Source: Marsupella aquatica
Taxonomy: Eukaryota > Plantae > Marchantiophyta
Length of the DNA stretch: 64,000 bases
Reading direction: 5' to 3'
Assembly (NCBI GenBank): GCA_973895155.1
Contig: OZ316896.1
Span: 19,146,754-19,210,753, forward strand
In this document: piece by piece, positions 1 through 64,000 of the stretch
How positions within the stretch are numbered: position 1 is the stretch's first letter
Layout of the letters: the number at the start of each line of letters is the position of its first letter
The notes under the pieces: model-generated
What the model saw: only the letters and a program-made list of their open reading frames with translations
Databases searched by the model: none
What the model was told of the DNA's origin: nothing
Made by a program: the position numbers and the translations under genes

Positions 1-689
1 CATTGTGTGACTCTTTGAACTCCATATTAGGAAAGCTGTACACTGTAGAACTGTCTCATTTTCTTGTCATTGTTTCACTCCGACAAGGAAAGGACGCAGT
101 CACGAGACATGGCCGGCGTTTCCGTGTGGCACGTTGGAGACAAAAACCGAGCTCGGACAAAACAGATGATTTTCTACATGGGCAGAAATTGCAGTCGAGG
201 GTCTGGTTGTTTCATGGGCAAGAAAATAGATCCTGGAATGAATCACCAAGACAAGGTCTGGAAACGCGCTGAACAAACCGTGTAATGTTTAGAGTTCCCC
301 GTTGTCGACTTCTGCTGTACATGGGCAAATCATATTAAACAAGCTTCGCGAGCCATGCAGCATCCAATTGTTGAATGTTTCGCACAAGAATTTCGGGAAC
401 GTCCCGTTTTGTTGGTGGAAACGATACAACTGAATCGGCCCTGCGAAGGGAGAAGAAGAAAAAGATGGAGTCAACTTTCAAATGCGAGACTACGAGAATT
501 GTCCGCGACAAAGAAGAACATTCCGTGGAAAGGGACCGACATTCTCGACTATAATTACTGCCACAGTAGTAATAAATATACTAGTAATAGAGCTAACTTT
601 AGCCAAACATCTGACTATGGTTACACTAATTATTATAACAAAATAACTCTAGACCTAAGATAAATGCCTAACAATTCATTATACTTCCT

Positions 690-910
690 TGAACCAAATA
701 AGTACACGGGATTTTAGGCTATCAAACTCCTCTTGGTGACCTCCAATGAGATTATTTCTCCGGAGTTTCAGTTTGTTGCTCAGGAAGGTTTTAGTTCTTA
801 TGAACCAAGTAGGTCCACGGGTTTAGGCTATCAAACTCCTCTTGGTGACCTCCTATGCAGTTATTTCTTCAGAGTTTCAGTTTGTTGCTCAAGAGGGTTT
901 TAGTTCTTAT
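690..910. repeat. Tandem duplication, ~110-bp unit x2
   Basis: tgaaccaa...tttaggctatcaaactcctcttggtgacctcc...gagtttcagtttgttgctca...ggttttagttcttat occurs at 690-800 and again at 801-910. Confidence 0.9.
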
Positions 911-1970
911 GCACTTGTTGGGTTTAGGGTTTGGGGACTCTTGGGCTTTTTGGCACTTTGATCTTCTTAGGTTTTACCTTTGGTCTCCTGCCTTTGGGGA
1001 TTTGGGTGCTTTTTCGCTCTATAAGTTCTCAAGCTAGCACGACATTGAGAAGAGTGTTTTGGTAGGGGTGTAGATTCCTTGATAATTAGAGCCCAGCTCT
1101 CTTTCATTCCCCCCAATATACAATTGACTCATTAAAGCAATGGTGGATGATCAGTGCTTTCCATATTAAGCTTTCCAAAGTGAGGCCAAAGTGGCGGCCC
1201 CAACAAGATTCCAAGTCACAGTTTCCATATATAGTTCCCCTGGTTACTTTGGTGAACTTGTCATCCATATACAAAATCATGGCATTTGTATAAATACAAA
1301 AAAAAATAGTGACAGTGTTGTAAATTAGAACATCTTTCCTGGCAAAGTACTTAAAATTTGATAGAGTGTCTCCAAACTGGGAAGTAAGCCAAAGTTATTC
1401 TTTATGATCAATCTTGTAACTCCTATGGGACCCTCGATGGGACCCGGTTGACAACTTAGAAAAATGTGGGAGGCAGCAGATGTGCCCCACAAGGCAGGGG
1501 TTGCAGCCTACCTGAGTCTCCCAGTGTATATCCCACAGCTGTCACACCTAAAGCAACAGCCATTGCCATGTCAGGCCCAACCAAGCACCTTCAATTGAGC
1601 CTTTTGCAAATTTACTAACTGAAACCTAAAACTAGCAGGAAATTTGCTAAAATCATTTAACCCCATAATTTGTCATATGTGCATAATGTTTACTCCAAGT
1701 CCCGCTATCTGCGCTCTACTTTACACTAGCCAAATGACCCGTTCCTTACCTAAATAGATATGAAGAGTACTGTTGAACAATAAAATATATGTTATTTTGC
1801 TTAGTCTTTGCCCCATCTTTGTTTTTTGTCTATTCTCATTTCAGTTTTGTCTTTATATACAGTCAATGTCACTTTTGTCAATCCTTTGATTTTAAATGAA
1901 TCTTATCATCTCAGTTTTGTCTCTACTAGGAGTTATGGTCTAGAGGTTTCACCATATACCTAGACCCTTA

Positions 1971-2086
1971 AAAGTAGATTTCAGTTGGAGCTTGTATAAT
2001 AAGATTACAATTTTCTATCTTGAAAACTCTTGAAAGTAGATTTAAGTTGGAGCTTGTATAATAAGATTACAATTGTATATCTTAAA
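1971..2086. repeat. Tandem duplication, 62-bp period x2
   Basis: aaagtagattt(c/a)agttggagcttgtataataagattacaatt starts at 1971 and at 2033. Confidence 0.85.
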
Positions 2087-3540
2087 ATCCGAGTCCGCCA
2101 AAACAATAACAATCAAAAGTTGGGTTCCGTGTGGACTGATAGCCCTCTACAGCAGAGTACTGGAGGTCCGATCTTGCTTGCTGACGCCGTTCCTTACTCC
2201 ACCACGTAACCTGCACTACAGTGTTGTACTATAGTAGTTCACCGTCATATAAGGAGTTACTGTGGTGCCAGTACGAGTCCTCACAGCACCACGTAACCTG
2301 CACTACAGTACAAAACTGTGGTAGTTCACTATTACAAGGAGTAACCGTACCGCTAATACGTAGAGCGAAGCAGCATTCACTGAGAAACCTTTCTAAGCGC
2401 TCTTTAAAAAGTCTTCGTATTTGCTATAAGCACCCTGATTTTGGGGGATTTTAGGAACTGCTCTGTATTTGTAGGGAACTAATTACAATTTTCCCATACG
2501 TTGCGTGTTATTGTTGAAAATAACTTATGTTAAACAAAAATGTTGTCTAACTTAAGTATGACATCACAACTTTCCAACGAAATTGATACTGTATACTTTT
2601 TCGCTTTTTTCAGAAAACGAGTACCGAAAATGTATGTCTCTTGAATTTAGGGACAGGACTTTCGTTTGCAAGTTTTTATTTTCTTGCCAGACCTACAGCC
2701 TTCCCTTAGGATAGGCATCACAATTCAAACACTGTTGAGTGTCACATCTAGGTCCGGATTGGCATTCTCATGAAACTGTGTCCAACTGGAGTCCTACTGA
2801 GTTGCCGTGGTCACATCACATCACACCGTCCCCCCACCACACAAACAAAATTTCCTGCCCATCAAATTTACTAGTCTTCCCAATTCCCATCCACGAAAAG
2901 CTCAGCCAGGTTTCCCATTTTGGGAAATGAATTGCAATTTCTCTAAAATGAGAGTTACTTCTATTGTAAAATGCTTGATGCCAGTGTGTGAGTCGTATGG
3001 AGAGAGTTCAAACACCAAACTTGCATATCCAATCTCAATAACATAACATAAAATTATACCATTAGAATTCTGGGATGATTGAGATATCTACATCTAGTAT
3101 AGTAACTAAGTCACTAAGTAGGTCTCCTATTTTGAGAATAGTGTCTCCTGGTTGTGAGCCACTGAGCCTTCTAATTTTTGGTAGTCCCCTGATGTGTGCC
3201 TTGTTTATTGGGTCTCTTATCCTAAAGTATAATACACAGTTGTGCCACTTTTTAGAGTGGTAGTCATTCAAATTTGAAGGGCATAAAAATTTAAAAATGT
3301 GATCAAAGGTAAGTAATAAAATCAAAATGTGGATTGAGTTTAGTGTGACACAAAAAGTTACACCATTGTCCAAGACAAGCCAAATAATCACACGAGACAC
3401 CCCAAAAAGTGAAAAACTTTAATTAATGCACGACAATCAATGCACGAGGATCAAGGAGGATACTCCCTCCAGGCCTCCATGATCCGTATTGTATATACTC
3501 AGAGTATTCTATATATTCAATATTATGTGCAACATAGTTT

Positions 3541-5029
3541 TGTATAATAGTGATAAGAGGAGTTTAATTGCTAATAATATTTTAGTCACTTGATAAATAA
3601 AAAATTATTCTCCCAATATTTGTGGTGATTTTTAGAGTCATTTGCACTATCCTTTTCAATGCCAAAAAACAACAATAATAAGACCCAAAGACATAGTGAA
3701 ATGCATGACACGGACGTTGATGGCAAGTTGTCGGGCGAGGGGCACACTTGCAATGTAGGGCAGCCCCTCGAAGGGCTCCAGTCGCACACGGGTGGGGAGG
3801 GAGGGGGCGGCGAGCGAGTGGAGTGATGGTGAAATGGGGAAAAGGGGGAGGTTAAGGTTTAAAAAGAACATAAGAGGAAAAAAAGTTTAAAAGGGGGGAA
3901 AAACACCTCTCATTTTGTTATACTTTTGTGGTTGTCATAGCCAGTGGTTTGTGCAATGATGTCTTTTATTCAAAGAATTTTTTTGTGCAAGGAGAAAAAA
4001 GAAAAAGGGAACTTTTGTGGCTGCCGTGGCCAGTATTTTGCACAATGATATCTTTCATTCAACAAAAAGTTTTGTGCAATTTTTTATTCAATGATATCTT
4101 TTGCACCATGAGCTATTTCTCAACAACATCTTTAACCAAACAACATCTTTTATGCAACGCACGGGGATTGAAAGGATAACGATAAAATGGTCATCTTTGC
4201 TAAACCCTTAAACCTGAAACCGATAATATAACATTGCGCCAATGTATAGAGTGGTCGCCATTCAAATGCAAGGGCATTTTGGGTAAAAAACAAACAAAGA
4301 AAAAGACTTGCTCCTTCTCTCCTTGACTTTTTACTTCATAACATCTTTCACATAATGACAACTTGAATGAAACGACACTTTTTTTTTCTTTATAACATCT
4401 TTTACTTCACGATATCTTTGGCAAAATGACACATTTTTCTTATCAACATCTTTCACATAATGGCATCTTTGGCAAAATGATTTCAAGGACATCTTTTGTG
4501 CAATGCACGGGTATTTTCCCTCAACGATGTCTTGGCTGACATGACATCTTTTCCCTCAATGATGTCTTTGCTGACACGACATATTTTTTCTCAACGACAT
4601 CTTGCCCGACATGACAATTGTTTTCTTGACAACATCTTGGCCGACATGACATCTTTTTTCTTAACGACCTCTTGACCGACATGACAAATGTTTTCCTCAA
4701 TGACTTCTTTTCTCTTAACGACCTCTTGGCCATCTTTTTTTCTCAACGACTTCTTTTCTCTCAACGACCTCTTGGCCGACACAACATCTTTTCTCTCCAT
4801 GACCTCTTGGCCGACACTACATCTTTTTTCTCCACGACCTCTTGGCCGACACTACATCTTTTCTCTCCACGACCTCTTGGCCGACACAACATCTTTTTCT
4901 CTCCACAACCTCTTGGTTGACACTACATATTTTCTCTCAACGACCTCTTGGCCGACACGACATCTTTTTTTCTCAACGACATCTTGGCCGACATGACTTC
5001 TTTTGTGCAACGCACGGGTATTGAGCTAG
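3541..5029 (+). mobile_element. Non-autonomous Helitron-like element (5' boundary approximate)
   Basis: 3' end gtgc-aac-gcac hairpin followed by gggtattgagCTAG|T (CTAG 5026-5029), the canonical plant Helitron terminus; no Rep/helicase ORF; homologous to an inverted copy at 31718-32700. Confidence 0.7.
4520..5000. repeat. Minisatellite, ~35-37-bp unit, about a dozen diverged copies, inside the Helitron
   Basis: Unit approximately tctcaacgacctcttggccgacacgacatcttttt; it produces the repetitive spurious ORFs at 4521-5024. Confidence 0.9.
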
Positions 5030-5240
5030 TCTTTGATATTATGCCTCTAAATATTGGCCTTCTACTTTTGGTTCTGTGACGTATATTAGATTGGCAACTA
5101 GTACTCTTATAGCTACATACTAGATAAAGATACAGTGAATTGGGAAAATTAAGTGACCAAAATATTTACAAATGAGATTTAGGCGATTATTCGAATTCCC
5201 CTACAGCAAATGTGGACCAGTACAGTTCCCTTCGCTGGCC

Positions 5241-6435
5241 GCTGTACCTCCCCATTTTAGGGCCAAGGAAAAAACAAAAAGGAACAAAACAATACGTGCA
5301 AGGACTGTACGTTTTCCAAGAAAGAAAAAGGCGGCCCTCACTGTCTGGCACTCTGGCAGGGACAAGCGCCATAAGGACACCACTGGGCACTGGGCCCTCA
5401 TGACTTCGTCCTGTCCCTTGCTTTCCAGGCCTGACGCTGATCCAACTCAGTGGGGCCTTTGAAGTTTGTTGACGAGACAGGTGTGCTCGATTCGAGGGAG
5501 TGCAGTACAGTGATCAAAGTACAAACCCAAGCCTGCACTTATCCATGGTATGCATTATGTTATATATGCATGTGATATACTTTATGTATTTCTCCATATG
5601 TGCATAGTTGCATCACCAACTAAATGCACGGGAAATCGGGTGTGCAATTTTCCATATGTTGTGTCAGGTCACTCATTCAGTCATTTGGGACTCCTCATAT
5701 GAACTTGAAAACACGGCCCTCAATTCTCACCATGAATTACGACCCTCCAAAGGGTTCTTAATTCTTTTCCAAGGCGCCTCCAAGTTACTTACTGCTCGGG
5801 ACCTTGGCTCTGACAAAGATAATTTTTTACCATTGAGATAAAACTCAAGGCACCTCTTGCAGTAAGTGAACTTTGGGTTCTCACCCTCACCAGATTTTGC
5901 TCCGCATCCTGAATACTTATCAGTAAATGCTTCTTATGTATGCATTGTAATAATTAATAAATATATACATTTACATTTACAGACCTGTACTTATGTACTT
6001 ATCACTAAGTGAATGTAGACCTGCACATATACGGGGTACATTGGAGTATTTTTCCAAAGGAAATAGTTGTAAAGTTAGTCTACTACACAGTAGGCGGTAG
6101 GTAAGCACCGAATGCACTTATATATGATGCACTTATGCACGGTACATTTTACAGTTCGATCCACTAGCAGCTGTACCTCCCGGCCAAGGAAAGAACCAAT
6201 AAGTACAGTACTTGCGTCGTTAGAACAGAGACGGACAGTACCTTTCAGAGAAAGACAAAGGCGGCTCTTACTGTTGTCTGTAGGGACGGAGGACTGGCCC
6301 CTGTGGCCCCCTGTAAGTCGTCCTGTATATGGTCACTTTCCAGGCACGACGCTGATCGAAGAGTGTGAGGGCCCTTGACGTTTCTGGAGGAGACAGATAT
6401 GATTCGCGGTACTGCAGTACGATCATCAAAGTACA
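5241..6435. repeat. Diverged dispersed direct duplication (~270-280 bp; copies 5241-5523 and 6170-6435)
   Basis: Collinear shared blocks: gctgtacctccc, ggccaaggaaa, aaaggcggc, tcgtcctgt, ctttccaggc..gacgctgatc, gagacag, tgcagtac, atcaaagtaca. Confidence 0.75.
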
Positions 6436-6854
6436 GGATTCGTTCCTTGGTCATCTGCTCGTCTCCTACTGTTATGTTAGCTGCCTAATTTACAAAATTT
6501 GATTTGAGTGAACTAGCTCGTTCTTTTAACGTGAATAGTAGGAGAACAATAAAAATATCACCAAAATATATTCTTTATTAACATGTTTTGAAAATTAATG
6601 AAAAAATTAAAAAATTATTAGGCATATCATTTTAATAATCATACATAACATACCATAATATTCTTTTCTATGCATATCCCACTTTCAGTTTTTCTATCCC
6701 ACTTATGCACATATCATATGATGGGGCCATAAAGATTAGTTTTTAATATAAATAGAAATTATAACAAAAAGTAACCATGATTATCATTTGACATAACATA
6801 CATCATAGATATCAGTTTGCACATCCACATGATGAGCCATGGAGTTCCAGTCTA

Positions 6855-7057
6855 GAGACTTCACTCTAGAATCCTAGATCTCAACTCTAGCTTGTAGTTG
6901 GAGATTTATAAATAAGATTACCCAAACTTCCATCAGAACTGTTTGAAGCCCCATGGAGACTTCACTCTAGAATCCTAGGTCTCAACTCTAGCTTGTAGTT
7001 GGAGATTTATAAATAAGATTACCCAAACTTCCATCAGAACTATTTGAAGCCCCATGG
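6855..7057. repeat. Near-perfect tandem duplication, 101-bp unit x2
   Basis: gagacttcactctagaatcctag...gaagccccatg starts at 6855 and at 6956, with about 2 mismatches. Confidence 0.95.
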
Positions 7058-10000
7058 ACAACAAAGTTGGTTGTTAAACACCCATGGGTCATATTTTGAA
7101 TTTGAGTTTAGTTTTTAATAAGTATGTTTATATATTCAAATATTTTGTAGTTTGAGTATGTAGTGTAGTATATGCTAGAGTAAACTACACTTCCATCAAA
7201 CTGTGTATTTTTGGAAATTTGGTTGAATTTCTCATCATAAAACTAAGAGTAATTCCATTAGATTAATTTCCAGTGTGTTAAAATGAAATATTTGGACTTA
7301 CCTATTTTTGACCTCCTCCTTCTCTAGTTTTCTTGCAAGTGCAAACTAAGGATTATTTTAGTACTCATGATCATCAAGTCATGGCCCCAAACTCCCATGG
7401 ACCACCAAAATGTGGTCCTGGGGAGCACCGATCCCAAATGGTGGTCCTTCCTGGCTTCAGTTTACCATCAGAATCTGCACATAGAAGATAAAACCCCAAA
7501 ATGAATCTGCTTTAAAATATTTGAATGGGGAACATATGAAAGTGAATGAGCAGAAACCTTAAGTGAATGACAGAAGAAAAATGACAGTGAAATAACCTCA
7601 ATTTATTCTTGGCTTTATTTTCATGCAAATAGTGTCTATTTAGTTGCAAAACAATCAAGTTTGCAACTATTGCAAGCACCTAAGTAAGTGACAAAAGAGT
7701 CCTAAATGTATGCTAAATTCCATGAAGTTTGTAATTATTTTGTCCTTGCTACATTTCATGCTGCCTAAAACAGCCCCCAAAGGGATTCTGTGTGAATTTT
7801 GGAAGGAAATGCGGTGTGAAAGGTTAGCCTCTGTCCCTGCCATGGTCGCTCCTGGTGCCTTGCTTATTGGAACTGTGTAAGTACTCCAGGTCACCCGGAG
7901 TACTCACTTTCAAAGCGCAAATGTCGAGTCCACAGATATGTGTCCTTCCGCAGCCCTCCGATCGGCAGCTCAATTAATTTTGTCCGTTCATCAAATTAGT
8001 CAATCTATGGTTCAAAATTCAGATCCTTTTGGGATCTAGGTCTCAGAAAAACCAGATTATCAGATGATGAAAAGTGAGGGAGAAATTGATAATAAAAAAA
8101 AACAGTCCAAACAATCTCATTGGTGGAGGCCAAAAATTTGGACAGGTCTGACAGGGACAGGTGGCCTAGGTTACCATCGGGTGATCAGGCACATATTCAC
8201 ACAATCCACTACTATTTGCTCAGTCCATTTTGGGAAGTCAAAGAAAGATCTACCTACAGGGGGTGGGCATAAAGTTGCTCCTGGCACAGTAACAATGCAA
8301 AGTGCCAAATTGTAGAGGCAGTGGCTTGCTGATTCTCAAGAGCCAAAGAGTTATTTTTACTTGCTTCCACATATTTAGGGATGGCCATTTAAAAATTTCC
8401 AGACTTTCATGTTTCATCTCATTTTGACCTCTCCTTGACATCTTGCCCTCACCTCGACATTTTATCCTCACCTCGAAATCTTTTGTGGAATGCATGAGCA
8501 TGGGACTAGTAGTTACATGCTAAACCCAGACCAGACTACAATTATCCTATACTTCCAAGCATATTTTACCAATTGAAGTTTATAAAATAAATTATGACCA
8601 TTATTTCACTCTCTGGGACATATCATGAATGTAATTTTCTCAAAAACTATAGTCTATCTCACTCGTCAACGTTTGAAAATTCTTAGGTAGAAGTTCTTTT
8701 TCTGTGGGAGGTGTGTGGTGTCGCTTGATTAAAGCCCTCCCGGATCTGATCTATCTTGGTGTCCCTTCTCTACAAGGAATCTTTCCTACAGTGAGAGGTA
8801 AATCCGATCACGAACGCAACAGAGTAGGGCCCTGAAAAATGCCCCGATTCATTTTCGGTCAGCGAAGGGCCCGACCCGCCACATCTGGCGACACAAAAAG
8901 AGACTCGACGATGTCTACGTCAGCTTCCAAGCCTGGCCTTTGCTCCGCCGTTGTTGGGTCTCGGCTAAGATAGCGGCGGTCAAGCCACGGAGTCGTTAGT
9001 AAACGAGCACGTTCCGTTGTCATTTATCGTTGAAGACGATTTTGTTAATTAATGACCATACGTCAGGGAGTTTAATGCCTCCTGGATAAATTGGGTCATG
9101 ACACGCCAACAGAGCTTTTAGATAATACGACAGGATTGACGTGTCTTGCAAGACCCTCCGATCCCAAAATTCACAAAATCACTTAATCACAGCCGTATCA
9201 GTGTTTAACGATATTTACCGTTTCTACGGAATGTTCCACCATGTAGACACAAATCAGAGTTTATCAAGTTCCCGTTATAAGGCGTCCACACAACGGTAGA
9301 AAAACCGTCCGTAACCGGTCAAGAGAACGGATTCACACCACCGTCACTGTGTCGAGAGACGGGGACGGTTAGCTACGTCGCCTCCGGTTAGATCACAGAG
9401 CGTGGTGATCAATCTCACTCTGGTTCCGTGTTTGGCTGAAACGTCAACCGGAGCTTCGACGGTGACGATGTGTTCGGAAGAGGACCGCACGGCACCGATG
9501 GGCGATCCGGACAGGTGTCCTATCTGGACGCAATCGAAGCGACCGTGGTTAACGGAAACGGTGACGGCTGCTTGGGTGCGTTTCTTTCTCAACCTCGGGA
9601 GTCGGGTCACTGGTTGGGGGCGATGCTGTAAACCCGCGTGGCCAGAAAGGCAGTCTACTACAGTACAGTGCAACTCTTCGCAGTGCGGCTGGTTCCCCGT
9701 GCGTGCACTGTAAAGCGAGGCAGACAGTACAAGAGTGGGTGGGTCAGGGTGGAAGAAACACGGCAGACGAGGAGGTCTCTGCTCCACTCGTGTTTCTTTT
9801 GTGATTCCTCGAAGTTCTCAACGACGCCTTCGTCGGTGATGGGTACCACAAATGCGACCGGAATGATTCTTCAATGTAGTGTGAATTTGTCCACTGTGAA
9901 GGTGAAGGCGATGGAGAGAGCGGTGAAGTGAATTGGTAATTTGGGGAAGAGGGAGGTGTACCGAAGAGAAGTGGACGTTTTATAAGGAAAGCAAAAGACG

Positions 10001-10652
10001 CGCACGACGAGGTCCTGACGGCATCGCGTGGGACCTTCTTCTTGTCGATCTTGGCAAATTGCCAACAGGACGGTGCTCGGATTGGGTTTGCGCAGCTACT
10101 GTTAAACTGCGGCGAAGCGAAGTGTTAGAGTGGATTTTATTTTTCTGTTGGGAAAAATTCCGTCCTCGTTCTGTGAACTGCGCAAAGAACGGGGGAGTGA
10201 TTGTGATTTGATTTGAGATTCCGCACACCTACCGCTCTTGTTCTTTCCTCATTTCGTCTGTCCGGGGTGGTGGTACTGCGGTGGTGCGGATTGTAAGGGA
10301 AGGGGCAAAAGGGGAGGAATAAGCGCTGTCGACGGTGGTGGCAGGATCAGAGGAGTCGGAGAGCGAGCAGATGACGATGATGTATTTGCTGATGCGCTCC
10401 TACGACTATTCCTATTTTCCGGGGCGTTTATAGAGCGGCCAGGCTGGCTTGTGTGTGCCACTGGGATGGCAATCTCTCGTGAGCTGGGTTCGAGGAGCGT
10501 GTAGAGGACTGTTGTGCTTGACGACGCGTGCAGCACTCGACAGCGGAAGAGGAGGATTGTGTTGCGGTGATAGAGAGGGGGTTTGTTTTGTGAAATTTGT
10601 TGTTGTAGCAGATACTGCACGGAAAGAAACAGAACAGCGGAGGTTGGCTCCG

Positions 10653-11540
10653 ATGGGCATTCAAGCTGAGCTGCCAACCCTGAGGAAGAAAAGGCTGGTG
10701 AGTCTGCTGGAGCCGACCACGGCAACAAAGGCAGGGGCCAAGGTGATGGATCATGAGTCGTGGCAATGGGGGGCGTTTGAGAATTTGTCGATTGATGCTG
10801 ATCAGGTCTCACATCCCACTCGGTTCAACTGCGCAGATGCCGCAACTCTCGCTGAAAGTCCAGATGCGTCTCTGAAACACTTGATATCTCCCTCCACCAC
10901 TGGCTCATCTCCTCCTTCCCCTTCATCCCCTCTTTCTGCAACATCGTCCACTTCCAGAGGGGTTTGTGCGGACCCCTTCGGTGGAAATGTAAATGATCAT
11001 CGGAGATTGAAAAAGCGGAGCGATGAGAAGGATTTGAGCCCAATGTCGTTTAACGGTGAATTCCGGCCCTCAAGGTGGGATTCGGGTCGGTGGCAGGGTG
11101 GTAATAGCTTTGAGGAGTGCACCTCCGGGAGTCCTAAGGGAAATGGTGTATGTAAGTGTGCAGCTGGTCTCACAGCAGATGTGGCGGTGGTGTGCTGCTG
11201 CTGCCCGTTCTCGCTGCTCTATCTTCTCGCCATTGCGTTCGTGAAGCTTCCCGCTGCTTTTGTGTCTAAGACAGCAACGAGAATGAAGCAAAAGATTGTG
11301 GCGAAAAGGAAGAGAGCGGCTGTTCATGAAGAGGAGGAAGACAGCGTTCCAGCACCAAGTTGTCCGCCGTCCAGGTGTAGATCTTACGAGGATAGAGATA
11401 TCCAAACTTGGGAACCCGCTCTGGCGTTCGGAGACCAAAAGCTGTGGAGAGATTATTTCGATTCTCCGGATGCCACAGGAGTCTGGAGTGATGGAGAATT
11501 ACGGAAAGGCAATGGTGAATTACTGAGAGGGAAGTCGTGA
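10653..11540 (+). CDS. Single-exon plant protein of unknown function with a Cys-cluster hydrophobic segment (At3g11690/At5g06380-like family), ~295 aa
   Basis: First in-frame ATG of the 363-codon ORF is at 10653; motif AGLTADVAVVCCCCPFSLLYLLAIAFVKLPA, then a basic stretch and a C-terminal LW..YF...G.W motif as in this plant family; Ser-rich N-terminus. Confidence 0.75.
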   Translation: MGIQAELPTLRKKRLVSLLEPTTATKAGAKVMDHESWQWGAFENLSIDADQVSHPTRFNCADAATLAESPDASLKHLISPSTTGSSPPSPSSPLSATSSTSRGVCADPFGGNVNDHRRLKKRSDEKDLSPMSFNGEFRPSRWDSGRWQGGNSFEECTSGSPKGNGVCKCAAGLTADVAVVCCCCPFSLLYLLAIAFVKLPAAFVSKTATRMKQKIVAKRKRAAVHEEEEDSVPAPSCPPSRCRSYEDRDIQTWEPALAFGDQKLWRDYFDSPDATGVWSDGELRKGNGELLRGKS

Positions 11541-12662
11541 CGTCCTCCAGAATAATTCCAGTGTAGCATCACGAATTTCCAGCAAATAGAGGGCCCAATC
11601 TTTAGAAAGGACTTCTTTTAAAGCAAAGTTCCGGATGTCCACACGCAGGGCTTCTAGAAAATTCGATTATTGTAGTCCTGGGCTTCTGACGAGCAGTAGA
11701 AATTTGGATGTTCATTGAACCTGGGGATGCAACAGAACATTTTTGGATGGTTTGAAGCAACTGCTTCAATCATATCCGTTGTTGCTCGGAGGGTTGTTGA
11801 GGCCGACCGGCAAGCAATGCAAGACCCTTGGAGATTGGCTGTCAACTTTCCACATCTAGTTTGGGTTTCTAGGTTGAAGTTCTGTCGATGCCGATGGGAG
11901 TTTCTTTCTTGGTGCGGGTGGACTGACTCTGGCACGTTGATACTTACGTCCCGCACTCAGACTGGATTGGTTTCCATATGGCAGTGACCCATGTCGTTCT
12001 TGGCTGCGAGAGAACAAGTCATATTGCTCCAATTAACCTATGATCATCAATGACGGGAGACGGTGAATTCTATTCGGAGCGAGGACATGTGTGTAGCTGA
12101 GTCGTACAAATTCTTAGCGTGGTGTCCGATGCAGTCACCAATGATTGGTGCGTGGACAGGTGCGGAAACTGTGAATAAGTTCAAATTTTGATCGGCCGGA
12201 CAATTCTGGCGAGATGTTGGTGGAAGGTGCGGAGGAGTACGAATTTCGTTGTTCCCGAGGTTGCTAAGCGAGCTGTAGGTCACACTCTAAGTTCGTGGCC
12301 CAGGAAGACGGAGGGAGTCAACTTCATGTCAAATAATTAGTTTCAGGATGGTTAGAGATGTACAAGTAGGGAGAGTGTAATTTTGGAGGAGTCGTGGAGC
12401 GCGGGTGATTGTCTAGTATGGAAAGACTTTCGTATGTTTTCGTCTTAGGAAACAGTCATAGAATTTGTATAGTGATATTCCATTCTTCTTTACAAGCCTT
12501 TCTGTGAAGGCTTTGGGCTTGAAGAGTTGCCGAAAAGGTTTGGTACTGTAATTGTGACAGTGGACTGCTATTATTTTGTCCAGAAATTGAAAATTTGAAC
12601 GAAGCTATCCGATCTCATCAAGGATAACAATTATTACTGGGAGTCTGTTCTGATTGGCCTCT

Positions 12663-13574
12663 TTACAGTGGATAATGATGATGTGTCTTAATCGGAGATA
12701 GCCTGTCGTTGTTCTGGACCCCGATGATCCTCCTAGCTTTCTCGAGTAGTTTCGTCGAAGGGCAGGGCGAGAGGGATCTCAGAGATTTGGGTTTAGGAGT
12801 AGACAATCTGGCCTGAGATCTCTCGAATGCCAATTCCTCCTTCTCGAACTCCTGCTCTGCCTTATCGATCTTTTCCGCCCACTGAGCTAGAAGTTGGTCG
12901 ATCGAAAAGTTCGCCTCGTTCTCAGGGAGGAGCCCGATATCTCGCCCTTCATACTTGTTTTTACTCCTCTCTTCGCAATGTACCAGTCCAGTCTCTCTGT
13001 TGCTGCTGCGATGTATCGAAACCAGGCTTCCTCCTGGCTGTTTCTTTGTCAACGAGGGCTCCGATGATATGGTTCCCAGGCTCCCAGACAGAAGCCTATT
13101 ATTGCCTCTACCTATGGGAATGTTCACAGTTCTCAATAAAGAAGTCGAAGGTTTTGTCAAGGTGGTGGAATTGGCTCTGGATTTCGGCAAGAGACTTGAA
13201 TTGGCCGATGGTTTCGTCGAGAGAGTGGGACTGATTGCAGGTTTTGTCAAGAGGGTGGAGCTTGTGGTGGGTTTCGTCGAGAGAGTGGGACTGGTTGCAG
13301 GTTTTGTCAAGATGCTGGAGCCGGTGGTGTGTATTGTTAATTGGTTGGAGCTTGTGGTGGGTTTCGTCAATAGAGCGGGACTGGTTGCAGGTTTTGTCAA
13401 GAGGCTGGAGCCGGTGGTGGGTGTTGTTAATTGGTTGGAGCTTACGGTGAGTTTTGTAAGAAGGGTGGAAATTTGGCCGGTGGTGGGTTTCTCGAGAGGC
13501 AGCAGTGGTCCTCTTGCTTGCTTGCTTCTTTGTGGTGGTGGCAGACGGCCATGAGCTCGAGGTGTTCTTGACAT
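12663..13574 (-). CDS. Orphan ORF (303 aa) with ~11 Thr/Ser/Pro-rich 10-aa repeats and a C-terminal coiled-coil-like segment
   Basis: ATG at 13574 (MSRTPRAHG); repeats of the type KPATSPTLLT; non-repetitive C-terminal part FSIDQLLAQWAEKIDKAEQEFEKEELAFERSQARL stays open; no recognised domain. Confidence 0.55.
   Translation of the reverse strand: MSRTPRAHGRLPPPQRSKQARGPLLPLEKPTTGQISTLLTKLTVSSNQLTTPTTGSSLLTKPATSPALLTKPTTSSNQLTIHTTGSSILTKPATSPTLSTKPTTSSTLLTKPAISPTLSTKPSANSSLLPKSRANSTTLTKPSTSLLRTVNIPIGRGNNRLLSGSLGTISSEPSLTKKQPGGSLVSIHRSSNRETGLVHCEERSKNKYEGRDIGLLPENEANFSIDQLLAQWAEKIDKAEQEFEKEELAFERSQARLSTPKPKSLRSLSPCPSTKLLEKARRIIGVQNNDRLSPIKTHHHYPL
13145..13490. repeat. 30-bp tandem repeat with 60/90-bp higher-order structure (coding in the 12663-13574 ORF)
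   Basis: Recurrent ggttttgtcaagag.. / gggtttcgtcgagagagtgggactg / ccggtggtg..tgttaattggttggagctt units. Confidence 0.9.
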
Positions 13575-14031
13575 TTTCGTCAGAAAGGGTCTTTCTTTCG
13601 CTCGAGTGGTCTCTCTTTCTGCCGCTTTGCACAAGGTCCAGATGGAGATCTCTATAGGGGTGCAGGATCTGAGAGGCCGTCTTCTCCTTTTCCTGTTTGC
13701 GGCCTTCTTTGGTGGCAGTTGATTCTGCTCCCTGTCGGGTGAAATTAACCGCTTGCCACATGAATGTCCTACTTCACGTGAACTGCCATGCGAAGTATCT
13801 AATCCTTTCTTTCTTTCTATCTGTTTTTGGCAGTTTGAAATATATTCCCTTCTTGATCTAGTCGATCATGCATGTTCCCGACATCTAAATCCGACAGTTT
13901 ATCCATGCCGAGGGACAGAAGCTTGAATTCTCCTCTTGCGTGCATAGCAGGGGATCTGGTGTGAATTGAATCAATCATCTTTAGGTCTCTTCGGTTTCTG
14001 TTCAAGGTATCACTTGACAGACCTGATGGAT

Positions 14032-14217
14032 TGGTTGGCTGTATTTTATTTACAGTTAAAACAATCGTGAACCTTATTTGGATTGCCAACGGATCTGGTC
14101 ACCACTTTCAACTCAATCCAAAAATGGTTGACTGTATTTTGTTTACAGTTAAACAATCGTAAACCTTATTTGGATTGCCAACGGATCTGGTCACCACTTT
14201 CAACTCAATCCAAAAAT
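14032..14217. repeat. Tandem duplication, 93-bp period x2 (partial third copy near 14287-14325)
   Basis: tggttg(g/a)ctgtatttt(a/g)tttacagttaaa...ggattgccaacggatctggtcaccactttcaactcaatccaaaaat starts at 14032 and at 14125. Confidence 0.9.
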
Positions 14218-16657
14218 TGTGGATTGAATCAACCATGGCTTAGTCTTTCAGTTTCTGTGAAGGGTATCACTTAAGTAAGACCTGCTGGATTGGCTGTATT
14301 TTATGACAGTCAAACAACCGTGAACTGTTCAACGTCGGTTTCCAATTCAACGGTGAGACCAGCCTGCAACCCAAATTTTAATACGTATCTTCGGTTTCCA
14401 ATTCAACGGGAATACCTGCCTGCAACGAGCGCTACACGAAATGCCAATTTCCATACCTGTCCAGCCGTCGGTTTCCAATTCAAGGTGAGACCTGCCTGCA
14501 ACAGGGTCTACACGGAATCCCATTTTCATATCTATCCAGGATTCGGCTCAAATCGTTGTGTGCAATGGAATAGTTTGAAATTGTTGGAGGCAAAACCTTC
14601 AATATCTTCGAAAAGAGTAGGCATTCCAACGCAGGTGTGCTTTACCACAGGACCAACGAGGAATTTACTCCCAACCAGGTTGTGTGACTTCCCAACGGAG
14701 ACTCATCGGCGCTTTTGGCAACACACAAAGTGAGACTACTGTAACAGTCCAGTCTTTTGGCAACAGACCAGGTGAGACTACTGTAACAGTCCATAGTAGT
14801 TGCCATGGACAATACTTTGTTGTGGAAACCTTCTATCATTTTATTAACACTTTATGTGTGAGGTCCCTGGTCCGCATCATTCGTTCATATGGAAGGAGGG
14901 TAGAGTGACTCTGATTTGCAGTCACGTTCCACTCCCAAATCACACACCGATTAGTTCCAAAGATGAAATGCCAACAACTCAAGTTTATGGTGGTGCAGAT
15001 ACGAGAATTTTGTTGTAGAAATTGCCGGAATATGGGACTGGCCATCTGGCAGATCGACCTTGAAGACTTCACAAGAGGCCCAACTCAAAATCAAAATTTA
15101 ATATTATGCTCAGGAACTGATAGCGTGAAGTTCTTCAAACACATATTTCGCTAGTTGCAAGTTTTGTCTTCCCTTTCCCCCTACTAATCTTCTGTCCATG
15201 AGTTCTGAGCTCGCCTGTCTCTGCGTTCTACCTTATACATTCTCTCTAATCCTTTCTGGACTCATAACTGCTCTCGTGATCTTTTGCCTCTTGAACCCTT
15301 ATTTAGTAAAGCGGCTGTGTCACACGCTTTCTTTGGTACTTTCCTGTTCGTTCTTCCCCTACCTCTTTCAATTCTTGTGACTGGTTCCTCTCTGTTCCTT
15401 TCGGCTGTAGTGCATGCGGTCTATTCTTTCTAAATATAATCCTCTCTGTTCCTTTCGGCTTTAGGTCAAGTGGTCAATTCTTTCTAAATGTAATGTCACA
15501 GATTTTAATTTGGTCGTCCCTCATGCTTTTTGCCTTAACTGAAACAAGATCCATTCACGTCTTATGTTGTGACTCACAATTTTCGAACACGTATGTAATG
15601 CCTGCCTGGTGCGAGCTCATTGCCGGCAATTCCAGGTTCTACCAATGGCAATTTCCGACACATTCAATACAGTTCCAAAGCAAGCTAGGGGGACAATCCA
15701 GGGACAAACGCAGAAATTTCTTCAGCAGCGGAAATGACAATCAGTCAGTCAACACACGAGACGTTCACTGAATAAAGAAAACAAAGCACAACTTTACATT
15801 AATTTCCAACATAGACCGAACATTTGCTTCTGGATCACTTCACGTGACTCTTTACAGCAAGAATAAGCATTTACTTGTTTTAAGTAATCTGTAGTGAGCG
15901 CCGTGACGTGAAGACCATGCTCGAAAACATTACTCTTCCTCTGGTTGAAGTTGATGCGAATGACCTAGGACAATTTCATCCATTCCCCAAGTTGATCTTG
16001 GATGGAAACTACAGGTGAGTTCCTCCTAGCTATTGTTGACTGCTAATCAAATAATGCAAAGGCCATTGAACTCTTTGTTCTTCAAGTTCAGAGGTCCTCA
16101 ACATTCGTGTTTACAACATCGTCTTCCCTCAGAATCAATTACTGCATTCGCCACAAATCAGCATTACCTATGTTAAAAATTCTTTCCAGCATATCAGAAT
16201 TGAGACCCTACAAAAACTCCTTCAAAACTTCAAGAACTTTTCAAAGAAAAATAGGTAAGCGAAGAGCGAAATGTTGCGCAAGTCAAACCCACTCATATGT
16301 GCTTGTTTTGATTTCTCCAAGAACCGTTTCCAAGACTAGACTGAAATAATTTAAGCAAGGGTTTTAACATGATATGGTCATGGTCCTATTTCATGCATCA
16401 TAAATTTAAGGTCTGTTTGCCCAATGCCAGCAACTTACCCCTATATACACCACAGGCTTCGAGGTTAGCCCAAAAGACTAATGACTATATATATCACCGC
16501 GACAAAAAGGTAAGCTCGTTCTCCGAGCGGATATTTCTTAAGCTAAATGCAACACAGTTTTTCTTTGACCTTGATAGATTCATTAATGCATAAATTGTGA
16601 AAGGACAATATCAGCGAGATAATCAGAGTCTTTTCTGTTATTCTTGGGATCCAAGGT

Positions 16658-19600
16658 TTATTGAGGTACCTTTTTGTTTTTCCAGCCCTTCCATCCTTTC
16701 TTTTTCTTTCCGAACTTGTATCCCTTGTGCTTCTTATGTTTACCATGCTGGTAATGACCAGAGGACCCTACATGAAGTTTCCCAGGTTTGAACGATCCTG
16801 CAAGTTCCAACAGAAGAACAAAAATTGATGGTCAGGAGAATCACTCACCTCCTTATCTCATTTCGTCAATTCGAAACCCAATTACATCCCGGATACCCCC
16901 CCTGATTGCCAATCAACAATTTTCAAATTACACAAAAACCTCAAATCAACCTCTACAAATTACGGCATTGAGTAAAATAGCAAAACTCGAATCACAAATG
17001 ACCGTGTAAAGTTCAAATCAAGTGTACCTGGAGCAACTCCATAAACAGGAGAATAACCTGCTGGGGCAGGGTAGGATCCATGTCCATGTGCTGGTGGGGG
17101 ATATCCTGAAGCAGGATAGGGAGCACCATGAGATGACTGTGGAGGGGGGTAACCAGATGGTGGGTAGCCACCTGCAGGAGGATAGCCTGAAGGGCCACCT
17201 GAGTACTGTTGGGCTGGTGGATAGCCTGGAGCTGCTCCATAGCTAGAGGGAGCCCCATGTTGTGATCCATGTCCTCCATGTGCTGGCGGGTATCCAGCAG
17301 GAGGTCCATGTGCCGAGGGGGGGTAACCTGGGGCCGAAGGGGGGTAACCTTGGGCTGAAGGGGGATAACCTGGGGCCGAAGGAGGATAACCTGGGGCCGA
17401 AGGAGGGTAACCTCCTTGAGCCGAAGGGGGATAACCGCCTTGAGCCGAAGGAGGGTAACCTGAGGGAGGATATCCAACAGGGGCTCCATGAGCTGAAGGA
17501 TACGCTGCTGGCGGGTAACCTCCTCCCTGCGTTTTATCTTGTTTACCGACTTTCTGCAGGACCACAACCAAAGTGGATTAGAACTGTATGATCTGAAGCT
17601 CTCGCCTGACATCTTGCCAGAACAATTAGCGAACAAATGACCTTGAAGTATTGTACCCTGCCCCCAGAACATGATATATTCGTCCAAAACTAAATCTGTG
17701 GACAACTGTCCCTGTTGCTTCATATAAAATTTGATCAATCTTGTCATCAGCATACAAATCTTAATGAGTACCAAGATTGATCCAGGCGAAATTTCTACAT
17801 TCAATGAAAAAATTGAATCATACAGTTTACTATCCAGTGGCAAGTTTTCAAACATTTATGAAGATCTTCTCTGAATCTACAATTCTTCTGCGCGTCACAG
17901 GTTTCATTTCATACGCCAGCCAAAGTCTTCCATTGCTCAACTCAGAATGGGCATAGTAGGTTATAGCCTTCTCATGAGTGCGGACTGTGGACTTAAACAC
18001 GGGCCCGTTTGCCAAAGACTCTAGAACTGTGCTTCAGGAGCAGCTACATTAGCCTATCAGTATCACTTCTATCCAACAGCCTTACCAATCAGCTTTATTT
18101 ATAATTCCAGAACGAAGGCTATAAGGTATGGGTCGAAAAGGATGAGGCCTACTGCAGCTTGATCAACTAGATAGCCTGACTGATCAAGAAACTCCAATTG
18201 CATTTCAGTGAAAGCTCAGGACCAGGTAACGACCTTTGGCTGTCGTGAGTGGACGTTAATGGCAACAGCGTATGCAGTAACGGACATTACATGGGTTCAG
18301 GTTAATGAATGTATCCAAGCAAACACTGGCCAGTGACTTACCCCAGTTCCAGCACTGGAGAAATGCATAATCAGGTTCACAGCTCCAGCGCTTCTGCAAT
18401 TACAAATTCAAAACAGTCTTTAACTGACAACGCTCGTTGTAAAATCCTCCCCTTACAACCCCAAACGATTAAAGAAAGGCCAGGTATAACATTTTCTTTC
18501 CCAAAATGACATCATTGGACTTCATCCTACACAACGACTCGAGTTCTCATGACAACTCCTTGATCTTACGAGTCTTCTTTCGAGTCTTCTTTCGAGAACC
18601 TTGTTCAAAACTTTGTAGGCCATCTCATCAGCGAGAGAATTTTCTCGTAACGATCAGATCCGTTTCAACCAATGACCTGACGGAGTATACACGAATGTGG
18701 GCCTAGTTTACAATCTACGGCATGTCCTCGGACAACTCCGCATTCAGACTTCTGGCAAATTTTGGCTCTACTTTACATTCGGCATTTTAAGTCTAGCAAA
18801 GGCACTCCATTGAAAACTATTCAAACTCACTTGTTGTGCTTGGAAATCAACGTCCAGGATGTATCGTCGTAGCCACTTGATAGCACTCTGTCCAATAGCA
18901 CCCTGAAAAGAAATCACAGATGACAGAATATAATTGGAAAGACCATTTCAGTATCTCAGATTTAAGTCAGAGTCTAATGTCTTTTAAATTCTCCGGAAGG
19001 TGATTACAACTCATATTTTCCACGTCTGAAATGGTACAGAGCTCCACAGACCCAACACAGTCACCGTCACTGCAAGGACATTCATAATTTGGAGAAGCCA
19101 CGTGAAAACGAGAGGACATCGGGGACGGAAATTTTACCTTCCGGTGCCAATGTGATCGTCCACTGTTACAGTATTGCTGTTGTAGACTGCTACATTCATT
19201 TCACGTAGACCTTCAATCATAGGGATAGTAAACTTCTCGTTGAAGCTCGGATTTTTCCCTCCATCTGACAAGGCATATAGACAACCGATACAAATCAATC
19301 ATAGAATCCTTCAAGGATTGAAATTTACTTTACAGGATTTCAAATTCAATGTCGTAACAGTGTTCCTCTACTCAAGAATCAACCAGAAAATCACAATGTG
19401 AAGAGAACTCTACTATCTAACTGATGGAATCTCAATATGTGCATATTAAAATCAGAGTCTGGTTCAGAGGCTGCAGTATACCGGTATCTGTCCTTGTTCT
19501 GAATCTGCTGTTTCCATACTCAATCAGCACGTAAGGGTCTTGCTTGGAGAACCATTCCTTGTCGGTCAAGTTCCTGGCGCCAACGACTGGAAAACACACA

Positions 19601-20264
19601 CAAACGCCGTGAAATCAACAAAATCACATGGAATTCAATCCGGAAGCCTCACAAAACGGTTCTAACATCAAGTCCAATCCAACCGGTGAACTCGTGAAGT
19701 TACGTGAGTTAGCCTCTCCCGAAAAAGTGTTTTCAGCCCCGGCCTGGAATATGGCAGAATGCAGAGACCCCTACTTGCAACATAGAAACAGGGTACATGT
19801 CCCGACGTCAAAAGAAGAAAGTTCCAGATGTAAACAACTCAGTCTCCCACACAAGTCTTCCTAACGCCCTCCAGTGCTCGATCTAATCACTTGAGGTCCT
19901 TACTAATATCTGTTCATATTCCAGGCGTCCTGAGGAAGCCCGTGATGAAGAGTTCATTCTTGGAAACCGAAGAACTGTCTGTGGTATGATCTAAAGGAAG
20001 GATGTCTGGTCAAGCCCAAGTACGGTTCCATCCCATGCATTCACTGGGCCAACCCTCAGACCCAAAGCCCCGTTGAGAGGACTCATGTCTGGTGCTGTAG
20101 CGACTCGGTGGGCGTTTGGAGACAGAAAAGGATTTAGAGAAAGGAATATGAAATGCATAGCTTCCGATTCAAATCACACCAAAGGACTGAGCAGCTGGAG
20201 AGCAGCACTTACCGTTTACCTGCAGAGTCTGCCCCTGAATACCCCCTCCTGGCTTGTGAGCCAT
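16658..20264 (-). CDS. C2 (CaLB) domain protein with a Gly/Pro/Tyr XYPPX-repeat region and a Lys/His-rich tail, ~357 aa, 7 coding exons
   Basis: Exons 20264-20213, 19586-19482, 19264-19138, 18902-18831, 18393-18342, 17553-17028 and 16797-16658 join in frame via GT-AG (1074 nt). Translation: GQTLQVNVVGARNLTDKEWFSKQDPYVLIEY..RTRTDTDGGKNPSFNEKF..NSNTVTVDDHIGTGRV..AGAVNLIMHF, then GYPPSA repeats, then HGKHKKHKGYKFGKKKKGWKGWK. The last few codons could instead splice to a further exon near 16008. Confidence 0.9.
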
Positions 20265-20613
20265 CACGCTACCTGGAGTCGTCCTCGAGCACAACCAAGA
20301 TGTTCTCCTCGCCTATCCTATACTGTCCTGTCGAGGTTCACAAATCGTCTCTTATCGTCGGAGCTGCCTCAGTTCCACCGTGCATTCTCTACTTGAAGAG
20401 CTCCTTGTTGTTTGAAAACTCTCCCTCTGTTCCCTCTATTGTAGTGGAACTATTTACCTTCGCCAAGGTCCTTCCTCACTAAAGCTTCCGATGGAGCGAT
20501 AAACTTCGTCGCAATTCAGCGTAATCTGATCATTCATGGGCCGTACTTCACTCCGTCTCCTCCCTCAACCAGGTACACGGAAATTCCACAGATATAAGTA
20601 CAACGACCTCCAA

Positions 20614-20849
20614 CCGCGTCCATAAAATACTCCGGCAGCGTCAAAACAAAAACCTCGAACGATCGATCGATCACTCACTCACTCACTCACTCGGCGATTA
20701 CCTCCGTTTCTGGTTCTCACTCAATCCTCGAACACCAAATCGCCACAAACCGCGTCGTCCATAAAAACATCCGACTGCGTCAAAAGGGAAAACCTCGAAT
20801 GATCGATCTCTCACTCACTCAGCAACTCGGCGATTACCTCCGTCTCTAG
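20614..20849. repeat. Tandem duplication (~135-bp period) in the 5' UTR region of the C2 gene, including a (CACT)n microsatellite
   Basis: ccgcgtc..cataaaa..cgtcaaaa..aaacctcgaa.gatcgatc..tcactcactc..ctcggcgattacctccgt occurs twice. Confidence 0.8.
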
Positions 20850-23556
20850 AACGGCAAATTGCCACAGGACCCGAATTGACCCCAGCCGAATCGGCGAATC
20901 GCACTTCTTCTCGAGGAATTCAACACTCACGAAAGCGCGAGAGCGACTTTGCTCAGAAGCTCACGGGCGAAGCTTGGGCTGAACGTGATCGCGGTCCTCA
21001 CCGTTGGGACACCGTCGCCCCTCGCCGTATCGTCCCTTCTCCACAAAGGGGCCGGGCTCAGTGTGCCCTGCATTTTGCAGTGCCGTCCGCTTTATGCCGT
21101 CGTGCTCATCGGACCACATCATAAAGACTGCACGTGGGGAGTGACTGAGATCCGGCCGTCTGTCCCATCCCTGCTCTCTTCATCCATCCGTCCGTCTGAA
21201 CCTTTGGCGGCGTCATAGGTACAGGCCGTGTCCGGTCCCCAGGACCGCGTCCCTAAAGACGTCAAGTGCACTCTCGGGTTATCCGGCGTGCCGGCTGTCT
21301 GTCTGGCCCGGTGACTGTGAGACAGCGATTAAGGGGCGAATGTGACGCCATCACGCCGTCGACGATTATGAAAGAAGACTTCACAAGTTACGGAGCTTTT
21401 TCAGGTTTCCAGAGTTGAGCGCACCGAAAAACGAGCCAAGGAAATGCACAGTAAAATGGTACAATCATGGCAGATTAGTGCTTATTTAATTTTTAATTTG
21501 TCTTATGAGAGTGTTTTTTTCTTTTTCACTCTGGGCATTTGAGTAGAACTCACAACTTTTGATTTGTATAGGATATTTTCTCCGTTAATATGTGAATTTT
21601 TACTTTTTTATTTGTGTGGATATGAGACCCCTCTAGGTTCGTCTCTTTTACCCTTTTTGGATTATTTCAATTGCTGACAGTGCCTGACCTTTTTCATCTT
21701 GTGATTAAGAATTTCATTCATTTAGTCTATATGATTATGTGTTCTTAGTAGTACTTTGTGGCCATCCCCACTTTGGCGGGCTCCTCTATCTTGGAGCTGT
21801 ACTTTCTCCCAGTAAATGTTGCCACCCATTTTCATCCCGACTCTTTAATGAAAGTTTTTAAATAGAACTCTTGAAGACAGTAAAATTTGGTTTCGGTTAT
21901 TTTGGTTGCTATATGCCAAAAAACTCAAATTTTGTTCCACACCAGCATATGCCAATGGAAACAAATTGCAGGGGTAGATTTCCAGGATGGAAGGATTGTT
22001 CATTTATGGAAGGCAAGCTGTGAAAACTATTGTCTTCTGTTCTTAATTTCTCTAGACTACAACATTCCTTTCACAGATTTCAAGGGAATGTAATAAATGA
22101 CAGAAGGTAGGTTATTCAACACTGTATGTATCTACTTCAATGCAAGAGATCTCCGTCAATTACCACGTTTAACCTGACAGGCAAGTTGACGGCTTGCCGT
22201 GCACATAAACCGTCAAATGATGGCCAAAAAATGTACAATTTAATGCATATTATGTCTGATTCCCCCAAACTCCCCTGGACTCCAGCTCGACCCAACCCGA
22301 ATTCCAGCCCAGCCCACCCAAACTGAACCCGACCTGAACTCCCCCAGACCCCGCCCGGACTCCCCCGAACCCCCTCCGACCCCGCCTGAACGCTCTCCCG
22401 GCCCTTTTATCACCCGGCCCAAACACTGCTACCCGGACCCGAAGCCAGGAGACTGGGAGGACGGAATGATGGTCTCCAGCACCCAATTTGCAGGCAAGGT
22501 CAAACCGGGGTCAAATACATTTCCCGGAAATATAAATAGCGCTAAACTTTTGAAACGGCCGTTCTTGTAATCTACACTACTTTATTACCAGACTAACTCT
22601 GGAAACGGTCGTGTTTTGGATTTGATTTGTACCGTTCGATCCAAACTGAACCGATTCCTATAACTTGATTCGTAAAAGATTTGACCGTGCAAAGGTTTGA
22701 CCCGTGTGCCAGCACCTTCGTGGAAAGTGACTTAAGGCCTCTTTGAGTAATAACCTCAGCCCCACATTTCAACCCTCGATATTTGTTTAAGTTTTCATCC
22801 GGATCATTGAAAAAAATTTACGAGAGCAAACGTTCATTGTGCTGCAAGACCTCATGACTCATTCATCTTGGTTTGGTACCGTAGTTCTCAACCTTAATTA
22901 AATCACAGAAAGGAGTCTCAGCGCAAAAGAATATCCCACCTCCATAGGTTTAATTCTCTCACTTTAATTGAAAAGTCCATGGGAAAGCGTGAAGCTTTGG
23001 GAGACGGAACTCACAAGCGTGTCTGAGGTCAAAAAAGACCTTGAGAAACAAAAGTGTGATTGCATTTTATAATGTTTAGGTGTGACTTTTTTTGGAATTT
23101 ATTTTCTTGTTTTTAAAAGAAAAATTTGTGAAACCTCACAAAAAGAGAAGAGCCGGTTACAATAGTTAAACTCAAGACCTATCAACTTCTATTCAATTGA
23201 ACTACCACAAAATCATGTATCTCTTTAGCTGAGATTATGTACTCAGTTTTCACACCCTCCCCTTATGGTATATCAGTGTTTCAGTCGCCCAACCCCAATT
23301 TGTTTTGGTCATTATTTTAATTTTCATTTGGGCCTGGGATGGTTGGCTCCCTTGTTATTGTTTCTATCTGAAAATTACTTGAACCAACCATATATGTTCC
23401 ATTTATTATCTCAATGTAGAAATTGATTGAACCCCTTTAAGTTCATTTCTTTCTCTGCCGTTAATTGAAGGGAAAAGACTTCGTGCCCCATTTGAACTCA
23501 AAAACTGAAGGACCCAAGTTTCTACCACTAAGTCACATAGATCTACTCTGCAGACC

Positions 23557-24006
23557 TTAAGGCTGGTAGGCGCCTCACTCGGCTTCTTGGTGCCCTGGAG
23601 AACATTAAGACTGAACGATTAGAACCCCTGCTCTATTGTGAGCCCATAGGAGATGTAGTTGCTGTGAGCCCTTTGGGCTTTCCTTTGTGGTTGTGGTGGT
23701 GGTAGAGAGGGACAGTGTATTGTTAGTCCCCTTGGCTGTGAGGTGGCTGTGAGCCCTTTGGGCCTTCCTCTGTGGCGGTGGTGGAAGGGATTAATTTGCC
23801 CCCGCTGGTACTTGACTTACTTGTATTAGGCTGCTCTGACTTTGGTGGCCTTTCTGGTCCGGCTCGGGGCCCAAAAGGCTGTTATGTCTGTCTATTGCGG
23901 GGCTTGTTGCCCCCTCTTTGTGTTTCTGGCCTGCCTGGCTTCCCCTCATCCGTGGGGTTTTCGTTAAATATATATGAATTTCTTAAAAATTTGCAGAAAA
24001 AAAAAA
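23557..24006 (+). mobile_element. Retroposed non-LTR insertion (5'-truncated LINE 3' end or SINE), ~450 bp
   Basis: Ends in an A11 tail; flanked by a perfect 16-bp TSD atctactctgcagacc at 23541-23556 and 24007-24022. Confidence 0.85.
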
Positions 24007-26363
24007 ATCTACTCTGCAGACCATGTGCTTTATATCACATTGTAGACCATGTACTCTATATGACATTTTAAATAGAAATCATTTTGACATTTCCATGACC
24101 CACAACCTCCCCTGGGCCCGTGCCTCGTTGTCCTGGGCACAGAGTTTGAGAGATTTTGATGCGCTTCAATGCCCATGCTATTCATCATTGCATGTTGTAT
24201 AATTATATTATATTTTCATTCATTATCTTCTGCAAAATTTATATAAAATGCTGCTCCCATGGACCTAGACAGAAACCATGGGATACACAATTTGAGAATA
24301 TTCCCTGTGACATTCTGAGTAAAATGCGATCCATAGCTGGTTTTGAGTGACTAATGTGTCACTAACTAAAATCATTTTGAGAGAAACGCGGAAAACCCAC
24401 GACTATTCTGAAAGAAATTCATGATCTTTTAGAAGCTAAACACTTGTGTACTGGAAAGATGACATATGAGGGTAAAAGTGAGGCCAGCATTTTGGAAGGC
24501 CATGAGCAATGAGGAGAGGGCACAAGTACCAAGTCACCCAAGACCATTTTATTTCTGCTTTAAGATGGTTCATAAAATATTCATCACAACTCTAAAGGGA
24601 ATGAATTATTATTTCTTCTGAAGATGAGTCTTTTTGAGCGAGAAACACTACAAGACAAGCTACTTTAATTTCTTTTTGGGGATAGTCACAACTTTAGTTA
24701 GCTTAAAGAAAATTGTTTTGTTGATTTATCCTAACAAGATAGTACTAAAAGCTTTGTAATACCATTTAAAGAAGGTTGCTTGAAGTTGTAGCAAGCTCAT
24801 AGTAAAGTCTTGCTTACATTGCATTGTGTGATATAATGCCCCCAAAAGTGATGGCTTCAATTTGAGTTTTGAGGGGCTATGATTGCCCATAATGCTCTGG
24901 TAACAGGACTTTAATTAAGCTTAAAGGCCTCAGACGTTTTCATTACTAATTTCTTTGATATAGAGGGAAATATTCTTTATGAGTTCATCCAAAACTTCAG
25001 TGTGCTTTATTTTTTAATAATGCCCTCGACAATCTACAATAGTACCCTGAAATTTTTCCTAAGGACAAATCACGAAGGACATTAAGTGGTTTCAATGGCC
25101 CTTTTTAGCCCTCGTGGAGTTGGAGGATAAGAAAGACACTAAGACAGTTTTGCTACTGGAGAAGCACTAACCGATTTGTATGATTATGTCCTAAGTGAAT
25201 ACGATGCTATTCTTGAAAGATGGTGAACAATCTTTCGGCAGTGGGAGTAGGTGATGGTACGTTGGAGACGTCCCTAGTACGGTGTAAAACGCTATGGTGG
25301 GGCCGCGTCTCTTGGGATGTTTCTGGTTTCCACTATCCCACCTACTTTTACAACTTACCATACTGTATTAAGAGTTTTCTGCTCATTACTGAACAAGAAG
25401 AACTCAATAAAAGAATCCTTTCTTTCCTCGCTACTTGTGGTCTTTCTCCACTATTTGTGGTAGGGCCCATAGGAGAGGTTGATGACAGCAATTACAGTGC
25501 TGGATATTGCACCGCCACTAGGGTTCCCTTTTGCATTTTGGCAAGATGACACTTATGGTAATTAGAAGTCTAAAGCAAAAGGTTTGTAGGTCACATTCTG
25601 ACCATTGGATTATGTACCATTGGCAGGACACTTTACTTGATAGTCAATGTGCAAAAATTGGCACAGAAATGAAACCCTAACAGGCAGTGTTGCTGTTACA
25701 GGACCTGCTTACACTCCTTCCAGTTGGCCCTCGATAAGTTTTACTCCCAAGGGTTCACATCAAACAGCCGCACCAGCAAGGATAGCAAGCCCTCAGAGGA
25801 AGCTCAATAAATGGCCCCGCAGACTGGTCCTGCTCACAGCCAGGCCCGGTAGCAGACCTGTGGGAGTGCTCTTTCAAATACAATAGAAGCCTGTTGATGG
25901 GGGTCTAAAAGTGCAGTTTGATAGGGCTACAAGTTTTGAAATTTATTTGATGAGGTGTTTTCTTTGCAATTGAGGTGAGAAGACATATTAAAAGAGATTT
26001 TCTTAAAAGAGCTATGAGAAGGTTGGACATGAAGGGTGCTGTGGAGTAAGTGAGGGAATTAGAGTGTTTGCGAGAAGAATGATGGGGGACAAAGTGCAGG
26101 GCATCTTGTTTGACGGCGCTTTGAGGGAGGGGTCCTTCTTGTTCACTAATAAGTCAAGTACATATAACACTGCCAAAAAACCGAAAAAATTGTCAAATAA
26201 AAGACAGGAGGGACAAAACAAAAGAATACTTCAAGAAGACCAAAGAGGTAACAAAGTCAAATAAGCATATATGTCAACGCCAAATAACAAACATCTCAAA
26301 CAGAGACATAGTGTGCAAAAGCAAGAGACCCTATCAAGGGAAGAAAACAAGGGAAAAACCCAC

Positions 26364-26609
26364 GTGCCCACAAACGTTCACTTAGCTTTGTAGGTGATCA
26401 AGACCGTGAGGGTATTCCACTTTGGGGTGGAGAGTGTGAAAAGTCTAGTGTGAGAACCAGGTTTGAACCGCCTACCTCCCACCCACAACTCGCTTACACT
26501 ACTATATCGCCTAGCACTCTTAAGTGCCAGAAGTGCCTTGGCCATCTTAGGGACAGATATCTTCTCCACTTGTGAGAGAAAATTGATGAGTTTCTTTAAA
26601 AATAAAAAT
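26364..26609 (+). mobile_element. SINE-like retroposed insertion, ~246 bp
   Basis: 10-bp direct repeat aaaaacccac at 26354-26363 and 26610-26619; A-rich tail aaaaataaaaataaaaa; B-box-like ggtttgaacc at 26460-26470. Confidence 0.6.
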
Positions 26610-27005
26610 AAAAACCCACAGAGACCATGATGGATTCAAACAAAAGGAGTGACACCAAGGAAATACAAACGGCCTTGAAGGAGAAAAAATGCAATTGGTA
26701 GGTACTGCAGTATGCCGTTTTACGAGGGGATCACAGACATATAAAAGCTAGAACAAAATCAAGTCAAAACAACGGTAATGGTATGATCTATGACACTGCA
26801 AAACTTCCTTTCTTCAGGGAAACAAGTCAATTAACACTTTCCTGGTCCACTTCCAGATGTTGTGAAATATTTCCTTATCTACAAAGAGACTGCCTTTTTC
26901 TTGCTGGCACAGACATCAACGAAGTCCCTACAGTGCACTCCAGGGTCCAGTCTAAGAGTTCCAAGAATCTTGCTATTCTTACGACAAGTCGAACCAACGT
27001 GCAGG

Positions 27006-30000
27006 TTAATCGTCATTGTCATCCTCTTCAGATTCTTCAAAATCTTCATCCATCTCATCATCATCATCATCCTCCTCCTCCTCCTCTGGACCTTGTTCTC
27101 CCTTTTTCGGTGTCTTTAAAACTACTGGCTGACCTTGAGATTCTGCAAGGTCTCGCATCAGCTTTGCTTGATCGGCTGCTTTTCGTTCTTCGTCCTTCCT
27201 CTGCTTGTCTTCGCGTTTGTTCACTAACTCCACTCTGCGCACAGAAAAGTTTTCCAAAAATCAACTTCAGAACATTCCAGGACTATGACTGCGGAATGTG
27301 ATCTATCTTATTCCGTCGTGGTAACTACCCTCGCACCTTTTGCAGAACGTGGACGAGTTGGCCTCTATCCCAGACAGTAATACGCAGACATTAGCCAATT
27401 GCTCCTACTCTGAAGAAAATCCCCTCTGCTGAACGCTGGATGATGTTCAGTAAACATGGAACTTTATGCCTCCATTTGTCATAGTGGTAATGCAGTGATC
27501 GCCAAATCCCATCAGAAAGAACTCTAAAAGGAAGGACGAGATACCTGTAATTCTCCATATAATCAATTGCGCAACCGTCAACAGCTGTAAAAAACTCGTC
27601 CATCCCAGCTCCAGTGATGGCAGAGACCCCGACACTGGACAAATTCTGGTAAAACTCATCCAAAACCAGGCAGAGACTTCTGCTTAAATTGGATGCATAC
27701 GATTTGTCATTCTCAATCGCTGCCTGAAACGCTTCAAAGTCCTCCATCCACTGCACAACCCAACGCGCATACAAACATTTAGGAGAACTCCCAAAGATCA
27801 CCTTACAAGTGCTTCAACATATTGGTTACTTTTCGACGTGGCTAATGATCACATGAAGAAACCCAAGTTGCATGCAGGCAAATCAAAATGGCAAAAAATA
27901 TGCAGACTTATGAATCTTCGTTGCATCCTTACATGTGCTAGTGAAAAGCTGGAACAACAACGCACATTAAGGATACAATATCAACCGACGCGTAGAAACG
28001 AATAAATATGGGACTCTAGGTAGCATCAGCAGCAGCATTTCCAGCCAAATCAGTATCACAATCATGGACTTCCTTTCAGCTGTATATGGAGTGTGTACAG
28101 GTTTTCCAGAATCTTCGCATCAATCAAGAACTGAGTAGACGTATTCATCAGAGTATATACTCAGATTTAATGCTTTCGGATATAAGCCAAGCCTTCTCTT
28201 ATTGCTTGACTAACTGACACCTCGTCGTAGAGTCTAGTTTGCTCTTTGATCTCTTGTGCTCTGAGGGAAACCCTACTGATACACAAGTGGCGAGCTGACT
28301 ACCGCAGAAATAAAACTGGAACTATGAGAAATGGGAGTTGATCGATTGATATCAGGAAACATAACATGCACCAGTATAATTAGCAGCCTCACTTCTTTCA
28401 TGTCAAATCTGTCTCGTACGAACCACAAGCGGACTTCGATGACGAGCAACACAAGGGTTGAGGAAAGAGTGGCATCATTGATTTCTAGAGACTTAACATT
28501 GTCACACGCTAACATTTTTCAGTTCAATAAGCAGCCTCACTTCTTTCATGTCAAATCTGTCTCGTCCGAACCACAAGCGGACTTCGATGACGAGCAACGC
28601 AAGGGTTGAGGAAAGAGTGGCATCATTCTAGAGACTTAGCATTGTCACACGCCAACATTTTTCTCTGACAAGAATTTCTCTAATCTGAACCACAAACGCA
28701 ATTACCTTAAGAGCGAAGCCATGATGAGCTACATCAATCTTGTTGAACGCCAGAAGTAGAGGAAGTCTTGTCTTGTATAGAATTCCACATGCGTAAAGCA
28801 TATTGCTCATGAATGTAATTGGACTGGAAGAGCGCGGTGTGTCCACAACATATGTCACCACTGTTGGGAAGGTTGAGGCGAAGGATTCAGTTACGATGGC
28901 TCCAGAAGCAGACCAAGTAAATATTTCAATCTGTCCAGGGGTGTCCACGAGAACATAGTCTAATAGATTGGCTCTTTTCTCCACGAGCTCTACCACCTGA
29001 TAACCAGAAGATGATAGGCTCAGAAAGATAAAGGGCTGACAGGAATTGAAGTCTATGAACTGGTAGTCAAGCAGAGTACTGCTCTAGCTGTTCTCCACGA
29101 AAATCACCTAACTAAACTTGTGACAAAAAGCGACCCTGCGAAAGTGAGTAGTGAAAACATACGGAGTCAGACATTCTTAAAGGAAAACGAGTAAAAAAAC
29201 GAGCTCATGGTGAAATAAATCCGGCAACTAGCACAAGGAACCGAAAATACGATCAGCTAGACGACCAAAACAGACTCTGGAAAACCACAGCTAGAAGACG
29301 GTCACTACGGAAGCAACGGAACAAAATGAGAGCTAACGCAAAGTGGTTCAACAGCCATAAGGATACGAACCTCGGAAAACTGTGTAACAAACAGATTCAG
29401 AGAAGTGAGAATGCCTCCATTGGGCCCCAAATTGTACTCCTTCATTACGTTCTTGTAATTGACAGTGTCCCGGATATCGATGTTCGCAGTAAAAGGCAGA
29501 TTCGTCACCGCAGGGTCCAGATTCAGCACATAGCCTCGCTTGCCACTAGACTGGCAATGCGCCACCAGCCGGTGCATCAGTGTTGTTTTTCCACTCCCTG
29601 TGGAGAAGACCAGGAGACGAGAATCAAATTTCTTGAGTACAATAACAAGTCGTCTTGGTGAGCTTCTTTTTGAAGCAAGAAAATGGATTCATCCCGCTAA
29701 CGTTCTTGAAACCGAAAGCCTTAACCCTAAACCAGAGTAGAATTTGCACAGTTCTTTAGAGCTTCAACAAGACCTAGAGCTCTATTGTCCGTTAACCCAT
29801 AACAAACCCAAGAGCTGAAGACGCATAGTCCCTTACGCACACCCTGGACGCAGAGCTCAATTCGCATCATTGTTTGCAGACCCTAAACCCTAAGTTAATG
29901 CTCCCCAGTCCTTCGTCCATACCCTAAACCGGAAGCCAAAGCTGCAAGGTAGGCCCGCACAATAGACAGACCTAGATTTGTGTAGTCAACCGCTCACAAC

Positions 30001-30530
30001 CTCATGCCAGAGGATTTGAGAGGTCATTTGCACATACTCCTAACCAGAGCGCAAATTCATAGTCCTTTGCCCATACCCTCCAGGCATAGCTGCATTTGCA
30101 CTATTATACTGTGCACATTCCCCAAACCCGAGCTAAAGAACGAAAAGCTCTCAGCCATTTATTTAATGCAAAGGGTATTGCAAAGAAGGTGATGGAAACC
30201 AGTTCCGTTGAGTACTGGGAATGATACCCACAGGAGTCGCACAGGCGCAAAGAACGTGGCACTCTCGAGAAAGGAGAAACAGCGAAACTGACGTTGAGCT
30301 TGCTTGTACCAGAAAGAATACCACCTACCGGCCATGCCAATCACGATGATGATGACTGGTTTTTTGGGCATGCCACTGGCCCGAACTGAGCTAGAAGACG
30401 ATGGCTCCTCCCCGTCCCGTGCGATGCTCAATTTCGCAAAGTCAGCCTTAGAATTAGCACCATCCTCTTCCTCCGACTCCAGCTCCAGCTCGGAATCTCG
30501 CACCGCCTCCTCATCGGACGCCTCACTCAT
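27006..30530 (-). CDS. GPN1: GPN-loop GTPase 1 (GPN1/Npa3/XAB1, Arabidopsis QQT2 orthologue), 384 aa, 5 exons
   Basis: Exons 30530-30329, 29597-29371, 28996-28706, 27750-27545 and 27234-27006 join in frame (1155 nt); P-loop GMAGSGKTT, NLDPA, signature [41 protein letters not shown]; acidic C-terminus. Confidence 0.96.
28383..28663. repeat. Tandem duplication (148-bp period) in GPN1 intron 3
   Basis: gcagcctcacttctttcatgtcaaatctgtctcgt...cattgtcacacgc.aacattttt starts at 28383 and at 28531. Confidence 0.92.
29722..29930. promoter_or_regulatory. Cluster of telo-box-like (AAACCCTA/CCCTAAA) motifs in GPN1 intron 1
   Basis: taaccctaaacc (29722), ccctaaaccctaa (29881), accctaaacc (29921); function not testable from sequence. 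Confidence 0.3.
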
Positions 30531-31356
30531 TCTCGAAAATTGTCTCACTCCAACCCGACTCCGCAAATCCACTTGACGATCACTCCAGACCGAAATGTGG
30601 AACGATTAGAGAAAGTAAATCAACGAGCAAGCTGACGATCACGTTTCATCCACTGCGGAATGTTAGAAAGAACCGCGGAAAGCGCTCACGGAAGAGATAT
30701 CGTCGGATCTCTCAATCTTTGAAGACTAGCAGAATCACCAAAGAGCGACGCAAAACGCTCTCCAGAAAGGAGATGGAACCCACCGCAGAAGAATTATTTG
30801 CAGCTCACAGGGGACGGGAGAAAGAACCACGAAATAGCTGAGAAGCTAGATTACAATTTGGAAATGAAAGCTTCTGGTGACATTTCGACGAAGGGCGATA
30901 TGAGGACGCGGAAGAGAGAATTCAGAAACGCGGTAGAGAGAATTCAGAAAAGCAACGTCCCATGTCAGTTTCTGCGTCGCGCGGATGGGTCTAGAAAATG
31001 CCGACCGGAGAGTTCCGGCAAGAGTAGAGTGTATCAGGTGTGCCCCCGGTCTGGTGAAGCGCAGCTGTGACGAGTACATTTCACTTTCCCGGCAACGGAG
31101 GCTTGGCCCCGGTCTTCCGAAGGGCAGAAGTCACGCAGAGTCATTGACTCATGTGACTGCGTCTGACACTGTCAAATCCCTTATTCGCACTATTTCCAAA
31201 GAGGGAGTCAAAGCACGGCGCCAGGGCCGACTCAAAACTTTGTGGGCAACCTGGCAACCTAAATATACATTTTCTTTAGTAGCCATAGTATATATCACAC
31301 TGCACAAAGGCAGAAAACGAACCGGGAGACGAGTTATTCTATAATGCGAGCAAACG

Positions 31357-31410
31357 GGAGTTTTGTTAGCGAGAGGAGTTTTGTTAGCGAGGGGAGTATT
31401 GTTAGCGAGA
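31357..31410. repeat. 18-bp tandem repeat x3
   Basis: ggagt(t/a)ttgttagcgag(a/g) three times. Confidence 0.9.
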
Positions 31411-31717
31411 CCCTTGTGATTTTAAATTTATTTTGCTTTTTGCTGTCTTTTCTATTGTTTGTGTGTTTTTTATGACTCCAGATGGCTAGCGAGATCGCTA
31501 GCCAAAAGAGGAGTCCCCAAAATAGATGTTATCAAGCAGTTTATTGTTAGTGAGGCAATTGCATATAGAAAAATTAGGGGTCATGTGAGGAAACTTTTTG
31601 CTCATGCGAGGAAAATTTCTACTGTTTCCTCAAACAGTAGAAATGATCGCAAAGACAAAGCACCCCAATGAAGGGGAGGAAAAGAGGGGAAACGGCCCTT
31701 CTTTTCTTGATTAGTCA

Positions 31718-32700
31718 CAAGCTCAATACCCTTGCCTTGCACAAAAGATGTCATGACGCCCAAGATGTCATTAAGAGATAAAATGTCATGTCACCCACGA
31801 TGTCATTAAGAAAAAAGATATCATGTCACGATGTGGTTGAGACAAAAGATGTCACTATGCCCGAGATATCATTAAGAAAAAAGATGCATGTGTTAAATAT
31901 AAAATTATTATTAAGTACAAAATGATCCATAAGTAAAGTGATATTGTTAGTCATATATGTTGTCAAGTCTCTGTTGCACAAAACATGTTTGCATAAATAC
32001 ATCGTTGCATTTACAATATTGTCAAATAAAAGATATTGTTAAGTAAAATATGTGGTTGCTCGAATGATGTCATTGCGCAAAAGATATAGTTTACTAAAAG
32101 ATATTGTTCGGTGAAAGATGTCAATGCATCATAGATGACGTTGTACTAAAGATGTAGTTGAAAACGATCATGGTGCAAAATATATCTTTGTTAGAAAGAT
32201 CTTATTGTGTAAAAAACAATTGTCGATTGAAAGATGTCATGACACAAATAGAGGCGACAACCACCACCAAAGTACAACAAAATGAGAATAATTTCTTTAA
32301 TTGTTTTTGTAATTTATATCTTTTAAAGCCTTCCTTCTTTTTCACTTTTTTTTCTTGTCTTTGTCTTTGTCTCATTGATTAAATTGTGCACTATTTTTTG
32401 ATTATGTAAAATATATGTCATTAAACTCCTCTCATGATAGGATGCAGCACTTCCTTTGCATGGATGATAAGGCATGGGGCATAGTATGGCATGGATGGTA
32501 GAGGGAGGAGGATGGGGTAGCATGGATGGTAAAGGGAAGACTTTGTACTTTTCTTGTTTGGAAAAGAGTGTTCACACAAAACATAATTATTTTCTCTTAT
32601 TCCTTTCTCTTTTACAGTTCCCTTTTTTCAATTAAAAAGCCTCTCCAAATTTGAATGACGACCACTTCAAAAAGTGGCGCAACTCTGTATTATAGGAGTT
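31718..32700 (-). mobile_element. Degenerate non-autonomous Helitron, same family as 3541-5029, inverted
   Basis: Minus strand ends catcttttgtgcaaggcaagggtattgagCTTG|T (compare ttttgtgcaacgcacgggtattgagCTAG|T); shares ctcattttgtt.tacttt.gtggt and ttgcgcca...agtggtcg.cattcaaat blocks and the aagatgtc-type repeats. Confidence 0.7.
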
Positions 32701-35254
32701 AATAGTGGCTAAGGTAAGTGTGTAAAGAAAAGATGTTAACAATATTCTTTACATTAAATTGGGCTATTTAGATGTCACTAGATTTAAGGGTGACCATTAG
32801 ATTCTTGCTAGTAGGCCTGTGCATAGTTGGGAAACTGTGTAATAGGGAGTCTCGAAGAAGGGCCATAAGGGAAAAGGTATCATGGGACACCATTTGTGCC
32901 CATAAAACACCTTATGACCAGACTTTGCAGGCCATTGGTGACAGGGGGTATGCATTGACCCATGCCATAAGGGGTGAGTTATGTTGAACTATGACGTCTT
33001 CCTTCATGACGATACAACCATGACTCATACCATGCTCACGTAGTTGACACAATCCATACGTGGTTCACCTCTTCTCCAAGGCTACGTCCACACGAACATA
33101 ACAACTTTACTTCAAGAGTCGTCGAACACACAAGCTCTCTCTCTCTTCCTCAAGTTCCTCCGTTACAATGAGCAAGCACTACATACCAGTGGCTTACACT
33201 AGCCCTGGTATATGCAAGGTCACACACAACTAACCTAACCTCAGCTAAGTCCCTAACCGAGGTTAACCTAATTGCCGTAACCTTTGAGTCACAAGACTAA
33301 GAGCAATCCTTAACAAGTTATGGGTACTTCCACTCAGAGTAATTGCTTTTGGCCCGTCCCCGTCGGACAAGCCCAAGCCTGTTACCTTGACGAGCAATCA
33401 CGATAGAATTTTAATAATACACAATGATTGGCATGTCAATAGTTTCCCTGGATGACGCGATGTTGTGGGGACTTTATGTTGTGATCACACAAATTCAACT
33501 TAGTCTAAGAGTTAAAGTTACGGGTTTGGGTCAGCGGTTGCGGCACTTTCTTGTGGAAGCCAATTTTGGCCTCCCGCTACTTTTCTAATCGTTCCCATAA
33601 CTTAGTCCTTCCGGCCACCTCGTAACTAGTTACGGCCATGCTTTGAGATGTCCTAATGAAACATAGAAAAACTATCAGATTTTTGCCATATTTTGGGCAG
33701 GTGTATCTAGCAGAAATTTGCCACCAAAACAATTGCTGCCTAGTAGTGCAGTAAGTGAGGCACCCGGACAAAACCTTATCGGGGCCCTGAGTGAGGCACT
33801 GGACAAAAGCTTTATTGGCAACCTATGCATGCCCACTTTGAATCAATTCCCCAAAAGGTAGGCGTAAGACTTTGCTTGTGCAAGTGTTTTAACAGGCAAT
33901 CTTTGCCAAATTTTATTTTTATTTGTTTTGCCCTTCCATTAATGATCAGACTAATATTAAGCCCAAATGGACAGAGGGGTTTGTTCTGCCCATCCCATGG
34001 AGCGCCTAAAGTCATCACCCTATCTACACCTAGGAAAAAAGGTGTCCTGCTGGTGGAAAGACACTTCACCGTTGCTAGGGACTCAAATACATTTTTTCAG
34101 GCACAACTACGTTTTTGGTAAAGTTGTGCATTTATGGATAAATCTTGTTTATTTTTGTTCAATCTTAAAGTTTTCAATATGTTCTTTGATGTCCATTCTA
34201 TTACAATTCTTTATGTTTACAATTTTTGAGACAGTTTGCTCCATTCATGACAAATGCAAAAATGGTAAAATTTATACCAGACTCTTTGCTTTTCAGAAGG
34301 ATATATGCTGTGAGTAGTTTGGACATGAGGGACAAATGAACACTTTTGGGAGCATGCCTTAGTTTTGTGAAGGGCAAGTTTGGACATGGGGAGTGACTTA
34401 CCATTGGGTGAAGTAATTAAAACTGGCTGCAATTTTTAAGAATCTACTTAAAGGTGATATCAGTCAGAACCATAAAAGATACTACTGTAGTGTATCTAAC
34501 ATAGATGTTATGTGCCAGTCCATCTAAGTTTCACAGAAAAACTCTAGGTCCATCTGGGTTTTATTTGGCTGATAGACCTACCCACCTTTTTGTGCCCAAA
34601 GTTTGCAAAACTGTCTTTAAAACAAAGCTATCCACAAACTGGCTTAATTAGGCCGACGCATGGCTTTTTTGTGACAAAAAGTGCATGAAATGAAGAAAAC
34701 TTTCTTGGCAATCAATTCCACGCAAATTTGTTTTTTCAAACAAGCAGCAACATAAGAAAGTGATCAGTTTATGAATAAGTGTAATTGCTTTGAGACTTTG
34801 TCCAATGCCCACTAAAATTCCCCAACCAAAATGTTTTCTCATTTATTTGTCTTTGATGCAAGCTCCTTTGGGAAAGTGACCACGACTTGGCTACTATTTC
34901 AACATGATTTGGCAAAGCGGGCGAGATAGCCCCCACATACCTCAAGACCCAAAGGCACCCCAGACCAGGTAAGCTCAGGAGCATGTAGTCATCTTCAAGA
35001 GCTTTCCAACCCATCCAAGAAGTTCTCCAACAGACTTACTGTTTGTCGTGACACATAGAGTCGGTAGCATAAGATATCGAGACATGTATCATATGCATCC
35101 AAGTAACACAACAAAATAGAAAACCAGAAAGATGATACATGGTTGTCCATTAACACCAAGATGAAGAAATGTTGGGGCATGAAAGTAAACCCCTGTACCC
35201 CCCAGACTTGAGCATGGAAATGGTCAACGAGCTGAGGATATATGAGCTTGGTGA

Positions 35255-35747
35255 AGGAGAACAAGAAGGACAGAACCATAGCCCTTCCGGAACTTGTGGA
35301 AGCTCAGGTCGCAAACAAAAGAGATGGTAAGTAACCACCGTTGCAATGGTCACACAACAACATCTGGTCAGCATCATCAATCCTGTGACACACCTTATAG
35401 GGATAATCCACCGGAGGATCCAAGTAGAAGTCACAATGGTAGGGTCCAAGTTAGGCAAGTGACAAGGGGCACAATTCTCAGCATGATCTTTGAGGGTACG
35501 GCCATCTGCTCCCTGTAACTCCAACACACATGAAGGATAGATGCACTTAACCCTGAGAATAATGCGACTGGTGGAGGTATCCAATGTGTCACTAGGCTGG
35601 CGCTGAAGGTAAACAAAATCACCCACATCAAACTGCCTCACCTTGGGCCTGAAGCTCCCTCCCCGTGTGTGCGCATATCTGAGTGTATCACGATGTTGGG
35701 CAATTGCTAGGTTGTCCATAGCCATAGGCATGACTCTACGAAACAAG
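35255..35747 (-). pseudogene. Gypsy integrase C-terminal region plus C-terminal PHD finger (frameshifted)
   Basis: LFRRVMPMAMDNLAIAQHRDTLRY..FDVGDFVYL.., then DYP(Y)[44 protein letters not shown] (C4HC3 PHD; first Cys reads TAT; a 4-bp duplication at 35327-35334 shifts the frame). Confidence 0.85.
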
Positions 35748-35975
35748 CACTAGAAGAAACCGAGCCATTCTGAGACCCAGCCTTACATGACTTGTGTGAG
35801 ACCTTTGAAAATAAGTGACTCCAAGGTTTAGGGTGTCATCTTTGTTACATCTTCTTGACTCACTTTTGGTGAAGTTCTGGGAAGTCATGTATTTAACTAT
35901 TGGGAAAGTTGCTTCTGTAACTGAGTTAAGGCAAGTATATTGAAGTTATATAAGTGACCATGACTTACATGATTT
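35748..35975. repeat. CACTA left TIR and subterminal repeats (core GTGACT/AGTCAT)
   Basis: catgacttg, aagtgactcc, ttgactcac, aagtcatg, aagtgaccatgacttac. Confidence 0.75.
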
Positions 35976-38802
35976 CCTTGCCCAATACATATGATTTTGG
36001 ATCCATCATATTAATCACATTATGTCATGCAATTATATATAGTTACCTCCCTTTGCTTTAACCATCACTGAGTTGCTCTTTATTGTTCCCCTGTAAGAAA
36101 GTATACATGACATTTTTACCCTAATTGAAGTTTAGGTAAGTAGGGCAAATTTGTGATTCTAGCTAGACAAGAACCAACCAAATTTAAGTTAACATTCATG
36201 TACACGGCCGCAACTGAGTTCAAAAAGGTGTGAAAATTTGTGCCATGCCCCCAAAAATAATGATGCACCCTAAACCCTAATACTCTACATACATAGTTAC
36301 CTTAAAAAAGTCACCACAACCAATTAGTGGTACTTGTCACATACTGCTCACACACATATTAAAACTCACTTCATCCACTAACTCATTTTAAAAATTTGCT
36401 CTGCATATATACCCCATAATTAGCCAATATCAAATGGAACCCCCTTCATATGGGAATATTGAAGGGCCCAATTTAGGACCTCTTTTTCCTTAAGTGCACA
36501 ATGCAATGCCGTTGCATCAATTTCTCTATCGGAAGCCCTCTTCCAATGAACCATGTTGCGCAATTGCAAGTTGATACAATTGGCAATAGCTTTTGCCCTA
36601 AACTTTTGACTGCCAAAAGCTTTTGTGGAGGGACTTGGAGAAAGAGAGAGTGCGCCCGCAAAGTGAGAGTCTTGTTGTTTCATGAGCGGGAAAGTTTTCA
36701 CATCTTGTCAAAGCAGTCGTCTAGTGTGCGCTTGCTTGGGTGAATCCTATCGCGCAACTTGCTATCGAGTTGCATCCCTTGCACACAGAGAGGTGAAGTG
36801 TTGTTGTTTGGCAAGCGGGAAGGTGCCACTCTCACATTATGAATTCCATCCTAGGTTTACCCGAGTGAATCCTATTGACCTACGACCTTCAAAGAAGTGT
36901 AGTGACAACTTTTGGTGTGCTCGCTTGCCCACTGTGGCCTATTCACGAGGAGTGGTCTTGTGCGGATTGGTGAGGTGGAGGTGGAGCAGTACTGTGGACA
37001 GGGGGCTCTGAAGGTTTATAAGGTGCATGCGGTGGGGGTCATCCAGGACATCATCATCGAACAAAGGGACGACGACGATTGTGAGTATGAGTTTGCATTG
37101 TTCTCTACTGGGTTCCGAATTGAGTTTTGAGCTGTGGTGGCTTAACAATGGTTGCGGGTGGGACCTCCCAGGGGCAAGGGGGCGGCGCCGAACGTTCCTA
37201 GGAGGATGCAAAATAGACTTGTGCTACATTAGGATCCACATCTGTGTCTCTGCCTTGCCTTATTGATGGGAATCTACAGTGCATTTGGATTGGGAAGGTG
37301 AGAGCTGTCTATAGAATGCGTCGAAGCTGATTTTTGTTCAGATTTGGTCTTATGGAGAAGTTGATTCTTCTCTGCATAATGCTGCCTTGCTGAGCTGCAT
37401 TGGGCTATGATGCGGGAGGTATTCATCAAACGGCAAGCTTTTGGCTGCAGCTACCAAGTGTAAGTTTAGGGAGTTGAGAGCGGAAGCTGCCAATTTGGAG
37501 TTGCGAGTGTTCAAATTTGAGTGAGTTGGGGTAGTGAACGTTGAGCATCAACCTGCAGGGAGGTGCGACAGAAGTCTACTTCTGTGGCAGAGTGAGCTGA
37601 GCAAGTGCAAACTACGGGAGTGGAGCATCGTGGCTGCAACATTGACCGGGACTTTTTTTGCGTTGGGCACTGTGAGTAAGGCAGTCTACGGAGGCGCGAA
37701 AGAGTCGCGAGGAGTCGAGTTCAGCTACGGCAGTATTCACTTCAGTTGTCTCAATGTGGTTGGCGTGAGCTGCAGGTGAGCTTAGCTGTGTGCACATTTC
37801 ATGTAAGTCAGGTGGTCGGTGTTTTAGGCATTGCGGAACTTGATTGACCACCCCATGGCTAAGGTTTAAGGTGCGGACTACAACAAATATGTGTTGTTGC
37901 TGAAAGTGTTGGTGGTGAGCGACAACTGGTATTGTTTCAGCTAAAGGGAGCACATTGGAGCTTGTGTATCCATGACCTGCGACCGATTGCGGCTGCCTGC
38001 TGTTACAATTGCCGAATCAATCACGCACCCAATCTTGCGGGCAGACACAACTTTGCGGGAGTGTTGAAGGTTTAGGGTGAGCAACAGCGGAGAGCTCATT
38101 GCTTGGTGGCAGGGTTGAAGGTGGATGATCGGGCTGCAAGGCCAACCGGGGACTTGTTTTGCATTGAGCGATTGCTGCGGATTGCTACGCAGCTTCAGTT
38201 AGGGCGGCTTGGTGCTACATCGGCACAGGTAAGGCTGCAATCCCCTATCGACGCGGACTCACCTCGTGACTGCAAGTATAGTTGTCTAGGTGATGTATGC
38301 ATTGCGTGTTTAGGGTCTAGGTGACATCGCTGCTAAGCAAAATTTGTGAGCTACCTAGGTCCATTGCCGAATGTTGCTTCCTTTAAATTACCTGGTGCCT
38401 GCTGTTACAATCGCCTGCTCAATCATGCACCCAATCGCCTGGAGCTCATTTGCCTGGAGCTTCATCCGTCAGATTCAAACTGTTATTGCTGCTTTGCCCT
38501 TTTGCCATGGGTTGCCGGCCTACCGGATGCTATCAACAGATTAAGAACAAGTCATATCCTAAGTCCCGGTGTTGCAGTGATGTCCCCGACCCTAAGATGC
38601 TTTCCAAACTCATCTTTCTTGTTTCCTGTTGCTGCTGATGTATGTATGTTCTCCCCTATTTTTGCTTACAGATTGGTCTCTCCACACTTCTTGCTTGACA
38701 TGATTGTTTTGCTCCTCCCTGTATCAGAACATGCCTTGTGCCCGGCGGTGGGGTGGGGGGGTGAACAGACGACCTTAAGGTTCACTACATTTCTAGGAAC
38801 TG

Positions 38803-38963
38803 TGCATCTTTCAGCTGATTTTAGCCGCAAGTTCCCTTGCTTTCCCCTGTTTTTGCTAAGATCCCTCCCACTAATCACATGCATCTTTCAGCTGATTTTA
38901 GCCGCAAGTTCCCTTGCTTTCCCCTGCTTTTGCTAAGATCCCTCCCCACTAATGACATGCATC
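38803..38963. repeat. Tandem duplication, 77-bp period x2, inside the CACTA
   Basis: tgcatctttcagctgattttagccgcaagttcccttgctttcccctg.ttttgctaagatccctccc starts at 38803 and at 38880. Confidence 0.92.
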
Positions 38964-40153
38964 CTTTACTTTTCTCGGTGGCCCGTGCGCCTGCCTTCCT
39001 ACTTTCGTTCTTATGGACTCTCCTTAGGTTTTCATTCACCTGGTTTTGGACTTTTTGCTCCGGTGGAATCTGTCTTGACAACTTGTGTTTGTTCTAATTG
39101 TTAATATCTCAAGAGGGTCATCAACTAAGCTGAAAGGAGTCAAAGCTAACTACAAGCTAGCAAATACAGAGAATGCTCCCAAGTCGAGTCAGGAGGAAGT
39201 TACTAAAACTAGACCTTCACAACTCTCGAAACTAGAAAGTGAAATTCAGCGTGAGACACGTAGCTGAAGGCCACAAGGATAACTATATGGCCACGCTGTC
39301 CCCCATTCAAGTCCAAAGTCCTCTTCAGATTGTCTGAACTCCTATTGAATGTATTGAATAATTATTTCATCACAGAAATTTTCAGAACAAACACGGAAGC
39401 ACCAGGGGGCTGAGGATTAGGTATTGAGGCTGAAGACATTGAGGTCATAAACTAGGTGTGGTTCGGGTGACAATGTTAGCAACTGATGCTTCTTCAGGGG
39501 AACTTCCCATGTGCAGTTTATCCACACATGATTGACTTTGGTTCTTGCTGTTTTTCTTTTGGTGTACTCTTGAGTTTGGTGTCACTCTATCCTTTCCTGT
39601 AGCCTCGAAATAGGAACACACCTGCTTAGTGGTCCCCAATCGCCCAATGATTTATAATGACTGTGTCTAGGTGATGTATGCATTGCGTGTTCATTCCAGA
39701 AGAATGAATATGTACACTTTGCACAAACCTGGACAGATCGATTTTGAATGTTATTTATCTGAGTTTCTGTTTGTGAGCTCTGACTTGGAGCCTTAACATT
39801 TGTGTTTCTGTGGGGCTGAGCAGAGTTTGTTCAGTCTAGAAGCTGCTGTACTGAAGTGATCAGCCTCCGGCTTGGAGGTGAATCTTCAATTTTTTGTGGA
39901 TCCGAGTGACTTCTGTCCAGCTGAGTTTTGCTTTGTCGGGACGATTGTGTTTGGCTAAGATGCTAGATTGTGGCTTGTCTTCTTGCTTCCAGCTTGTGTA
40001 TTTTCAATTAATAGAAGTTGGGAACGAAGTGATAATTGAATTTCCTTATATTAAGCATCTTCACCTAGAAACTCAATACATAAACTCCAGGATTCCCTCG
40101 GGACATAAAATGAGCCAAATTGTCTCAAAATTGGGAACCTGCACCCGCACTAC

Positions 40154-40496
40154 TCAAACAATTGTGTTGGGCTTGGTGGCCTTGTAAGTCTTCTTTAGCT
40201 TTCGCAATGGAGGTTGAATCTTGCAGTACGTCAAGGGGAACTTGATCTTTGAATCATGGAACTGCTTGGTACTTTCTCGCTTGCACAGAGAGACAGGGAC
40301 TGTCGTAGTCTTCATGATCTGGATGCAAGGGAACCGAACTCTATGACAAGAAGCCATCTCATCATACATCTGCTCTGCAGCTCCGTTTCTTGTGGTATCA
40401 CAATATTCCTTGTACATGTTGTGATAACCTGTACGACTCTGATACGTGGACCCAGATACCGAAGTTCTTAATTGTGGTGGGCTTCTTTTTGAAGAT
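40154..40496 (-). pseudogene. RPL18A: Captured terminal exon of 60S ribosomal protein L18a (eL20), frameshifted, inside the CACTA
   Basis: cag|[16 protein letters not shown] / [74 protein letters not shown] matches the plant L18a C-terminal half; begins at an AG acceptor; earlier exons not seen. Confidence 0.92.
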
Positions 40497-41504
40497 CTGG
40501 TAGACACATTATTCAGCATTTGCTAACTTCGAAACTAGAAGGGTAACACATTAAACAACAGAGAAACTCATAACATCCTCCTTTGGTCCTTCAGAGTCTG
40601 TACTTTGATTCTGAAGTTTGACTGAGTTTTTGTTTACTAAAAGAATGTGACTGTGTAAGAGTTCCGTTTGGCAGTGGATTGGTTGAAGCACTTCATGCTA
40701 GTGTGTTGTCCACAGCTCTTCAACCAGCTTTCGTCTTCCTTGTCTTTCACCACTTACGATGACATCAATTCAGCTAAGACCATAGAAGGTTCCAAAGCAT
40801 CTAACTTGTAAAATCGCATTTTGTTACATCAAGGACTAAGGTGTTGGGTGCCAAAGGAGACAGCACAACAAACACGCTGAAAAGACTTCAGGACTGGGTT
40901 CAACAAGGTAGTGAAGGTGCTTAGAGCCATAGTAAGTATGCATTCTGTATCTTTCTCTATTGATGTGAGCTTGTGCATAATGGGAGTTGTAGTTGGCAAG
41001 AGTTCCAAATATGAATAGATCCAGAAGTATGTGATCATGTACTTGCTCTATAAAGTTCTGAAGATATAAGCATTTTCTGTTAGACCAGGCAACTTGGGAG
41101 TTGGTAAGTGTCACCTGCATCTGAGGGGCTACACCGGGGCATCAGTGGAGGTTCACTTGCACAACACGACAACCAGTGAATTTTCTCTCTGCTGCAACCT
41201 GCAAGGTGAGACTTTCGGTCTTTCTGGATGAAAAAACAGGAGTTTAATATGATTGATATACATGTCCGTCGAGAATATGGGTTTATCACCAAGCTCTTTG
41301 TCTTAGGAAACTCATAAACTCAGAATCAAATATGTACTATGCACGTTTCATGCTATGTGTATACTATGACCTGTAGTTGGAACCAAGACAATGAGTGGGA
41401 ACTGATTAGTTTAGGTGGTTGCTGTTGGCGAGGCAAGTCGACCTCCTGCTCACCTTGCTCATCAAAGGACGTGAACAGAGGACATCACAACGAAAGCAAC
41501 ACTT

Positions 41505-41954
41505 ATGGTGAGGACCCGCAACGCTGAACATGTGCGACTTGCACGCAAGGCAGAGATGTTGCGCCTTGAGTATGTCAGACTTGGGATCCTTCCAGCCCAG
41601 TCTGCATGGTACTTTGAGTACCCTGTTGTTTCCAGGAACAACTATAGCCGGCCTCTACCTGCTTCAGTACCCTTCCCGACATCCTTGGTATTTGTGTCTC
41701 TTGTACATGACCCGCCACAAATTAGGTGCCAAGGGTGTGTACACAGTTGCCAATATGACTGTCCTGCCTGTAGGGCTTCTGGCCCAGAATTGGATGACCG
41801 TTCTCTTGGATGCCGATTTTTGCACAGAGCACAATGTATCATCTGGAACCACTCGCCATCCTGCAGTGTGCCTGGTGATGTCACTTGTCCTGCCCTCCCA
41901 GACCCCACCACCGGTGACTTTGGTGTCTACACATGTTTGGATCACATGCTCTAG
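41505..41954 (+). CDS. CACTA-borne 149-aa Cys/His-rich ORF, possible divergent PHD/RING-type zinc finger
   Basis: Intact ATG-to-stop ORF; ligand-like pattern CQGC..CPAC..CRFLHRAQC..YTCLDH; co-oriented with the transposase. Confidence 0.5.
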   Translation: MVRTRNAEHVRLARKAEMLRLEYVRLGILPAQSAWYFEYPVVSRNNYSRPLPASVPFPTSLVFVSLVHDPPQIRCQGCVHSCQYDCPACRASGPELDDRSLGCRFLHRAQCIIWNHSPSCSVPGDVTCPALPDPTTGDFGVYTCLDHML

Positions 41955-42569
41955 AGGACCACTTGTCACACCGCATGCACAGACCAGATACCATTGACCT
42001 ATAGCTTAACACTCTGACTTCAACACAGAGGATATTTACTTAAAATTTTGATGTATGAGCAATTTTGGGTCCAGGGTTTAGGGTCAACAGTACATAACTT
42101 ATATCCTATTATGCCTGCACTAAGCAAAATATCCTAATTTAAGAGGCTAGAAAACTCGCATAAAAGTCTCTATTGAAAGACTGCTTTCATGACTGCTTTA
42201 ACCTGGTGAACATTGCAACGTTGAATGAATTAATGGGCCATGTGATAATATGCAAAATGATTGATGCCTCACTTATTTGTCTCAGCCACTATCATAACCT
42301 ATTTAGGATGTATAAATTTCAACCCTTATGACACTGCTTCATACCAATCCTCTTTGAAGAATGCCTGTTTTACATGTGACGACTATTGTATGTGATTCAA
42401 ATGCATGAAATGTTGTTGCAGATCTCCTTTGGTGAATCATAGCCACAATTAAAATTGAGGTGTTGGTGGAGAAATTGTATTAGGGGATCAGTTTTGTGTG
42501 TGGGCTCAACATACCAAAAGTATGTGTGCTCTGCATCCTTGTGTGGCCATTCCAATTCATTGCAGTAGC

Positions 42570-42712
42570 AAATGCCTTTGTACCTTAAATGCTAAATATA
42601 TTTTACTTTCTGTGCAGTCTGCTAAATTGTAGAGTCTATCTAAATGCCTTTGTACCTTAAATGCTAAATATATATTACTTTCTATGCAGTCTGCTAAATT
42701 GTAGAGTCTATC
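42570..42712. repeat. Tandem duplication, 72-bp period x2, just upstream of the PHD ORF
   Basis: aaatgcctttgtaccttaaatgctaaatata..ttactttct.tgcagtctgctaaattgtagagtctatct starts at 42570 and at 42642. Confidence 0.92.
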
Positions 42713-42724
42713 TCATGCGCAGGC

Positions 42725-43405
42725 ATGGCACGGCCTAAAATTCAAGCCAAAAAGCGTGTGACAGAGGTGAGAAACACAGGTGTACTTGGGGCAGATGCTA
42801 CTAACTTCTCTGCAAGTCAGATTTTCCAGAAGGCAGCTCATTGTTGTGCCATTTGTGACGATGGTGGGGGCCTGGTCATTTGTGAGGGCCCTTGCATGAG
42901 GCATTTCCACCTCAACCCGGAGTCTGACCTTGCTGCAGAAAACAACTGTCCAGGGGTGGGCCTCCCGTCAACACACCAGGGAGACTGGATGTGCACTTAT
43001 TGTTTGGAGAAGCAGGCTAAGTGTGCACAGTGTGGGAAGTTGGGGTCCTATGAGGGCTCTGTTGATGCTGCAGCAAATGTTAGGAAATGTCCAGACCGTT
43101 TTTGTGTGAGATTTTTCTGTTTTGAGTGTTTGCCTGCTCATGCCACAGCTTGCCCACTTCATAGGTGCAAGGCATGTGGTGAGCATGATGATGACTACTG
43201 GACTGACATAGTCCACTGTGCTAGGTGTCCCACTATGTGGCACTATCATTGCCTAAAAGATCATCAAGCAGAGGGTTAGGCTTGTGACAGAGAAATCTAT
43301 GATCACTCTGCACATGGTGTTGATCGATGGATATTTTATTGTCATCGCCATGCCATTGATCCTACCTCGCGCACTCCTGTGAGAGATCACATATCTTGGC
43401 TGTGA
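42725..43405 (+). pseudogene. CACTA-borne stand-alone EDM2/NSD-type composite PHD-finger module (226 codons, one in-frame TAG at 43277-43279)
   Basis: CAICDDGGGLVICEGPCMRHFH..WMCTYC..KCAQCGKLGS..KCPDRFCVRFF..CPLHRCKAC..HCARCPTMWHYHCL; the frame continues past TAG to WIFYCHRHAIDPTSRTPVRDHISWL, resembling the EDM2 motif IYC..HEID....TPVRDH. Confidence 0.85.
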
Positions 43406-43997
43406 AGCTGAACATTGTACATGCACAGTGCACCTGATGTGGATGTACTATTTTTTGAGATTGCAGAGATTCCAATTTTGAAAAGGAGTTGGGTAGGCGA
43501 GTTTATATAGGCAGCACTTATCTTGTGCTCTGGCGTCAGTGGCTGGGTACATGCCTATACAAACTTATCCTTACAAGCCTTCTTGGAAGTATTTAGGCTG
43601 AGTGGTCATTTTCATAAACACTTTCATCACACTGCTAAATTAAAATAAGACTTCTAAGTTGTAAGCGTATAAATTATCAGGCATGCAATTAATCAAATTG
43701 CCCTATAAGTTTGTCATTGAATGTATCCTCCTTTACAACAAAATATGTATGTGCCATGACAAGTTGGTTGCACTTCATTTCACCACGGATATGGATTTTG
43801 TAGTATATATTCAAACAATGTCCTGCATCCGTGCAGGTGCCTAGTACGTATTGTTCACATATCCCTTGTACCTATCAAAATCGGACCTGAGCACCAGTGG
43901 GCCAGATCAACTCAAAAAGCAGGAATTTTGTTGTCCTTGTATTGTCAGGTGAACCCATTCTTCCAAAATTCACTGTCATCACGTAGGGTGTGTGTAC

Positions 43998-44870
43998 ATG
44001 GAGCCTGGTAAACGTAGAAAGTGTGACCACCCAGCAGTGTTTACAGGGGTCAGAGCGATTTTGGTCCATGGCCAGCATGGGTTGACCAAAGTGCATTGGC
44101 CAACTGTACAGAAACGATTCTCTGAGCTCCATGGCACTGTAGTTCAGGACATCACTCCAGAGACTACACATGTTGTTGCAGGGACATGGCTATCAGTGAT
44201 AAAGAAGTGGTCATGGTCCTACATGAATTCTGCAATTACTAAGCAAGGCCTAAAAGTAGTTGAGGCCTCTTGGATCACAGATTCCATAGCACATAAGATT
44301 GTACAGGATACTGAGCAATATGAGTTGTGGGAGGATGAAGAAGCTACTGCATCAGCTTGGGCTGAACAAGAAGTCTGGGAAGCAAAGGCACGGCTTGCTG
44401 ATCTCCAATATGGACCTGTACTCAACAAAGGACAGAGCTCTACAAGGCTGAAGAGTATGTTGGCTGAGGAGACGAAGCAACCAACCCCCATTCTGAAAGG
44501 GCTGAGCATGGTATTTGTGGAGGCGGGAATTGGAGAGGTTAAGTGCAAAGTGTACAAGTCCACAGTGCTTGACCTAGGTGGGACAGTGGAGGAGAATATA
44601 ACAGAGGACACCACTCATGTCATTACTAAGTCATATCCCAAAGCCTGCCGCAAGTTTGGGAAGGGAGACATTCGCTTTTATGTCATGTCCCATAATGTGT
44701 TTGTGGTTTCATATGCTTGGCTTGTGGAATCAGTAGCAGCTGGGAAGCGTCAAAACCCAATGGACTATGATCTTTTTGAGGCCTGGCCACGGAAGGGTCA
44801 GGATCCTTACAGAGAGGACTATGAGACAACAAGTGAGGAATGGGTCATTAGCGATTCTGAATCAGAGTGA
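43998..44870 (+). CDS. CACTA-borne tandem-BRCT domain protein (290 aa, intact, intronless)
   Basis: Two BRCT-pattern repeats: FTGVRAIL..HGTVVQDITPETTHVV..VVEASWITDSI..EQYEL and LKGLSMVFVEAGIG..LGGTVEENITEDTTHVI..VVSYAWLVESV..MDYDL; N-terminal basic PGKRRK (NLS-like). Confidence 0.85.
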   Translation: MEPGKRRKCDHPAVFTGVRAILVHGQHGLTKVHWPTVQKRFSELHGTVVQDITPETTHVVAGTWLSVIKKWSWSYMNSAITKQGLKVVEASWITDSIAHKIVQDTEQYELWEDEEATASAWAEQEVWEAKARLADLQYGPVLNKGQSSTRLKSMLAEETKQPTPILKGLSMVFVEAGIGEVKCKVYKSTVLDLGGTVEENITEDTTHVITKSYPKACRKFGKGDIRFYVMSHNVFVVSYAWLVESVAAGKRQNPMDYDLFEAWPRKGQDPYREDYETTSEEWVISDSESE

Positions 44871-45303
44871 GGAGTAGTAGCATCAGTTTGGACACAAGTT
44901 TTTTTGTATAATTCAGATCATTGAAATAAATGTGATCTTTGAACTAATGTACCTTGTTATGGTTGGTGGCAGTTGGGCTTATTTTACTGTTGGCGGATTG
45001 TTGTTTCCTGCTGCCTGGGGGTGTCACTGTAAACGTACATGCAGAGGCGGTACATTTGAGGACAGCGGAGGAGGTGGTGACACCCTCCAACATTTAGAAA
45101 TTTTGTGTCATTCACTTGACAATAGGTACACTACTTGCGAACCTGTTTTTTTCTTTTGGGGTGGTTTAGGGTTTGTGAGAATTTAGTACACGTTATGTTA
45201 ACTCTTTTGGCAGATACAGTCAGGGATATATGGAACACAAATACCACCATTAGGCATCCTTGTTCACTGCTGTCCATGACTGCAGAGCTCCCAGCCTGTT
45301 ACA

Positions 45304-48300
45304 ATGCACCCTGGTCACCACCCTCCCCAGACCCAGCCCAGGGCACAGGCACTGCCTTTGCATCATCCCACAAGGATATCACGCCATGATAATAAGCTTT
45401 GGCAGCGTGAAAGGTTACGAACCAGACTTTCAGGAGCCAGTAGGATGAGATGTCCTTGTGCAATCTGCCAAGGATCCCGTACCAAGGGTCTGAATGAGGT
45501 TTGGCGGCATATCGCGGTTCATGGAAGAGATCCACGACATCGAGTTTGGAATGATCCTGTAGAGGAAGATTCTTCCGACGAGGAGTGGAGGTTAGAATTT
45601 GATGCTGCCAATGCTGCAAGACGGGCAAGTGAGGTTCTGCCTGGTGCATTTGAAAATGTTGTAGCTGGTCTCTGTGGGTTGTCAGCTCTCCAACGGGATG
45701 GTGCTCAGGCAGCACCACGTGACGAAGGAATTCATGTGGAAGAGATGGTGAGAGACATCTTCCAAGACTTGGATGCATTTCATGATGGGCTGGACAATGA
45801 AGAGGATACGGCTGCAGATGCAAGTGTGCCCCCTGTCGAAGAGCCTCTTGATGAGTTTGAGATAGGGCAGGAAACCCCTGGGCATGATGGGATGTTTGGC
45901 TCTCCCCTGCAAATACAGGAAGGCAGGAAGTCTTTGTACCCCGGTAGCAAATGTTCTAAACTGGGATTTGTCATCATGTTCCTGAACATTTGCGGCAACC
46001 ACAATGTCCCCAACGTTTTGGTTTCTGAGTTGTTGGCATTCTTGCGAACAACTGTGCTACCAGATGGTAATATTTTGCCCAAGAACATGTACGAGGCAAA
46101 AAGATGCATATCTAATCTTGGATTGAACTATGATTCGATCCATGCCTGTCCTGATGGGCATGTTCTTTTCAGAAAGGAGTATAAAGAATCGTTGACATGC
46201 CCTAAGTGTGGGAAGCACAGGTATCGGAACTCAGGAAAGTCTATGGTTCCCGCCAAGGTACTTCGTCATTTTCCACTCATTCCCAGACTTCAGCGGATGT
46301 TCAGAAGCCGTGCCATCTCGGAGATGATGACTTGGGCAACTGACAAGAAAAGTGATGATGGGCTACAACGACATGCTGCAGATTCAAGGCAATGGAAACT
46401 CATAGATGAGATGTATCCCGAATTTGCTGCTGAGCCGAGGAATGTCAGGCTTGGGCTGTCATTGGATGGGGTAAACCCATTTGGAGACAAGAACAACAAA
46501 TTTTCATGCTGGCCTGTAACTATTTTGAATTATAACCTTCCTCCTTGGATGACTACAAAGCGATTTTTTGTTCTGATGGTCCTACTGATACCAGGGCCAG
46601 ACAGTGCTGTATCTGCCAACATAGATGTGTTTCTGGCTCCCCTAGTGGAGGAATTGAGAAAGCTTTGGGAGGAAGGAGTTCTCACATATGATGTCCTACA
46701 GAGGCTTGGGAGGTTAAACCCATTCATCCTTAGAGCCATTGTCATTCTGACTATAGCTGACTACCCAGCCCATGGGATGATATCAGGCCAAACAACAAAA
46801 GGATATTGTGCTTGTACTATCTGTGGGCGCAATGTCACCAGTGAGTACTCCAGAGCCCTGCAAAAAGTGATATACATGGGCCATCGTCGTTTTCTGAAGG
46901 CAGATCACCCTTACAGAGAAAGACAGGCACTGATTGCACACTTTGGCAATGAGATTGAGCAACGTGGACCCCCGGCACGAGTGACCAAAGAGGAGATCAG
47001 GCAGTGGGGAGCACTGAGGGATGACTATATCAAACGAGGGGGCAGGGAAGATGGAGTGAGTGATCCAATAAAGCGATATGGTGTAAAAAGACTGAGCATA
47101 TTGGACTTGGAGCTCAAGTACTGGAGGGTAAGCCTCTTGGAGTTGATGCTAATTGGGATACATGTTTTGGTTCAGAGCATGTGCATTCATTTCGAAGAGA
47201 GAGACTAAACTTGAGGCATTTCCTGACGCTTTTGCATTGCAACGATGCAGGAGTTTGAGCCAAGCAAACATAACATTGATGTTATGCACATTGAAAAGAA
47301 TATTTGTGAGAGTCTACTCAGATTCTTGTGTGGAGAGAAAGACACTGGTTCAGTGAGATTGGATCTTGAACAGAGGGGAATGAAACCCCATCTTTGGTTG
47401 AGGCCACATGCCCACAGAGCTGATGTGCTCTTGAAGTACCAAGTGCCCTATGTTCTGACAGACACAGAGTGGGAACTATTTGTGTAGAGGTTGAGTTCTT
47501 TGAAGGTTCCTTCAAACTATGGCAGTGCTTTCAAGAAGCATATCATGACTAGAAAGCTTGGTAGTATGAAAAGCCATGACTACCATATGTTGATGCAACA
47601 GGTGTTGCCTTTATGCCTGAGGGGCCTGTTGCAGAAGCCTGTTCGTACTGTGATCATGCGACTCAGTGATGTGTTTCGTCGTATTTGTGTGAAGGTTTGG
47701 GATGAAACACACTTCCCACAACTGACAGAAGATGTCGCTCAGGTGCTGTGTGACCTGGAGATTTATTTTCCTCCCGCATTTTTTGATGTCATGACCCACC
47801 TACTTGTCCATGTTGTGGAAGAGCTACACCAATTTGGGCCTGTGAGTGCTCGTTGGTTGTACCCTTTGGAACGGTACATGAAGCTACTCAAAGGTCACGT
47901 GAGAACATATTACAAACCTGAAGCAAGCATGGCTAAAGGTTACATCAAGGATGAGACTCTGGGATTTCTGACCGAATACATAGCACAATATGAGCATGTG
48001 AAGACCAGGGTGTGGAATTCTGATGAGGAGGAAGGGGTGGTAGGTGAAGTACTGGAAGGGGCTGCAACCACAAAGAACCTGACCATATCTATGAGAGACT
48101 TGGCACATGACTTTGTATTGCACAACACTGTGGTGATGGAACCCTGGATACAGTGAGTGCATACATGTGCTATAATCCAGTTCATGAGCTTAAATATTGT
48201 GTTCGTGTGGTTTTCTCCTTCAGCCTGTTCATGTTTACCCAAGCTAATGCTGTGTGGTTGTTCGTTCAGGGAGTATGAGTCATTGAAGGCGGCCCATCCC

Positions 48301-49035
48301 ACTGCAGGAACAACTTTTCCAGGTTTCATGGAGTGGATCAGAGTGGCAATTAGAGAGCATCACGAGACCCACCCAGACATGGATGCAGATGTTTACCTAC
48401 TGTCTAATGCCCCTAGCCTGAAAGTGAAGACTTACAAACGGATGAGAGCATATGGGAATCACTTCCGAGTGAAGGATGGTGACAGTGCCTACAGGGTGAC
48501 GAATGATTGCGGGCTCATCACTGTATTTGAGCAACAGAGCCACAATCACGACAGGGCCTGGATGGAGATGGGATATGTGGGAGAATTAGTTGACATATGG
48601 GCTCTGGACTATGGGGCGGTGTCTAGTCCTGTGATTCTTATGAAAGGTTCATGGGTGCGGCAGGATTGGCTTGGTAACAGGGCTACCATGAAGAGAGACA
48701 ACGACGGTTTCTTGCTGGCCAATTTCAGAGGGAAATTGCCCGAATGGTCTGAGCCATTTGTGTTTCCTAGTCAGGTGGAGCAAGCTTTCTTCCTGGATGT
48801 GGAAGACTCCCCAGGTTGGCGTGTAGTGTGTCATAAACAGGCCAGGCAACGCCGGATGGAAGGATCAAACCTTGAGTTTCATTTACACTCTCATAGTGCC
48901 TTTGATCGTCGGCGTTCAGACCAAGTGCCTGTAGTTCATGATAGCGGGGACTTCATTCCTGTGACAAGGGTAGATGCATTTGCTGAAGGAGGCGAATTCA
49001 GAGATGTAGATGCCAACAGTGTGCCTGTGCCATGA
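45304..49035 (+). pseudogene. CACTA TnpD-like transposase (transposase-associated, Transposase_21, DUF4218 and DUF4216-type regions), 3 exons, one in-frame stop
   Basis: RCPCAIC; IHACPDGHVLFR..CPKCG..KVLRHFPLIPRLQRMF; RNVRLGLSLDGVNPF; NYNLPPW; IDVMHIEKN; MKSHDYH; FPPAFFDVMTHL; RWLYPLER; EPFVFPSQVEQAFF. Exons 45304-47127, 47251-48152, 48270-49035; TAG at 47485-47487. Confidence 0.93.
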
Positions 49036-49191
49036 GTAATGTGAATTGTTTGCATAGACATTAGTGAGGGGAAGGATGTGTAATAAAGTAATTCTGAAGC
49101 AACACAGATGTATGGATGGATGCCTGGTGATTGTGGTTGCATTGTGTTATACGGGGTGACCATAGATGACATGTTTTTGTGGTCCAGTAGG

Positions 49192-52100
49192 ATGGAACAG
49201 AGTGACACAGAGATGTGTGAGTATGAAAGGAAAGCTATGGAACAACGAGCATACGTGAAAGCCAAAATCGCAGAACTGGATCTGGAAAAGGATGTGGCTG
49301 AATTGTAAGGGAACGATTCTCAACTACACCCCTCCGCTGAGTTTGTGTGACATGAATAGTTCAATGTGGCACTGAAATTGTGACTGTATTCTCATATTGG
49401 AATGTCGCAGAGCCACAGCATTTTCAAAGAAACAAAAGGAGTACGCAAGAAGGGTGACCAGCACTATCTCTGGGCCTGTGCGTCGGAGTGACAGGTTGAG
49501 CAAGAAGGTCGTACCTACAATGGCAGAATGTGGAGATGACATTGATGCTGCACAGGTGGGTGCAGACACTAGACAAGAAGATGCAGATGATGAGTATTTT
49601 CCAAAGGAAATGGATGAGGATGGGGGTTATGAAGATGAATACATTGCAGAGCAGCCCCAAAAGAAACATGTAAGTAGTTTTCCCAACAAGGTTTTGAGTT
49701 AAAAACTCTTGTTTAGAGGTTTCATATGTTCAGTACTACACATATGTACCTTGCTTAGTTCCTGACATTGTAGTTGGTGATGTGATGCAGCGTCCTGCCA
49801 GTTCTGTTTTGCCTTCGAAGCCTGTGCATGCACCATACCAGCAGGGGGGGCTGACCTCTGATCAAGGTTGGCGAGGTGGTAGTAGTGGTAGATCCCAGGC
49901 TGGTGCCCAATACTATGGCAGGGGGCAAGCTCTAGGTTATGCCCGTGGTAGAGGCAGAGCAGGTCCAAACCCACAATCTCGTGGGTATGGACGTCCACCT
50001 CAACCATGGGGATGTGAGTATATATCTATATGCCAGTTCTTTGTGAAGGCATGGCACTCCTGAATTTCAGACTGCATATCAATTTTTGACATTGTTTGGG
50101 ATGTATTGGATTCAGACAACATGAAATTCTGTCCACCTGCCATTGCATGCAGATTCTGCCCAACCTGATTGGGCAAATGCTAGTAATGATCAGTTCCAAT
50201 GTCCACAAGGACAGACATGGGTTGAACCAGGTTGGGAGGATGGTGGTGGGTCGTGGAATGAACAAGGTTGGGAAGGTGGTGAAGGTAATTGGCAGGGATA
50301 TCAAAATTCAGTACCTACAAACGCTGGAAGAGGAGCAGGTAATGTCTGATCTTGTCAGCAATGGAAGAACTCATTATATGTGGAGTCCATTCACGTGGGG
50401 GGGACTCTGCACATGTATAATGATAGAAAATGTATGTGTGCAGGTTGGACAGTCGAACCATCGACTCAAGTATTCACTAATGCCCCTATGCAGATGCAGC
50501 ACGGAAGGGGGACAGGTATATCGGTGAATGTTCAGTTGTTTTCCTACAGTTTGTACTTAGTTTTCAGTACATATGTTTGCACACACATACCTAGAAAGTG
50601 ACATCATCCGGCCCCTGTACTAGGCTGGACAGGTGGTCCAGGGTCGCAACAATTTCAGAGTGCAGTCCCTGCACAGGCATCTACAGGCAGAGCTACAGGT
50701 ATGTATGTTTGAAGAATTTTTCTTGAAGTGAAGCATTGAATGTTGCCGTCATCCATTCTGCTATATGTAGTTCTCAAGCATGAATGGCATTGTATTTTCC
50801 CAGGTGGCTTCAGAACCCCAGGTAGGGTGAATGAAGGGGTGGCCAATACAACGCCCAGTACTACCGAGAGCAGTGCACGAGGGGAGGTGACAAAGAAAGG
50901 GAACGTAAAGTTGAATGAGAGACAATGGGTGGATGCTGAGTGTCCTCGCAAGAACCGATGGCATGCTGATTTGAAAGCTGAAGTATTGCGTTGGTTAGAT
51001 GTGAGTGTTATTAATTTTAAAAAACAGCATCCAAAAGATTGGAAGACTGTATGTGAAAATGTTGCTGCCAAATGGAATTATGTGGGCAGTGATGATGGCG
51101 TGGACATAGGTTGCCTAGAGAGTACAGCAGGTAAAATTATCAAGCAAGAGAGGTGGAGAATGCATAAGGCTTGGAAGGAAGGTGGGGAGAAGCCAGATAT
51201 GCCTCCACCAGCCAGTTGTGATGATAAAGTGTGGGCAAGGTTAGTAGCTTATTTTGTAACAGATGCTTCAAAAAAGAAGAGTTCACAGATGACCGAGGCC
51301 AGGTTGAGTGTTCAGAACCCTAATCTGACAGGAAGGACCGGCATTGCACCGACAGCTAAACGTTTGGTAAGAATGAATGGCCTAGCTATGTAATTTATGC
51401 TACACTATGTACTATTTTTTAGTGTAAACCCATACATGTAAACTTTGTTTTTTAGTGTACGTTCCCTGAATATTGATCGATAACTTGTGTTTGCCATGCA
51501 TGTGCAGAAAGCCCAATTGGGGCAAAGCCCTTCAAAAGAAGAGTTGAGGGCTGAAATTGTGAACACCCGGGCTCAAGAGGGTGCATCTGAATCCTCCAAG
51601 CATGTAAGTTATATGAGTTCTGATTGGTAATTGAATGACCTGCGTTGAATTTCAGGTGTACACTGTATATAACATTGATTGTGCATATATTGCCCAACAT
51701 TTCATATGGAGTGATTGAACCTATACCCCTGTGTCATGTAGGGAGGTGGATCTTCACTTACAGAGATAAGTGGTCGTTTGAAGGCTGTCGAAACATGTCT
51801 TCCAGAGATCAATGAACGTTTGAATTCATTGACTGACTTGTTCCATGTGAACTTCAAGACATTAATGGAAGCTGTTGTGTCGGTGAGAGATAAAATTGAT
51901 TCCAATTCTGCAGGAGTTCCACCATCACCACTTGAGGTGGCAAAGTCGATGCACTCTTCTGGCATGCCAACGACATGTAGGCTTGAAGGTAAGGCCTTTA
52001 CAACTGTGTGGGATATGATTATTAAATGTATAGTTTGAATTGACATTGTTTGTTGAATGTGTTATTTTCAGTAACATATATTGTGGTTGTTGTGTCCATA

Positions 52101-52898
52101 GAGAATAAGACAGGTGCTACAGAGAAGAAGTATGAGAACCTGGCAAATACTCGCTGTAATTTAGAGGCAACAAAGTTGCAGTCTGTACAAGCAACTTGTT
52201 TGACAGAGGGCAGTCAACCATGTTTGGATGAGGATGACATTGGCAAGGGAGTGGATGATATCAATGTTGGGGCAAATGAGGATATCAGCAAGCATGACAA
52301 TGATACCATTGAGCCAGATTCATGCTATGTAGATCTTGACTCCATTGCAGAGATAAATGATTTGCAGAATGTATCATTCTCAATGACAGGTGTGCCTCTT
52401 GTTGAGATAAATCCAACCAAAGAGTTAGTTGGTATGACACTCCCAGGTGATGAACCTGCTACTGTGACAGTCCTAACAGAGGAACCTACTGAGCCTAGCT
52501 TCACTATTGTGAAGAGAGGAAGCATGCGCACACGAAGCAAGTCTGCTGGTGGGAGCAGAGCCACGTCAAAGGTTTCATACAAACCTCCAAGAACAGTGCT
52601 GGCAGAAAGATCTAAGGTGGAAGTGGGGAAAGCACCTAATGCTGAGGGACAAAGTGGCTTGTTAGCTGTTGATGAGAGTGGAACACGAGTAGGATTTGCC
52701 AGAGTGCAGGTTGGTTCCACAACGTTCCATGGCAAGAGGATTCCCCCAGGTTATTCAGTAGTGTTAGTCACATTACTAGTGAAACCTAAAGCTGTCCTTC
52801 CCATTCCAAACACAAATGATGATCCTCCTCAAAAGACACTTGGAGATGCTGCAGGTTCTTTGGTATTATGGCCAAGCAAGTTCATAGAGGATCCATAA
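49192..52898 (+). CDS. CACTA TnpA-like (ORF2) multi-exon gene; exon structure only partly resolved
   Basis: N-terminal CEYERKAMEQRAYVKAKIAELDL; Ptta/En/Spm-like WARLVAYFVTDASKKKS..ARLSVQNPNLTGRTG; C-terminal FHGKRIPPGYSVVLV..LPIP..TLGDAAGSLVLWP typical of plant CACTA ORF2; several GT-AG flanked segments. Confidence 0.75.
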
Positions 52899-53394
52899 CA
52901 ATGTCATGCCATTATTTGTTTGTAGTGTGAGTCATGTTATGTAGATTTTAGATGTCAAGAAGCAGTACAAGAATCATGTCCTCTTGGAGATTCATAGTAT
53001 CATGCATGTGCTTTCAGTTATCTCATCCTACAGTCATCAATTATGAGTTCCTGTTTTGTCTAAATTACATTGATCACATTGTAAACTATTCCATTGGAAT
53101 TCAAATGATCTTCATTTTTTAGCAAGATTGTGATTGTGTTTAATTCTTATGAATGTTTTATGTAGGATTTGCTTATATGATGTTTTGTTTCATGTGGATG
53201 TCATTCATGCTATGTTCATTTCTTGTATTCAATGTGTTATATTTCTAAAGTTAGAACATCAGGTTTCTATGTATTGTAATGTCGAGTGCTCTCTCTTCTT
53301 ATGAACTGTCCCTCTGTGTTCATTAGTCATGGTTATAACTTGCATGTGAACCTTATTAGTTATAAACATGAGTATATAGAGTCCCAAATGGTTC

Positions 53395-53753
53395 TGTTGT
53401 GTGACGCGGGCCAGGGTCTCCATTGGTCTCTCCTGTGACACTAAATAGTCACACGCTAGTCGTTGTTGAATGCGGGTAAGTCATGTATGTGACTTACGAT
53501 GTGACTCGCTGAAGTCATATTGCAGTCACGTCGAAACAAGGCTAGACTCCACAATAAAGTCACAGATCAGTCACAAATGGGTATCAAGCAAGTTGCAAAG
53601 CCCAGTATCAATAGTGACTTCCATTTTTTGGTCTCAACTTTTGCAACTCCAAGGGTCACAGCGTGGGTCAAGTCACGTTGAGTCACAATGAAGTCACATG
53701 AGCCAAAATGAGTCATATATTGCGGTCTCAGTTCACCTCGGATTCTTCTAGTG
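53395..53753. repeat. CACTA right subterminal repeat array (core AGTCAC/GTGACT, both orientations) and right TIR
   Basis: More than 10 copies, e.g. tagtcacac, aagtcatg, tgtgactta, cagtcacg, aagtcacag, gagtcacaa, aagtcacat. Confidence 0.85.
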
Positions 53754-53756
53754 AAG

Positions 53757-54650
53757 GCAGCCCTCTCTGATATGATAGTAGACTGGTCAGGTTTCCGTTG
53801 AGTCCAAGTCCACCACCTGAAGCATTTGAGAAGCAATAGAAGATGGAGGAACTGGATGCCGACCAAAAAGTAGAAAATAAGGAGAGAAGTTGGACAAGGA
53901 GGCATGGTTGGACATGCGGTACCCCATGGCAATGTAAGGCAGTGCCAAGTCCCAATCTTTCTTGTTCTTGGTGAGGCATATTTTCCGCAATCCTTGTTTG
54001 CAGGTCTGTACCATCCGCTCAACTAGACCATCCGCTTGAGGATGATCCCTTGAAGTTCTACGATGATCAATGAGTGCATGGTCAAGTAGGTCCTGAAATT
54101 CTCCTCTGAATTTAGAGCCCTGGTCAGTGAGGCACTCTGCACAAGCCCCAAACCTGCTAAGCACTTGCTGGAGAAAAGCTTGGCTAGTGCTATGTGAACT
54201 CTTATCAGGCAAGGCAACCAATTCAATCCACTTAGAAAAGTGCTCAATCATGATCATTATATAGAGGTTACCCCTGGATGTCAAAGGTAATTCTCCAGCA
54301 AAATCACAAGATCAGCGGTAAAACAATCCCTGAATAGGGAGTGGATGAAGTATAGGCTGTCGAGAGGAGAATGAGGTTCTTACTCTGTCACACTGTTCAC
54401 ACCTAGCTATGATATCCCGAATCTGAGCATGCATCCCCTTCCAATGGTAGTGAGGAGCCATCAAACTATAAGTACGCTTGATTCCAAAATGCCCAAGTTC
54501 AGAATGTACTTTTCTGACCAAGTCAGCCCTATCAGCAATTGGTGGAACCACTCTCTCCCCTTGTGGAAAACAGCAGACTAGGTGATCTCCCTTCCACATG
54601 TAACGCTTAGACCATTGTTGTATCTGATCCCTTTGAGTAGTGGTCATGCT
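53757..54650 (-). pseudogene. Gypsy integrase, HHCC zinc finger and DDE core (disrupted)
   Basis: VHSELGHFGIKRTY..HYHWKGM..ARCEQC; SCDFAGELPLTSRGNLYIMIMIEHFSKW; CLTDQGSKF; HPQADGLVERMVQ; FSPYFLLFGRHP. Confidence 0.93.
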
Positions 54651-54668
54651 TGGTGGGTACTGCTTGTG

Positions 54669-56044
54669 CTACAAGAAATTCAGAGTGTCCAAATCCTCCC
54701 AGATGTCCACAATTGGTTGGCCAACAACGCTGCAACAAAGCAAGGCAAGATAGGCAGAGGCCCCAAGTGTAGAGCTAGGACTAGCATGATCAAAATCTTG
54801 CCGTGCATCTGAAAAATCTGTTGAAGTGATCAAAGGACTGCGAGACATGGTGTCAGCATTCTGGTGAGTAATTCCAGGTCTATGAATAACTGCAAACTCA
54901 TATTCTTGCAAAATGAGGACGAGCTAGCTTGCCGGTAAGCTTATCATTGGTCATCAACCACTTCAGTGGCTGGTGATCGGTAAAGAGCATGAACTTAGTG
55001 CCATACAGGTAGGGTCTGAAATGTATGACAACCCACACAACAGCCAAGCATTCGCCTTCATAAGAGGAGTAGTACGTTGCTCTCAGCCTTGTTATTGCTC
55101 CTAGACGCATAAGCAATGACATACTCCCGCTCGTCCCCATCAGATTGACCCAAAATGGCACCAATACCTAGAGCACTCCAATCTGTATGCAAAATGAATG
55201 TTTTGCTGAAATCAGGCCTTCTGAGAACAGGGTAACTTGATAACTTTCCCTTCAAAGTTTCAAATGCCACCTGAGTGTCTTCAGTCCATTTCCAGGTAAC
55301 ATCCTTCTTAAGTAACATGTACAATGGGTGAGCAATGATGCTAAAGTCCTGGATGTAAATTCTGTAGTAATTACATAGACCAATGAAGCTTTGCAAAGTG
55401 TGAGTATCAGTAGGCTTGGGCATCTCAAGAATAGAGACCACTTTAGCCCAATGAGCCATAGTGCCATTTGGAATGATTTGATGCCCAAGGTAAACCACTG
55501 AGGTAACAACAAACTCACACTTCTTGGGATGGATCTTCATATTAACATTTCTCAGCCTCCTCAACAACTCTTCAAGATCTAATAAGTGTTGCTCAAAACC
55601 CTTGCTATGAACTAACACATCATCAATATGAAATCAGCACCTTCTAGTACTTGATCCATCACCCGTTGAAAGAAGACTGGTGCATTCTTCAGTCCAAATG
55701 GCATCACCAACCATTCCCACAATTGATTGCTCCCATGAAAAGTTGTCTTCTTACGGTCCTCAGCCCGAATAAATAGGTCTCTCATCGGTCAGCTCAATGG
55801 AGAATTGCATCACCTTGCACTTGCCCAAGTCTCTCATTGAGAAAGCAAACACATCTTCATAGCTCAATAGCAAATTCAGTACCTGATCCCGTTGCTTCTT
55901 ACTCAACTGATTACCCATCACAAACTGGAAATTTGCAACGCATGGTGTAGAGCTAGTGGGTGTACTACAAGAACCTGATGTGCTTTCCTCTTTGCCTGGT
56001 GTGATCTGGTCCATGCCATGTTCTGATTTTGAAATTTTAGTCAC
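54669..56044 (-). pseudogene. Gypsy reverse transcriptase and RNase H (frameshifts, internal deletion of the RT N-terminal part)
   Basis: [31 protein letters not shown]; (Y)IDDVLVHS; KKCEF..YLGH; FILHTDWSALGIGAIL; YEGECLAVVW; FTDHQPL; HQNADTMSR; PIY is joined directly to IRAEDRKK near 55765. Confidence 0.93.
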
Positions 56045-56189
56045 ATTACAGAGTACCTCTCCCCCCCAACACTAGGAGTGAAATGTAGAGTGGAGAGGAT
56101 GGGTAAATGTACTTCATTAGGGTGCCAGGTAAGAACTTCATTAAGGCGAGAGGCTGGGTCACCCATAGTAGGAACAGTATGCATCTGGA

Positions 56190-56790
56190 AAAGAATACAA
56201 GTAACCAAAAGCCATGTTAAAGCATTAAGATCCATGACTCTGCCAAGAAGAGAATTCTGCTCTAGCCTAGTCACTTTAACATGACCAGTAGTGCCAGTTT
56301 GGAAACCCATAGCTCGCTCTCGCTCCTCCGGGCTTGGCTCATCCCATATATGTATCCAAAGCGTGACGATAGACCAGCCCTGGTCCATCCCCTTGGAAGG
56401 CATGGGCGCCAGGAAACGAAACAAAGGTAGGCCAAGCACCTCTGGGCTCCCCAATGGTGTTAGCAGGGTACCAAGGTGCTCTCTCTTGCCGAGTGACGGG
56501 CTGACAAGAGCTATTAGCATCCAAAATCTGGTGCACCTATAATGTAGGGTCTCTGACTGTATGTTTTAGAGCCAATTGTAGTAAGCAAACCCGGGAGCGA
56601 ACCGATGCAATATTGGTCCAAAAATTACGCAAACGATGCGCATAAGACCGACATTGGGCTGCATCAATTAAGAACGGTGGACCAAGATAGTGTTGGACTA
56701 GAAGAAAATCCTCTTGGATGTTCTTCCGCTGGTCAAATTGAGAGGGTGTGTTCTCAATGACATAACCAACAACAGGGTAAAGAGCCTGGG
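56190..56790 (-). pseudogene. C5 cytosine DNA methyltransferase domain, C-terminal half (motifs VI, VIII, IX, X), DNMT3/DRM-like, within Gypsy pol
   Basis: Manual translation: GYVIENTP (VI); PFLIDAAQCRSYAHRLRNFWTNI (VIII); EPSPEERERAMGFQTGTT (IX); TRLEQNSLLGRVMDLNALTWLL (X). Confidence 0.88.
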
Positions 56791-57894
56791 TGTCACCTAC
56801 TTATCAAACGATTTACACGACAAATACGTATTTACTCCTACTAAAATCATTTGTTATCGTATGACGAGAACATGGAGGGACGCTATTAGGATTCTATTGC
56901 ATGTAGGATGAGTATGTTTATTTTCGCTCTCAGAAATGTAATTTTTGATCAAGTCTACCAACTAGCCGCTCTGCTTTTGATCAAGTCCCATGGACTATGC
57001 CATACACACACTCCTACTGGTCGTCGGTGGAGTGTTGTCACCACCCTTCCCTACTCACATGGTTGACCAAACCGTGCAAGGATTCCTTAGACGTTTCTTG
57101 GGGAAAGAATACAATCGTGAACCAGAAAAGGTAACACCGCACCAAAACTTGAGGAATCAAACCAAATCCATATCTTTTGGCAAAACGTTGTAACACATTG
57201 CAAGGACAACCCGGCCTCCTGCCGTCTGTCCAACTACTGCCTCACTGGGGCAAGTGCTACACCTCTACCTCACTACTCTGGCTTGATTCCCTCTTCTGGC
57301 TATGAGCTAACTTCCCTAAGCAAACACTAAAGTGAGTCCCCCCCTCACTACTACGGGGCTCTCCCCCTAAATACCAAAAAACATACAAAAGCACCCCTCA
57401 CGAGGCCACAACGATGGCGGCTTACCCTAGCGGCGCCACTAAACCCTTCACTAAGAAACCCCTAAACTAAAAGCATGCAGCACACACATGCTTCTAAAAC
57501 CCTAAACCCTAAACTAACAATGGGGCCGATGGTGCCTTCGACGACGCCCCAACATTACTCCGTGAACCGTGAAATTGCAAGGAACCCCACAATGGCCGAA
57601 ACTAGGTGCTCTTCCACTTGCACTTCTGAGTTCACCCCTGGATAGACCTTCTCCTCCTGATCATGAATCACTCAACCGCTCTTGAAACGGACATCGGACG
57701 ACCAAGTTATGGTCGTTTCAGTATCCCGTAAACCCAACTTCGTCGGGCCCTAACTTGCTCATCCTGGCTCCGTTTGAGGAGCGCTGCCTCTTGTTGGAAT
57801 CAGCTCCGTGAGCTCTTTCCAACAAGCCCGTGAGTGACCCCTCACAAAAAGTTGGAAAGTCAAGGGGCCGTACAACCACGTCCGTACGACCACT

Positions 57895-59778
57895 CTAATC
57901 CTCCTCCTCTTCACTCACTGTGCCTTGGCTTGAGCCCCGTGAGTGGGCCTCCTCATCACTCTCCACTGGAGTGAGTGCCACCTCACTCCTCTTCTTCTTT
58001 ACCGGGGTACTCCTTGTGCTAGTGCTCCCCTGCTTCCTCAAATTGGCCAAGGCCTGCCACGCCTTAATGTACCCCTCACCAATGGTGTCCTTCCATAAGG
58101 CTGTCTCTTCATCGGACCGCAACTCCAACGGTAAAACCTGCCCGGTGGCCATGGGAGTCCCAGGGGTGACAGATCGGGGTGGCATCCCCGTGTTGACCTG
58201 AGCCTCTCGTAACGATTTACGTACCTCCCTGAGCTTCTTCTCTAAGCTCTTGCTTTTCTCTTGACTCTTCTTGGCTGTATCCAATAGGGGTCCATACTTC
58301 CCACTGACTTCCTTCACCACCATCTCAATGGCTATGAAGATCAAATCCGGGGAAAGTGTGGAGCTAGGTGTGTAGGGGCTCTTCCGTTTCCCGAGATTCA
58401 AGGCCTCACTCCTCTTAGCCCTTGTCTCAAAGATCACCATTTGACTCCGTAGAGCTCCTACCTGGGCTCTTAACTCCACCACTTCTCCAGAATTCTGCTT
58501 CTCTTTGGCCAATGCCTGTTTCAATACTCCAACCTCTTCCGCTTCCTTGGCCTTGGTGGACAAGGCTCCCTTCAAGTTGGAGATCTCTACGTGAGCTGCT
58601 TGGAGAGGTTTATCCTTCTCATGAATGGCCTCCTCATTGGCCTTGATCACCTCCTTCATAGACAGGGCACTCTGCTCCAAATTCTCTACTCTGGCGGTGG
58701 CCTGCTTGAGAGAATCTCTCAATGCGTGGACTAGCTTGAGTCCCTCATGGACTCCCTCCCGGAATTCCCGTAACTTTGCCAAGTAGACATCAGGAATGTC
58801 ATAGACCAGGGGCTCCTCCGGATTTCCCACAAGTGATTCAAGCCACTCCAATGTGGAGTTCTCATCCTGGTTTTCTTCCTCTCTATTATCATCCCCAACC
58901 GCCGAGGATGATCCCTCCGTTAGTTTTCCCAAGATGGTAGTGGCAATACTCCTGATTTTCGTGGTAAAGGATGATCCAGAGTCTTCCTGTCCCGGGGAAA
59001 CAATCCACCCTTCTGCTCTGGCCAGAAAAAATGACCCCATCAAATGTACAGCCCCACCTGGTTTCACACTCTCAAAATCGGCGTCCAATAGCTTCTTCAA
59101 CCCGTAGTACCACCATCCGTACACATGGGCTGGATAGTTCTTGATGTCCATAGCTACCACGAAATGTTCTCCATTCACCACCCCGGATTGCATGTTACCA
59201 AGGACCCATTGATGAACCTTGGCCAGAAATCCCTTGTGCTCAGCGTTCTTGACGGCGGAAAGAGGAATGAAAGTAGTGGAGGTGGGATTAATCACCCAAC
59301 CGGCCACCATTGTGAACGTGAGCTCTCCCCTTATGTTCCGCGGTGTGAATGAGAATTGTTGGTTCTCCAGAAACAGAAGCTTAGCTAACTGAACATGGGG
59401 CACTACCCGTTGGAGACATTCAAAGTAGATTCCTTCGGTACGTAACTCCATCCCGGCCTCAATGTTCCAATTCTTCCCCGAAGGGATTGTAAACTCCACC
59501 TTCATGAACTCTGTGAGCCCGGTGACTTGAAAAATATTCCTACGATCCTCCATCACCTTGGCGGAGGTCTTGGGATAAATTCGATGGAAAACCTTCCTAC
59601 TCACCGGTGTGGAACTTGCCGCCAGCCCAGTACTCATCATAGCTTTTCTCTCTTCTCTCTCTCTTGCAATCAATGTCTCAACGTAGTCACGGTAAGCAAC
59701 CTTGTATCTCCAAACGCGTGCCGCACTAAACTCTGGTTGATCCAGCATCCATCCAGAAATCAAATCCTCAATCACCAA
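57895..59778 (-). CDS. 627-codon ORF of unknown function inside the 4.3-kb insert; C-terminal coiled-coil and acidic/basic tail
   Basis: Long uninterrupted ORF; E/K/A/L heptad-rich region (LRDSLKQATARVENLEQS..VVELRAQVGALRSQ); TATAAG and a CT-rich leader upstream on the minus strand (~60023); first ATG near 59748. Confidence 0.65.
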   Translation of the reverse strand: MVIEDLISGWMLDQPEFSAARVWRYKVAYRDYVETLIAREREERKAMMSTGLAASSTPVSRKVFHRIYPKTSAKVMEDRRNIFQVTGLTEFMKVEFTIPSGKNWNIEAGMELRTEGIYFECLQRVVPHVQLAKLLFLENQQFSFTPRNIRGELTFTMVAGWVINPTSTTFIPLSAVKNAEHKGFLAKVHQWVLGNMQSGVVNGEHFVVAMDIKNYPAHVYGWWYYGLKKLLDADFESVKPGGAVHLMGSFFLARAEGWIVSPGQEDSGSSFTTKIRSIATTILGKLTEGSSSAVGDDNREEENQDENSTLEWLESLVGNPEEPLVYDIPDVYLAKLREFREGVHEGLKLVHALRDSLKQATARVENLEQSALSMKEVIKANEEAIHEKDKPLQAAHVEISNLKGALSTKAKEAEEVGVLKQALAKEKQNSGEVVELRAQVGALRSQMVIFETRAKRSEALNLGKRKSPYTPSSTLSPDLIFIAIEMVVKEVSGKYGPLLDTAKKSQEKSKSLEKKLREVRKSLREAQVNTGMPPRSVTPGTPMATGQVLPLELRSDEETALWKDTIGEGYIKAWQALANLRKQGSTSTRSTPVKKKRSEVALTPVESDEEAHSRGSSQGTVSEEEED

Positions 59779-60511
59779 ATCCCGTCACCCGTAGCGATGT
59801 CAATACCCTGGCCTGAAATGGTCCCCGTATCCCGATCAATCAATGACCCTCAATTCCCTGAGAAGCCACTCAACGCCGCCGCCAATGCCCGACAAGAAAT
59901 GAGCCACCAATCACCAATAATCCACCATGAGAGAGCTTCAAAAATAATTGCAAGAGCTGGAGAGAGCTTTCGGCAATGAGGGAAATTGCGCAAAGAGAAG
60001 GGGGTGAGAAAAATGACTTATACACGGTAAGCTTTCCCTGTTTTTCTTTTCCTCACGACTGCACTTCTCGCCATGCGCCCCGGCCCGCAGCCCTATGCAG
60101 TGCCATGCATGTCCCGCTCACGGGGGCTTAATTGCCCCCCTTTTCCACATGATCGCTTCCTCTGTGCCGACTGCGGCCCGGCTGCGCCTCGGCTCACCTC
60201 GGCTCTTGCAGCGCAATGCCCTCCCGTAGCACCCCCCTTTGGGGAATTAAAAAAAACCCCCGCACACCGGGCTCCTCCCGGCTTGCTGCTTACTCGCGCC
60301 GACTCACGGCGCCCTCCCTGACTCACACAACATGCCTCCCTATGCAAGGGGCTGGGTCTCCCGGGTGCCACCTGGTCACTCACGGAACGCGCTCGGCTTG
60401 CCCCATGCCAGGCCACTTTAAGGGGCATTTAACCCCCCTCCGCGACCTTCCTGATCCCCGGCCTCCCGTAGCGCTCCGCTACCCCGGCCTCCTTACTTAG
60501 TACTCGCGGTG

Positions 60512-60755
60512 CCCCTTAATGGGGAATTTTAATTTCCCCCCCCACACCTTGGCGCCTCGCGGCTGCTGCCGCGCCTCGCTTCCTTCATCTCGCAGGGGCT
60601 CCTTAATCGGGAATTTTTAACTTCCCCCCCACACCTCGGCGCCTTGCGGCTGCTGCCGCGCCTCGCTTCCTTCATCTCGCGGGGGCTCCTTAATGGGGAA
60701 TTTTTAACCCCCCCTAAATCCCCGAGCGCACCTCGGCTGCACCGCGCCTCGCTAT
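60512..60755. repeat. GC-rich ~88-bp tandem repeat (2 full copies plus a partial one) inside the 4.3-kb insert
   Basis: ccttaat(g/c)gggaattt..aa..ccccc..cacacct.ggcgcct.gcggctgctgccgcgcctcgcttccttcatctcgc.ggggct repeated. Confidence 0.85.
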
Positions 60756-61137
60756 GGCAGCTCCTTTGGGGGGGTTTACCTTCCCCCTTCAGCCTTACCT
60801 TAACGCTCCCCCCGGTGTCGCCTCGCTTTTCCCATATTCAGTAAAGGTTAGCACTCCTCCTAAACCTTATTGGGGTCTCAACAAAAGAAAGAGGAAATCA
60901 GGACCTAAGGGAAACAGGGTGTCTACTTAGACCGACCCTAGTTTCAAGGTCCCAACATCCTGGTTTGCTGGGGAGCCTTAGGCCTCCAAAGAATGTAGAG
61001 ACCTCCAGGGCATAGCAACCGATAATGACGGACGTAACTAAAAAAACAAAAAATAGGCTTATTTACAATGGTTATTTTACATGGCACAACCCAATAACCA
61101 ATTATTGAGGATTTTATGTGACGGGGACCCCGTCACA

Positions 61138-61530
61138 CTGGGCCCAATTGAGTATTTGTACCAGGTCCATGACGAGTGCTGACCGGGGATCACTCAAACC
61201 AGCTCCAGAACCTGCAACAGAAAACCTTGGCATTCCCAGCCAGCAATGATGAGGTCCAAGGAACCAAGTAGCTCAATGTGTTTCTGTTGTAGCAACTAAA
61301 CATCAGGAGGAAAGAGAGTGAAGCTTGCCTTCCATGCACTAGGTGGAAATTGTTGTGGGAACCTAGCTGAAAATTCCAGCATCCGTGATTGAGCCACCTT
61401 CCTTGCATATGGGTCAGTGAGTGTCCACATAGATGTACCTCTTCACCATCATGCCAGATTGCAAGACCCCCTCTAGGCCTGTAGAAATGCCACCAAAAAG
61501 CTCCAGCAAGGTAACGCCATCTTGAGGAGT
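61138..61530 (-). pseudogene. C5 cytosine DNA methyltransferase domain, N-terminal half (motifs I, II, IV, V), within Gypsy pol
   Basis: Manual translation across frameshifts: DGVTLLELFGGISTGLEGVLQSG (I), RYIYVDT/DPYARKV (II), LDLIIAGWECQGF/SVAG (IV), GLSDPRSALVMDLVQILNWAQ (V). Confidence 0.88.
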
Positions 61531-61539
61531 TGTCCAAGT

Positions 61540-62480
61540 GAATTAGTGTGCTCAAGACTGGGAAGATGGGTTGGCCATGGCTTTGTAGGCCCTCACATTG
61601 CTGTAGAGCAATAGTCAATGGTCCATGGGCAGCTCTTAGCCGTTGGACCACCTCAGGTTGAGGGGCTAACACAATAGGTGCAGCCAGTAAGCTCTCATTG
61701 GCTTGTGTGGTAGCCAACTCCTCTTCATCTTCTTCAATCCAATCATGCAATGAATGGTTGACATAGGAAACTGTATGCACCTCTTGCAACACACAGTAGT
61801 GAGCACTAGGGGTATGCTCCCCATGTAAATCCAATGGAATGTAGCCCAAGCACATTCCATCAGTTTGCCAATCAACACGATAGTATGCATGCTCAAACCA
61901 ATTATCAATGGTAAATCCTGGCGGGAATAAAGCCTCTTGGCCAATCAGCACATCATAGCTTGTGGCATTGGTGACCAGACATCTGACCTTGAATTGGAGT
62001 TCCTGATATGTACCTTCATTGAAAGAGAGAGTGAGCAATTGAACACTCTCACCTAGTACCTCCTCCACGGTGCCACTTGTTGTCTGGATGTACCATGCTG
62101 ATTTTTGCAATTTGGAGTCAACTAGCCCCAACTGTTTGGCAAATTGAATTCCAAGTATGACAGGCTGAGCTCCAGTATCTAGCATAACCACCTTAGGAAT
62201 GTGACCTTCCACCTGTACCACTGCAGCCCTATTATCAACAATGGCAACACTAGTGGAGACTGAAGTCTTGTCACTAGGAACAATCTTGGGCACATTGTGA
62301 GACATTTTGTGCAGGACATTAGTATCCACAACCTTGTCACTGATGAGCACGTTCAAGAGGGACTGAGAATTCCCTGAACACTTAGATATAGGCCTAGCCA
62401 TGGAATCAATACTCATCGTAGCACTAGAACTAGAACTAGAACTAGAACTAGGAAGTGACAAATGCATACTATATTCAGCA
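61540..62480 (-). pseudogene. Gypsy retropepsin-like aspartic protease and linker
   Basis: VMLDTGAQPVIL catalytic motif (DTG ~62171-62179); YDVLIGQEAL C-terminal motif; one extra base near 61540 separates it from the methyltransferase frame. Confidence 0.88.
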
Positions 62481-63829
62481 TGTGACAAAGGGGACGGTGT
62501 CGTGATAATTCAATTATTCATGATGAAATCATTACCACTAAGTATATTAGTAAGTATATATAACTTAGATTTATATTTTGTTACGGGGTAACTAAATAAT
62601 TTGACTATTATGTATGTGCATGCAAGGTAAGCAACTATGCAAACCACAAGATGCATGTACAAATTGTTTGGATGCATGTGCAAATTGTTTTATTTGCATT
62701 CAATAGTCATTTTATGTGCATGCAAGGTGAGCAAATGTGCAAGTCACAAGGTGCATGCACAAATTGTTTTAGATGCATGCAAATTGTTTTAGATGCATGC
62801 AAATTGTTTTATTTGCATGCATTAGTTATTTTATGCGCATGCAAGGTGAGCAAATGTGCAAGCCACAAGGTGCATGCATGCACAAATTATTTTAGGTGCA
62901 TGCATTAGTTGTTTTACTTGCATGCATTATTTATTTTGATTACAATAGTACTAGCACACATTCCTACGTTGGATGTGTGTCACTTGGCTTTCATCCAAAC
63001 GGTTGGGCGTAATTTATGCCCTCTTGGATTCAATTTAAATAAAGTGGTGAGACGCACTCTCTCCTCATTCCCATATTTTGATCATTTCCGCGTTGAAGCG
63101 ATCTTCTTTTCTTCTCTCATCTTTCTCTTCTATTCTTTGCTTTATGTACATAGTAGTTGGGCATCCTTTGGCCCGGATAGCAAAGAAATGAGTGGTAGAC
63201 TTATAGATGGGACCTTAGGAAACAAGATCTCTTTGGGAACTTAGGGGTGGGGCATCCTTTGGCCCGGATAGCAAAGGAACAAGAGAGTCATTATGAATCC
63301 AGGAGGGAGATATATCCCTAATCTTCCCCTTCGTAACCCATTTTTGGTTAGAGTCCATCTTTAAGACAAGCCATCCATGAGGTAGTATTTAACTCATCAC
63401 TTTGGAGCTCAATTTACAACTGCTGTTATGAGTTCTAATGAGCCAATAGTATACCCAATAGTGTCTTATCGAGAAGAGTGGGAGTGCATTATCTTTGTCC
63501 TTTATTGAAGTCATGGATCTAAATAGGAGTCCAGATGACATTCCTATTTCATTTTCTCCTGGAGATATTATGATTGTATGTCGTAGAAAAATTAGTTTCC
63601 GAGATGTGTTGATCTGCAAGTATGATGAAGTAGGATTTAATAGTATATTAATTTTACCTGAACCTTTCTTAATACCCATCGCCCTTCTTACAAGAGTTAT
63701 CATTTTGGTTTTAGTGTAAAACTTATGGGCATGTAAGGTTAACTTCATAAGAGCCAACATGCTTTTACCAGAAAACACGGTCACCCGGACAACGGTCCAA
63801 TCAAAACCTAATGTTGGACCTTCATAACA
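62481..63829. mobile_element. Probable solo LTR (~1.35 kb) inserted upstream of the protease
   Basis: Starts TGTGACA and ends CATAACA; AT-rich non-coding block between two coding-like minus-strand segments; flanks AGCA/GGCA form only an imperfect TSD. Confidence 0.5.
62612..62935. repeat. ~100-120-bp tandem repeat x3, rich in CATGCA/TGCATG
   Basis: tg(t/c)gcatgcaaggt(a/g)agcaa..tgcaa..cacaag.tgcatg..caaattgttt three times. Confidence 0.85.
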
Positions 63830-64000
63830 GGCATCATAGTAGTTGATGAGGGATCTGACATAGAGTTCAGTGTTCCCTCCAGCAAGGTAATCACATCTCT
63901 AGCATTCAACTCTAGGTCTTGGCAACTAAACAATGGAGTAGTGAGAAATTGGTGTGTCATGCCTGAAATATGAAACGGAGATGGTACCATGTGATCAGCT
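63830..64000 (-). pseudogene. Probable gag-protease linker of the Gypsy element, running off the window edge
   Basis: Coding-like open frame MVPSPFHISGMTHQFLTTPLFSCQDLELNARDVITLLEGT on the same strand, directly beyond the putative solo LTR; no diagnostic motif. Confidence 0.4.

Follow-up and report, generated by a model that had tools for sequence, protein, structure and literature searches.

A degenerate PHD finger at the integrase C-terminus of a dead, DNMT3-bearing Gypsy-type retrotransposon in Marsupella aquatica

The choice of landing site by LTR retrotransposons is understood mainly for chromodomains, which chromoviruses carry at the C-terminus of their integrase. A 64,000-nucleotide stretch of the Marsupella aquatica genome (hereafter the window) raises the question of whether another kind of chromatin reader can occupy that position. 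The initial annotation of this DNA proposed that a Gypsy element ends in a PHD finger, and that the same polyprotein holds a DNA methyltransferase (DNMT) encoded some 21 kb away, placing a histone reader and a DNA-methyl writer in one element. Two matters need settling: firstly, whether such scattered pieces are parts of a single element, and secondly, what the finger would do in members of the family that remain active. The pieces are listed below in the order of the window; P#### labels denote protein relatives and L### labels metagenome DNA loci.

35044-35213, minus strand: remnant of the 3′ end, with a G-rich polypurine-tract-like motif (35213-35198) and one B-type terminal repeat
35399-35261, minus strand: PHD finger (C4HC3), degenerate, from six-frame translation and relatives above the PF00628 cutoff
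35420-35744, minus strand: integrase C-terminal part (end of the long helix, predicted five-strand beta domain, linker), 67-70% identical to P0001-P0005
35745-35747: left copy of the AAG 3-bp target-site duplication of the CACTA element
35748-53753, plus strand: CACTA DNA transposon of 18,006 bp nested in the integrase, from its inverted ends and its Tnp2-type domains (PF02992, PF13960, PF13952 and PF03004)
53754-53756: right copy of the AAG 3-bp target-site duplication
53757-54510, minus strand: integrase HHCC and DDE core (PF00665), with stops and a frameshift near 53790
54919-55780, minus strand: reverse transcriptase and RNase H, frameshifted (PF00078, PF17917, PF17919)
56164-56785, minus strand: C-terminal half of a DNMT3-like cytosine methyltransferase (ENT, RxR, motif X)
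56791-61137, minus strand: nested 4347-bp TG...CA insert that splits the DNMT and holds a 629-aa ORF
61143-61525, minus strand: N-terminal half of the DNMT, frameshifted (motif I FGG; motif IV, with the catalytic Cys in GWECQ)
61871-62218, minus strand: aspartic protease (PF13975, PF13650), matching P0326 residues 43-158
63850-63972, minus strand: fragment of the gag-protease linker, matching P0124 residues 571-612 (E 4e-5)

The resulting order is protease-DNMT-RT-RNase H-integrase-PHD, and both the HHCC and DDE integrase and the PR-RT-RH-INT succession are those of Ty3/Gypsy elements; gag and the 5′ part lie beyond the window, as the linker fragment shows. The interruption of the integrase is accounted for by the CACTA transposon, whose termini form a 17-bp inverted repeat (16/17 matching) beginning CACTA, flanked by the AAG duplication. 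Relatives P0003, P0005 and P0002 align on both sides of it, with 10-14 residues between HSPs. Since a CACTA insertion opened this gap, the PHD and the DNMT belong to one element, now dead; that the two share an element had been claimed on first inspection. The integrase does resume as first described, with the exact break at 53753/35748 instead of 53757/35747. The methyltransferase 21 kb away is indeed in the same element, but is itself split by the 4347-bp insert, which is flanked by a 5-bp duplication, CCCAG (56786-56790 and 61138-61142), with P0124 residue 1079 mapping on each side of it. The closest named integrase is that of Calypogeia fissa (P0005; 90% identity over 237 columns), and the C-terminal half of the DNMT is about 70% identical to the PF00145-bearing proteins P0121-P0124. 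Stops and frameshifts occur in every pol domain, about 100 codons of the reverse transcriptase are absent near 55770, and the CpG observed/expected ratio is 0.13-0.37 in the coding parts of the element, compared with 0.72-0.74 in two neighbouring genes.

Other features of the window deserve mention in their own right. The CACTA transposon also carries a frameshifted RPL18a fragment in which no intron was seen (40157-40522, minus strand), an ORF with an NSD-type PHD (42698-43279, plus strand), which makes it a second PHD-bearing transposable element in the window, and a tandem BRCT ORF (43953-44870, plus strand) just upstream of the transposase. The 629-aa ORF of the 4347-bp insert (57895-59784, minus strand) has no Pfam match above cutoff; its only lead is a sub-0.9 Atlas match to streptophyte clusters, one of which has PF04195 in 11% of its members. 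The insert also contains 87-bp tandem repeats (60508-60740) and is possibly a giant solo LTR or a Tat-like derivative. At 62450-63815 the gag-protease linker is interrupted by about 1.3 kb of AT-rich sequence with TGCATGCA-rich tandem repeats, and a search for a target duplication around it gave no clean one. Inverted similarity of 70-88% links two blocks rich in repeats, 3228-5030 and 31717-32694, which lie 27 kb from each other and may be copies or termini of a further DNA transposon; between them, at 27391-29688, is a gene for a GPN-loop GTPase (PF03029).

The finger itself follows the integrase C-terminal domain on the minus strand, as had been described, and its C4HC3 character is recognisable, but it neither occupies one frame nor keeps its first Cys, which is Tyr. 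Seven of the eight zinc ligands are present when it is read across two frameshifts, near 35420 and near 35333, which flank its N-terminal half and cancel each other. That half (35417-35331, frame -3) is 83% identical to relative P0003 over 29 residues (E 1e-13), and frame -1 holds both the integrase C-terminal domain and the C-terminal half of the finger. The profile check suggested at the outset thus has two outcomes: no Pfam family was found in the unshifted 199-aa ORF (35153-35749), so that the PHD of the window is visible only frame by frame or through its relatives, and the PHD of P0003 scores 43 bits on PF00628, against a cutoff of 24. The segment at 35399-35261 is a mutated PHD at the integrase C-terminus of a dead Gypsy-type retrotransposon.

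Understanding how general this arrangement is comes with its own difficulties of sampling. With the unshifted window ORF as query, 147 proteins were matched at E <= 1e-5 and 959 cluster representatives at E <= 0.001; PF00628 was found in 110 of 120 listed out of the 147, a count biased by a query that held part of the PHD. Likewise, 51 of 52 proteins with both DNMT and integrase carry the PHD, which is not our main evidence because most of them came from PHD-containing queries. Two other counts were made without selecting for PHD. For the first, DNA loci were used because a protein search with the DNMT gave mostly short ORFs, unfit for judging co-occurrence. Among 80 metagenome loci selected by DNMT, 32 had at least 3.5 kb downstream and were kept (the other 48 were too short), and integrase with PHD was found in 31, nearly always about 3.2 kb past the DNMT; the exception, L053, carries an insert and ends early. 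This bears out the co-occurrence of PHD and DNMT that the initial annotation had singled out for checking. For the second, selected by integrase core, 65 of 120 listed proteins had room after the core (55 did not), and 62 of these 65 have the PHD; of the three misses, two are apparently frameshifted and the third shows a Cys/His cluster that has diverged.

An unbroken ORF encodes protease-DNMT-RT-RH-INT-PHD in both P0326 (1783 aa) and P0332 (1946 aa), and it is to such relatives that the phrase 'one polyprotein' has to be limited, because the window copy is dead. Named relatives among the matches listed include Calypogeia, Sphagnum, Marchantia, Riccia, Klebsormidium, Closterium, Pleodorina, Volvox and Haematococcus, and the fusion of integrase to PHD is family-wide, from liverworts to Volvocales. 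A finger absent from other copies, or out of frame with integrase where copies are intact, had been thought fatal to the proposal; the finger proved to be present throughout the family and in frame in intact relatives. The chromodomain (PF00385) was found in none of 120 + 120 listed matches, nor in Pfam scans of relatives, and judged by that domain the element is not a chromovirus. No unbroken frame from DNMT to PHD was found in 15 loci checked out of the 80, and the close family is therefore seen only as decayed copies.

Layouts of 67 proteins with RT, RH, INT and PHD in one ORF indicate that the DNMT moves or is lost and the PHD stays fixed on the integrase. The DNMT lies between RH and INT in 25 (the chlorophyte type) and before RT, as in the window, in five; three have none although 350 residues or more precede RT, and 34 begin too near RT to judge. 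Long DNMT-less ORFs that keep the PHD are P0089 and P0103, both with protease matches, and P0111. Whichever position the DNMT takes, the PHD comes after the integrase C-terminal domain in all the proteins examined. In an integrase tree (a quick version, midpoint-rooted and with long branches, used for grouping only), DNMT-less proteins are spread over two or more distinct starred groups; P0040 of K. nitens sits in the starred group with the integrase of the window.

Chlorophyte-type relatives have further modules. P0178, P0066, P0069, P0068 and others show a Tudor-like domain past the PHD (PF21743 is weak in P0068), followed by a tail of about 200 aa modelled by AlphaFold2 at pLDDT above 90, for which Foldseek returned class I SAM methyltransferases (KsgA, TcaB9 and type I/IIG restriction-modification methyltransferases; E 2e-4 to 1e-3). 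The tail of P0069 has DPFAG and TSPPF motifs, and 49 of 58 tails have a degenerate PP motif. On these models, chlorophyte-type elements would hold a PHD, a Tudor domain, a DNMT3 and a second methyltransferase fold. A G-patch (PF01585) lies between DNMT and integrase in the chlorophyte-type P0036, P0087, P0093 and P0213.

Across 22 distinct Sphagnum-like loci, PHD and DNMT have pairwise dN/dS of 0.38 and 0.37, respectively, and RT, RH and INT of 0.32-0.34; such values are a modest, weak sign of constraint because singleton changes in the same loci, which postdate insertion, already give 0.47-0.60. Conservation of the ligands is the stronger sign, as the full C4HC3 pattern with its Trp is kept in 200 of 231 proteins that have integrase tail and PHD.

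What such a finger might bind can be approached through its class. The cage position is that of the Trp two residues before the His ligand; in the 200 complete fingers it is Gly in 179 and Ala in 12. These residues place the family PHD in the cage-less class, in keeping with the original description. The Trp of the full pattern is present in 200/200, Asp follows Cys3 in 189, Leu or Ile precedes Cys3 in 180, and Val or Ile stands at W-5 in 156. PHDs that read K4me3 have an aromatic cage, whereas BHC80 and AIRE lack one, and in KDM5A PHD1 residues D312, L310, V330 and W335 are needed, binding R2, T3 and A1 of H3 (bioRxiv 10.1101/715474); the mapping of family positions onto these four residues is ours and not that of the cited paper. 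The acids that contact K4 vary, with Asp at C1-3 in 97 of 200 and Glu or Asp at the equivalent of KDM5A E305 in 79. The 59 PDB sequences matched include KMT2D/2C, Lid/KDM5 PHD1, WSTF, BAZ2A/B, ATXR5, CHD4, DPF, KAT6, UHRF1, AIRE, PHF21A and similar fingers, with none from ING, BPTF, TAF3 or PHF2, and over 53 columns the modelled PHD of a relative superposes on BAZ2B at 1.4 A. KDM5 PHD1, BAZ2A/B, WSTF, AIRE PHD1 and BHC80 share with the family the C4HC3 spacing, the Asp after Cys3, the VPxGxW A1 pocket and the absence of a cage Trp; the family PHD differs from these host fingers in being borne by an element, in its less constant K4 pocket acids and in that its binding is predicted. Since the H3-tail pockets of KDM5/BAZ2-type fingers are kept and the cage tryptophan is absent, the family PHD likely binds H3K4me0. 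In the AlphaFold2 model of P0001 the catalytic core is followed by long helices and a five-strand domain, and a linker modelled at low confidence joins these to the PHD (pLDDT 82-88). Foldseek places its core and tail on retroviral and Ty3 integrases, and the PHD thus appears appended where chromoviruses carry their chromodomain.

We therefore lean, with some reserve, towards a role in targeting: in active members the PHD would probably bind the free, K4-unmethylated N-terminus of H3 and so tether integration outside H3K4me3 promoters. Protease processing would leave the PHD on the mature integrase; the finger would then bind H3(1-10) K4me0, and its hold on nucleosomes would bias insertion away from H3K4me3 promoters, with the DNMT perhaps methylating the cDNA or the new copy. 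Precedents for targeting by chromodomain and MBD are cited in PMC6673714.

It is worth noting, however, that a finger that binds H3 could serve outside the choice of target, by aiding the loading or reading of nucleosomes on extrachromosomal cDNA or circles, or by recruiting host factors that transcribe or shield the element. We regard this as unlikely, although it survives best among the alternatives, and one reason for entertaining it lies in the ends of the elements. Where Ty3/Gypsy elements are expected to have two complete direct LTRs, relatives have direct repeats that are split, in the order A...PPT-B-A-B; 6 of 80 loci show the whole arrangement, and nine more show B-A-B with the 5′ end out of reach. 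The elements start with TG and end with CA, B1 meets A2 at a CA-NN-TG junction, and such ends suggest an atypical DNA intermediate. Ten distinct insertions with two ends gave an exact 4-bp duplication, within the 4-6 bp of Ty3/Gypsy elements, in six, one mismatch in one, none in one and misplaced ends in two; the seven target duplications read show no preferred sequence, which speaks to sequence only and not to chromatin. The window copy has only its 3′ CA end in view and keeps one B repeat, which ends in CA at 35044 and aligns locally with L003 at a score of 56 (maximum 42 in 500 shuffles), and neither the Gypsy element nor the 4.3-kb insert showed paired LTRs or split repeats when the window was compared with itself by blastn. 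As an observation apart, L003, L014, L022, L048, L066 and others are DDE-integrase elements that combine split repeats, 4-bp duplications and CA-NN-TG inside the 3′ repeat block. PHDs are, moreover, a common accessory domain in many Chlamydomonas transposable elements, including integrase-less ones (PMC8557442). Against such a role stands the constant place of the PHD after the integrase C-terminal domain while the DNMT changes place, and targeting through integrase remains the reading that we prefer.

A second alternative would couple reader to writer: in a Pol complex that is unprocessed or has been assembled, the PHD would guide the DNMT3-like enzyme of the element to H3K4me0 chromatin or activate it there, and each new copy would be methylated where it has landed. 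PHD and DNMT do occur together in nearly every DNMT-selected locus with room, as counted above, and the DNMT directly precedes integrase in the chlorophyte type, where a DNMT-INT-PHD product is possible for that reason. PF00145 in P0121, P0124, P0326 and P0332 marks a DNMT3-related domain within a Gypsy Pol ORF, the best solved matches of its profile are DNMT3A, weakly (E 0.006) yet ahead of M.HhaI, and the element-borne catalytic domain gave no match to an ADD or PWWP of its own. Motifs I, IV (Cys), VI (EN) and VIII (RxR) are present in the window DNMT and in most of 45 full domains. Yet motif IV is often EC, not PC, in relatives; the PHD is kept in DNMT-less ORFs, which fall in more than one group of the quick tree; and in the lineage of the window RT and RNase H lie between the two modules, such that protease processing would likely part the DNMT from INT-PHD. 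KnitGypsy-Dnmt3 of K. nitens showed no de novo methylation in yeast, a result that its authors call inconclusive, and they propose cDNA methylation for DIRS elements (PMC5890265). The analogy first drawn with DNMT3 enzymes and their ADD domain is weakened by the DNMT-less relatives, by the intervening RT-RH and by the yeast result as that paper reports it. Coupling is accordingly unlikely overall, though conceivable in the algal arrangement, in which the DNMT sits next to the integrase. The methyltransferase would most probably be an independent module carried in the same particle, and not an enzyme aimed by the PHD.

Less probable still is that the PHD is a structural or non-histone module, contacting nucleic acid, Gag or a host protein, with no role at histones. 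Many PHDs of the nearest solved set have ligands other than H3K4 or bind weakly, the KMT2D fingers for example, and the variable acids of the K4 pocket fit such a role, but the residues of the A1, R2 and T3 pockets are conserved from Volvocales to liverworts. That the PHD is a host fragment or part of another element, brought beside integrase and methyltransferase by chance or misassembly, might be suggested by pieces 18-21 kb apart and a finger needing two frameshifts, but is refuted by TIR and TSD at both junctions, by the continuous alignment of single relatives and by the family-wide INT-PHD fusion.

Among known systems the nearest is KnitGypsy-Dnmt3 of Klebsormidium nitens, which like the family here joins a DNMT3-related, intronless domain to a Gypsy-type Pol within one ORF and has, by the legend to Fig. 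4c, a DIRS-like repeat layout that matches the A...B-A-B of relatives (PMC5890265). That report concerns one charophyte, whereas the family here extends to bryophytes and chlorophytes with two DNMT positions; the word 'PHD' has no occurrence in its text and three supplements, although its Fig. 4c may draw one (PMC5890265). The listed relatives include two INT-PHD proteins of K. nitens, P0040 and P0044; comparison with KnitGypsy-Dnmt3 was made through its published description, and the window copy is a dead member of a widespread family of the KnitGypsy-Dnmt3 kind. EpiLTRs, as described in their preprint, similarly join a chromatin reader to DNA methyltransferases in LTR-type elements, but with a chromodomain, DAM and a DNMT that is sister to DNMT4; they are stated to be distinct from streptophyte Gypsy-DNMT3 elements, and a term search of that paper did not find a PHD finger (bioRxiv 10.64898/2026.05.21.726589). 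Chromoviruses, too, bear a histone reader at the integrase C-terminus that may guide insertion (PMC6317226; Gao et al. 2008, cited in PMC6673714), and no mention of a zinc finger or methyltransferase was found in the searched text of Neumann et al. 2019 (PMC6317226). They differ from the family here in having a chromodomain instead of a PHD, two full LTRs instead of split repeats, and H3K9me instead of a predicted H3K4me0 as the mark. REM1 reportedly encodes its PHD together with a chromodomain in a separate antisense ORF, whereas in the family here the PHD forms part of the integrase protein and is accompanied by a DNMT. REM1 of Chlamydomonas, PHD-bearing CR1, Chlamys and other elements are alike in having a retrotransposon PHD as a possible histone reader (PMC6673714, PMC8557442); PHDs are described as widespread in retrotransposons, with histone recognition suggested (PMC6673714), and PHD-TE fusions have been reported (bioRxiv 2021.11.30.470311). 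PHDs in retrotransposons and DNMT3-bearing Gypsy elements are thus already in print. The layout that combines PHD with DNMT3 was not found in the literature searched, nor was a paper on such a Gypsy element in land plants; subscription papers, Repbase, theses and figures lay mostly outside that search.

A more ambitious picture, which we hold as improbable on present sequences, is of an ancient, green-plant-wide lineage of split-repeat Gypsy elements that evolved target choice independently of chromoviruses, used the PHD as an ADD substitute for its own DNMT3 and, in an algal branch, added the Tudor-like domain and second SAM-methyltransferase fold to make a four-module epigenetic kit. The surprise is limited, as the window copy is dead and both this kind of element and transposon PHDs are already in print. 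In the papers found, Gypsy elements with a DNMT3 were described from a single alga; the finding adds land plants to their range, and intronless copies there could be mistaken for host DNMT3 or PHD genes. If the targeting role that we favour is true, a PHD fused to integrase and reading H3K4me0 would be a second, independent solution to the problem of where to land, avoiding active promoters through the absence of their mark.

Follow-up and report, generated by a model that had tools for sequence, protein, structure and literature searches.

A stand-alone EDM2/NSD-type PHD gene within a CACTA element of the liverwort Marsupella aquatica

The question raised by this locus is whether a gene for a composite PHD module, located within a CACTA transposon, is host DNA carried along by the element or belongs to the element lineage as an accessory gene, and what its product might do there. 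EDM2, to which the module had been likened, is described as a protein with PHD repeats together with acidic, methyltransferase-like and proline-rich regions, which acts on H3K9me2 chromatin jointly with ASI1 and AIPP1 (PMC7529245, PMC7472560, PMC3632883). A similarity between EDM2 and NSD1 is described in PMC3776765. The window, i.e., the whole stretch of DNA analysed, has a length of 64,000 nucleotides and corresponds to positions 19,146,754 to 19,210,753 of contig OZ316896.1 (assembly GCA_973895155.1).

The CACTA element and its genes

A complete CACTA element of about 18 kb, located at 35748-53753, encloses the PHD ORF. When all CACT[AG] end pairs were scanned, 35748/53753 was the only strong inverted pair in the window. 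Terminal inverted repeats (TIRs), a 3-bp duplication, TnpD and a TnpA-like gene are all present and place the element in CACTA/En-Spm; the features are listed in Table 1. GTCAC/GTGAC repeats occur 13 times in the last 700 bases, compared with 2.2 per kb inside the element. The transposase matches Transposase_21 (E 2e-70), DUF4218 (E 2e-28), DUF4216 and Transpos_assoc, has a probable intron at 47128-47250 and is interrupted in this copy by an in-frame TAG at 47485-47487. CACTA TIRs, the 3-bp target-site duplication, subterminal repeats and the Tnp2 and Transposase_24 genes are common to this element and the En/Spm elements with TnpD and TnpA, from which it differs in two additional conserved host-derived genes, the PHD module and a twin BRCT, both upstream of the transposase.

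Table 1. Features of the CACTA element (positions in the window).
Feature	Position	Strand	Remarks
Left target-site duplication	35745..35747	.	AAG, 3 bp
Left TIR	35748..35777	+	starts CACTA; matches right end at 24/30 bases
Ribosomal protein L18a fragment	40157..40500	-	intron-free, frameshifted; Pfam PF01775, E 3e-18
Cys-rich ORF	41505..41954	+	149 codons, starts MVRTR; no Pfam match at E 0.1
Stand-alone EDM2/NSD-type three-finger PHD gene	42725..43405	+	226 codons
Premature TAG of this copy	43277..43279	+	Tyr codon in other copies
Stand-alone twin-BRCT gene	43998..44870	+	intact, 290 aa; Pfam BRCT, E 2.6e-13, two stretches
TnpD/Tnp2 transposase	45280..49035	+	several exons; Pfam matches
TnpA/TNP1-like exons	50740..52898	+	Transposase_24, E 1e-4, under Pfam cut-off
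Right subterminal GTCAC/GTGAC repeats	53401..53697	.	13 in last 700 bases
Right TIR	53724..53753	-	ends TAGTG; paired with left TIR
Right target-site duplication	53754..53756	.	same AAG as left

The element is inserted in a Ty3/gypsy retrotransposon (33000-35747 and 53754-62500, minus strand), the integrase of which it splits. A second large element was also observed in the window, with inverted ends about 29 kb apart (about 3200-5030 and 31700-32700), 52-nt arms at 3228-3279 and 32643-32694, and arrays of 17/35-nt subterminal repeats.

The PHD ORF starts with ATG at 42725, finishes with TGA at 43405 and contains one in-frame TAG, at codon 185; its C-terminus is WIFYCHRHAIDPTSRTPVRDHISWL. The layout consists of a basic N-terminus, PHD1 (residues ~41-93) and a PHDv-C5HCH-like part (~97-209), and the Pfam matches follow in the order PHD-1st_NSD, PHD_NSD and PHDvar_NSD, each under the curated cut-off. 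All 24 predicted zinc ligands are present, the final one being a His; the C-terminal His of the EDM2/NSD-type module is described in PMC3776765. Six CxxC motifs were counted in the ORF; 2000 codon shuffles had 2.0 on average and 7 at most. Alignment with a Phragmites protein named EDM2-like gave 63 identities in 210 positions (E 4e-26), and matches in the cluster atlas were generic (PHD_NSD, 0.93; BRCT, <=0.88). An earlier note on this DNA had described an intronless, ATG-initiated ORF with three Cys/His clusters inside the TIRs and a module of the EDM2 type. The ORF and its position are borne out by the TIR scan, the Pfam matches and the ligands, and the type, better worded as EDM2/NSD, is confirmed by the Pfam order, the EDM2-like alignment and the NSD profile matches given below. 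As regards the coding part, the description as intronless is correct; an AG 2 nt 5' of the ATG makes a 5' intron or an upstream exon possible.

Just 5' of the PHD start there is a 72-nt tandem duplication (42570-42713, 97% identical), near which several indels of other copies lie. For the PHD and BRCT genes the observed/expected ratio of CpG is 0.23-0.25, versus 0.38-0.43 for the transposase; such low values are what long CG methylation would lead one to expect.

The twin-BRCT gene, which the earlier note on the PHD ORF does not mention, has full-length intact homologues in two of 1261 candidates (60% and 54%; lengths 294 and 295 aa), and on these proteins it appears as a second conserved accessory gene beside the PHD gene. 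A search for its donor gave weak, tied matches to Rtt107, BRCA1 and Lig4, and the protein may resemble the BRCT of polymerase lambda. A fusion of the PHD and BRCT genes was rejected for this copy on the basis of separate stops, separate starts and separate intact homologues. No text joining CACTA, BRCT and transposon was found among the main texts of a mostly open-access literature. The L18a fragment's N-terminal portion sits in another frame; in contrast to the conserved PHD and BRCT genes, this frameshifted fragment reads as passive cargo. The Cys-rich ORF, upstream of the PHD gene and on the same strand, is a possible third accessory gene.

Relatives, predicted structure and origin

In a protein search with the read-through sequence, five of 117 candidates were intact stand-alone relatives of 217-245 aa (37-81% identical). 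No fused form of the family was found among 1963 longer candidates in a weak search, in which three matched, all of them EDM2-type at 30-31%. When 1.84 billion representatives were searched with a profile, 573 matches were obtained. Of the best 150, the first six are short proteins of the family, and the EDM2-type proteins come after them; 15 family members were recognised by eye among the 150, and approximately 12 short family proteins appear, again by eye, truncated or frameshifted.

Ten full or nearly full family members were compared against P0002, the intact relative with 81% identity. All 24 ligands are kept in six of them, 23 in three and 22 in one; two ligands are lost in P0005. Each of the ten ends 1-9 residues past the last Trp. 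In seven distant members, 163 of the 168 ligands are kept, versus 405 of the 1075 other residues (38%). The earlier note had remarked on kept ligands and diverged spacers in this ORF; in the family, the pattern of kept ligands at the protein level points to purifying selection. At that level the PHD gene is intact and conserved across diverged copies, as an accessory gene would be, and the family is an old one of stand-alone proteins of ~220 aa.

P0002 was modelled using AlphaFold with 68 sequences, which gave a pLDDT of 88 and a pTM of 0.82 with a disordered N-terminus; with only six sequences the fold reached a pLDDT of 48. Residues 97-209 of the model matched the PHDv-C5HCH of NSD2 (9gbf), which ranked first (Z 5.4, rmsd 2.6, 75 aligned), at a Z value that falls in the range the structure-search tool calls common. 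Single PHD fingers matched residues 34-98 in the wide structure search, and Foldseek returned PZP and NSD PHD5-C5HCH domains (2naa, E 1e-3). The family profile matched NSD2 and NSD3 (E 1e-12 to 1e-11), with AIRE next. The predicted structure is thus that of a PHD with a PHDv-C5HCH, a shared fold that proves no function. With NSD1/2/3 the protein has in common the profile match (E 1e-12 to NSD2 651-794) and the fold match to 9gbf; it differs from them in having neither SET nor PWWP and in its plant lineage.

Readers of unmodified H3K4 are described as using acidic residues, and K4me3 readers an aromatic cage (PMC10124903). PHD1 of the family retains D45, G47-G48, L50 and D54, as in EDM2. The acidic K4 patch is presumably to be expected near the first Cys of PHD1. 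By this sequence proxy the family lacks the acidic residues of a canonical unmodified-H3K4 reader: none is found among the eight residues before the first Cys in nine of nine family rows, versus 2-4 in 38 of 38 host-type rows. With this patch absent, H3 binding may be altered or lost, and the specificity of the family may differ from that of EDM2.

The origin of the family was addressed with a tree of 31 rows (10 from the family, 5 from paralogues, 14 from full EDM2 proteins and 2 as outgroup), from which P0071, P0148, P0155 and other long or partial sequences were excluded. The model was LG+G4, with no mixture model, and the branches are long, those of the family included. The family forms a single clade (support 100/99) and joins five methyltransferase-less EDM2-like paralogues at 96/95; four of these five are named from liverworts (Calypogeia, Riccia, Marchantia). 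In a quick tree made before, the family was likewise supported (93), with no such support for its sister group. The five paralogues (P0013, P0016, P0018, P0024 and P0028) are themselves a clade-like set.

The best host-type identities are 27-36%. Two shared derived traits also mark the family: ligand 132 is Cys in 12 of 12 family rows, where 37 of 38 host-type rows have His, and the spacer has 7 residues in 12 of 12 family rows versus 10-36 in the host-type rows. The liverwort paralogues (MARPO_0005s0286, Calypogeia CAM6087769 and Riccia R1sor_003797) share with the family a Trp at 172 and an end shortly after the module; they differ in their length (620-770 aa, with a long N-terminus) and in retaining the His ligand, the long spacer and the acidic patch. 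The atypical PHD module of EDM2 and EDM2-like proteins has the same three parts, identically ordered, and the same C..H and PxxDH ending, at 30-36% identity. Compared with EDM2, the family consists of the module alone, inside a transposon, with the His-to-Cys swap, the 7-residue spacer and the loss of the acidic patch. The regions that would mark an EDM2 orthologue (RFD, methyltransferase-like domain, proline-rich tail) were looked for in the 226-aa protein and none was found.

According to the earlier note, near identity to host EDM2 exons would have spoken against a gene of the element's own, and a phylogeny against EDM2 had been proposed. With a best host-type match of 32-36% the ORF is no near-copy of host EDM2; a recent passive capture of EDM2 exons is rejected, and the phylogeny sets the family apart as a clade of its own, sister to the EDM2-like paralogues.

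Other copies and the premature stop

Contigs from four of the 11 region-containing sequencing runs were aligned over 42300-45400; runs X8-X11, with small shares, were left out. Run X1 may be the source sample, and X3 and X5 belong, as judged by the run codes, to other organisms and studies. At position 43279, runs X1, X3 and X5 have T (Tyr) throughout their depth and X7 has it in 189 of 733; the two closest intact proteins carry Tyr at the same site. The stop had been explained as a mutated TGG or CAG; reads and proteins agree on a Tyr codon, and the TGG/CAG origin is rejected.

Within the PHD ORF fall 12 of the 40 variant rows listed (from 326), of which five are synonymous and seven non-synonymous; at six of these seven listed non-synonymous differences the other copies match the residue of intact P0002. 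The 12 indel rows listed (from 25) all lie outside the PHD and BRCT ORFs. In X1, contigs with 0-3 differences and a depth of 1641-2740 run in tiles across the PHD and BRCT genes, with the spacer and the DNA ahead of the transposase, and pieces from X3 at a depth of 2608-2884 tile the region in part, with rarer variants at 13-48. No single contig from X1, X3, X5 or X7 covers the span from the PHD gene to the transposase. The tiling fits a multi-copy family bearing both the PHD and the BRCT gene, with depth uncalibrated as copy number. In X7 the depth is 879-10312 in the PHD bins and 0-86 in the flanking bins, which weakly suggests that diverged relatives are abundant. Gaps or skips within the PHD ORF occur in a few contigs of low depth. 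From the TAG of the PHD gene and the stop of the transposase, this copy is decaying or carries assembly errors, and its relatives are intact; the intact close copies in the reads, together with the intact relatives, answer the concern that the ORF might be restricted to this copy.

Possible role and alternative explanations

The feature is real, and host-derived accessory genes of transposons are already known as a kind. Plant DNA transposons are described as keeping KAONASHI/Ulp1 and VANC, the former a domain of host origin that elements have conserved for a long time (PMC13317346); TET/JBP genes on fungal DNA transposons are described in PMC12730594, and TnpA is reported as an anti-silencer of Spm (10.64898/2026.08.24.746577). 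Like VANC and KAONASHI (Ulp1) of the VANDAL Mutator elements, the PHD gene would serve a plant DNA transposon as an accessory gene. VANC belongs to another superfamily and recognises DNA motifs; no sequence link to the PHD family and no Pfam match to the VANC domain in the PHD protein were found, and the analogy is conceptual. In the mostly open-access literature searched, no CACTA element with an EDM2-type module was found described, although supplementary bryophyte transposon libraries could list this element, and the main text of an atlas of Arabidopsis transposon products has no mention of PHD (PMC13547354).

The PHD ORF is probably an accessory gene that the element lineage has kept under selection. 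Granted this, a docking mechanism is somewhat favoured, and the whole reading, in which a cut-down EDM2-type module serves the element family as its own chromatin-docking adaptor, has about an even chance of being correct. The module would have been captured once, in ancient times, from a methyltransferase-less EDM2-like paralogue, with cDNA as a possible route in view of the intron-free coding part, and would then have been retained under selection. The small protein would enter the nucleus via its basic N-terminus, bind six zinc ions and grip histone H3 tails or a chromatin protein, recruiting the TnpA/TnpD machinery to chromatin in a chosen state, either for activation or for the choice of targets; the adjacent twin-BRCT protein could tie the same process to host DNA repair. 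The family would thus be a histone reader with shifted specificity which docks the proteins of the element. As the protein comprises only the module and a basic N-terminus, the read-through job of EDM2 cannot be assumed for it, and the lack of the other EDM2 domains makes an adaptor or a decoy likelier than an EDM2-like read-through factor. Only tentatively can this be widened to a chromatin-and-repair toolkit of an old CACTA lineage in early-diverging land plants, in which the re-tuned free reader and the element's own twin-BRCT protein would allow activation of the element in chosen chromatin or its insertion there, or would compete with the host EDM2 pathway.

By analogy with EDM2, the mini-module might instead act as an anti-silencing decoy or mimic, which would occupy the heterochromatic marks of EDM2 and shield the element or compete with EDM2 and other readers, with element transcripts as the outcome. 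The module is the same as that of EDM2, which is described as binding H3K9me2 chromatin, promoting full-length transcripts and affecting >2,000 transposon loci (PMC7529245), and a reader in marked chromatin would fit the report that TnpA of Spm activates elements while H3K9me stays (10.64898/2026.08.24.746577). Such a decoy is nevertheless rather unlikely, given that the RFD, methyltransferase-like and proline-rich regions are all absent, no DNA-recognition domain is evident that could give specificity for the family, the N-terminus of PHD1 is remodelled, and a TnpA-like gene, which in this superfamily is the known anti-silencer, is already present in the element. The partner of the module could also be a protein, a host enzyme or a product of the element, rather than histone tails. 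The missing acidic patch would agree with this, as would the conserved family-specific surface changes and the absence of Trp at what is usually the aromatic-cage position. PHD1-3 of NSD2 is described as binding PSMD14, and PHD5-C5HCH of NSD1 as dispensable for H3 binding; the same source has NSD clusters binding H3K18ac as well as PSMD14 (PMC12870971). A purely non-histone adaptor is held to be quite unlikely, however, as PHD1 retains the residues shared with EDM2 together with an aromatic residue at 88, and AIRE PHD1, the closest solved relative by sequence, is an H3 reader.

The last alternative is passive cargo, i.e., a host gene picked up by one element lineage in the same way as L18a, with the conservation coming from host copies. 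Capture by Pack-CACTA elements is described in PMC13317346, the present element does carry the L18a fragment, and this copy is dead. Moreover, no DNA context was found for the distant members: a metagenome-contig scan with a 4-sequence alignment gave one locus from 229 pattern matches, an unrelated repeat-PHD protein (25%), a viral-contig scan with a 4-sequence alignment gave family loci in 0 of 43, and for the 17 family clusters looked up there was no NCBI or UniRef genome record. This last result (0 of 17) also argues against host copies as the source of the conservation, and many members look decayed, as transposon copies do. Other close copies of the PHD gene are intact and abundant, whereas L18a is frameshifted, and a second conserved gene adjoins it in the orientation of the transposase; passive cargo is accordingly regarded as quite improbable.

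The plant transposon counter-defence proteins VANC and TnpA find their elements by DNA sequence. If the docking reading holds, a transposon-owned reader of histone marks derived from the EDM2 lineage would offer another route, via chromatin state, and could help to explain the insertion bias of CACTA elements or their activity inside heterochromatin. The family also provides a natural minimal EDM2 module (~190 folded residues in a confident model) with defined changes, which eases testing how the EDM2 module reads combined marks. Among mobile elements, chromatin-reader modules (PHD or chromodomain) serve chromovirus integrases, some Ty3/gypsy integrases and RAG2, mostly as single domains fused to the integrase or a partner; the PHD family differs from these in being a free three-finger protein. 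A weak PHD match was observed at the end of the Ty3/gypsy integrase interrupted by the CACTA element (Pfam E 0.012).

What the first reader, a model, noticed from the sequence alone, without database searches (positions are those of the whole stretch)
43998..44870. Intact tandem-BRCT gene immediately upstream of the CACTA transposase
Seen: an uninterrupted 290-aa ORF with two BRCT-pattern repeats and an NLS-like PGKRRK, co-oriented with TnpD and ending ~430 bp before it. Established: BRCT domains mediate DNA-repair protein interactions. By eye the second repeat (VFVEAGIG..K.Y...V..LGG.V......THVI...W..S..G) looks most like the Pol X/Pol lambda BRCT that docks onto NHEJ factors. BRCT is not a standard CACTA gene. 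Inference: the element may encode an adaptor that recruits or modulates break repair at excision or integration sites.
Basis: partly seen in the sequence, partly recalled or inferred. Interest (0 to 1): 0.72.

Follow-up and report, generated by a model that had tools for sequence, protein, structure and literature searches.

The report
Plant transposon carries doubled repair domain
An 18-kb cut-and-paste jumping gene of a plant carries, just ahead of its transposase, an extra gene for a small protein of two BRCT domains that were likely copied from the DNA-repair enzyme polymerase lambda and would, if the untested idea holds, let the element influence how its own DNA breaks are repaired.

Summary
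Observation confirmed. The 290-aa ORF has two BRCT domains. It lies inside an 18,006-bp CACTA element (35748-53753, terminal inverted repeats, AAG target duplication) inserted in a Gypsy integrase. Public runs hold many sister copies covering the gene. It belongs to an unnamed family of 264-321-aa two-BRCT proteins (9 further clusters, about 21-61% identical), so it is not a fresh copy of a named host gene. The two repeats are each other's closest match and are predicted to be unpacked. They lack the phosphopeptide pocket and share Pol lambda's loop length; repeat 2 keeps a conservative version of Pol lambda's Ku-docking motif. A Pol lambda origin is likely but trees do not prove it. Against a conserved Ku role, only 4 of 29 family repeats keep the motif. 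No distant homolog could be tied to a CACTA element, and expression and binding are untested. The element also carries a standalone NSD-type PHD-finger gene; this copy's PHD and TnpD have private stops. No paper (six searches) or earlier scan note described this; the scan had noted moss CACTAs with a SET exon.

The parts
35745..35747 (.). 3-bp target-site duplication AAG (left)
35748..35777 (+). Left terminal inverted repeat, begins CACTAGAAGAA
   Evidence: (pair I18, 30 nt, 80% complementary)
40154..40519 (-). Captured fragment of ribosomal protein L18a (passenger)
   Evidence: Pfam PF01775 E 3e-18
41505..41954 (+). 149-aa Cys-rich ORF of unknown kind
   Evidence: no Pfam match at E<=0.05
42725..43405 (+). 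Standalone NSD-type triple-PHD gene, 226 codons, with an in-frame stop at 43277-43279 that sister copies lack
   Evidence: variant row 43279; 5 standalone homologs of 217-245 aa, 37-81% identical
43931..43948 (+). Predicted splice acceptor of a 5'UTR intron; an in-frame stop right behind it excludes in-frame fusion with upstream exons at this site
   Evidence: sequence pattern only, no RNA
43998..44870 (+). Two-BRCT gene, 290 aa: basic leader, BRCT 1, helical/disordered linker, BRCT 2, acidic tail
44031..44333 (+). BRCT repeat 1 (about residues 12-112); Trp-rich alpha2 region conserved in the family; Pol lambda docking motif absent
44484..44783 (+). BRCT repeat 2 (about residues 163-262); K182/V185/Y186 align with human Pol lambda R57/L60/F61
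44925..44930 (+). AATAAA, candidate polyadenylation signal of the BRCT gene
   Evidence: pattern only
45304..49035 (+). TnpD transposase, predicted exons 45304-47127, 47251-48152, 48270-49035 (1163 codons); one internal stop at codon 687 (47485-47487) that sister copies lack
   Evidence: Pfam Transposase_21 E 2e-70, DUF4218, DUF4216; model; variant row 47485
49376..52898 (+). TnpA-like gene, several exons, boundaries approximate
   Evidence: Pfam Transposase_24 E 1e-4, below the curated cut-off
53354..53723 (.). Right subterminal GTCAC repeats (13 in the last 400 bp against 0.9 per 400 bp inside)
53724..53753 (+). Right terminal inverted repeat, ends TTCTTCTAGTG
53754..53756 (.). 3-bp target-site duplication AAG (right)
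53757..54257 (-). Gypsy integrase core of the interrupted retrotransposon; its C-terminal part lies at 35150-35747
   Evidence: a contig in run X6 joins 35734 to 53753, an empty-site relative

Best explanation
The ORF is a two-BRCT gene inside a plant CACTA transposon family, likely kept as an accessory gene and likely derived from the non-catalytic front end (basic leader plus BRCT) of DNA polymerase lambda by capture and internal duplication, and it would act at Ku-bound breaks made by the transposase. The predicted mechanism: TnpD excises the element and leaves a double-strand break; Ku loads; repeat 2 of this enzyme-free protein docks where Pol X BRCTs dock. It would thereby compete with the host's only Pol X, or tether end-joining factors, and bias how donor and target sites are repaired. 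The more diverged repeat 1 would bind another partner. Shown: gene, fold, position inside the termini, presence in sister copies, a diverged protein family. Inferred: Pol lambda origin (about 0.7) and maintenance by the element (about 0.75). Untested: expression, Ku binding, any effect on transposition.
For: Inside TIRs with a perfect 3-bp TSD. Runs X1, X2 and X5 cover 30 of 30 bins of the element with contigs in all identity classes, and near-identical contigs cover both ends of the BRCT gene and the spacer to TnpD. Full-length homologs at 60% and 54% keep length, start and acidic tail. Nine further clusters of 264-321-aa two-repeat proteins exist; of those looked up, none has a specific host-gene name. 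17 of 43 non-family hits of the profile search are Pol lambda-type BRCTs: 3 carry Pfam Pol lambda polymerase domains, 1 more through a cluster member, the rest assigned by score. Repeats 1 and 2 are each other's best profile match, score 140 against 102 or less, so a single-BRCT donor. beta1-alpha1 segment of 27 residues: Pol lambda 18/18, family 14/27, other BRCTs 3/27. S/T-G phospho-pocket: others 13/27, Pol lambda 0/18, family 0/27. Docking motif [RK]xx[LIVM][FWY]: Pol lambda 13/18, family 4/29 including this protein's repeat 2, others 0/43. The family starts with a basic leader 12-15 residues before the BRCT, like plant Pol lambda (PMC4444747 passages). Precedent from passages read: Pol lambda R57/L60 dock on Ku, and a catalytically dead Pol lambda impairs gap filling in an R57-dependent way (PMC12056208); Arabidopsis Pol lambda binds Lig4/XRCC4 by its BRCT and has a reported role at transposon excision sites (PMC4444747).
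Against: The docking motif is lost in 25 of 29 family repeats, including all repeat-1 copies close to this protein and repeat 2 of the 54%-identical P0003. R/K at the R57 site (6/12 in repeat 2) is not far above other BRCTs (14/43). Reciprocal profiles hardly separate donors for repeat 2: Pol lambda 66, BRCA1-like 62, TOPBP1-like 57 bits; hhalign gives BRCA1-like 102 against animal Pol lambda 101. Trees are weak (76/73, 82/68, 54/18) and the AU test rejects no rival donor: BRCA1-like p 0.067, REV1 0.19, PARP-like 0.14. Pol lambda is only rank 16 in the structure search (Z 11.0). The genomic context of every distant homolog is unknown. An intact frame in this copy is expected by chance (P about 0.8 at 0.5% divergence). 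The 40 shown of 92 variants in low-depth runs gave 10 synonymous and 22 non-synonymous codons, no clear sign of selection.
Confidence: 0.42

Rival explanations
1. The gene is a maintained accessory gene of the element, but the BRCT pair has been repurposed as a protein-binding scaffold for something other than end joining, for example transpososome assembly or chromatin and anti-silencing work together with the neighbouring PHD-finger protein.
For: What the family conserves most is a Trp-rich alpha2 region in repeat 1, a linker helix and a C-terminal motif with an acidic tail, not the Ku-docking helix. A second conserved, chromatin-reader-like gene lies directly upstream. Earlier scan notes report moss CACTAs with a SET exon (unchecked).
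Against: Repeat 2 of this protein and of P0002 keeps the docking motif, which is absent from 43 of 43 other BRCTs. No partner is identified.
Confidence: 0.3
2. The gene is a passenger: a member of an unannotated host family of small two-BRCT genes in seed-free plants, picked up Pack-CACTA style and amplified with a young element family without serving it.
For: The same element carries an L18a fragment. Sister copies are only about 0.5% from this copy, too young for decay. The context of the distant homologs is unknown. Two single-BRCT relatives are annotated genes in Riccia fluitans. The variant test was inconclusive.
Against: The homologs are many, mutually 20-60% diverged, unnamed and mostly on short contigs, which fits a transposon-borne family better than a conserved host gene. 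No near-identical host donor appeared. The gene is whole, co-oriented, with its own predicted acceptor and poly(A) signal.
Confidence: 0.21
3. PHD and BRCT ORFs are relics of a captured BRCA1/BARD1-like gene (PHD plus tandem BRCT) that binds phosphopeptides at damaged chromatin.
For: PHD lies upstream of two BRCTs; BRCA1 chains top the single-sequence PDB search at E about 0.007; repeat 2 scores equally with BRCA1-like first repeats; AU p 0.067.
Against: The two ORFs and their homologs are separate proteins with their own starts and ends. The PHD is NSD-type. The phospho-pocket is absent in 27 of 27 repeats. The repeats resemble each other most and are not predicted to pack: rmsd 13-14 A to BRCA1-type tandem pairs.
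Confidence: 0.07

Closest known systems
Plant En/Spm (CACTA) elements with TnpD and TnpA
   Same: CACTA...TAGTG termini, 3-bp TSD, subterminal repeats, TnpD (Transposase_21, DUF4218, DUF4216) followed by a TnpA-like gene.
   Different: Carries whole extra genes (two-BRCT, NSD-type PHD, a Cys-rich ORF) between the left end and TnpD.
N-terminal BRCT of DNA polymerase lambda (Pol X), which docks on Ku70/80 (PMC12056208; plant enzyme PMC4444747)
   Same: Basic leader then BRCT, 27-residue beta1-alpha1 segment, no phospho-pocket, conservative match to R57/L60/F61 in repeat 2.
   Different: No polymerase or lyase domain, BRCT doubled, motif lost in most repeats, at most 35% identity to any Pol lambda BRCT.
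KAONASHI/VANC genes of VANDAL Mutator-like elements (captured Ulp1 domain kept as a third gene; review PMC13317346, passages)
   Same: A host domain captured by a plant DNA transposon and conserved as an additional gene.
   Different: Other superfamily and other domain; those act in anti-silencing, and a repair domain is not mentioned (BRCT 0 occurrences in the review's main text).
Pack-CACTA transduplicated fragments (same review)
   Same: CACTA ends enclosing host-derived sequence; the L18a fragment fits this.
   Different: The BRCT gene is whole and has a deeply diverged family, on an element with its own transposase.
Transposase-Ku coupling: PiggyMac, Sleeping Beauty, P element (PMC4148214, passages)
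   Same: Cut-and-paste systems that engage Ku at their breaks.
   Different: There the transposase or the ends bind Ku directly; here a separate element-encoded BRCT protein is proposed.

Membership tests
CACTA/En-Spm element | Termini CACTA...TAGTG as inverted repeats | tested here: met
   35748 and 53753
CACTA/En-Spm element | 3-bp target-site duplication | tested here: met
   AAG/AAG
CACTA/En-Spm element | TnpD transposase and TnpA | tested here: met
   Transposase_21 E 2e-70; Transposase_24 E 1e-4, under its cut-off
CACTA/En-Spm element | Subterminal repeats at both ends | tested here: inconclusive
   GTCAC 13 at the right end, 2 at the left, 0.9 per 400 bp inside
Autonomous CACTA copy | Intact TnpD | tested here: not met
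   Stop at codon 687 in this copy; sister contigs differ at that place
BRCT domain | Profile match above the curated cut-off and BRCT fold | tested here: met
BRCA1-type tandem BRCT phosphopeptide reader | S/T-G pocket in the beta1-alpha1 loop | tested here: not met
   0 of 27 family repeats, 13 of 27 other BRCTs
BRCA1-type tandem BRCT phosphopeptide reader | Head-to-tail packing with a short linker | tested here: not met
   About 50-residue linker, pTM 0.44, rmsd 13-14 A to tandem pairs; predicted model only
Pol lambda/Pol X-type BRCT | alpha1 R-x-x-L-F Ku-docking motif | tested here: inconclusive
   Repeat 2 has K-x-x-V-Y, repeat 1 lacks it; 4 of 29 family repeats
Pol lambda/Pol X-type BRCT | Longer beta1-alpha1 segment without phospho-pocket | tested here: met
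   repeat 2 has the Pol lambda length, repeat 1 is two residues longer
Pol lambda/Pol X-type BRCT | Supported clade with Pol lambda BRCTs | tested here: inconclusive
   One side of a branch with plant Pol lambda at 54/18; rivals not rejected
Pol lambda/Pol X-type BRCT | Binding to Ku70/80 or XRCC4-Lig4 | not testable with these tools
   No plant Ku sequence was available for complex prediction
DNA polymerase lambda (enzyme) | Pol X catalytic domains | tested here: not met
   None in the ORF; homologs end with an acidic tail
Maintained transposon accessory gene (KAONASHI-like) | Present in sister copies | tested here: met
Maintained transposon accessory gene (KAONASHI-like) | Same position in diverged element families, with purifying selection | tested here: inconclusive
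   Diverged intact homologs exist but no DNA context was retrieved; variant test uninformative
Maintained transposon accessory gene (KAONASHI-like) | Expression | not testable with these tools
   Only contigs of runs not on record as RNA were available

The most novel reading that the evidence does not exclude
A lineage of CACTA transposons in seed-free plants captured the Ku-docking BRCT of polymerase lambda long ago, doubled it, and uses it as an enzyme-free decoy or adaptor that steers repair of its own excision breaks, for instance away from gap-filling end joining and towards sister-templated repair that restores the donor copy. It would be one of a kit of accessory genes that also includes an NSD/EDM2-type histone reader.
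Probability: 0.25. Interest if true: 0.87.

Novelty: new variant of a known kind. Interest (0 to 1): 0.62.

Why it matters
Cut-and-paste transposons depend on host break repair, and the pathway chosen decides host survival, excision footprints and copy gain. Known accessory genes of plant DNA transposons act against silencing. An element-encoded mimic of a repair factor would be a different strategy and is directly testable: one small protein, three predicted docking residues, and a known dominant-negative precedent in dead Pol lambda. Even without that function, the window shows an unnamed BRCT family and a multi-gene CACTA layout that I did not find in print.

Tried and rejected
No whole genome is held for this window, so copies could not be surveyed directly. 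Locus scans for DNA context found nothing: metagenome contigs with two alignments, viral contigs with the BRCT alignment and with TnpD. The prokaryote-genome scan did not run with the diverse alignment and was not repeated. The search for longer, fused or donor forms found none among 6099 candidates of 549-2000 aa, weak evidence; plant Pol lambda may fall under that length. No RNA holder was listed: no evidence either way. Runs with small shares (X6, X8-X10) gave mostly short low-depth contigs; thin cover of the BRCT part in X6 is not evidence of absence. Contig depths at the BRCT flanks and TnpD were alike in X1 (1554-1782) and about ten times those of 35994-37536 (151); the tool warns that depth is no copy number, so this is a hint only. 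Complex prediction of the BRCT protein with TnpD residues from 45901-47106 gave no verdict (score 0.01, mark 0.34, alignment not used). The first fold on 3 sequences was uninformative (pLDDT 36). Foldseek on the two-domain model lists tandem BRCTs with rmsd 11-23 A and does not identify the donor. The ESM Atlas gave only generic BRCT clusters under 0.9. The bacterial promoter scan is irrelevant here. An in-frame PHD-BRCT or BRCT-TnpD fusion was rejected on sequence grounds. No second copy lies in the window. Earlier-findings look-ups by sequence, place and words showed no BRCT-carrying element.

Full report
Observation. window:43998-44870 is an open 290-aa frame with two Pfam BRCT stretches (PF00533 E 2e-13). 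It ends 433 bp before the first ATG of the TnpD ORF on the same strand. A fold on an 18-row alignment gives two confident domains joined by a helix and a disordered stretch (mean pLDDT 79, pTM 0.44). The top structural matches are BRCT domains: PARP4 BRCT Z 14.8, rmsd 1.8 A over 95 residues; Pol lambda in DNA-PK Z 11.0, rmsd 2.1 A over 94, rank 16. BRCA1-type tandem pairs align only at 13-14 A, so the model does not pack like them.

The element. An inverted pair at 35748-35777 and 53724-53753 begins and ends with the CACTA termini and is flanked by AAG on both sides. The flanks are the two parts of a Gypsy integrase on the minus strand, and a contig in run X6 joins across the empty site. The element is 18,006 bp. 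In order it holds an L18a fragment (minus strand), a Cys-rich 149-aa ORF, an NSD-type triple-PHD ORF, the BRCT gene, TnpD and a TnpA-like gene. A three-exon TnpD model has 1163 codons and one internal stop. The host was not determined. A seed-free land plant is my inference from the plant-type TnpD/TnpA and from the nearest named BRCT relatives (Riccia fluitans and a Mesen1 gene model).

Sister copies. Ten of 12 listed runs, in 8 studies, hold the stretch or part of it, and none is on record as RNA. I laid 4 of them on the whole element. X1, X2 and X5 cover 30 of 30 bins and X6 covers 27, with contigs from 99+% to under 90% identity. Near-identical contigs cover the BRCT start with its upstream spacer (X1, 43459-44007, 3 differences), its end with the downstream spacer (X6, 44701-45064) and the spacer into TnpD (X5, 45035-45370). 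No single contig bridges the genes. At 43279 and 47485 the whole listed depth of X1, X2 and X5 differs from the window, so the stops in the PHD and TnpD genes are private to this copy. This copy is about 0.5% from its sisters; at that distance an intact 290-codon frame is expected by chance with P about 0.8, so intactness alone shows nothing. A second laying on the ORF with 4 low-share runs gave short low-depth contigs. The 40 shown of 92 variants, mostly from one 83%-identical contig, gave 10 synonymous, 22 non-synonymous and no nonsense codons, and the 6 listed indels were 3-base or compensating pairs. This is inconclusive for selection.

The protein family. Two full-length homologs at 60% and 54% came from the word search. 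The profile search over 1.84 billion representatives gave 60 hits; I classed 17 as family and 43 as other BRCT proteins. With cluster members there are 9 further clusters of two-repeat proteins of 264-321 aa, about 21-61% identical to the query, plus fragments. Those looked up are from Logan, ENA, JGI/IMG or NCBI with no specific gene name. The closest members keep the start position, a linker helix, a motif after repeat 2 and an acidic tail, which marks a standalone protein. Such divergence without decay implies long selection on the protein, whoever its owner is. I could not retrieve DNA around any of them, so linkage to CACTA is shown only for this element family.

Origin of the domain. Of the 43 non-family hits, 17 are Pol lambda-type N-terminal BRCTs: three have Pfam Pol lambda polymerase domains, one more through a cluster member, the rest score 57 bits or more against a 4-sequence anchor profile. 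Family repeats 1 and 2 are each other's best profile match (140), so the pair arose by duplication of one domain. Next come the Riccia single domains and Pol lambda for repeat 1, and BRCA1-like (102) level with animal Pol lambda (101) for repeat 2. Two features separate the classes (27 of 29 family and 27 of 43 other rows had the anchor columns filled). The beta1-alpha1 segment has 27 residues in 18/18 Pol lambda, 14/27 family and 3/27 other domains. The S/T-G phosphate pocket occurs in 0/18, 0/27 and 13/27. Human Pol lambda docks on Ku through R57 and L60 (PMC12056208, sections 7 and 12 and passages; numbering). The motif [RK]xx[LIVM][FWY] occurs in 13/18 Pol lambda, 4/29 family (including K182-V185-Y186 here), 1/7 unlabelled single domains and 0/43 others. 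Trees of 98 and 60 rows (38 long, partial, near-duplicate or unlabelled rows dropped for the second) put the family on the Pol lambda side at 76/73 and 82/68. The best tree has family plus plant Pol lambda as one side at 54/18, and no rival donor is rejected. A Pol lambda origin is therefore likely, not proven. All comparison domains were preselected by the family profile, which limits the test.

Mechanism. Passages of PMC4444747 state that Arabidopsis Pol lambda starts with a 13-residue NLS and a 96-residue BRCT, binds Lig4 and XRCC4 through the BRCT, and has a reported role at transposon excision sites (the primary papers cited there were not read). PMC12056208 shows that a catalytically dead Pol lambda impairs gap filling and survival in an R57-dependent way. 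PMC4148214 passages list transposase-Ku couplings. An enzyme-free, doubled Pol lambda front end on a transposon would thus most simply be a decoy or tether at Ku-bound excision breaks. I put this at 0.42, because most family repeats have lost the docking motif and nothing functional was measured. Repurposing as another scaffold (0.30) and hitch-hiking of a host gene (0.21) are the main rivals.

The PHD neighbour. The 226-codon ORF matches NSD-like PHD families in 6 of 6 aligned members, below curated cut-offs for this copy. It has 5 standalone homologs of 217-245 aa at 37-81%, and its best Atlas hit is a streptophyte NSD-like PHD cluster at 0.93 (run with homolog P0087). That this is the PHD module of EDM2 is my recollection and was not tested against an EDM2 sequence. 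PMC3632883 passages describe EDM2 as a PHD-repeat protein affecting transposon silencing.

Novelty. Searches for CACTA plus BRCT (7 unrelated papers), BRCT/EnSpm/accessory gene, CACTA in moss or liverwort with extra genes, transposon-encoded BRCT and CACTA with Ulp1/PHD/anti-silencing found no description; I saw listings and abstract starts only, except where stated. The 2026 review on gene capture (PMC13317346, passages) has no occurrence of BRCT in its main text. The library lacks most subscription papers and repeat-database entries, and no supplements were read, so an entry there cannot be excluded. Earlier scan notes describe moss CACTAs with a SET exon (unchecked) but no BRCT gene. Verdict: a real, apparently undescribed accessory-gene variant of a known transposon type, with a plausible but untested repair-modulating role; interest 0.62.

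Noticed in passing
window 42725-43405 (+): Standalone NSD-type (EDM2-like, recalled) triple-PHD gene inside the same CACTA, with its own conserved family of 217-245-aa proteins; a candidate histone reader or anti-silencing factor that may deserve its own follow-up.
   Followed up: partly
window 41505-41954 (+): 149-aa Cys-rich ORF inside the element, no Pfam match; covered by contigs in all four runs; may be a third accessory gene.
   Followed up: partly
window 40154-40519 (-): Ribosomal protein L18a fragment captured inside the element.
   Followed up: partly
window 35150-35747 and 53754-62500 (-): Degenerate Gypsy retrotransposon interrupted by the CACTA; its integrase ends in a PHD-like stretch (Pfam E 0.01), and a 617-aa coiled-coil ORF of unknown kind lies at 57895-59748.
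   Followed up: no
window 3228-5030 and 31717-32694: Long inverted repeats with 35-bp tandem arrays about 27 kb apart, enclosing host-like genes; possibly two copies, or the ends, of another element.
   Followed up: no
window 35994-37536: The left 1.5-4 kb of the element is much more thinly covered than its core in the laid runs, hinting that this left arm is a minority variant (depth is no copy number).
   Followed up: partly
proteins P0031, P0060: Riccia fluitans has small single-BRCT proteins (143 and 141 aa) closest to this family; they could be the unduplicated state and the easiest place to test transposon linkage.
   Followed up: partly
protein cluster of P0027: The scallop Argopecten irradians has about ten near-identical BRCA1-like tandem-BRCT proteins of varied length on several contigs, suggesting a separate amplified BRCT gene.
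   Followed up: no
window 42570-42713, 38803-38946: Recent 72-bp and 77-bp tandem duplications in non-coding parts of the element.
   Followed up: no

Follow-up and report, generated by a model that had tools for sequence, protein, structure and literature searches.

The window analyzed here is a stretch of 64,000 nucleotides from the liverwort Marsupella aquatica (contig OZ316896.1, positions 19,146,754 to 19,210,753). It carries, on its minus strand, a long-dead Gypsy copy with a DNMT3-like cytosine methyltransferase (DNMT) domain in pol (Table 1). The integrase tail and the PHD finger were found 18 kb from the integrase core, on the far side of a CACTA insertion, and the 3' end shows a polypurine tract and a terminal motif identical in kind to those of related loci. 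The gag gene and the 5' end lie beyond the window edge. The protease stretch was found to be 63% identical to P0004 and 74% to P0016 from Calypogeia, and the C-terminal half of the DNMT domain has 59-78% identity to 20 homologs. No terminal repeat pair was found in the 4,347-bp insert that splits this domain.

Table 1. Parts of the Gypsy element and the insertions nested in it (window coordinates).
Feature	Position	Strand	Profile match or identity
End of gag-protease linker, aspartic protease (DTGA) and protease-DNMT spacer, open frame	61541..62500	-	PF13975, E 3e-7
DNMT3-like domain, N-terminal half, motifs I, II, IV (GWECQG) and V; three frame changes and one TAG	61138..61542	-	
Nested high-copy insert of 4,347 bp with TG...CA ends, flanked by a target site duplication (TSD) of 5 bp, single 629-codon frame	56791..61137	-	
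DNMT3-like domain, C-terminal half, motifs VI, VIII, IX and X; one TAG and one frame change	56200..56785	-	
DNMT-RT spacer and RT, frame changes and a deletion of ~100 codons near 55772	55480..56199	-	
RT connection and RNase H	54916..55479	-	PF17919, E 2e-21; PF17917, E 3e-15
Integrase zinc-binding and core domains, with stops	53754..54905	-	PF17921, PF00665
Nested 18-kb CACTA (En/Spm) transposon inside the integrase gene, CACTAGAAG termini, 3-bp TSD	35748..53753	+	PF02992, E 2e-70
Integrase C-terminal part and PHD finger	35230..35747	-	58% to Sphagnum P0018
G-run polypurine tract, then a single B repeat ending ...CACGACA (element 3' end)	35044..35203	-	

A preliminary description had placed C5-methyltransferase motifs in canonical order in a Gypsy pol between protease and RT, split by the insert and a CTGGG duplication, and all of this was recovered. 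Read on the minus strand, LLELFGGISTG, YVD, DLIIAGWECQG/FSVAG and DPRSAL follow each other in 61542-61138, and VIEN, IDAAQCRSYAHRLRNFWTN, EERERAMGF and RLEQNSLLGRVM in 56785-56200. The duplicated CTGGG is located at +56786 and +61138, and contigs from two of four runs (X2 and X3) carry the insert-free form, joining 56785 to 61138, so other copies are without the insert. The domain is flanked by protease (E 3e-7), RT, RNase H and integrase. The copy had been called dead, with several frameshifts and a stop; it is dead, with two in-frame TAG stops in the domain (61298-61296 and 56539-56537) and frame changes at four places (near 61541, 61418, 61226 and 56345). A search with PF00145, proposed earlier as a check, matched one of five window pieces at E 0.028, which falls short of the cut-off, while 12 of the 15 homologs scanned passed. 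With an X at each break, the window domain scored 344 bits against a profile built only from 111 type B relatives (layout given below), whereas none of 200 shuffles exceeded 1.1 bits.

Judged by motif order, by ranked similarity and by the predicted fold of the intact homolog L019, the domain is DNMT3-like. In the PDB, DNMT3A was its best sequence match (E 5e-9), and DRM and HhaI ranked lower. The model, made from L019 and not from the broken window copy, had a pLDDT of 93.9 and was matched by Foldseek to DNMT3B/3A (TM 0.71, E 1e-19). A plant DRM, which had already been doubted, requires circularly permuted motifs, whereas the order here is I-X, and DRM matches were weaker (E 3e-4 or worse).

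Motif IV does not have the expected Pro-Cys in the window. Glu-Cys was found there and in 105 of 183 aligned rows, Pro-Cys in 66, and the motif toggles between the two within the clade. This replacement would suit a module that binds DNA or RNA, is weakly catalytic or not catalytic at all, and has a structural role in the particle, as would the lack of activity in yeast of the domain from the Klebsormidium nitens element KnitGypsy, a result that its authors, in the available part of their paper, termed inconclusive (PMC5890265). We consider such a module unlikely, given that the residues of catalysis (Cys, EN and R-x-R) are near-invariant: the catalytic Cys and the motif VI Glu are each present in 182 of 183 rows and the motif VIII Arg residues in 178 and 175, and the SAM-binding motifs are kept across the aligned rows.

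The DNMT holds the same position in pol in 80 related loci, which were chosen by their DNMT, so that DNMT-less sisters could not appear among them. A protease on the same strand was found upstream in 73 of the 80 and RT downstream in 72. Of the 69 loci in which this could be measured, 65 have DNMT and RT in one frame, which lends no support to programmed frameshifting at the G-run that follows the DNMT. A deletion form lacking the DNMT together with parts of its neighbours was seen in three of four runs. Homologs formed 253 clusters at E below 1e-30, and named relatives come from Calypogeia, Sphagnum, Closterium, K. nitens and the chlorophyte Cymbomonas. A second layout, RH-DNMT-IN (type B), is the commoner one in the clade (129 type B vs 53 type A among 299 proteins). 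The frame of L157 and of five proteins related to it ends directly after the DNMT, so in elements of this kind the enzyme is made with Gag.

Between the window and the related loci, median pN/saturated pS was 0.19/0.75 for DNMT, 0.16/0.77 for RT and 0.18/0.76 for protease, compared to 0.30/0.66 for the spacer. The DNMT thus resembles RT and protease, unlike the spacer; it is under purifying selection and as constrained as RT. The deep nodes of the DNMT tree are weak; 23 of its 26 strong splits were found again in the RT-RH tree, with no conflicts. The preliminary description had asked for selection among copies to be measured and had named a captured host fragment as the alternative to a heritable pol domain. 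The DNMT is a heritable part of pol and not a single capture. That the window copy alone picked up a fragment of a host DNMT3 is exceedingly improbable, as the domain is intronless, occupies one position across dozens of loci as well as in Closterium and Klebsormidium, is under purifying selection and has diverged together with RT. A viral origin was rejected, since IMG/VR, searched with one motif pattern, yielded no more than distant, incomplete C5 methylases (best E 5e-11). So was a prokaryotic origin: one motif pattern gave 13 matches, and the three that are full-length lie on MAG contigs of 9-13 kb that are themselves whole retroelements, most likely mis-binned.

A Gypsy-borne Dnmt3 with split repeats is already known, from K. 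nitens in 2018. In the available part of that paper (PMC5890265), KnitGypsy-Dnmt3 is like the present elements in having an intronless, unpermuted Dnmt3 in a Gypsy pol, under purifying selection, and DIRS-like split repeats with Gypsy domains; it differs in motif IV (GFPCQ, compared to GWECQ here) and in host, which here is a land plant. The K. nitens protein GAQ93235.1 (P0272), a partial record without RT, has the order zf-CCHC/PR/DNMT and is colinear with P0004. The DNMT is 32% identical to the K. nitens domain (E 1e-43). The gag-PR-DNMT order and the split repeats in common bear out the link to Klebsormidium drawn earlier, and the window element very likely belongs to the KnitGypsy-Dnmt3 lineage. 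The DNMT is therefore present in land-plant LTR elements, a feature on which the preliminary description had remarked, as a member of this lineage and not as a separate land-plant invention. According to the text available from PMC5890265, the domain was acquired in the lineage of K. nitens, but the clade found here takes in Sphagnum, Calypogeia, Closterium and the chlorophyte Cymbomonas, as well as a second layout.

The same source describes SymbioDIRS-Dnmt3, which likewise has a Dnmt3 domain in pol and split direct repeats, and whose domains carry out de novo CG methylation in yeast; it carries a tyrosine recombinase instead of a DDE integrase and is there considered an independent acquisition (PMC5890265). 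EpiLTRs/DAM-LTRs are also Gypsy-like elements with methyltransferases, but in the accessible portion of the preprint their DNMT is sister to DNMT4 and occurs with DAM and a chromodomain, compared to a DNMT3-like domain and PHD here; 'streptophytes (Gypsy-DNMT3)' are cited there as prior art (bioRxiv 10.64898/2026.05.21.726589). Literature searches, outside most subscription journals and Repbase, found no paper on a land-plant Gypsy-DNMT3 or on the end mechanism considered below, and by these searches no land-plant LTR element is known to encode a DNA methyltransferase of any kind.

Relatives of the window element have the repeat layout A-coding-B-A-B. Among 35 loci with a 3' B, 20 end in B-A-B (two with a shortened last B) and 15 in a single B, as does the window copy. 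A 4-bp TSD was exact in 10 of 17 loci with both ends, had one mismatch in four and failed in three. The ends look like permuted LTRs, with a predicted self-priming site after A, a polypurine tract before B, a palindromic CGACA-GC-TGTC junction and the 4-bp TSD. For type B, no 11-nt self-priming match was found in L158 or L159. Compared to a canonical LTR Gypsy element, the PR-RT-RH-IN order, TG...CA ends and a TSD of 4-6 bp were found, and two full terminal LTRs were not. DIRS/PAT elements (tyrosine recombinase, no TSD) were ruled out by the rve integrase and the TSDs; Troyka, considered for split repeats that it proved not to have and given in the consulted part of its description as having CG...CG ends and a 3-bp TSD and as found in animals only (PMC12440569), is contradicted by the ends and TSDs found here. 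Predicted self-priming with no tRNA primer is shared with Tf1/Sushi and Tcn1 chromoviruses, likened on priming alone; as far as the source text goes, these have a chromodomain, ordinary paired LTRs and no DNMT (PMC6317226). The integrase of foamy virus, according to a partial text, makes an internal cut of a palindromic 2-LTR circle junction, which there consists of two cDNA ends and here is apparently a fixed site within the repeat (PMC1180852).

Conserved in the bryophyte loci, the CGACA-GC-TGTC junction is also kept in L157, L158 and L159 (the last cut by a contig end), at 35-45% protein identity, and the two junctions are used one-sidedly. Both observations could be explained if methylation of the conserved CG and CAG/CTG decided which junction the integrase cuts; such control of the attachment site appears very unlikely to us, as the motif may be kept just because the integrase binds it, and the asymmetry could come from timing or repair.

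The reading that we favour, with a little more than even confidence, is that the methyltransferase is active and acts on the cDNA that the element itself has newly made, within the particle or shortly afterwards. The polyprotein gag-PR-DNMT3-RT-RH-IN-PHD would be packaged and then cut by the protease, and the RNA would self-prime as in Tf1. Reverse transcription would give B-A/internal/B-A, in which the integrase would cut within the repeat, at the palindromic B|A junction, so as to leave either A-internal-B or the longer A-internal-B-A-B. Insertion would be directed by the PHD to chromatin with unmethylated H3K4, and the DNMT would deliver the new copy pre-methylated, matching that target chromatin. 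None of the 35 left ends has an upstream B, and this absence is left unexplained by the end model.

The PHD resembles the KDM5-PHD1, ATXR5, BAZ2, DPF and UHRF1 fingers. These are readers of unmethylated H3K4, the role of ADD for animal DNMT3. Such a finger, together with a DNMT adjoining the integrase in the commoner type B layout, would also suit an active enzyme brought by an integrase-PHD complex, with host chromatin as its substrate, either at and near the site of insertion or in trans. We find this fairly unlikely: in the window layout the DNMT is far from the integrase, elements of the L157 type have it in the Gag frame, and the K. nitens methylome is ordinary and plant-like. In three intact elements CpG was 0.53-0.78 compared to 0.95-1.23 for GpC. 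This depletion would fit self-methylation, but host methylation explains it equally.

Extended to the whole lineage, methylation of the element's own cDNA may be part of a picture that we put forward tentatively, as possible rather than probable: an ancient, Viridiplantae-wide superlineage of DDE retroelements, still abundant in moss and liverwort genomes, with an active DNMT3 that tolerates Glu-Cys and a PHD reader, the enzyme packaged with Gag, the cDNA self-methylated, and integration by a cut at a palindromic att site inside the LTR instead of at the cDNA ends (like an IS3 circle), methylation possibly picking the site.

Altogether, what is new here is that moss and liverwort elements share the Klebsormidium design, within a large lineage of green plants. 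Hundreds of relatives, mosses and liverworts included, imply that the design has been retained very long. DNMT3 tallies in bryophyte annotations include transposon pieces and should be read with caution. The permuted ends hint at an integration route unexplained for DDE retroelements, and the family offers many natural enzymes for the question raised in 2018, whether a Gypsy DNMT3 is active, and on which target.

The DNMT3-bearing Gypsy retrotransposon of the window is real, and its minus-strand copy is dead. As claimed in the preliminary description, C5 methyltransferase motifs were found in canonical order between protease and RT. The insert said to interrupt the DNMT3-like methyltransferase (DNMT) domain was also seen, and it is secondary because contigs from two of four public runs join 56785 to 61138. 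Of the decay described there, the frameshifts were recovered (four frame changes), but the domain contains two stops rather than one. RT has lost about 100 codons, and the integrase is split by a CACTA element. PF00145 barely detected the window pieces (one of five, E 0.028), whereas a profile of 111 distant relatives scored the window DNMT, with X at the breaks, at 344 bits, and none of 200 shuffles exceeded 1.1.

Features of the window, with the DNMT-bearing element first
Feature	Position	Strand	Remark
Aspartic protease frame	62500-61541	-	upstream of DNMT
C5 methyltransferase motifs I, II, IV, V	61542-61138	-	directly after protease frame
Insert, 4,347 bp	56791-61137	-	TG...CA ends, CTGGG duplicated
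C5 methyltransferase motifs VI, VIII, IX, X	56785-56200	-	beyond insert
RT, RNase H, integrase	downstream of DNMT C half	-	in that order
Integrase tail and PHD finger	from 35747 on	-	past 18-kb CACTA element
Element end: G-run, single B, CACGACA	ends at 35044	-	window copy
CACTA element, 18 kb	35748-53753		transposase and PHD-finger frames
NSD-type PHD-finger frames	42698-43276		in CACTA element
Twin BRCT domains	43953-44867		in CACTA element
Insertion, 1.3 kb	62495-63795		AT-rich, high depth, in gag-PR linker
Frames of 30-nt and 21-nt tandem repeats	12666-13865 and 17016-17855	-	second proline-rich

The 4,347-bp insert had a read-set depth far above that of the DNMT element and carries one coiled-coil frame of 629 codons. 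No Pfam match passed the cut-off, and a pair of terminal repeats was not found. Look-alike proteins in the Atlas were streptophyte hypothetical proteins, one cluster being weakly linked to PF04195 (11%). The insert may be a solo LTR of very large size, or else a non-autonomous element. The PHD-finger and BRCT frames of the CACTA element are possible captured host modules. Contigs of two of the four runs skip the 1.3-kb insertion, and the tandem-repeat frames had no Pfam match.

DNMT is a family domain of the element. With its C half as query, 20 proteins of 59-78% identity were found among 81 candidates, the named homologs coming from Calypogeia fissa and Sphagnum magellanicum. The closest named protein to the window DNMT was from a liverwort (73%), which points to a bryophyte as the host. 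Single-frame homologs included one gag-PR-DNMT and one DNMT-RT-RH protein, and four further Sphagnum species matched chiefly through the protease part. A metagenome scan gave at least 600 stretches, at least 517 of them confirmed, and the best 80 were kept as loci. In agreement with the proposed heritable pol domain, PR was located upstream of DNMT in 73 and RT downstream in 72 of these 80, which were selected through DNMT so that DNMT-less sisters could not appear. The counts for the other domains were 58 (RH), 51 (gag), 47 (IN) and 39 (PHD); missing domains mostly reflected contig ends, as judged by eye. Three contigs of prokaryotic MAGs (L157, L158, and L159) each contain a whole DNMT3-Gypsy retroelement and are most likely mis-binned eukaryotic DNA. 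L158 has an additional frame of 713 codons (10033-12171) between PHD and polypurine tract, without a Pfam match.

The proposed resemblance to DNMT3 was borne out in homolog L019, which has an open domain. Its best match was DNMT3A (E 5e-9), followed by DNMT3C/B, DRM (3e-4) and HhaI (7e-3); the Cys, EN and RxR residues were in register. The predicted structure (pLDDT 93.9) was closest to DNMT3B and 3A (TM 0.71, E 1e-19), and by sequence and model the domain is DNMT3-like. It is also conserved. The catalytic Cys and the motif VI Glu were each present in 182 of 183 aligned domains. Immediately before the Cys, 105 domains have Glu and 66 have Pro, both forms being dispersed across the tree. Between window and loci, DNMT had a pN of 0.19 and a pS of 0.75 (synonymous sites saturated), counting only columns with at least 35% local identity (324 of 325 DNMT codons retained); pN was similar for RT and PR, and 0.30 for the spacer.

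The clade is large and old. It comprised 253 clusters below 1e-30, and among 299 proteins 53 had the PR-DNMT-RT layout of the window (type A), 129 were RH-DNMT-IN (type B), one was mixed through deletion and 116 were not typable. Type A includes Closterium and Klebsormidium nitens (GAQ93235.1); the sole named type B protein among those looked up was from Cymbomonas, a chlorophyte. The tree comparison used the window together with 79 proteins in which DNMT, RT and RH are all full; these proteins, with near-duplicates among them, divide into 8 of type A and 71 of type B. Of the 26 DNMT-tree splits with support of at least 0.95, the RT-RH tree recovered 23 and contradicted none; with the threshold lowered to 0.9, it recovered 29 of 39 and contradicted four. 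The split between types had support of 1.0 for RT and 0.89 for DNMT. In these unrooted trees, this fits one DNMT acquisition and one move within pol, in either direction. Viral and prokaryotic searches, both based on a single motif pattern, found no close relative.

Complete loci had the arrangement A-coding-B-A-B, where A and B are split terminal repeats; the Fig. 4 legend of de Mendoza et al. (2018; PMC5890265) gives the same layout for KnitGypsy-Dnmt3 of K. nitens. In the 35 loci with a 3' B, some of which are one insertion sampled repeatedly, 20 ended in B-A-B and 15 in a single B. A 4-bp target site duplication was exact in 10 of 17 two-ended loci, had one mismatch in four and failed in three (both end forms pooled). 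A G-run lies 5' of B. The internal B|A junction has the form CA, then two purine-pyrimidine bases, then TG; a script recognised it in 17 of 20 loci, and the remaining three were read by eye. L157 and the type B L158 share a CGACA-GC-TGTC junction, and L159 terminates in the same motif. The A2|B2 join varies, with deletions in L004, L043 and L044. Among 35 decayed loci, 12 (control maximum 9) have a 13-15-nt stretch, about 32 nt behind a TATA box in A, that is complementary to the end of A; L157 has an equivalent 13-nt pair of different letters. RNA folds, from starts chosen by the analyst, agree with self-pairing of A. B+A would be the true LTR, primed as in Tf1, and integrase would cut inside it, either once the cDNA ends have been joined or at the same time. 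This reading does not explain why none of 35 left ends (32 with ample flank) has an upstream B, though some would be expected under a symmetric circle model.

The element adds a new land-plant case to a design that is already described. Literature searches found no paper on DNMT3-carrying Gypsy elements in land plants, and the accessible part of a 2026 preprint (bioRxiv 10.64898/2026.05.21.726589) mentions only 'streptophytes (Gypsy-DNMT3)'. According to PMC5890265, the K. nitens DNMT domain showed no activity in yeast, which counts against an active enzyme. Glu-Cys in motif IV may be a further point against the predicted activity. Three intact elements are depleted in CpG, for which methylation by the host is an equally good explanation.

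A pol-encoded DNMT would be packaged alongside RT. The frame of L157 and of five relatives terminates right behind DNMT, so that DNMT is tied to Gag there. L157 has an in-frame TAG followed by CAATCA (3489-3497) between DNMT and RT, where five related proteins stop too; this fits the UAG-CAR-YYA leaky-stop signal. New cDNA would be the nearest substrate, as section 11 of de Mendoza et al. (PMC5890265) proposes for SymbioDIRS. The PHD resembles the fingers of KMT2D, KDM5, ATXR5, BAZ2 and UHRF1. Many fingers of these types are readers of unmethylated H3K4. Taken together, packaging with RT, cDNA as substrate and the likeness of the PHD suggest that copies of the element may be pre-methylated and aimed at silent chromatin.
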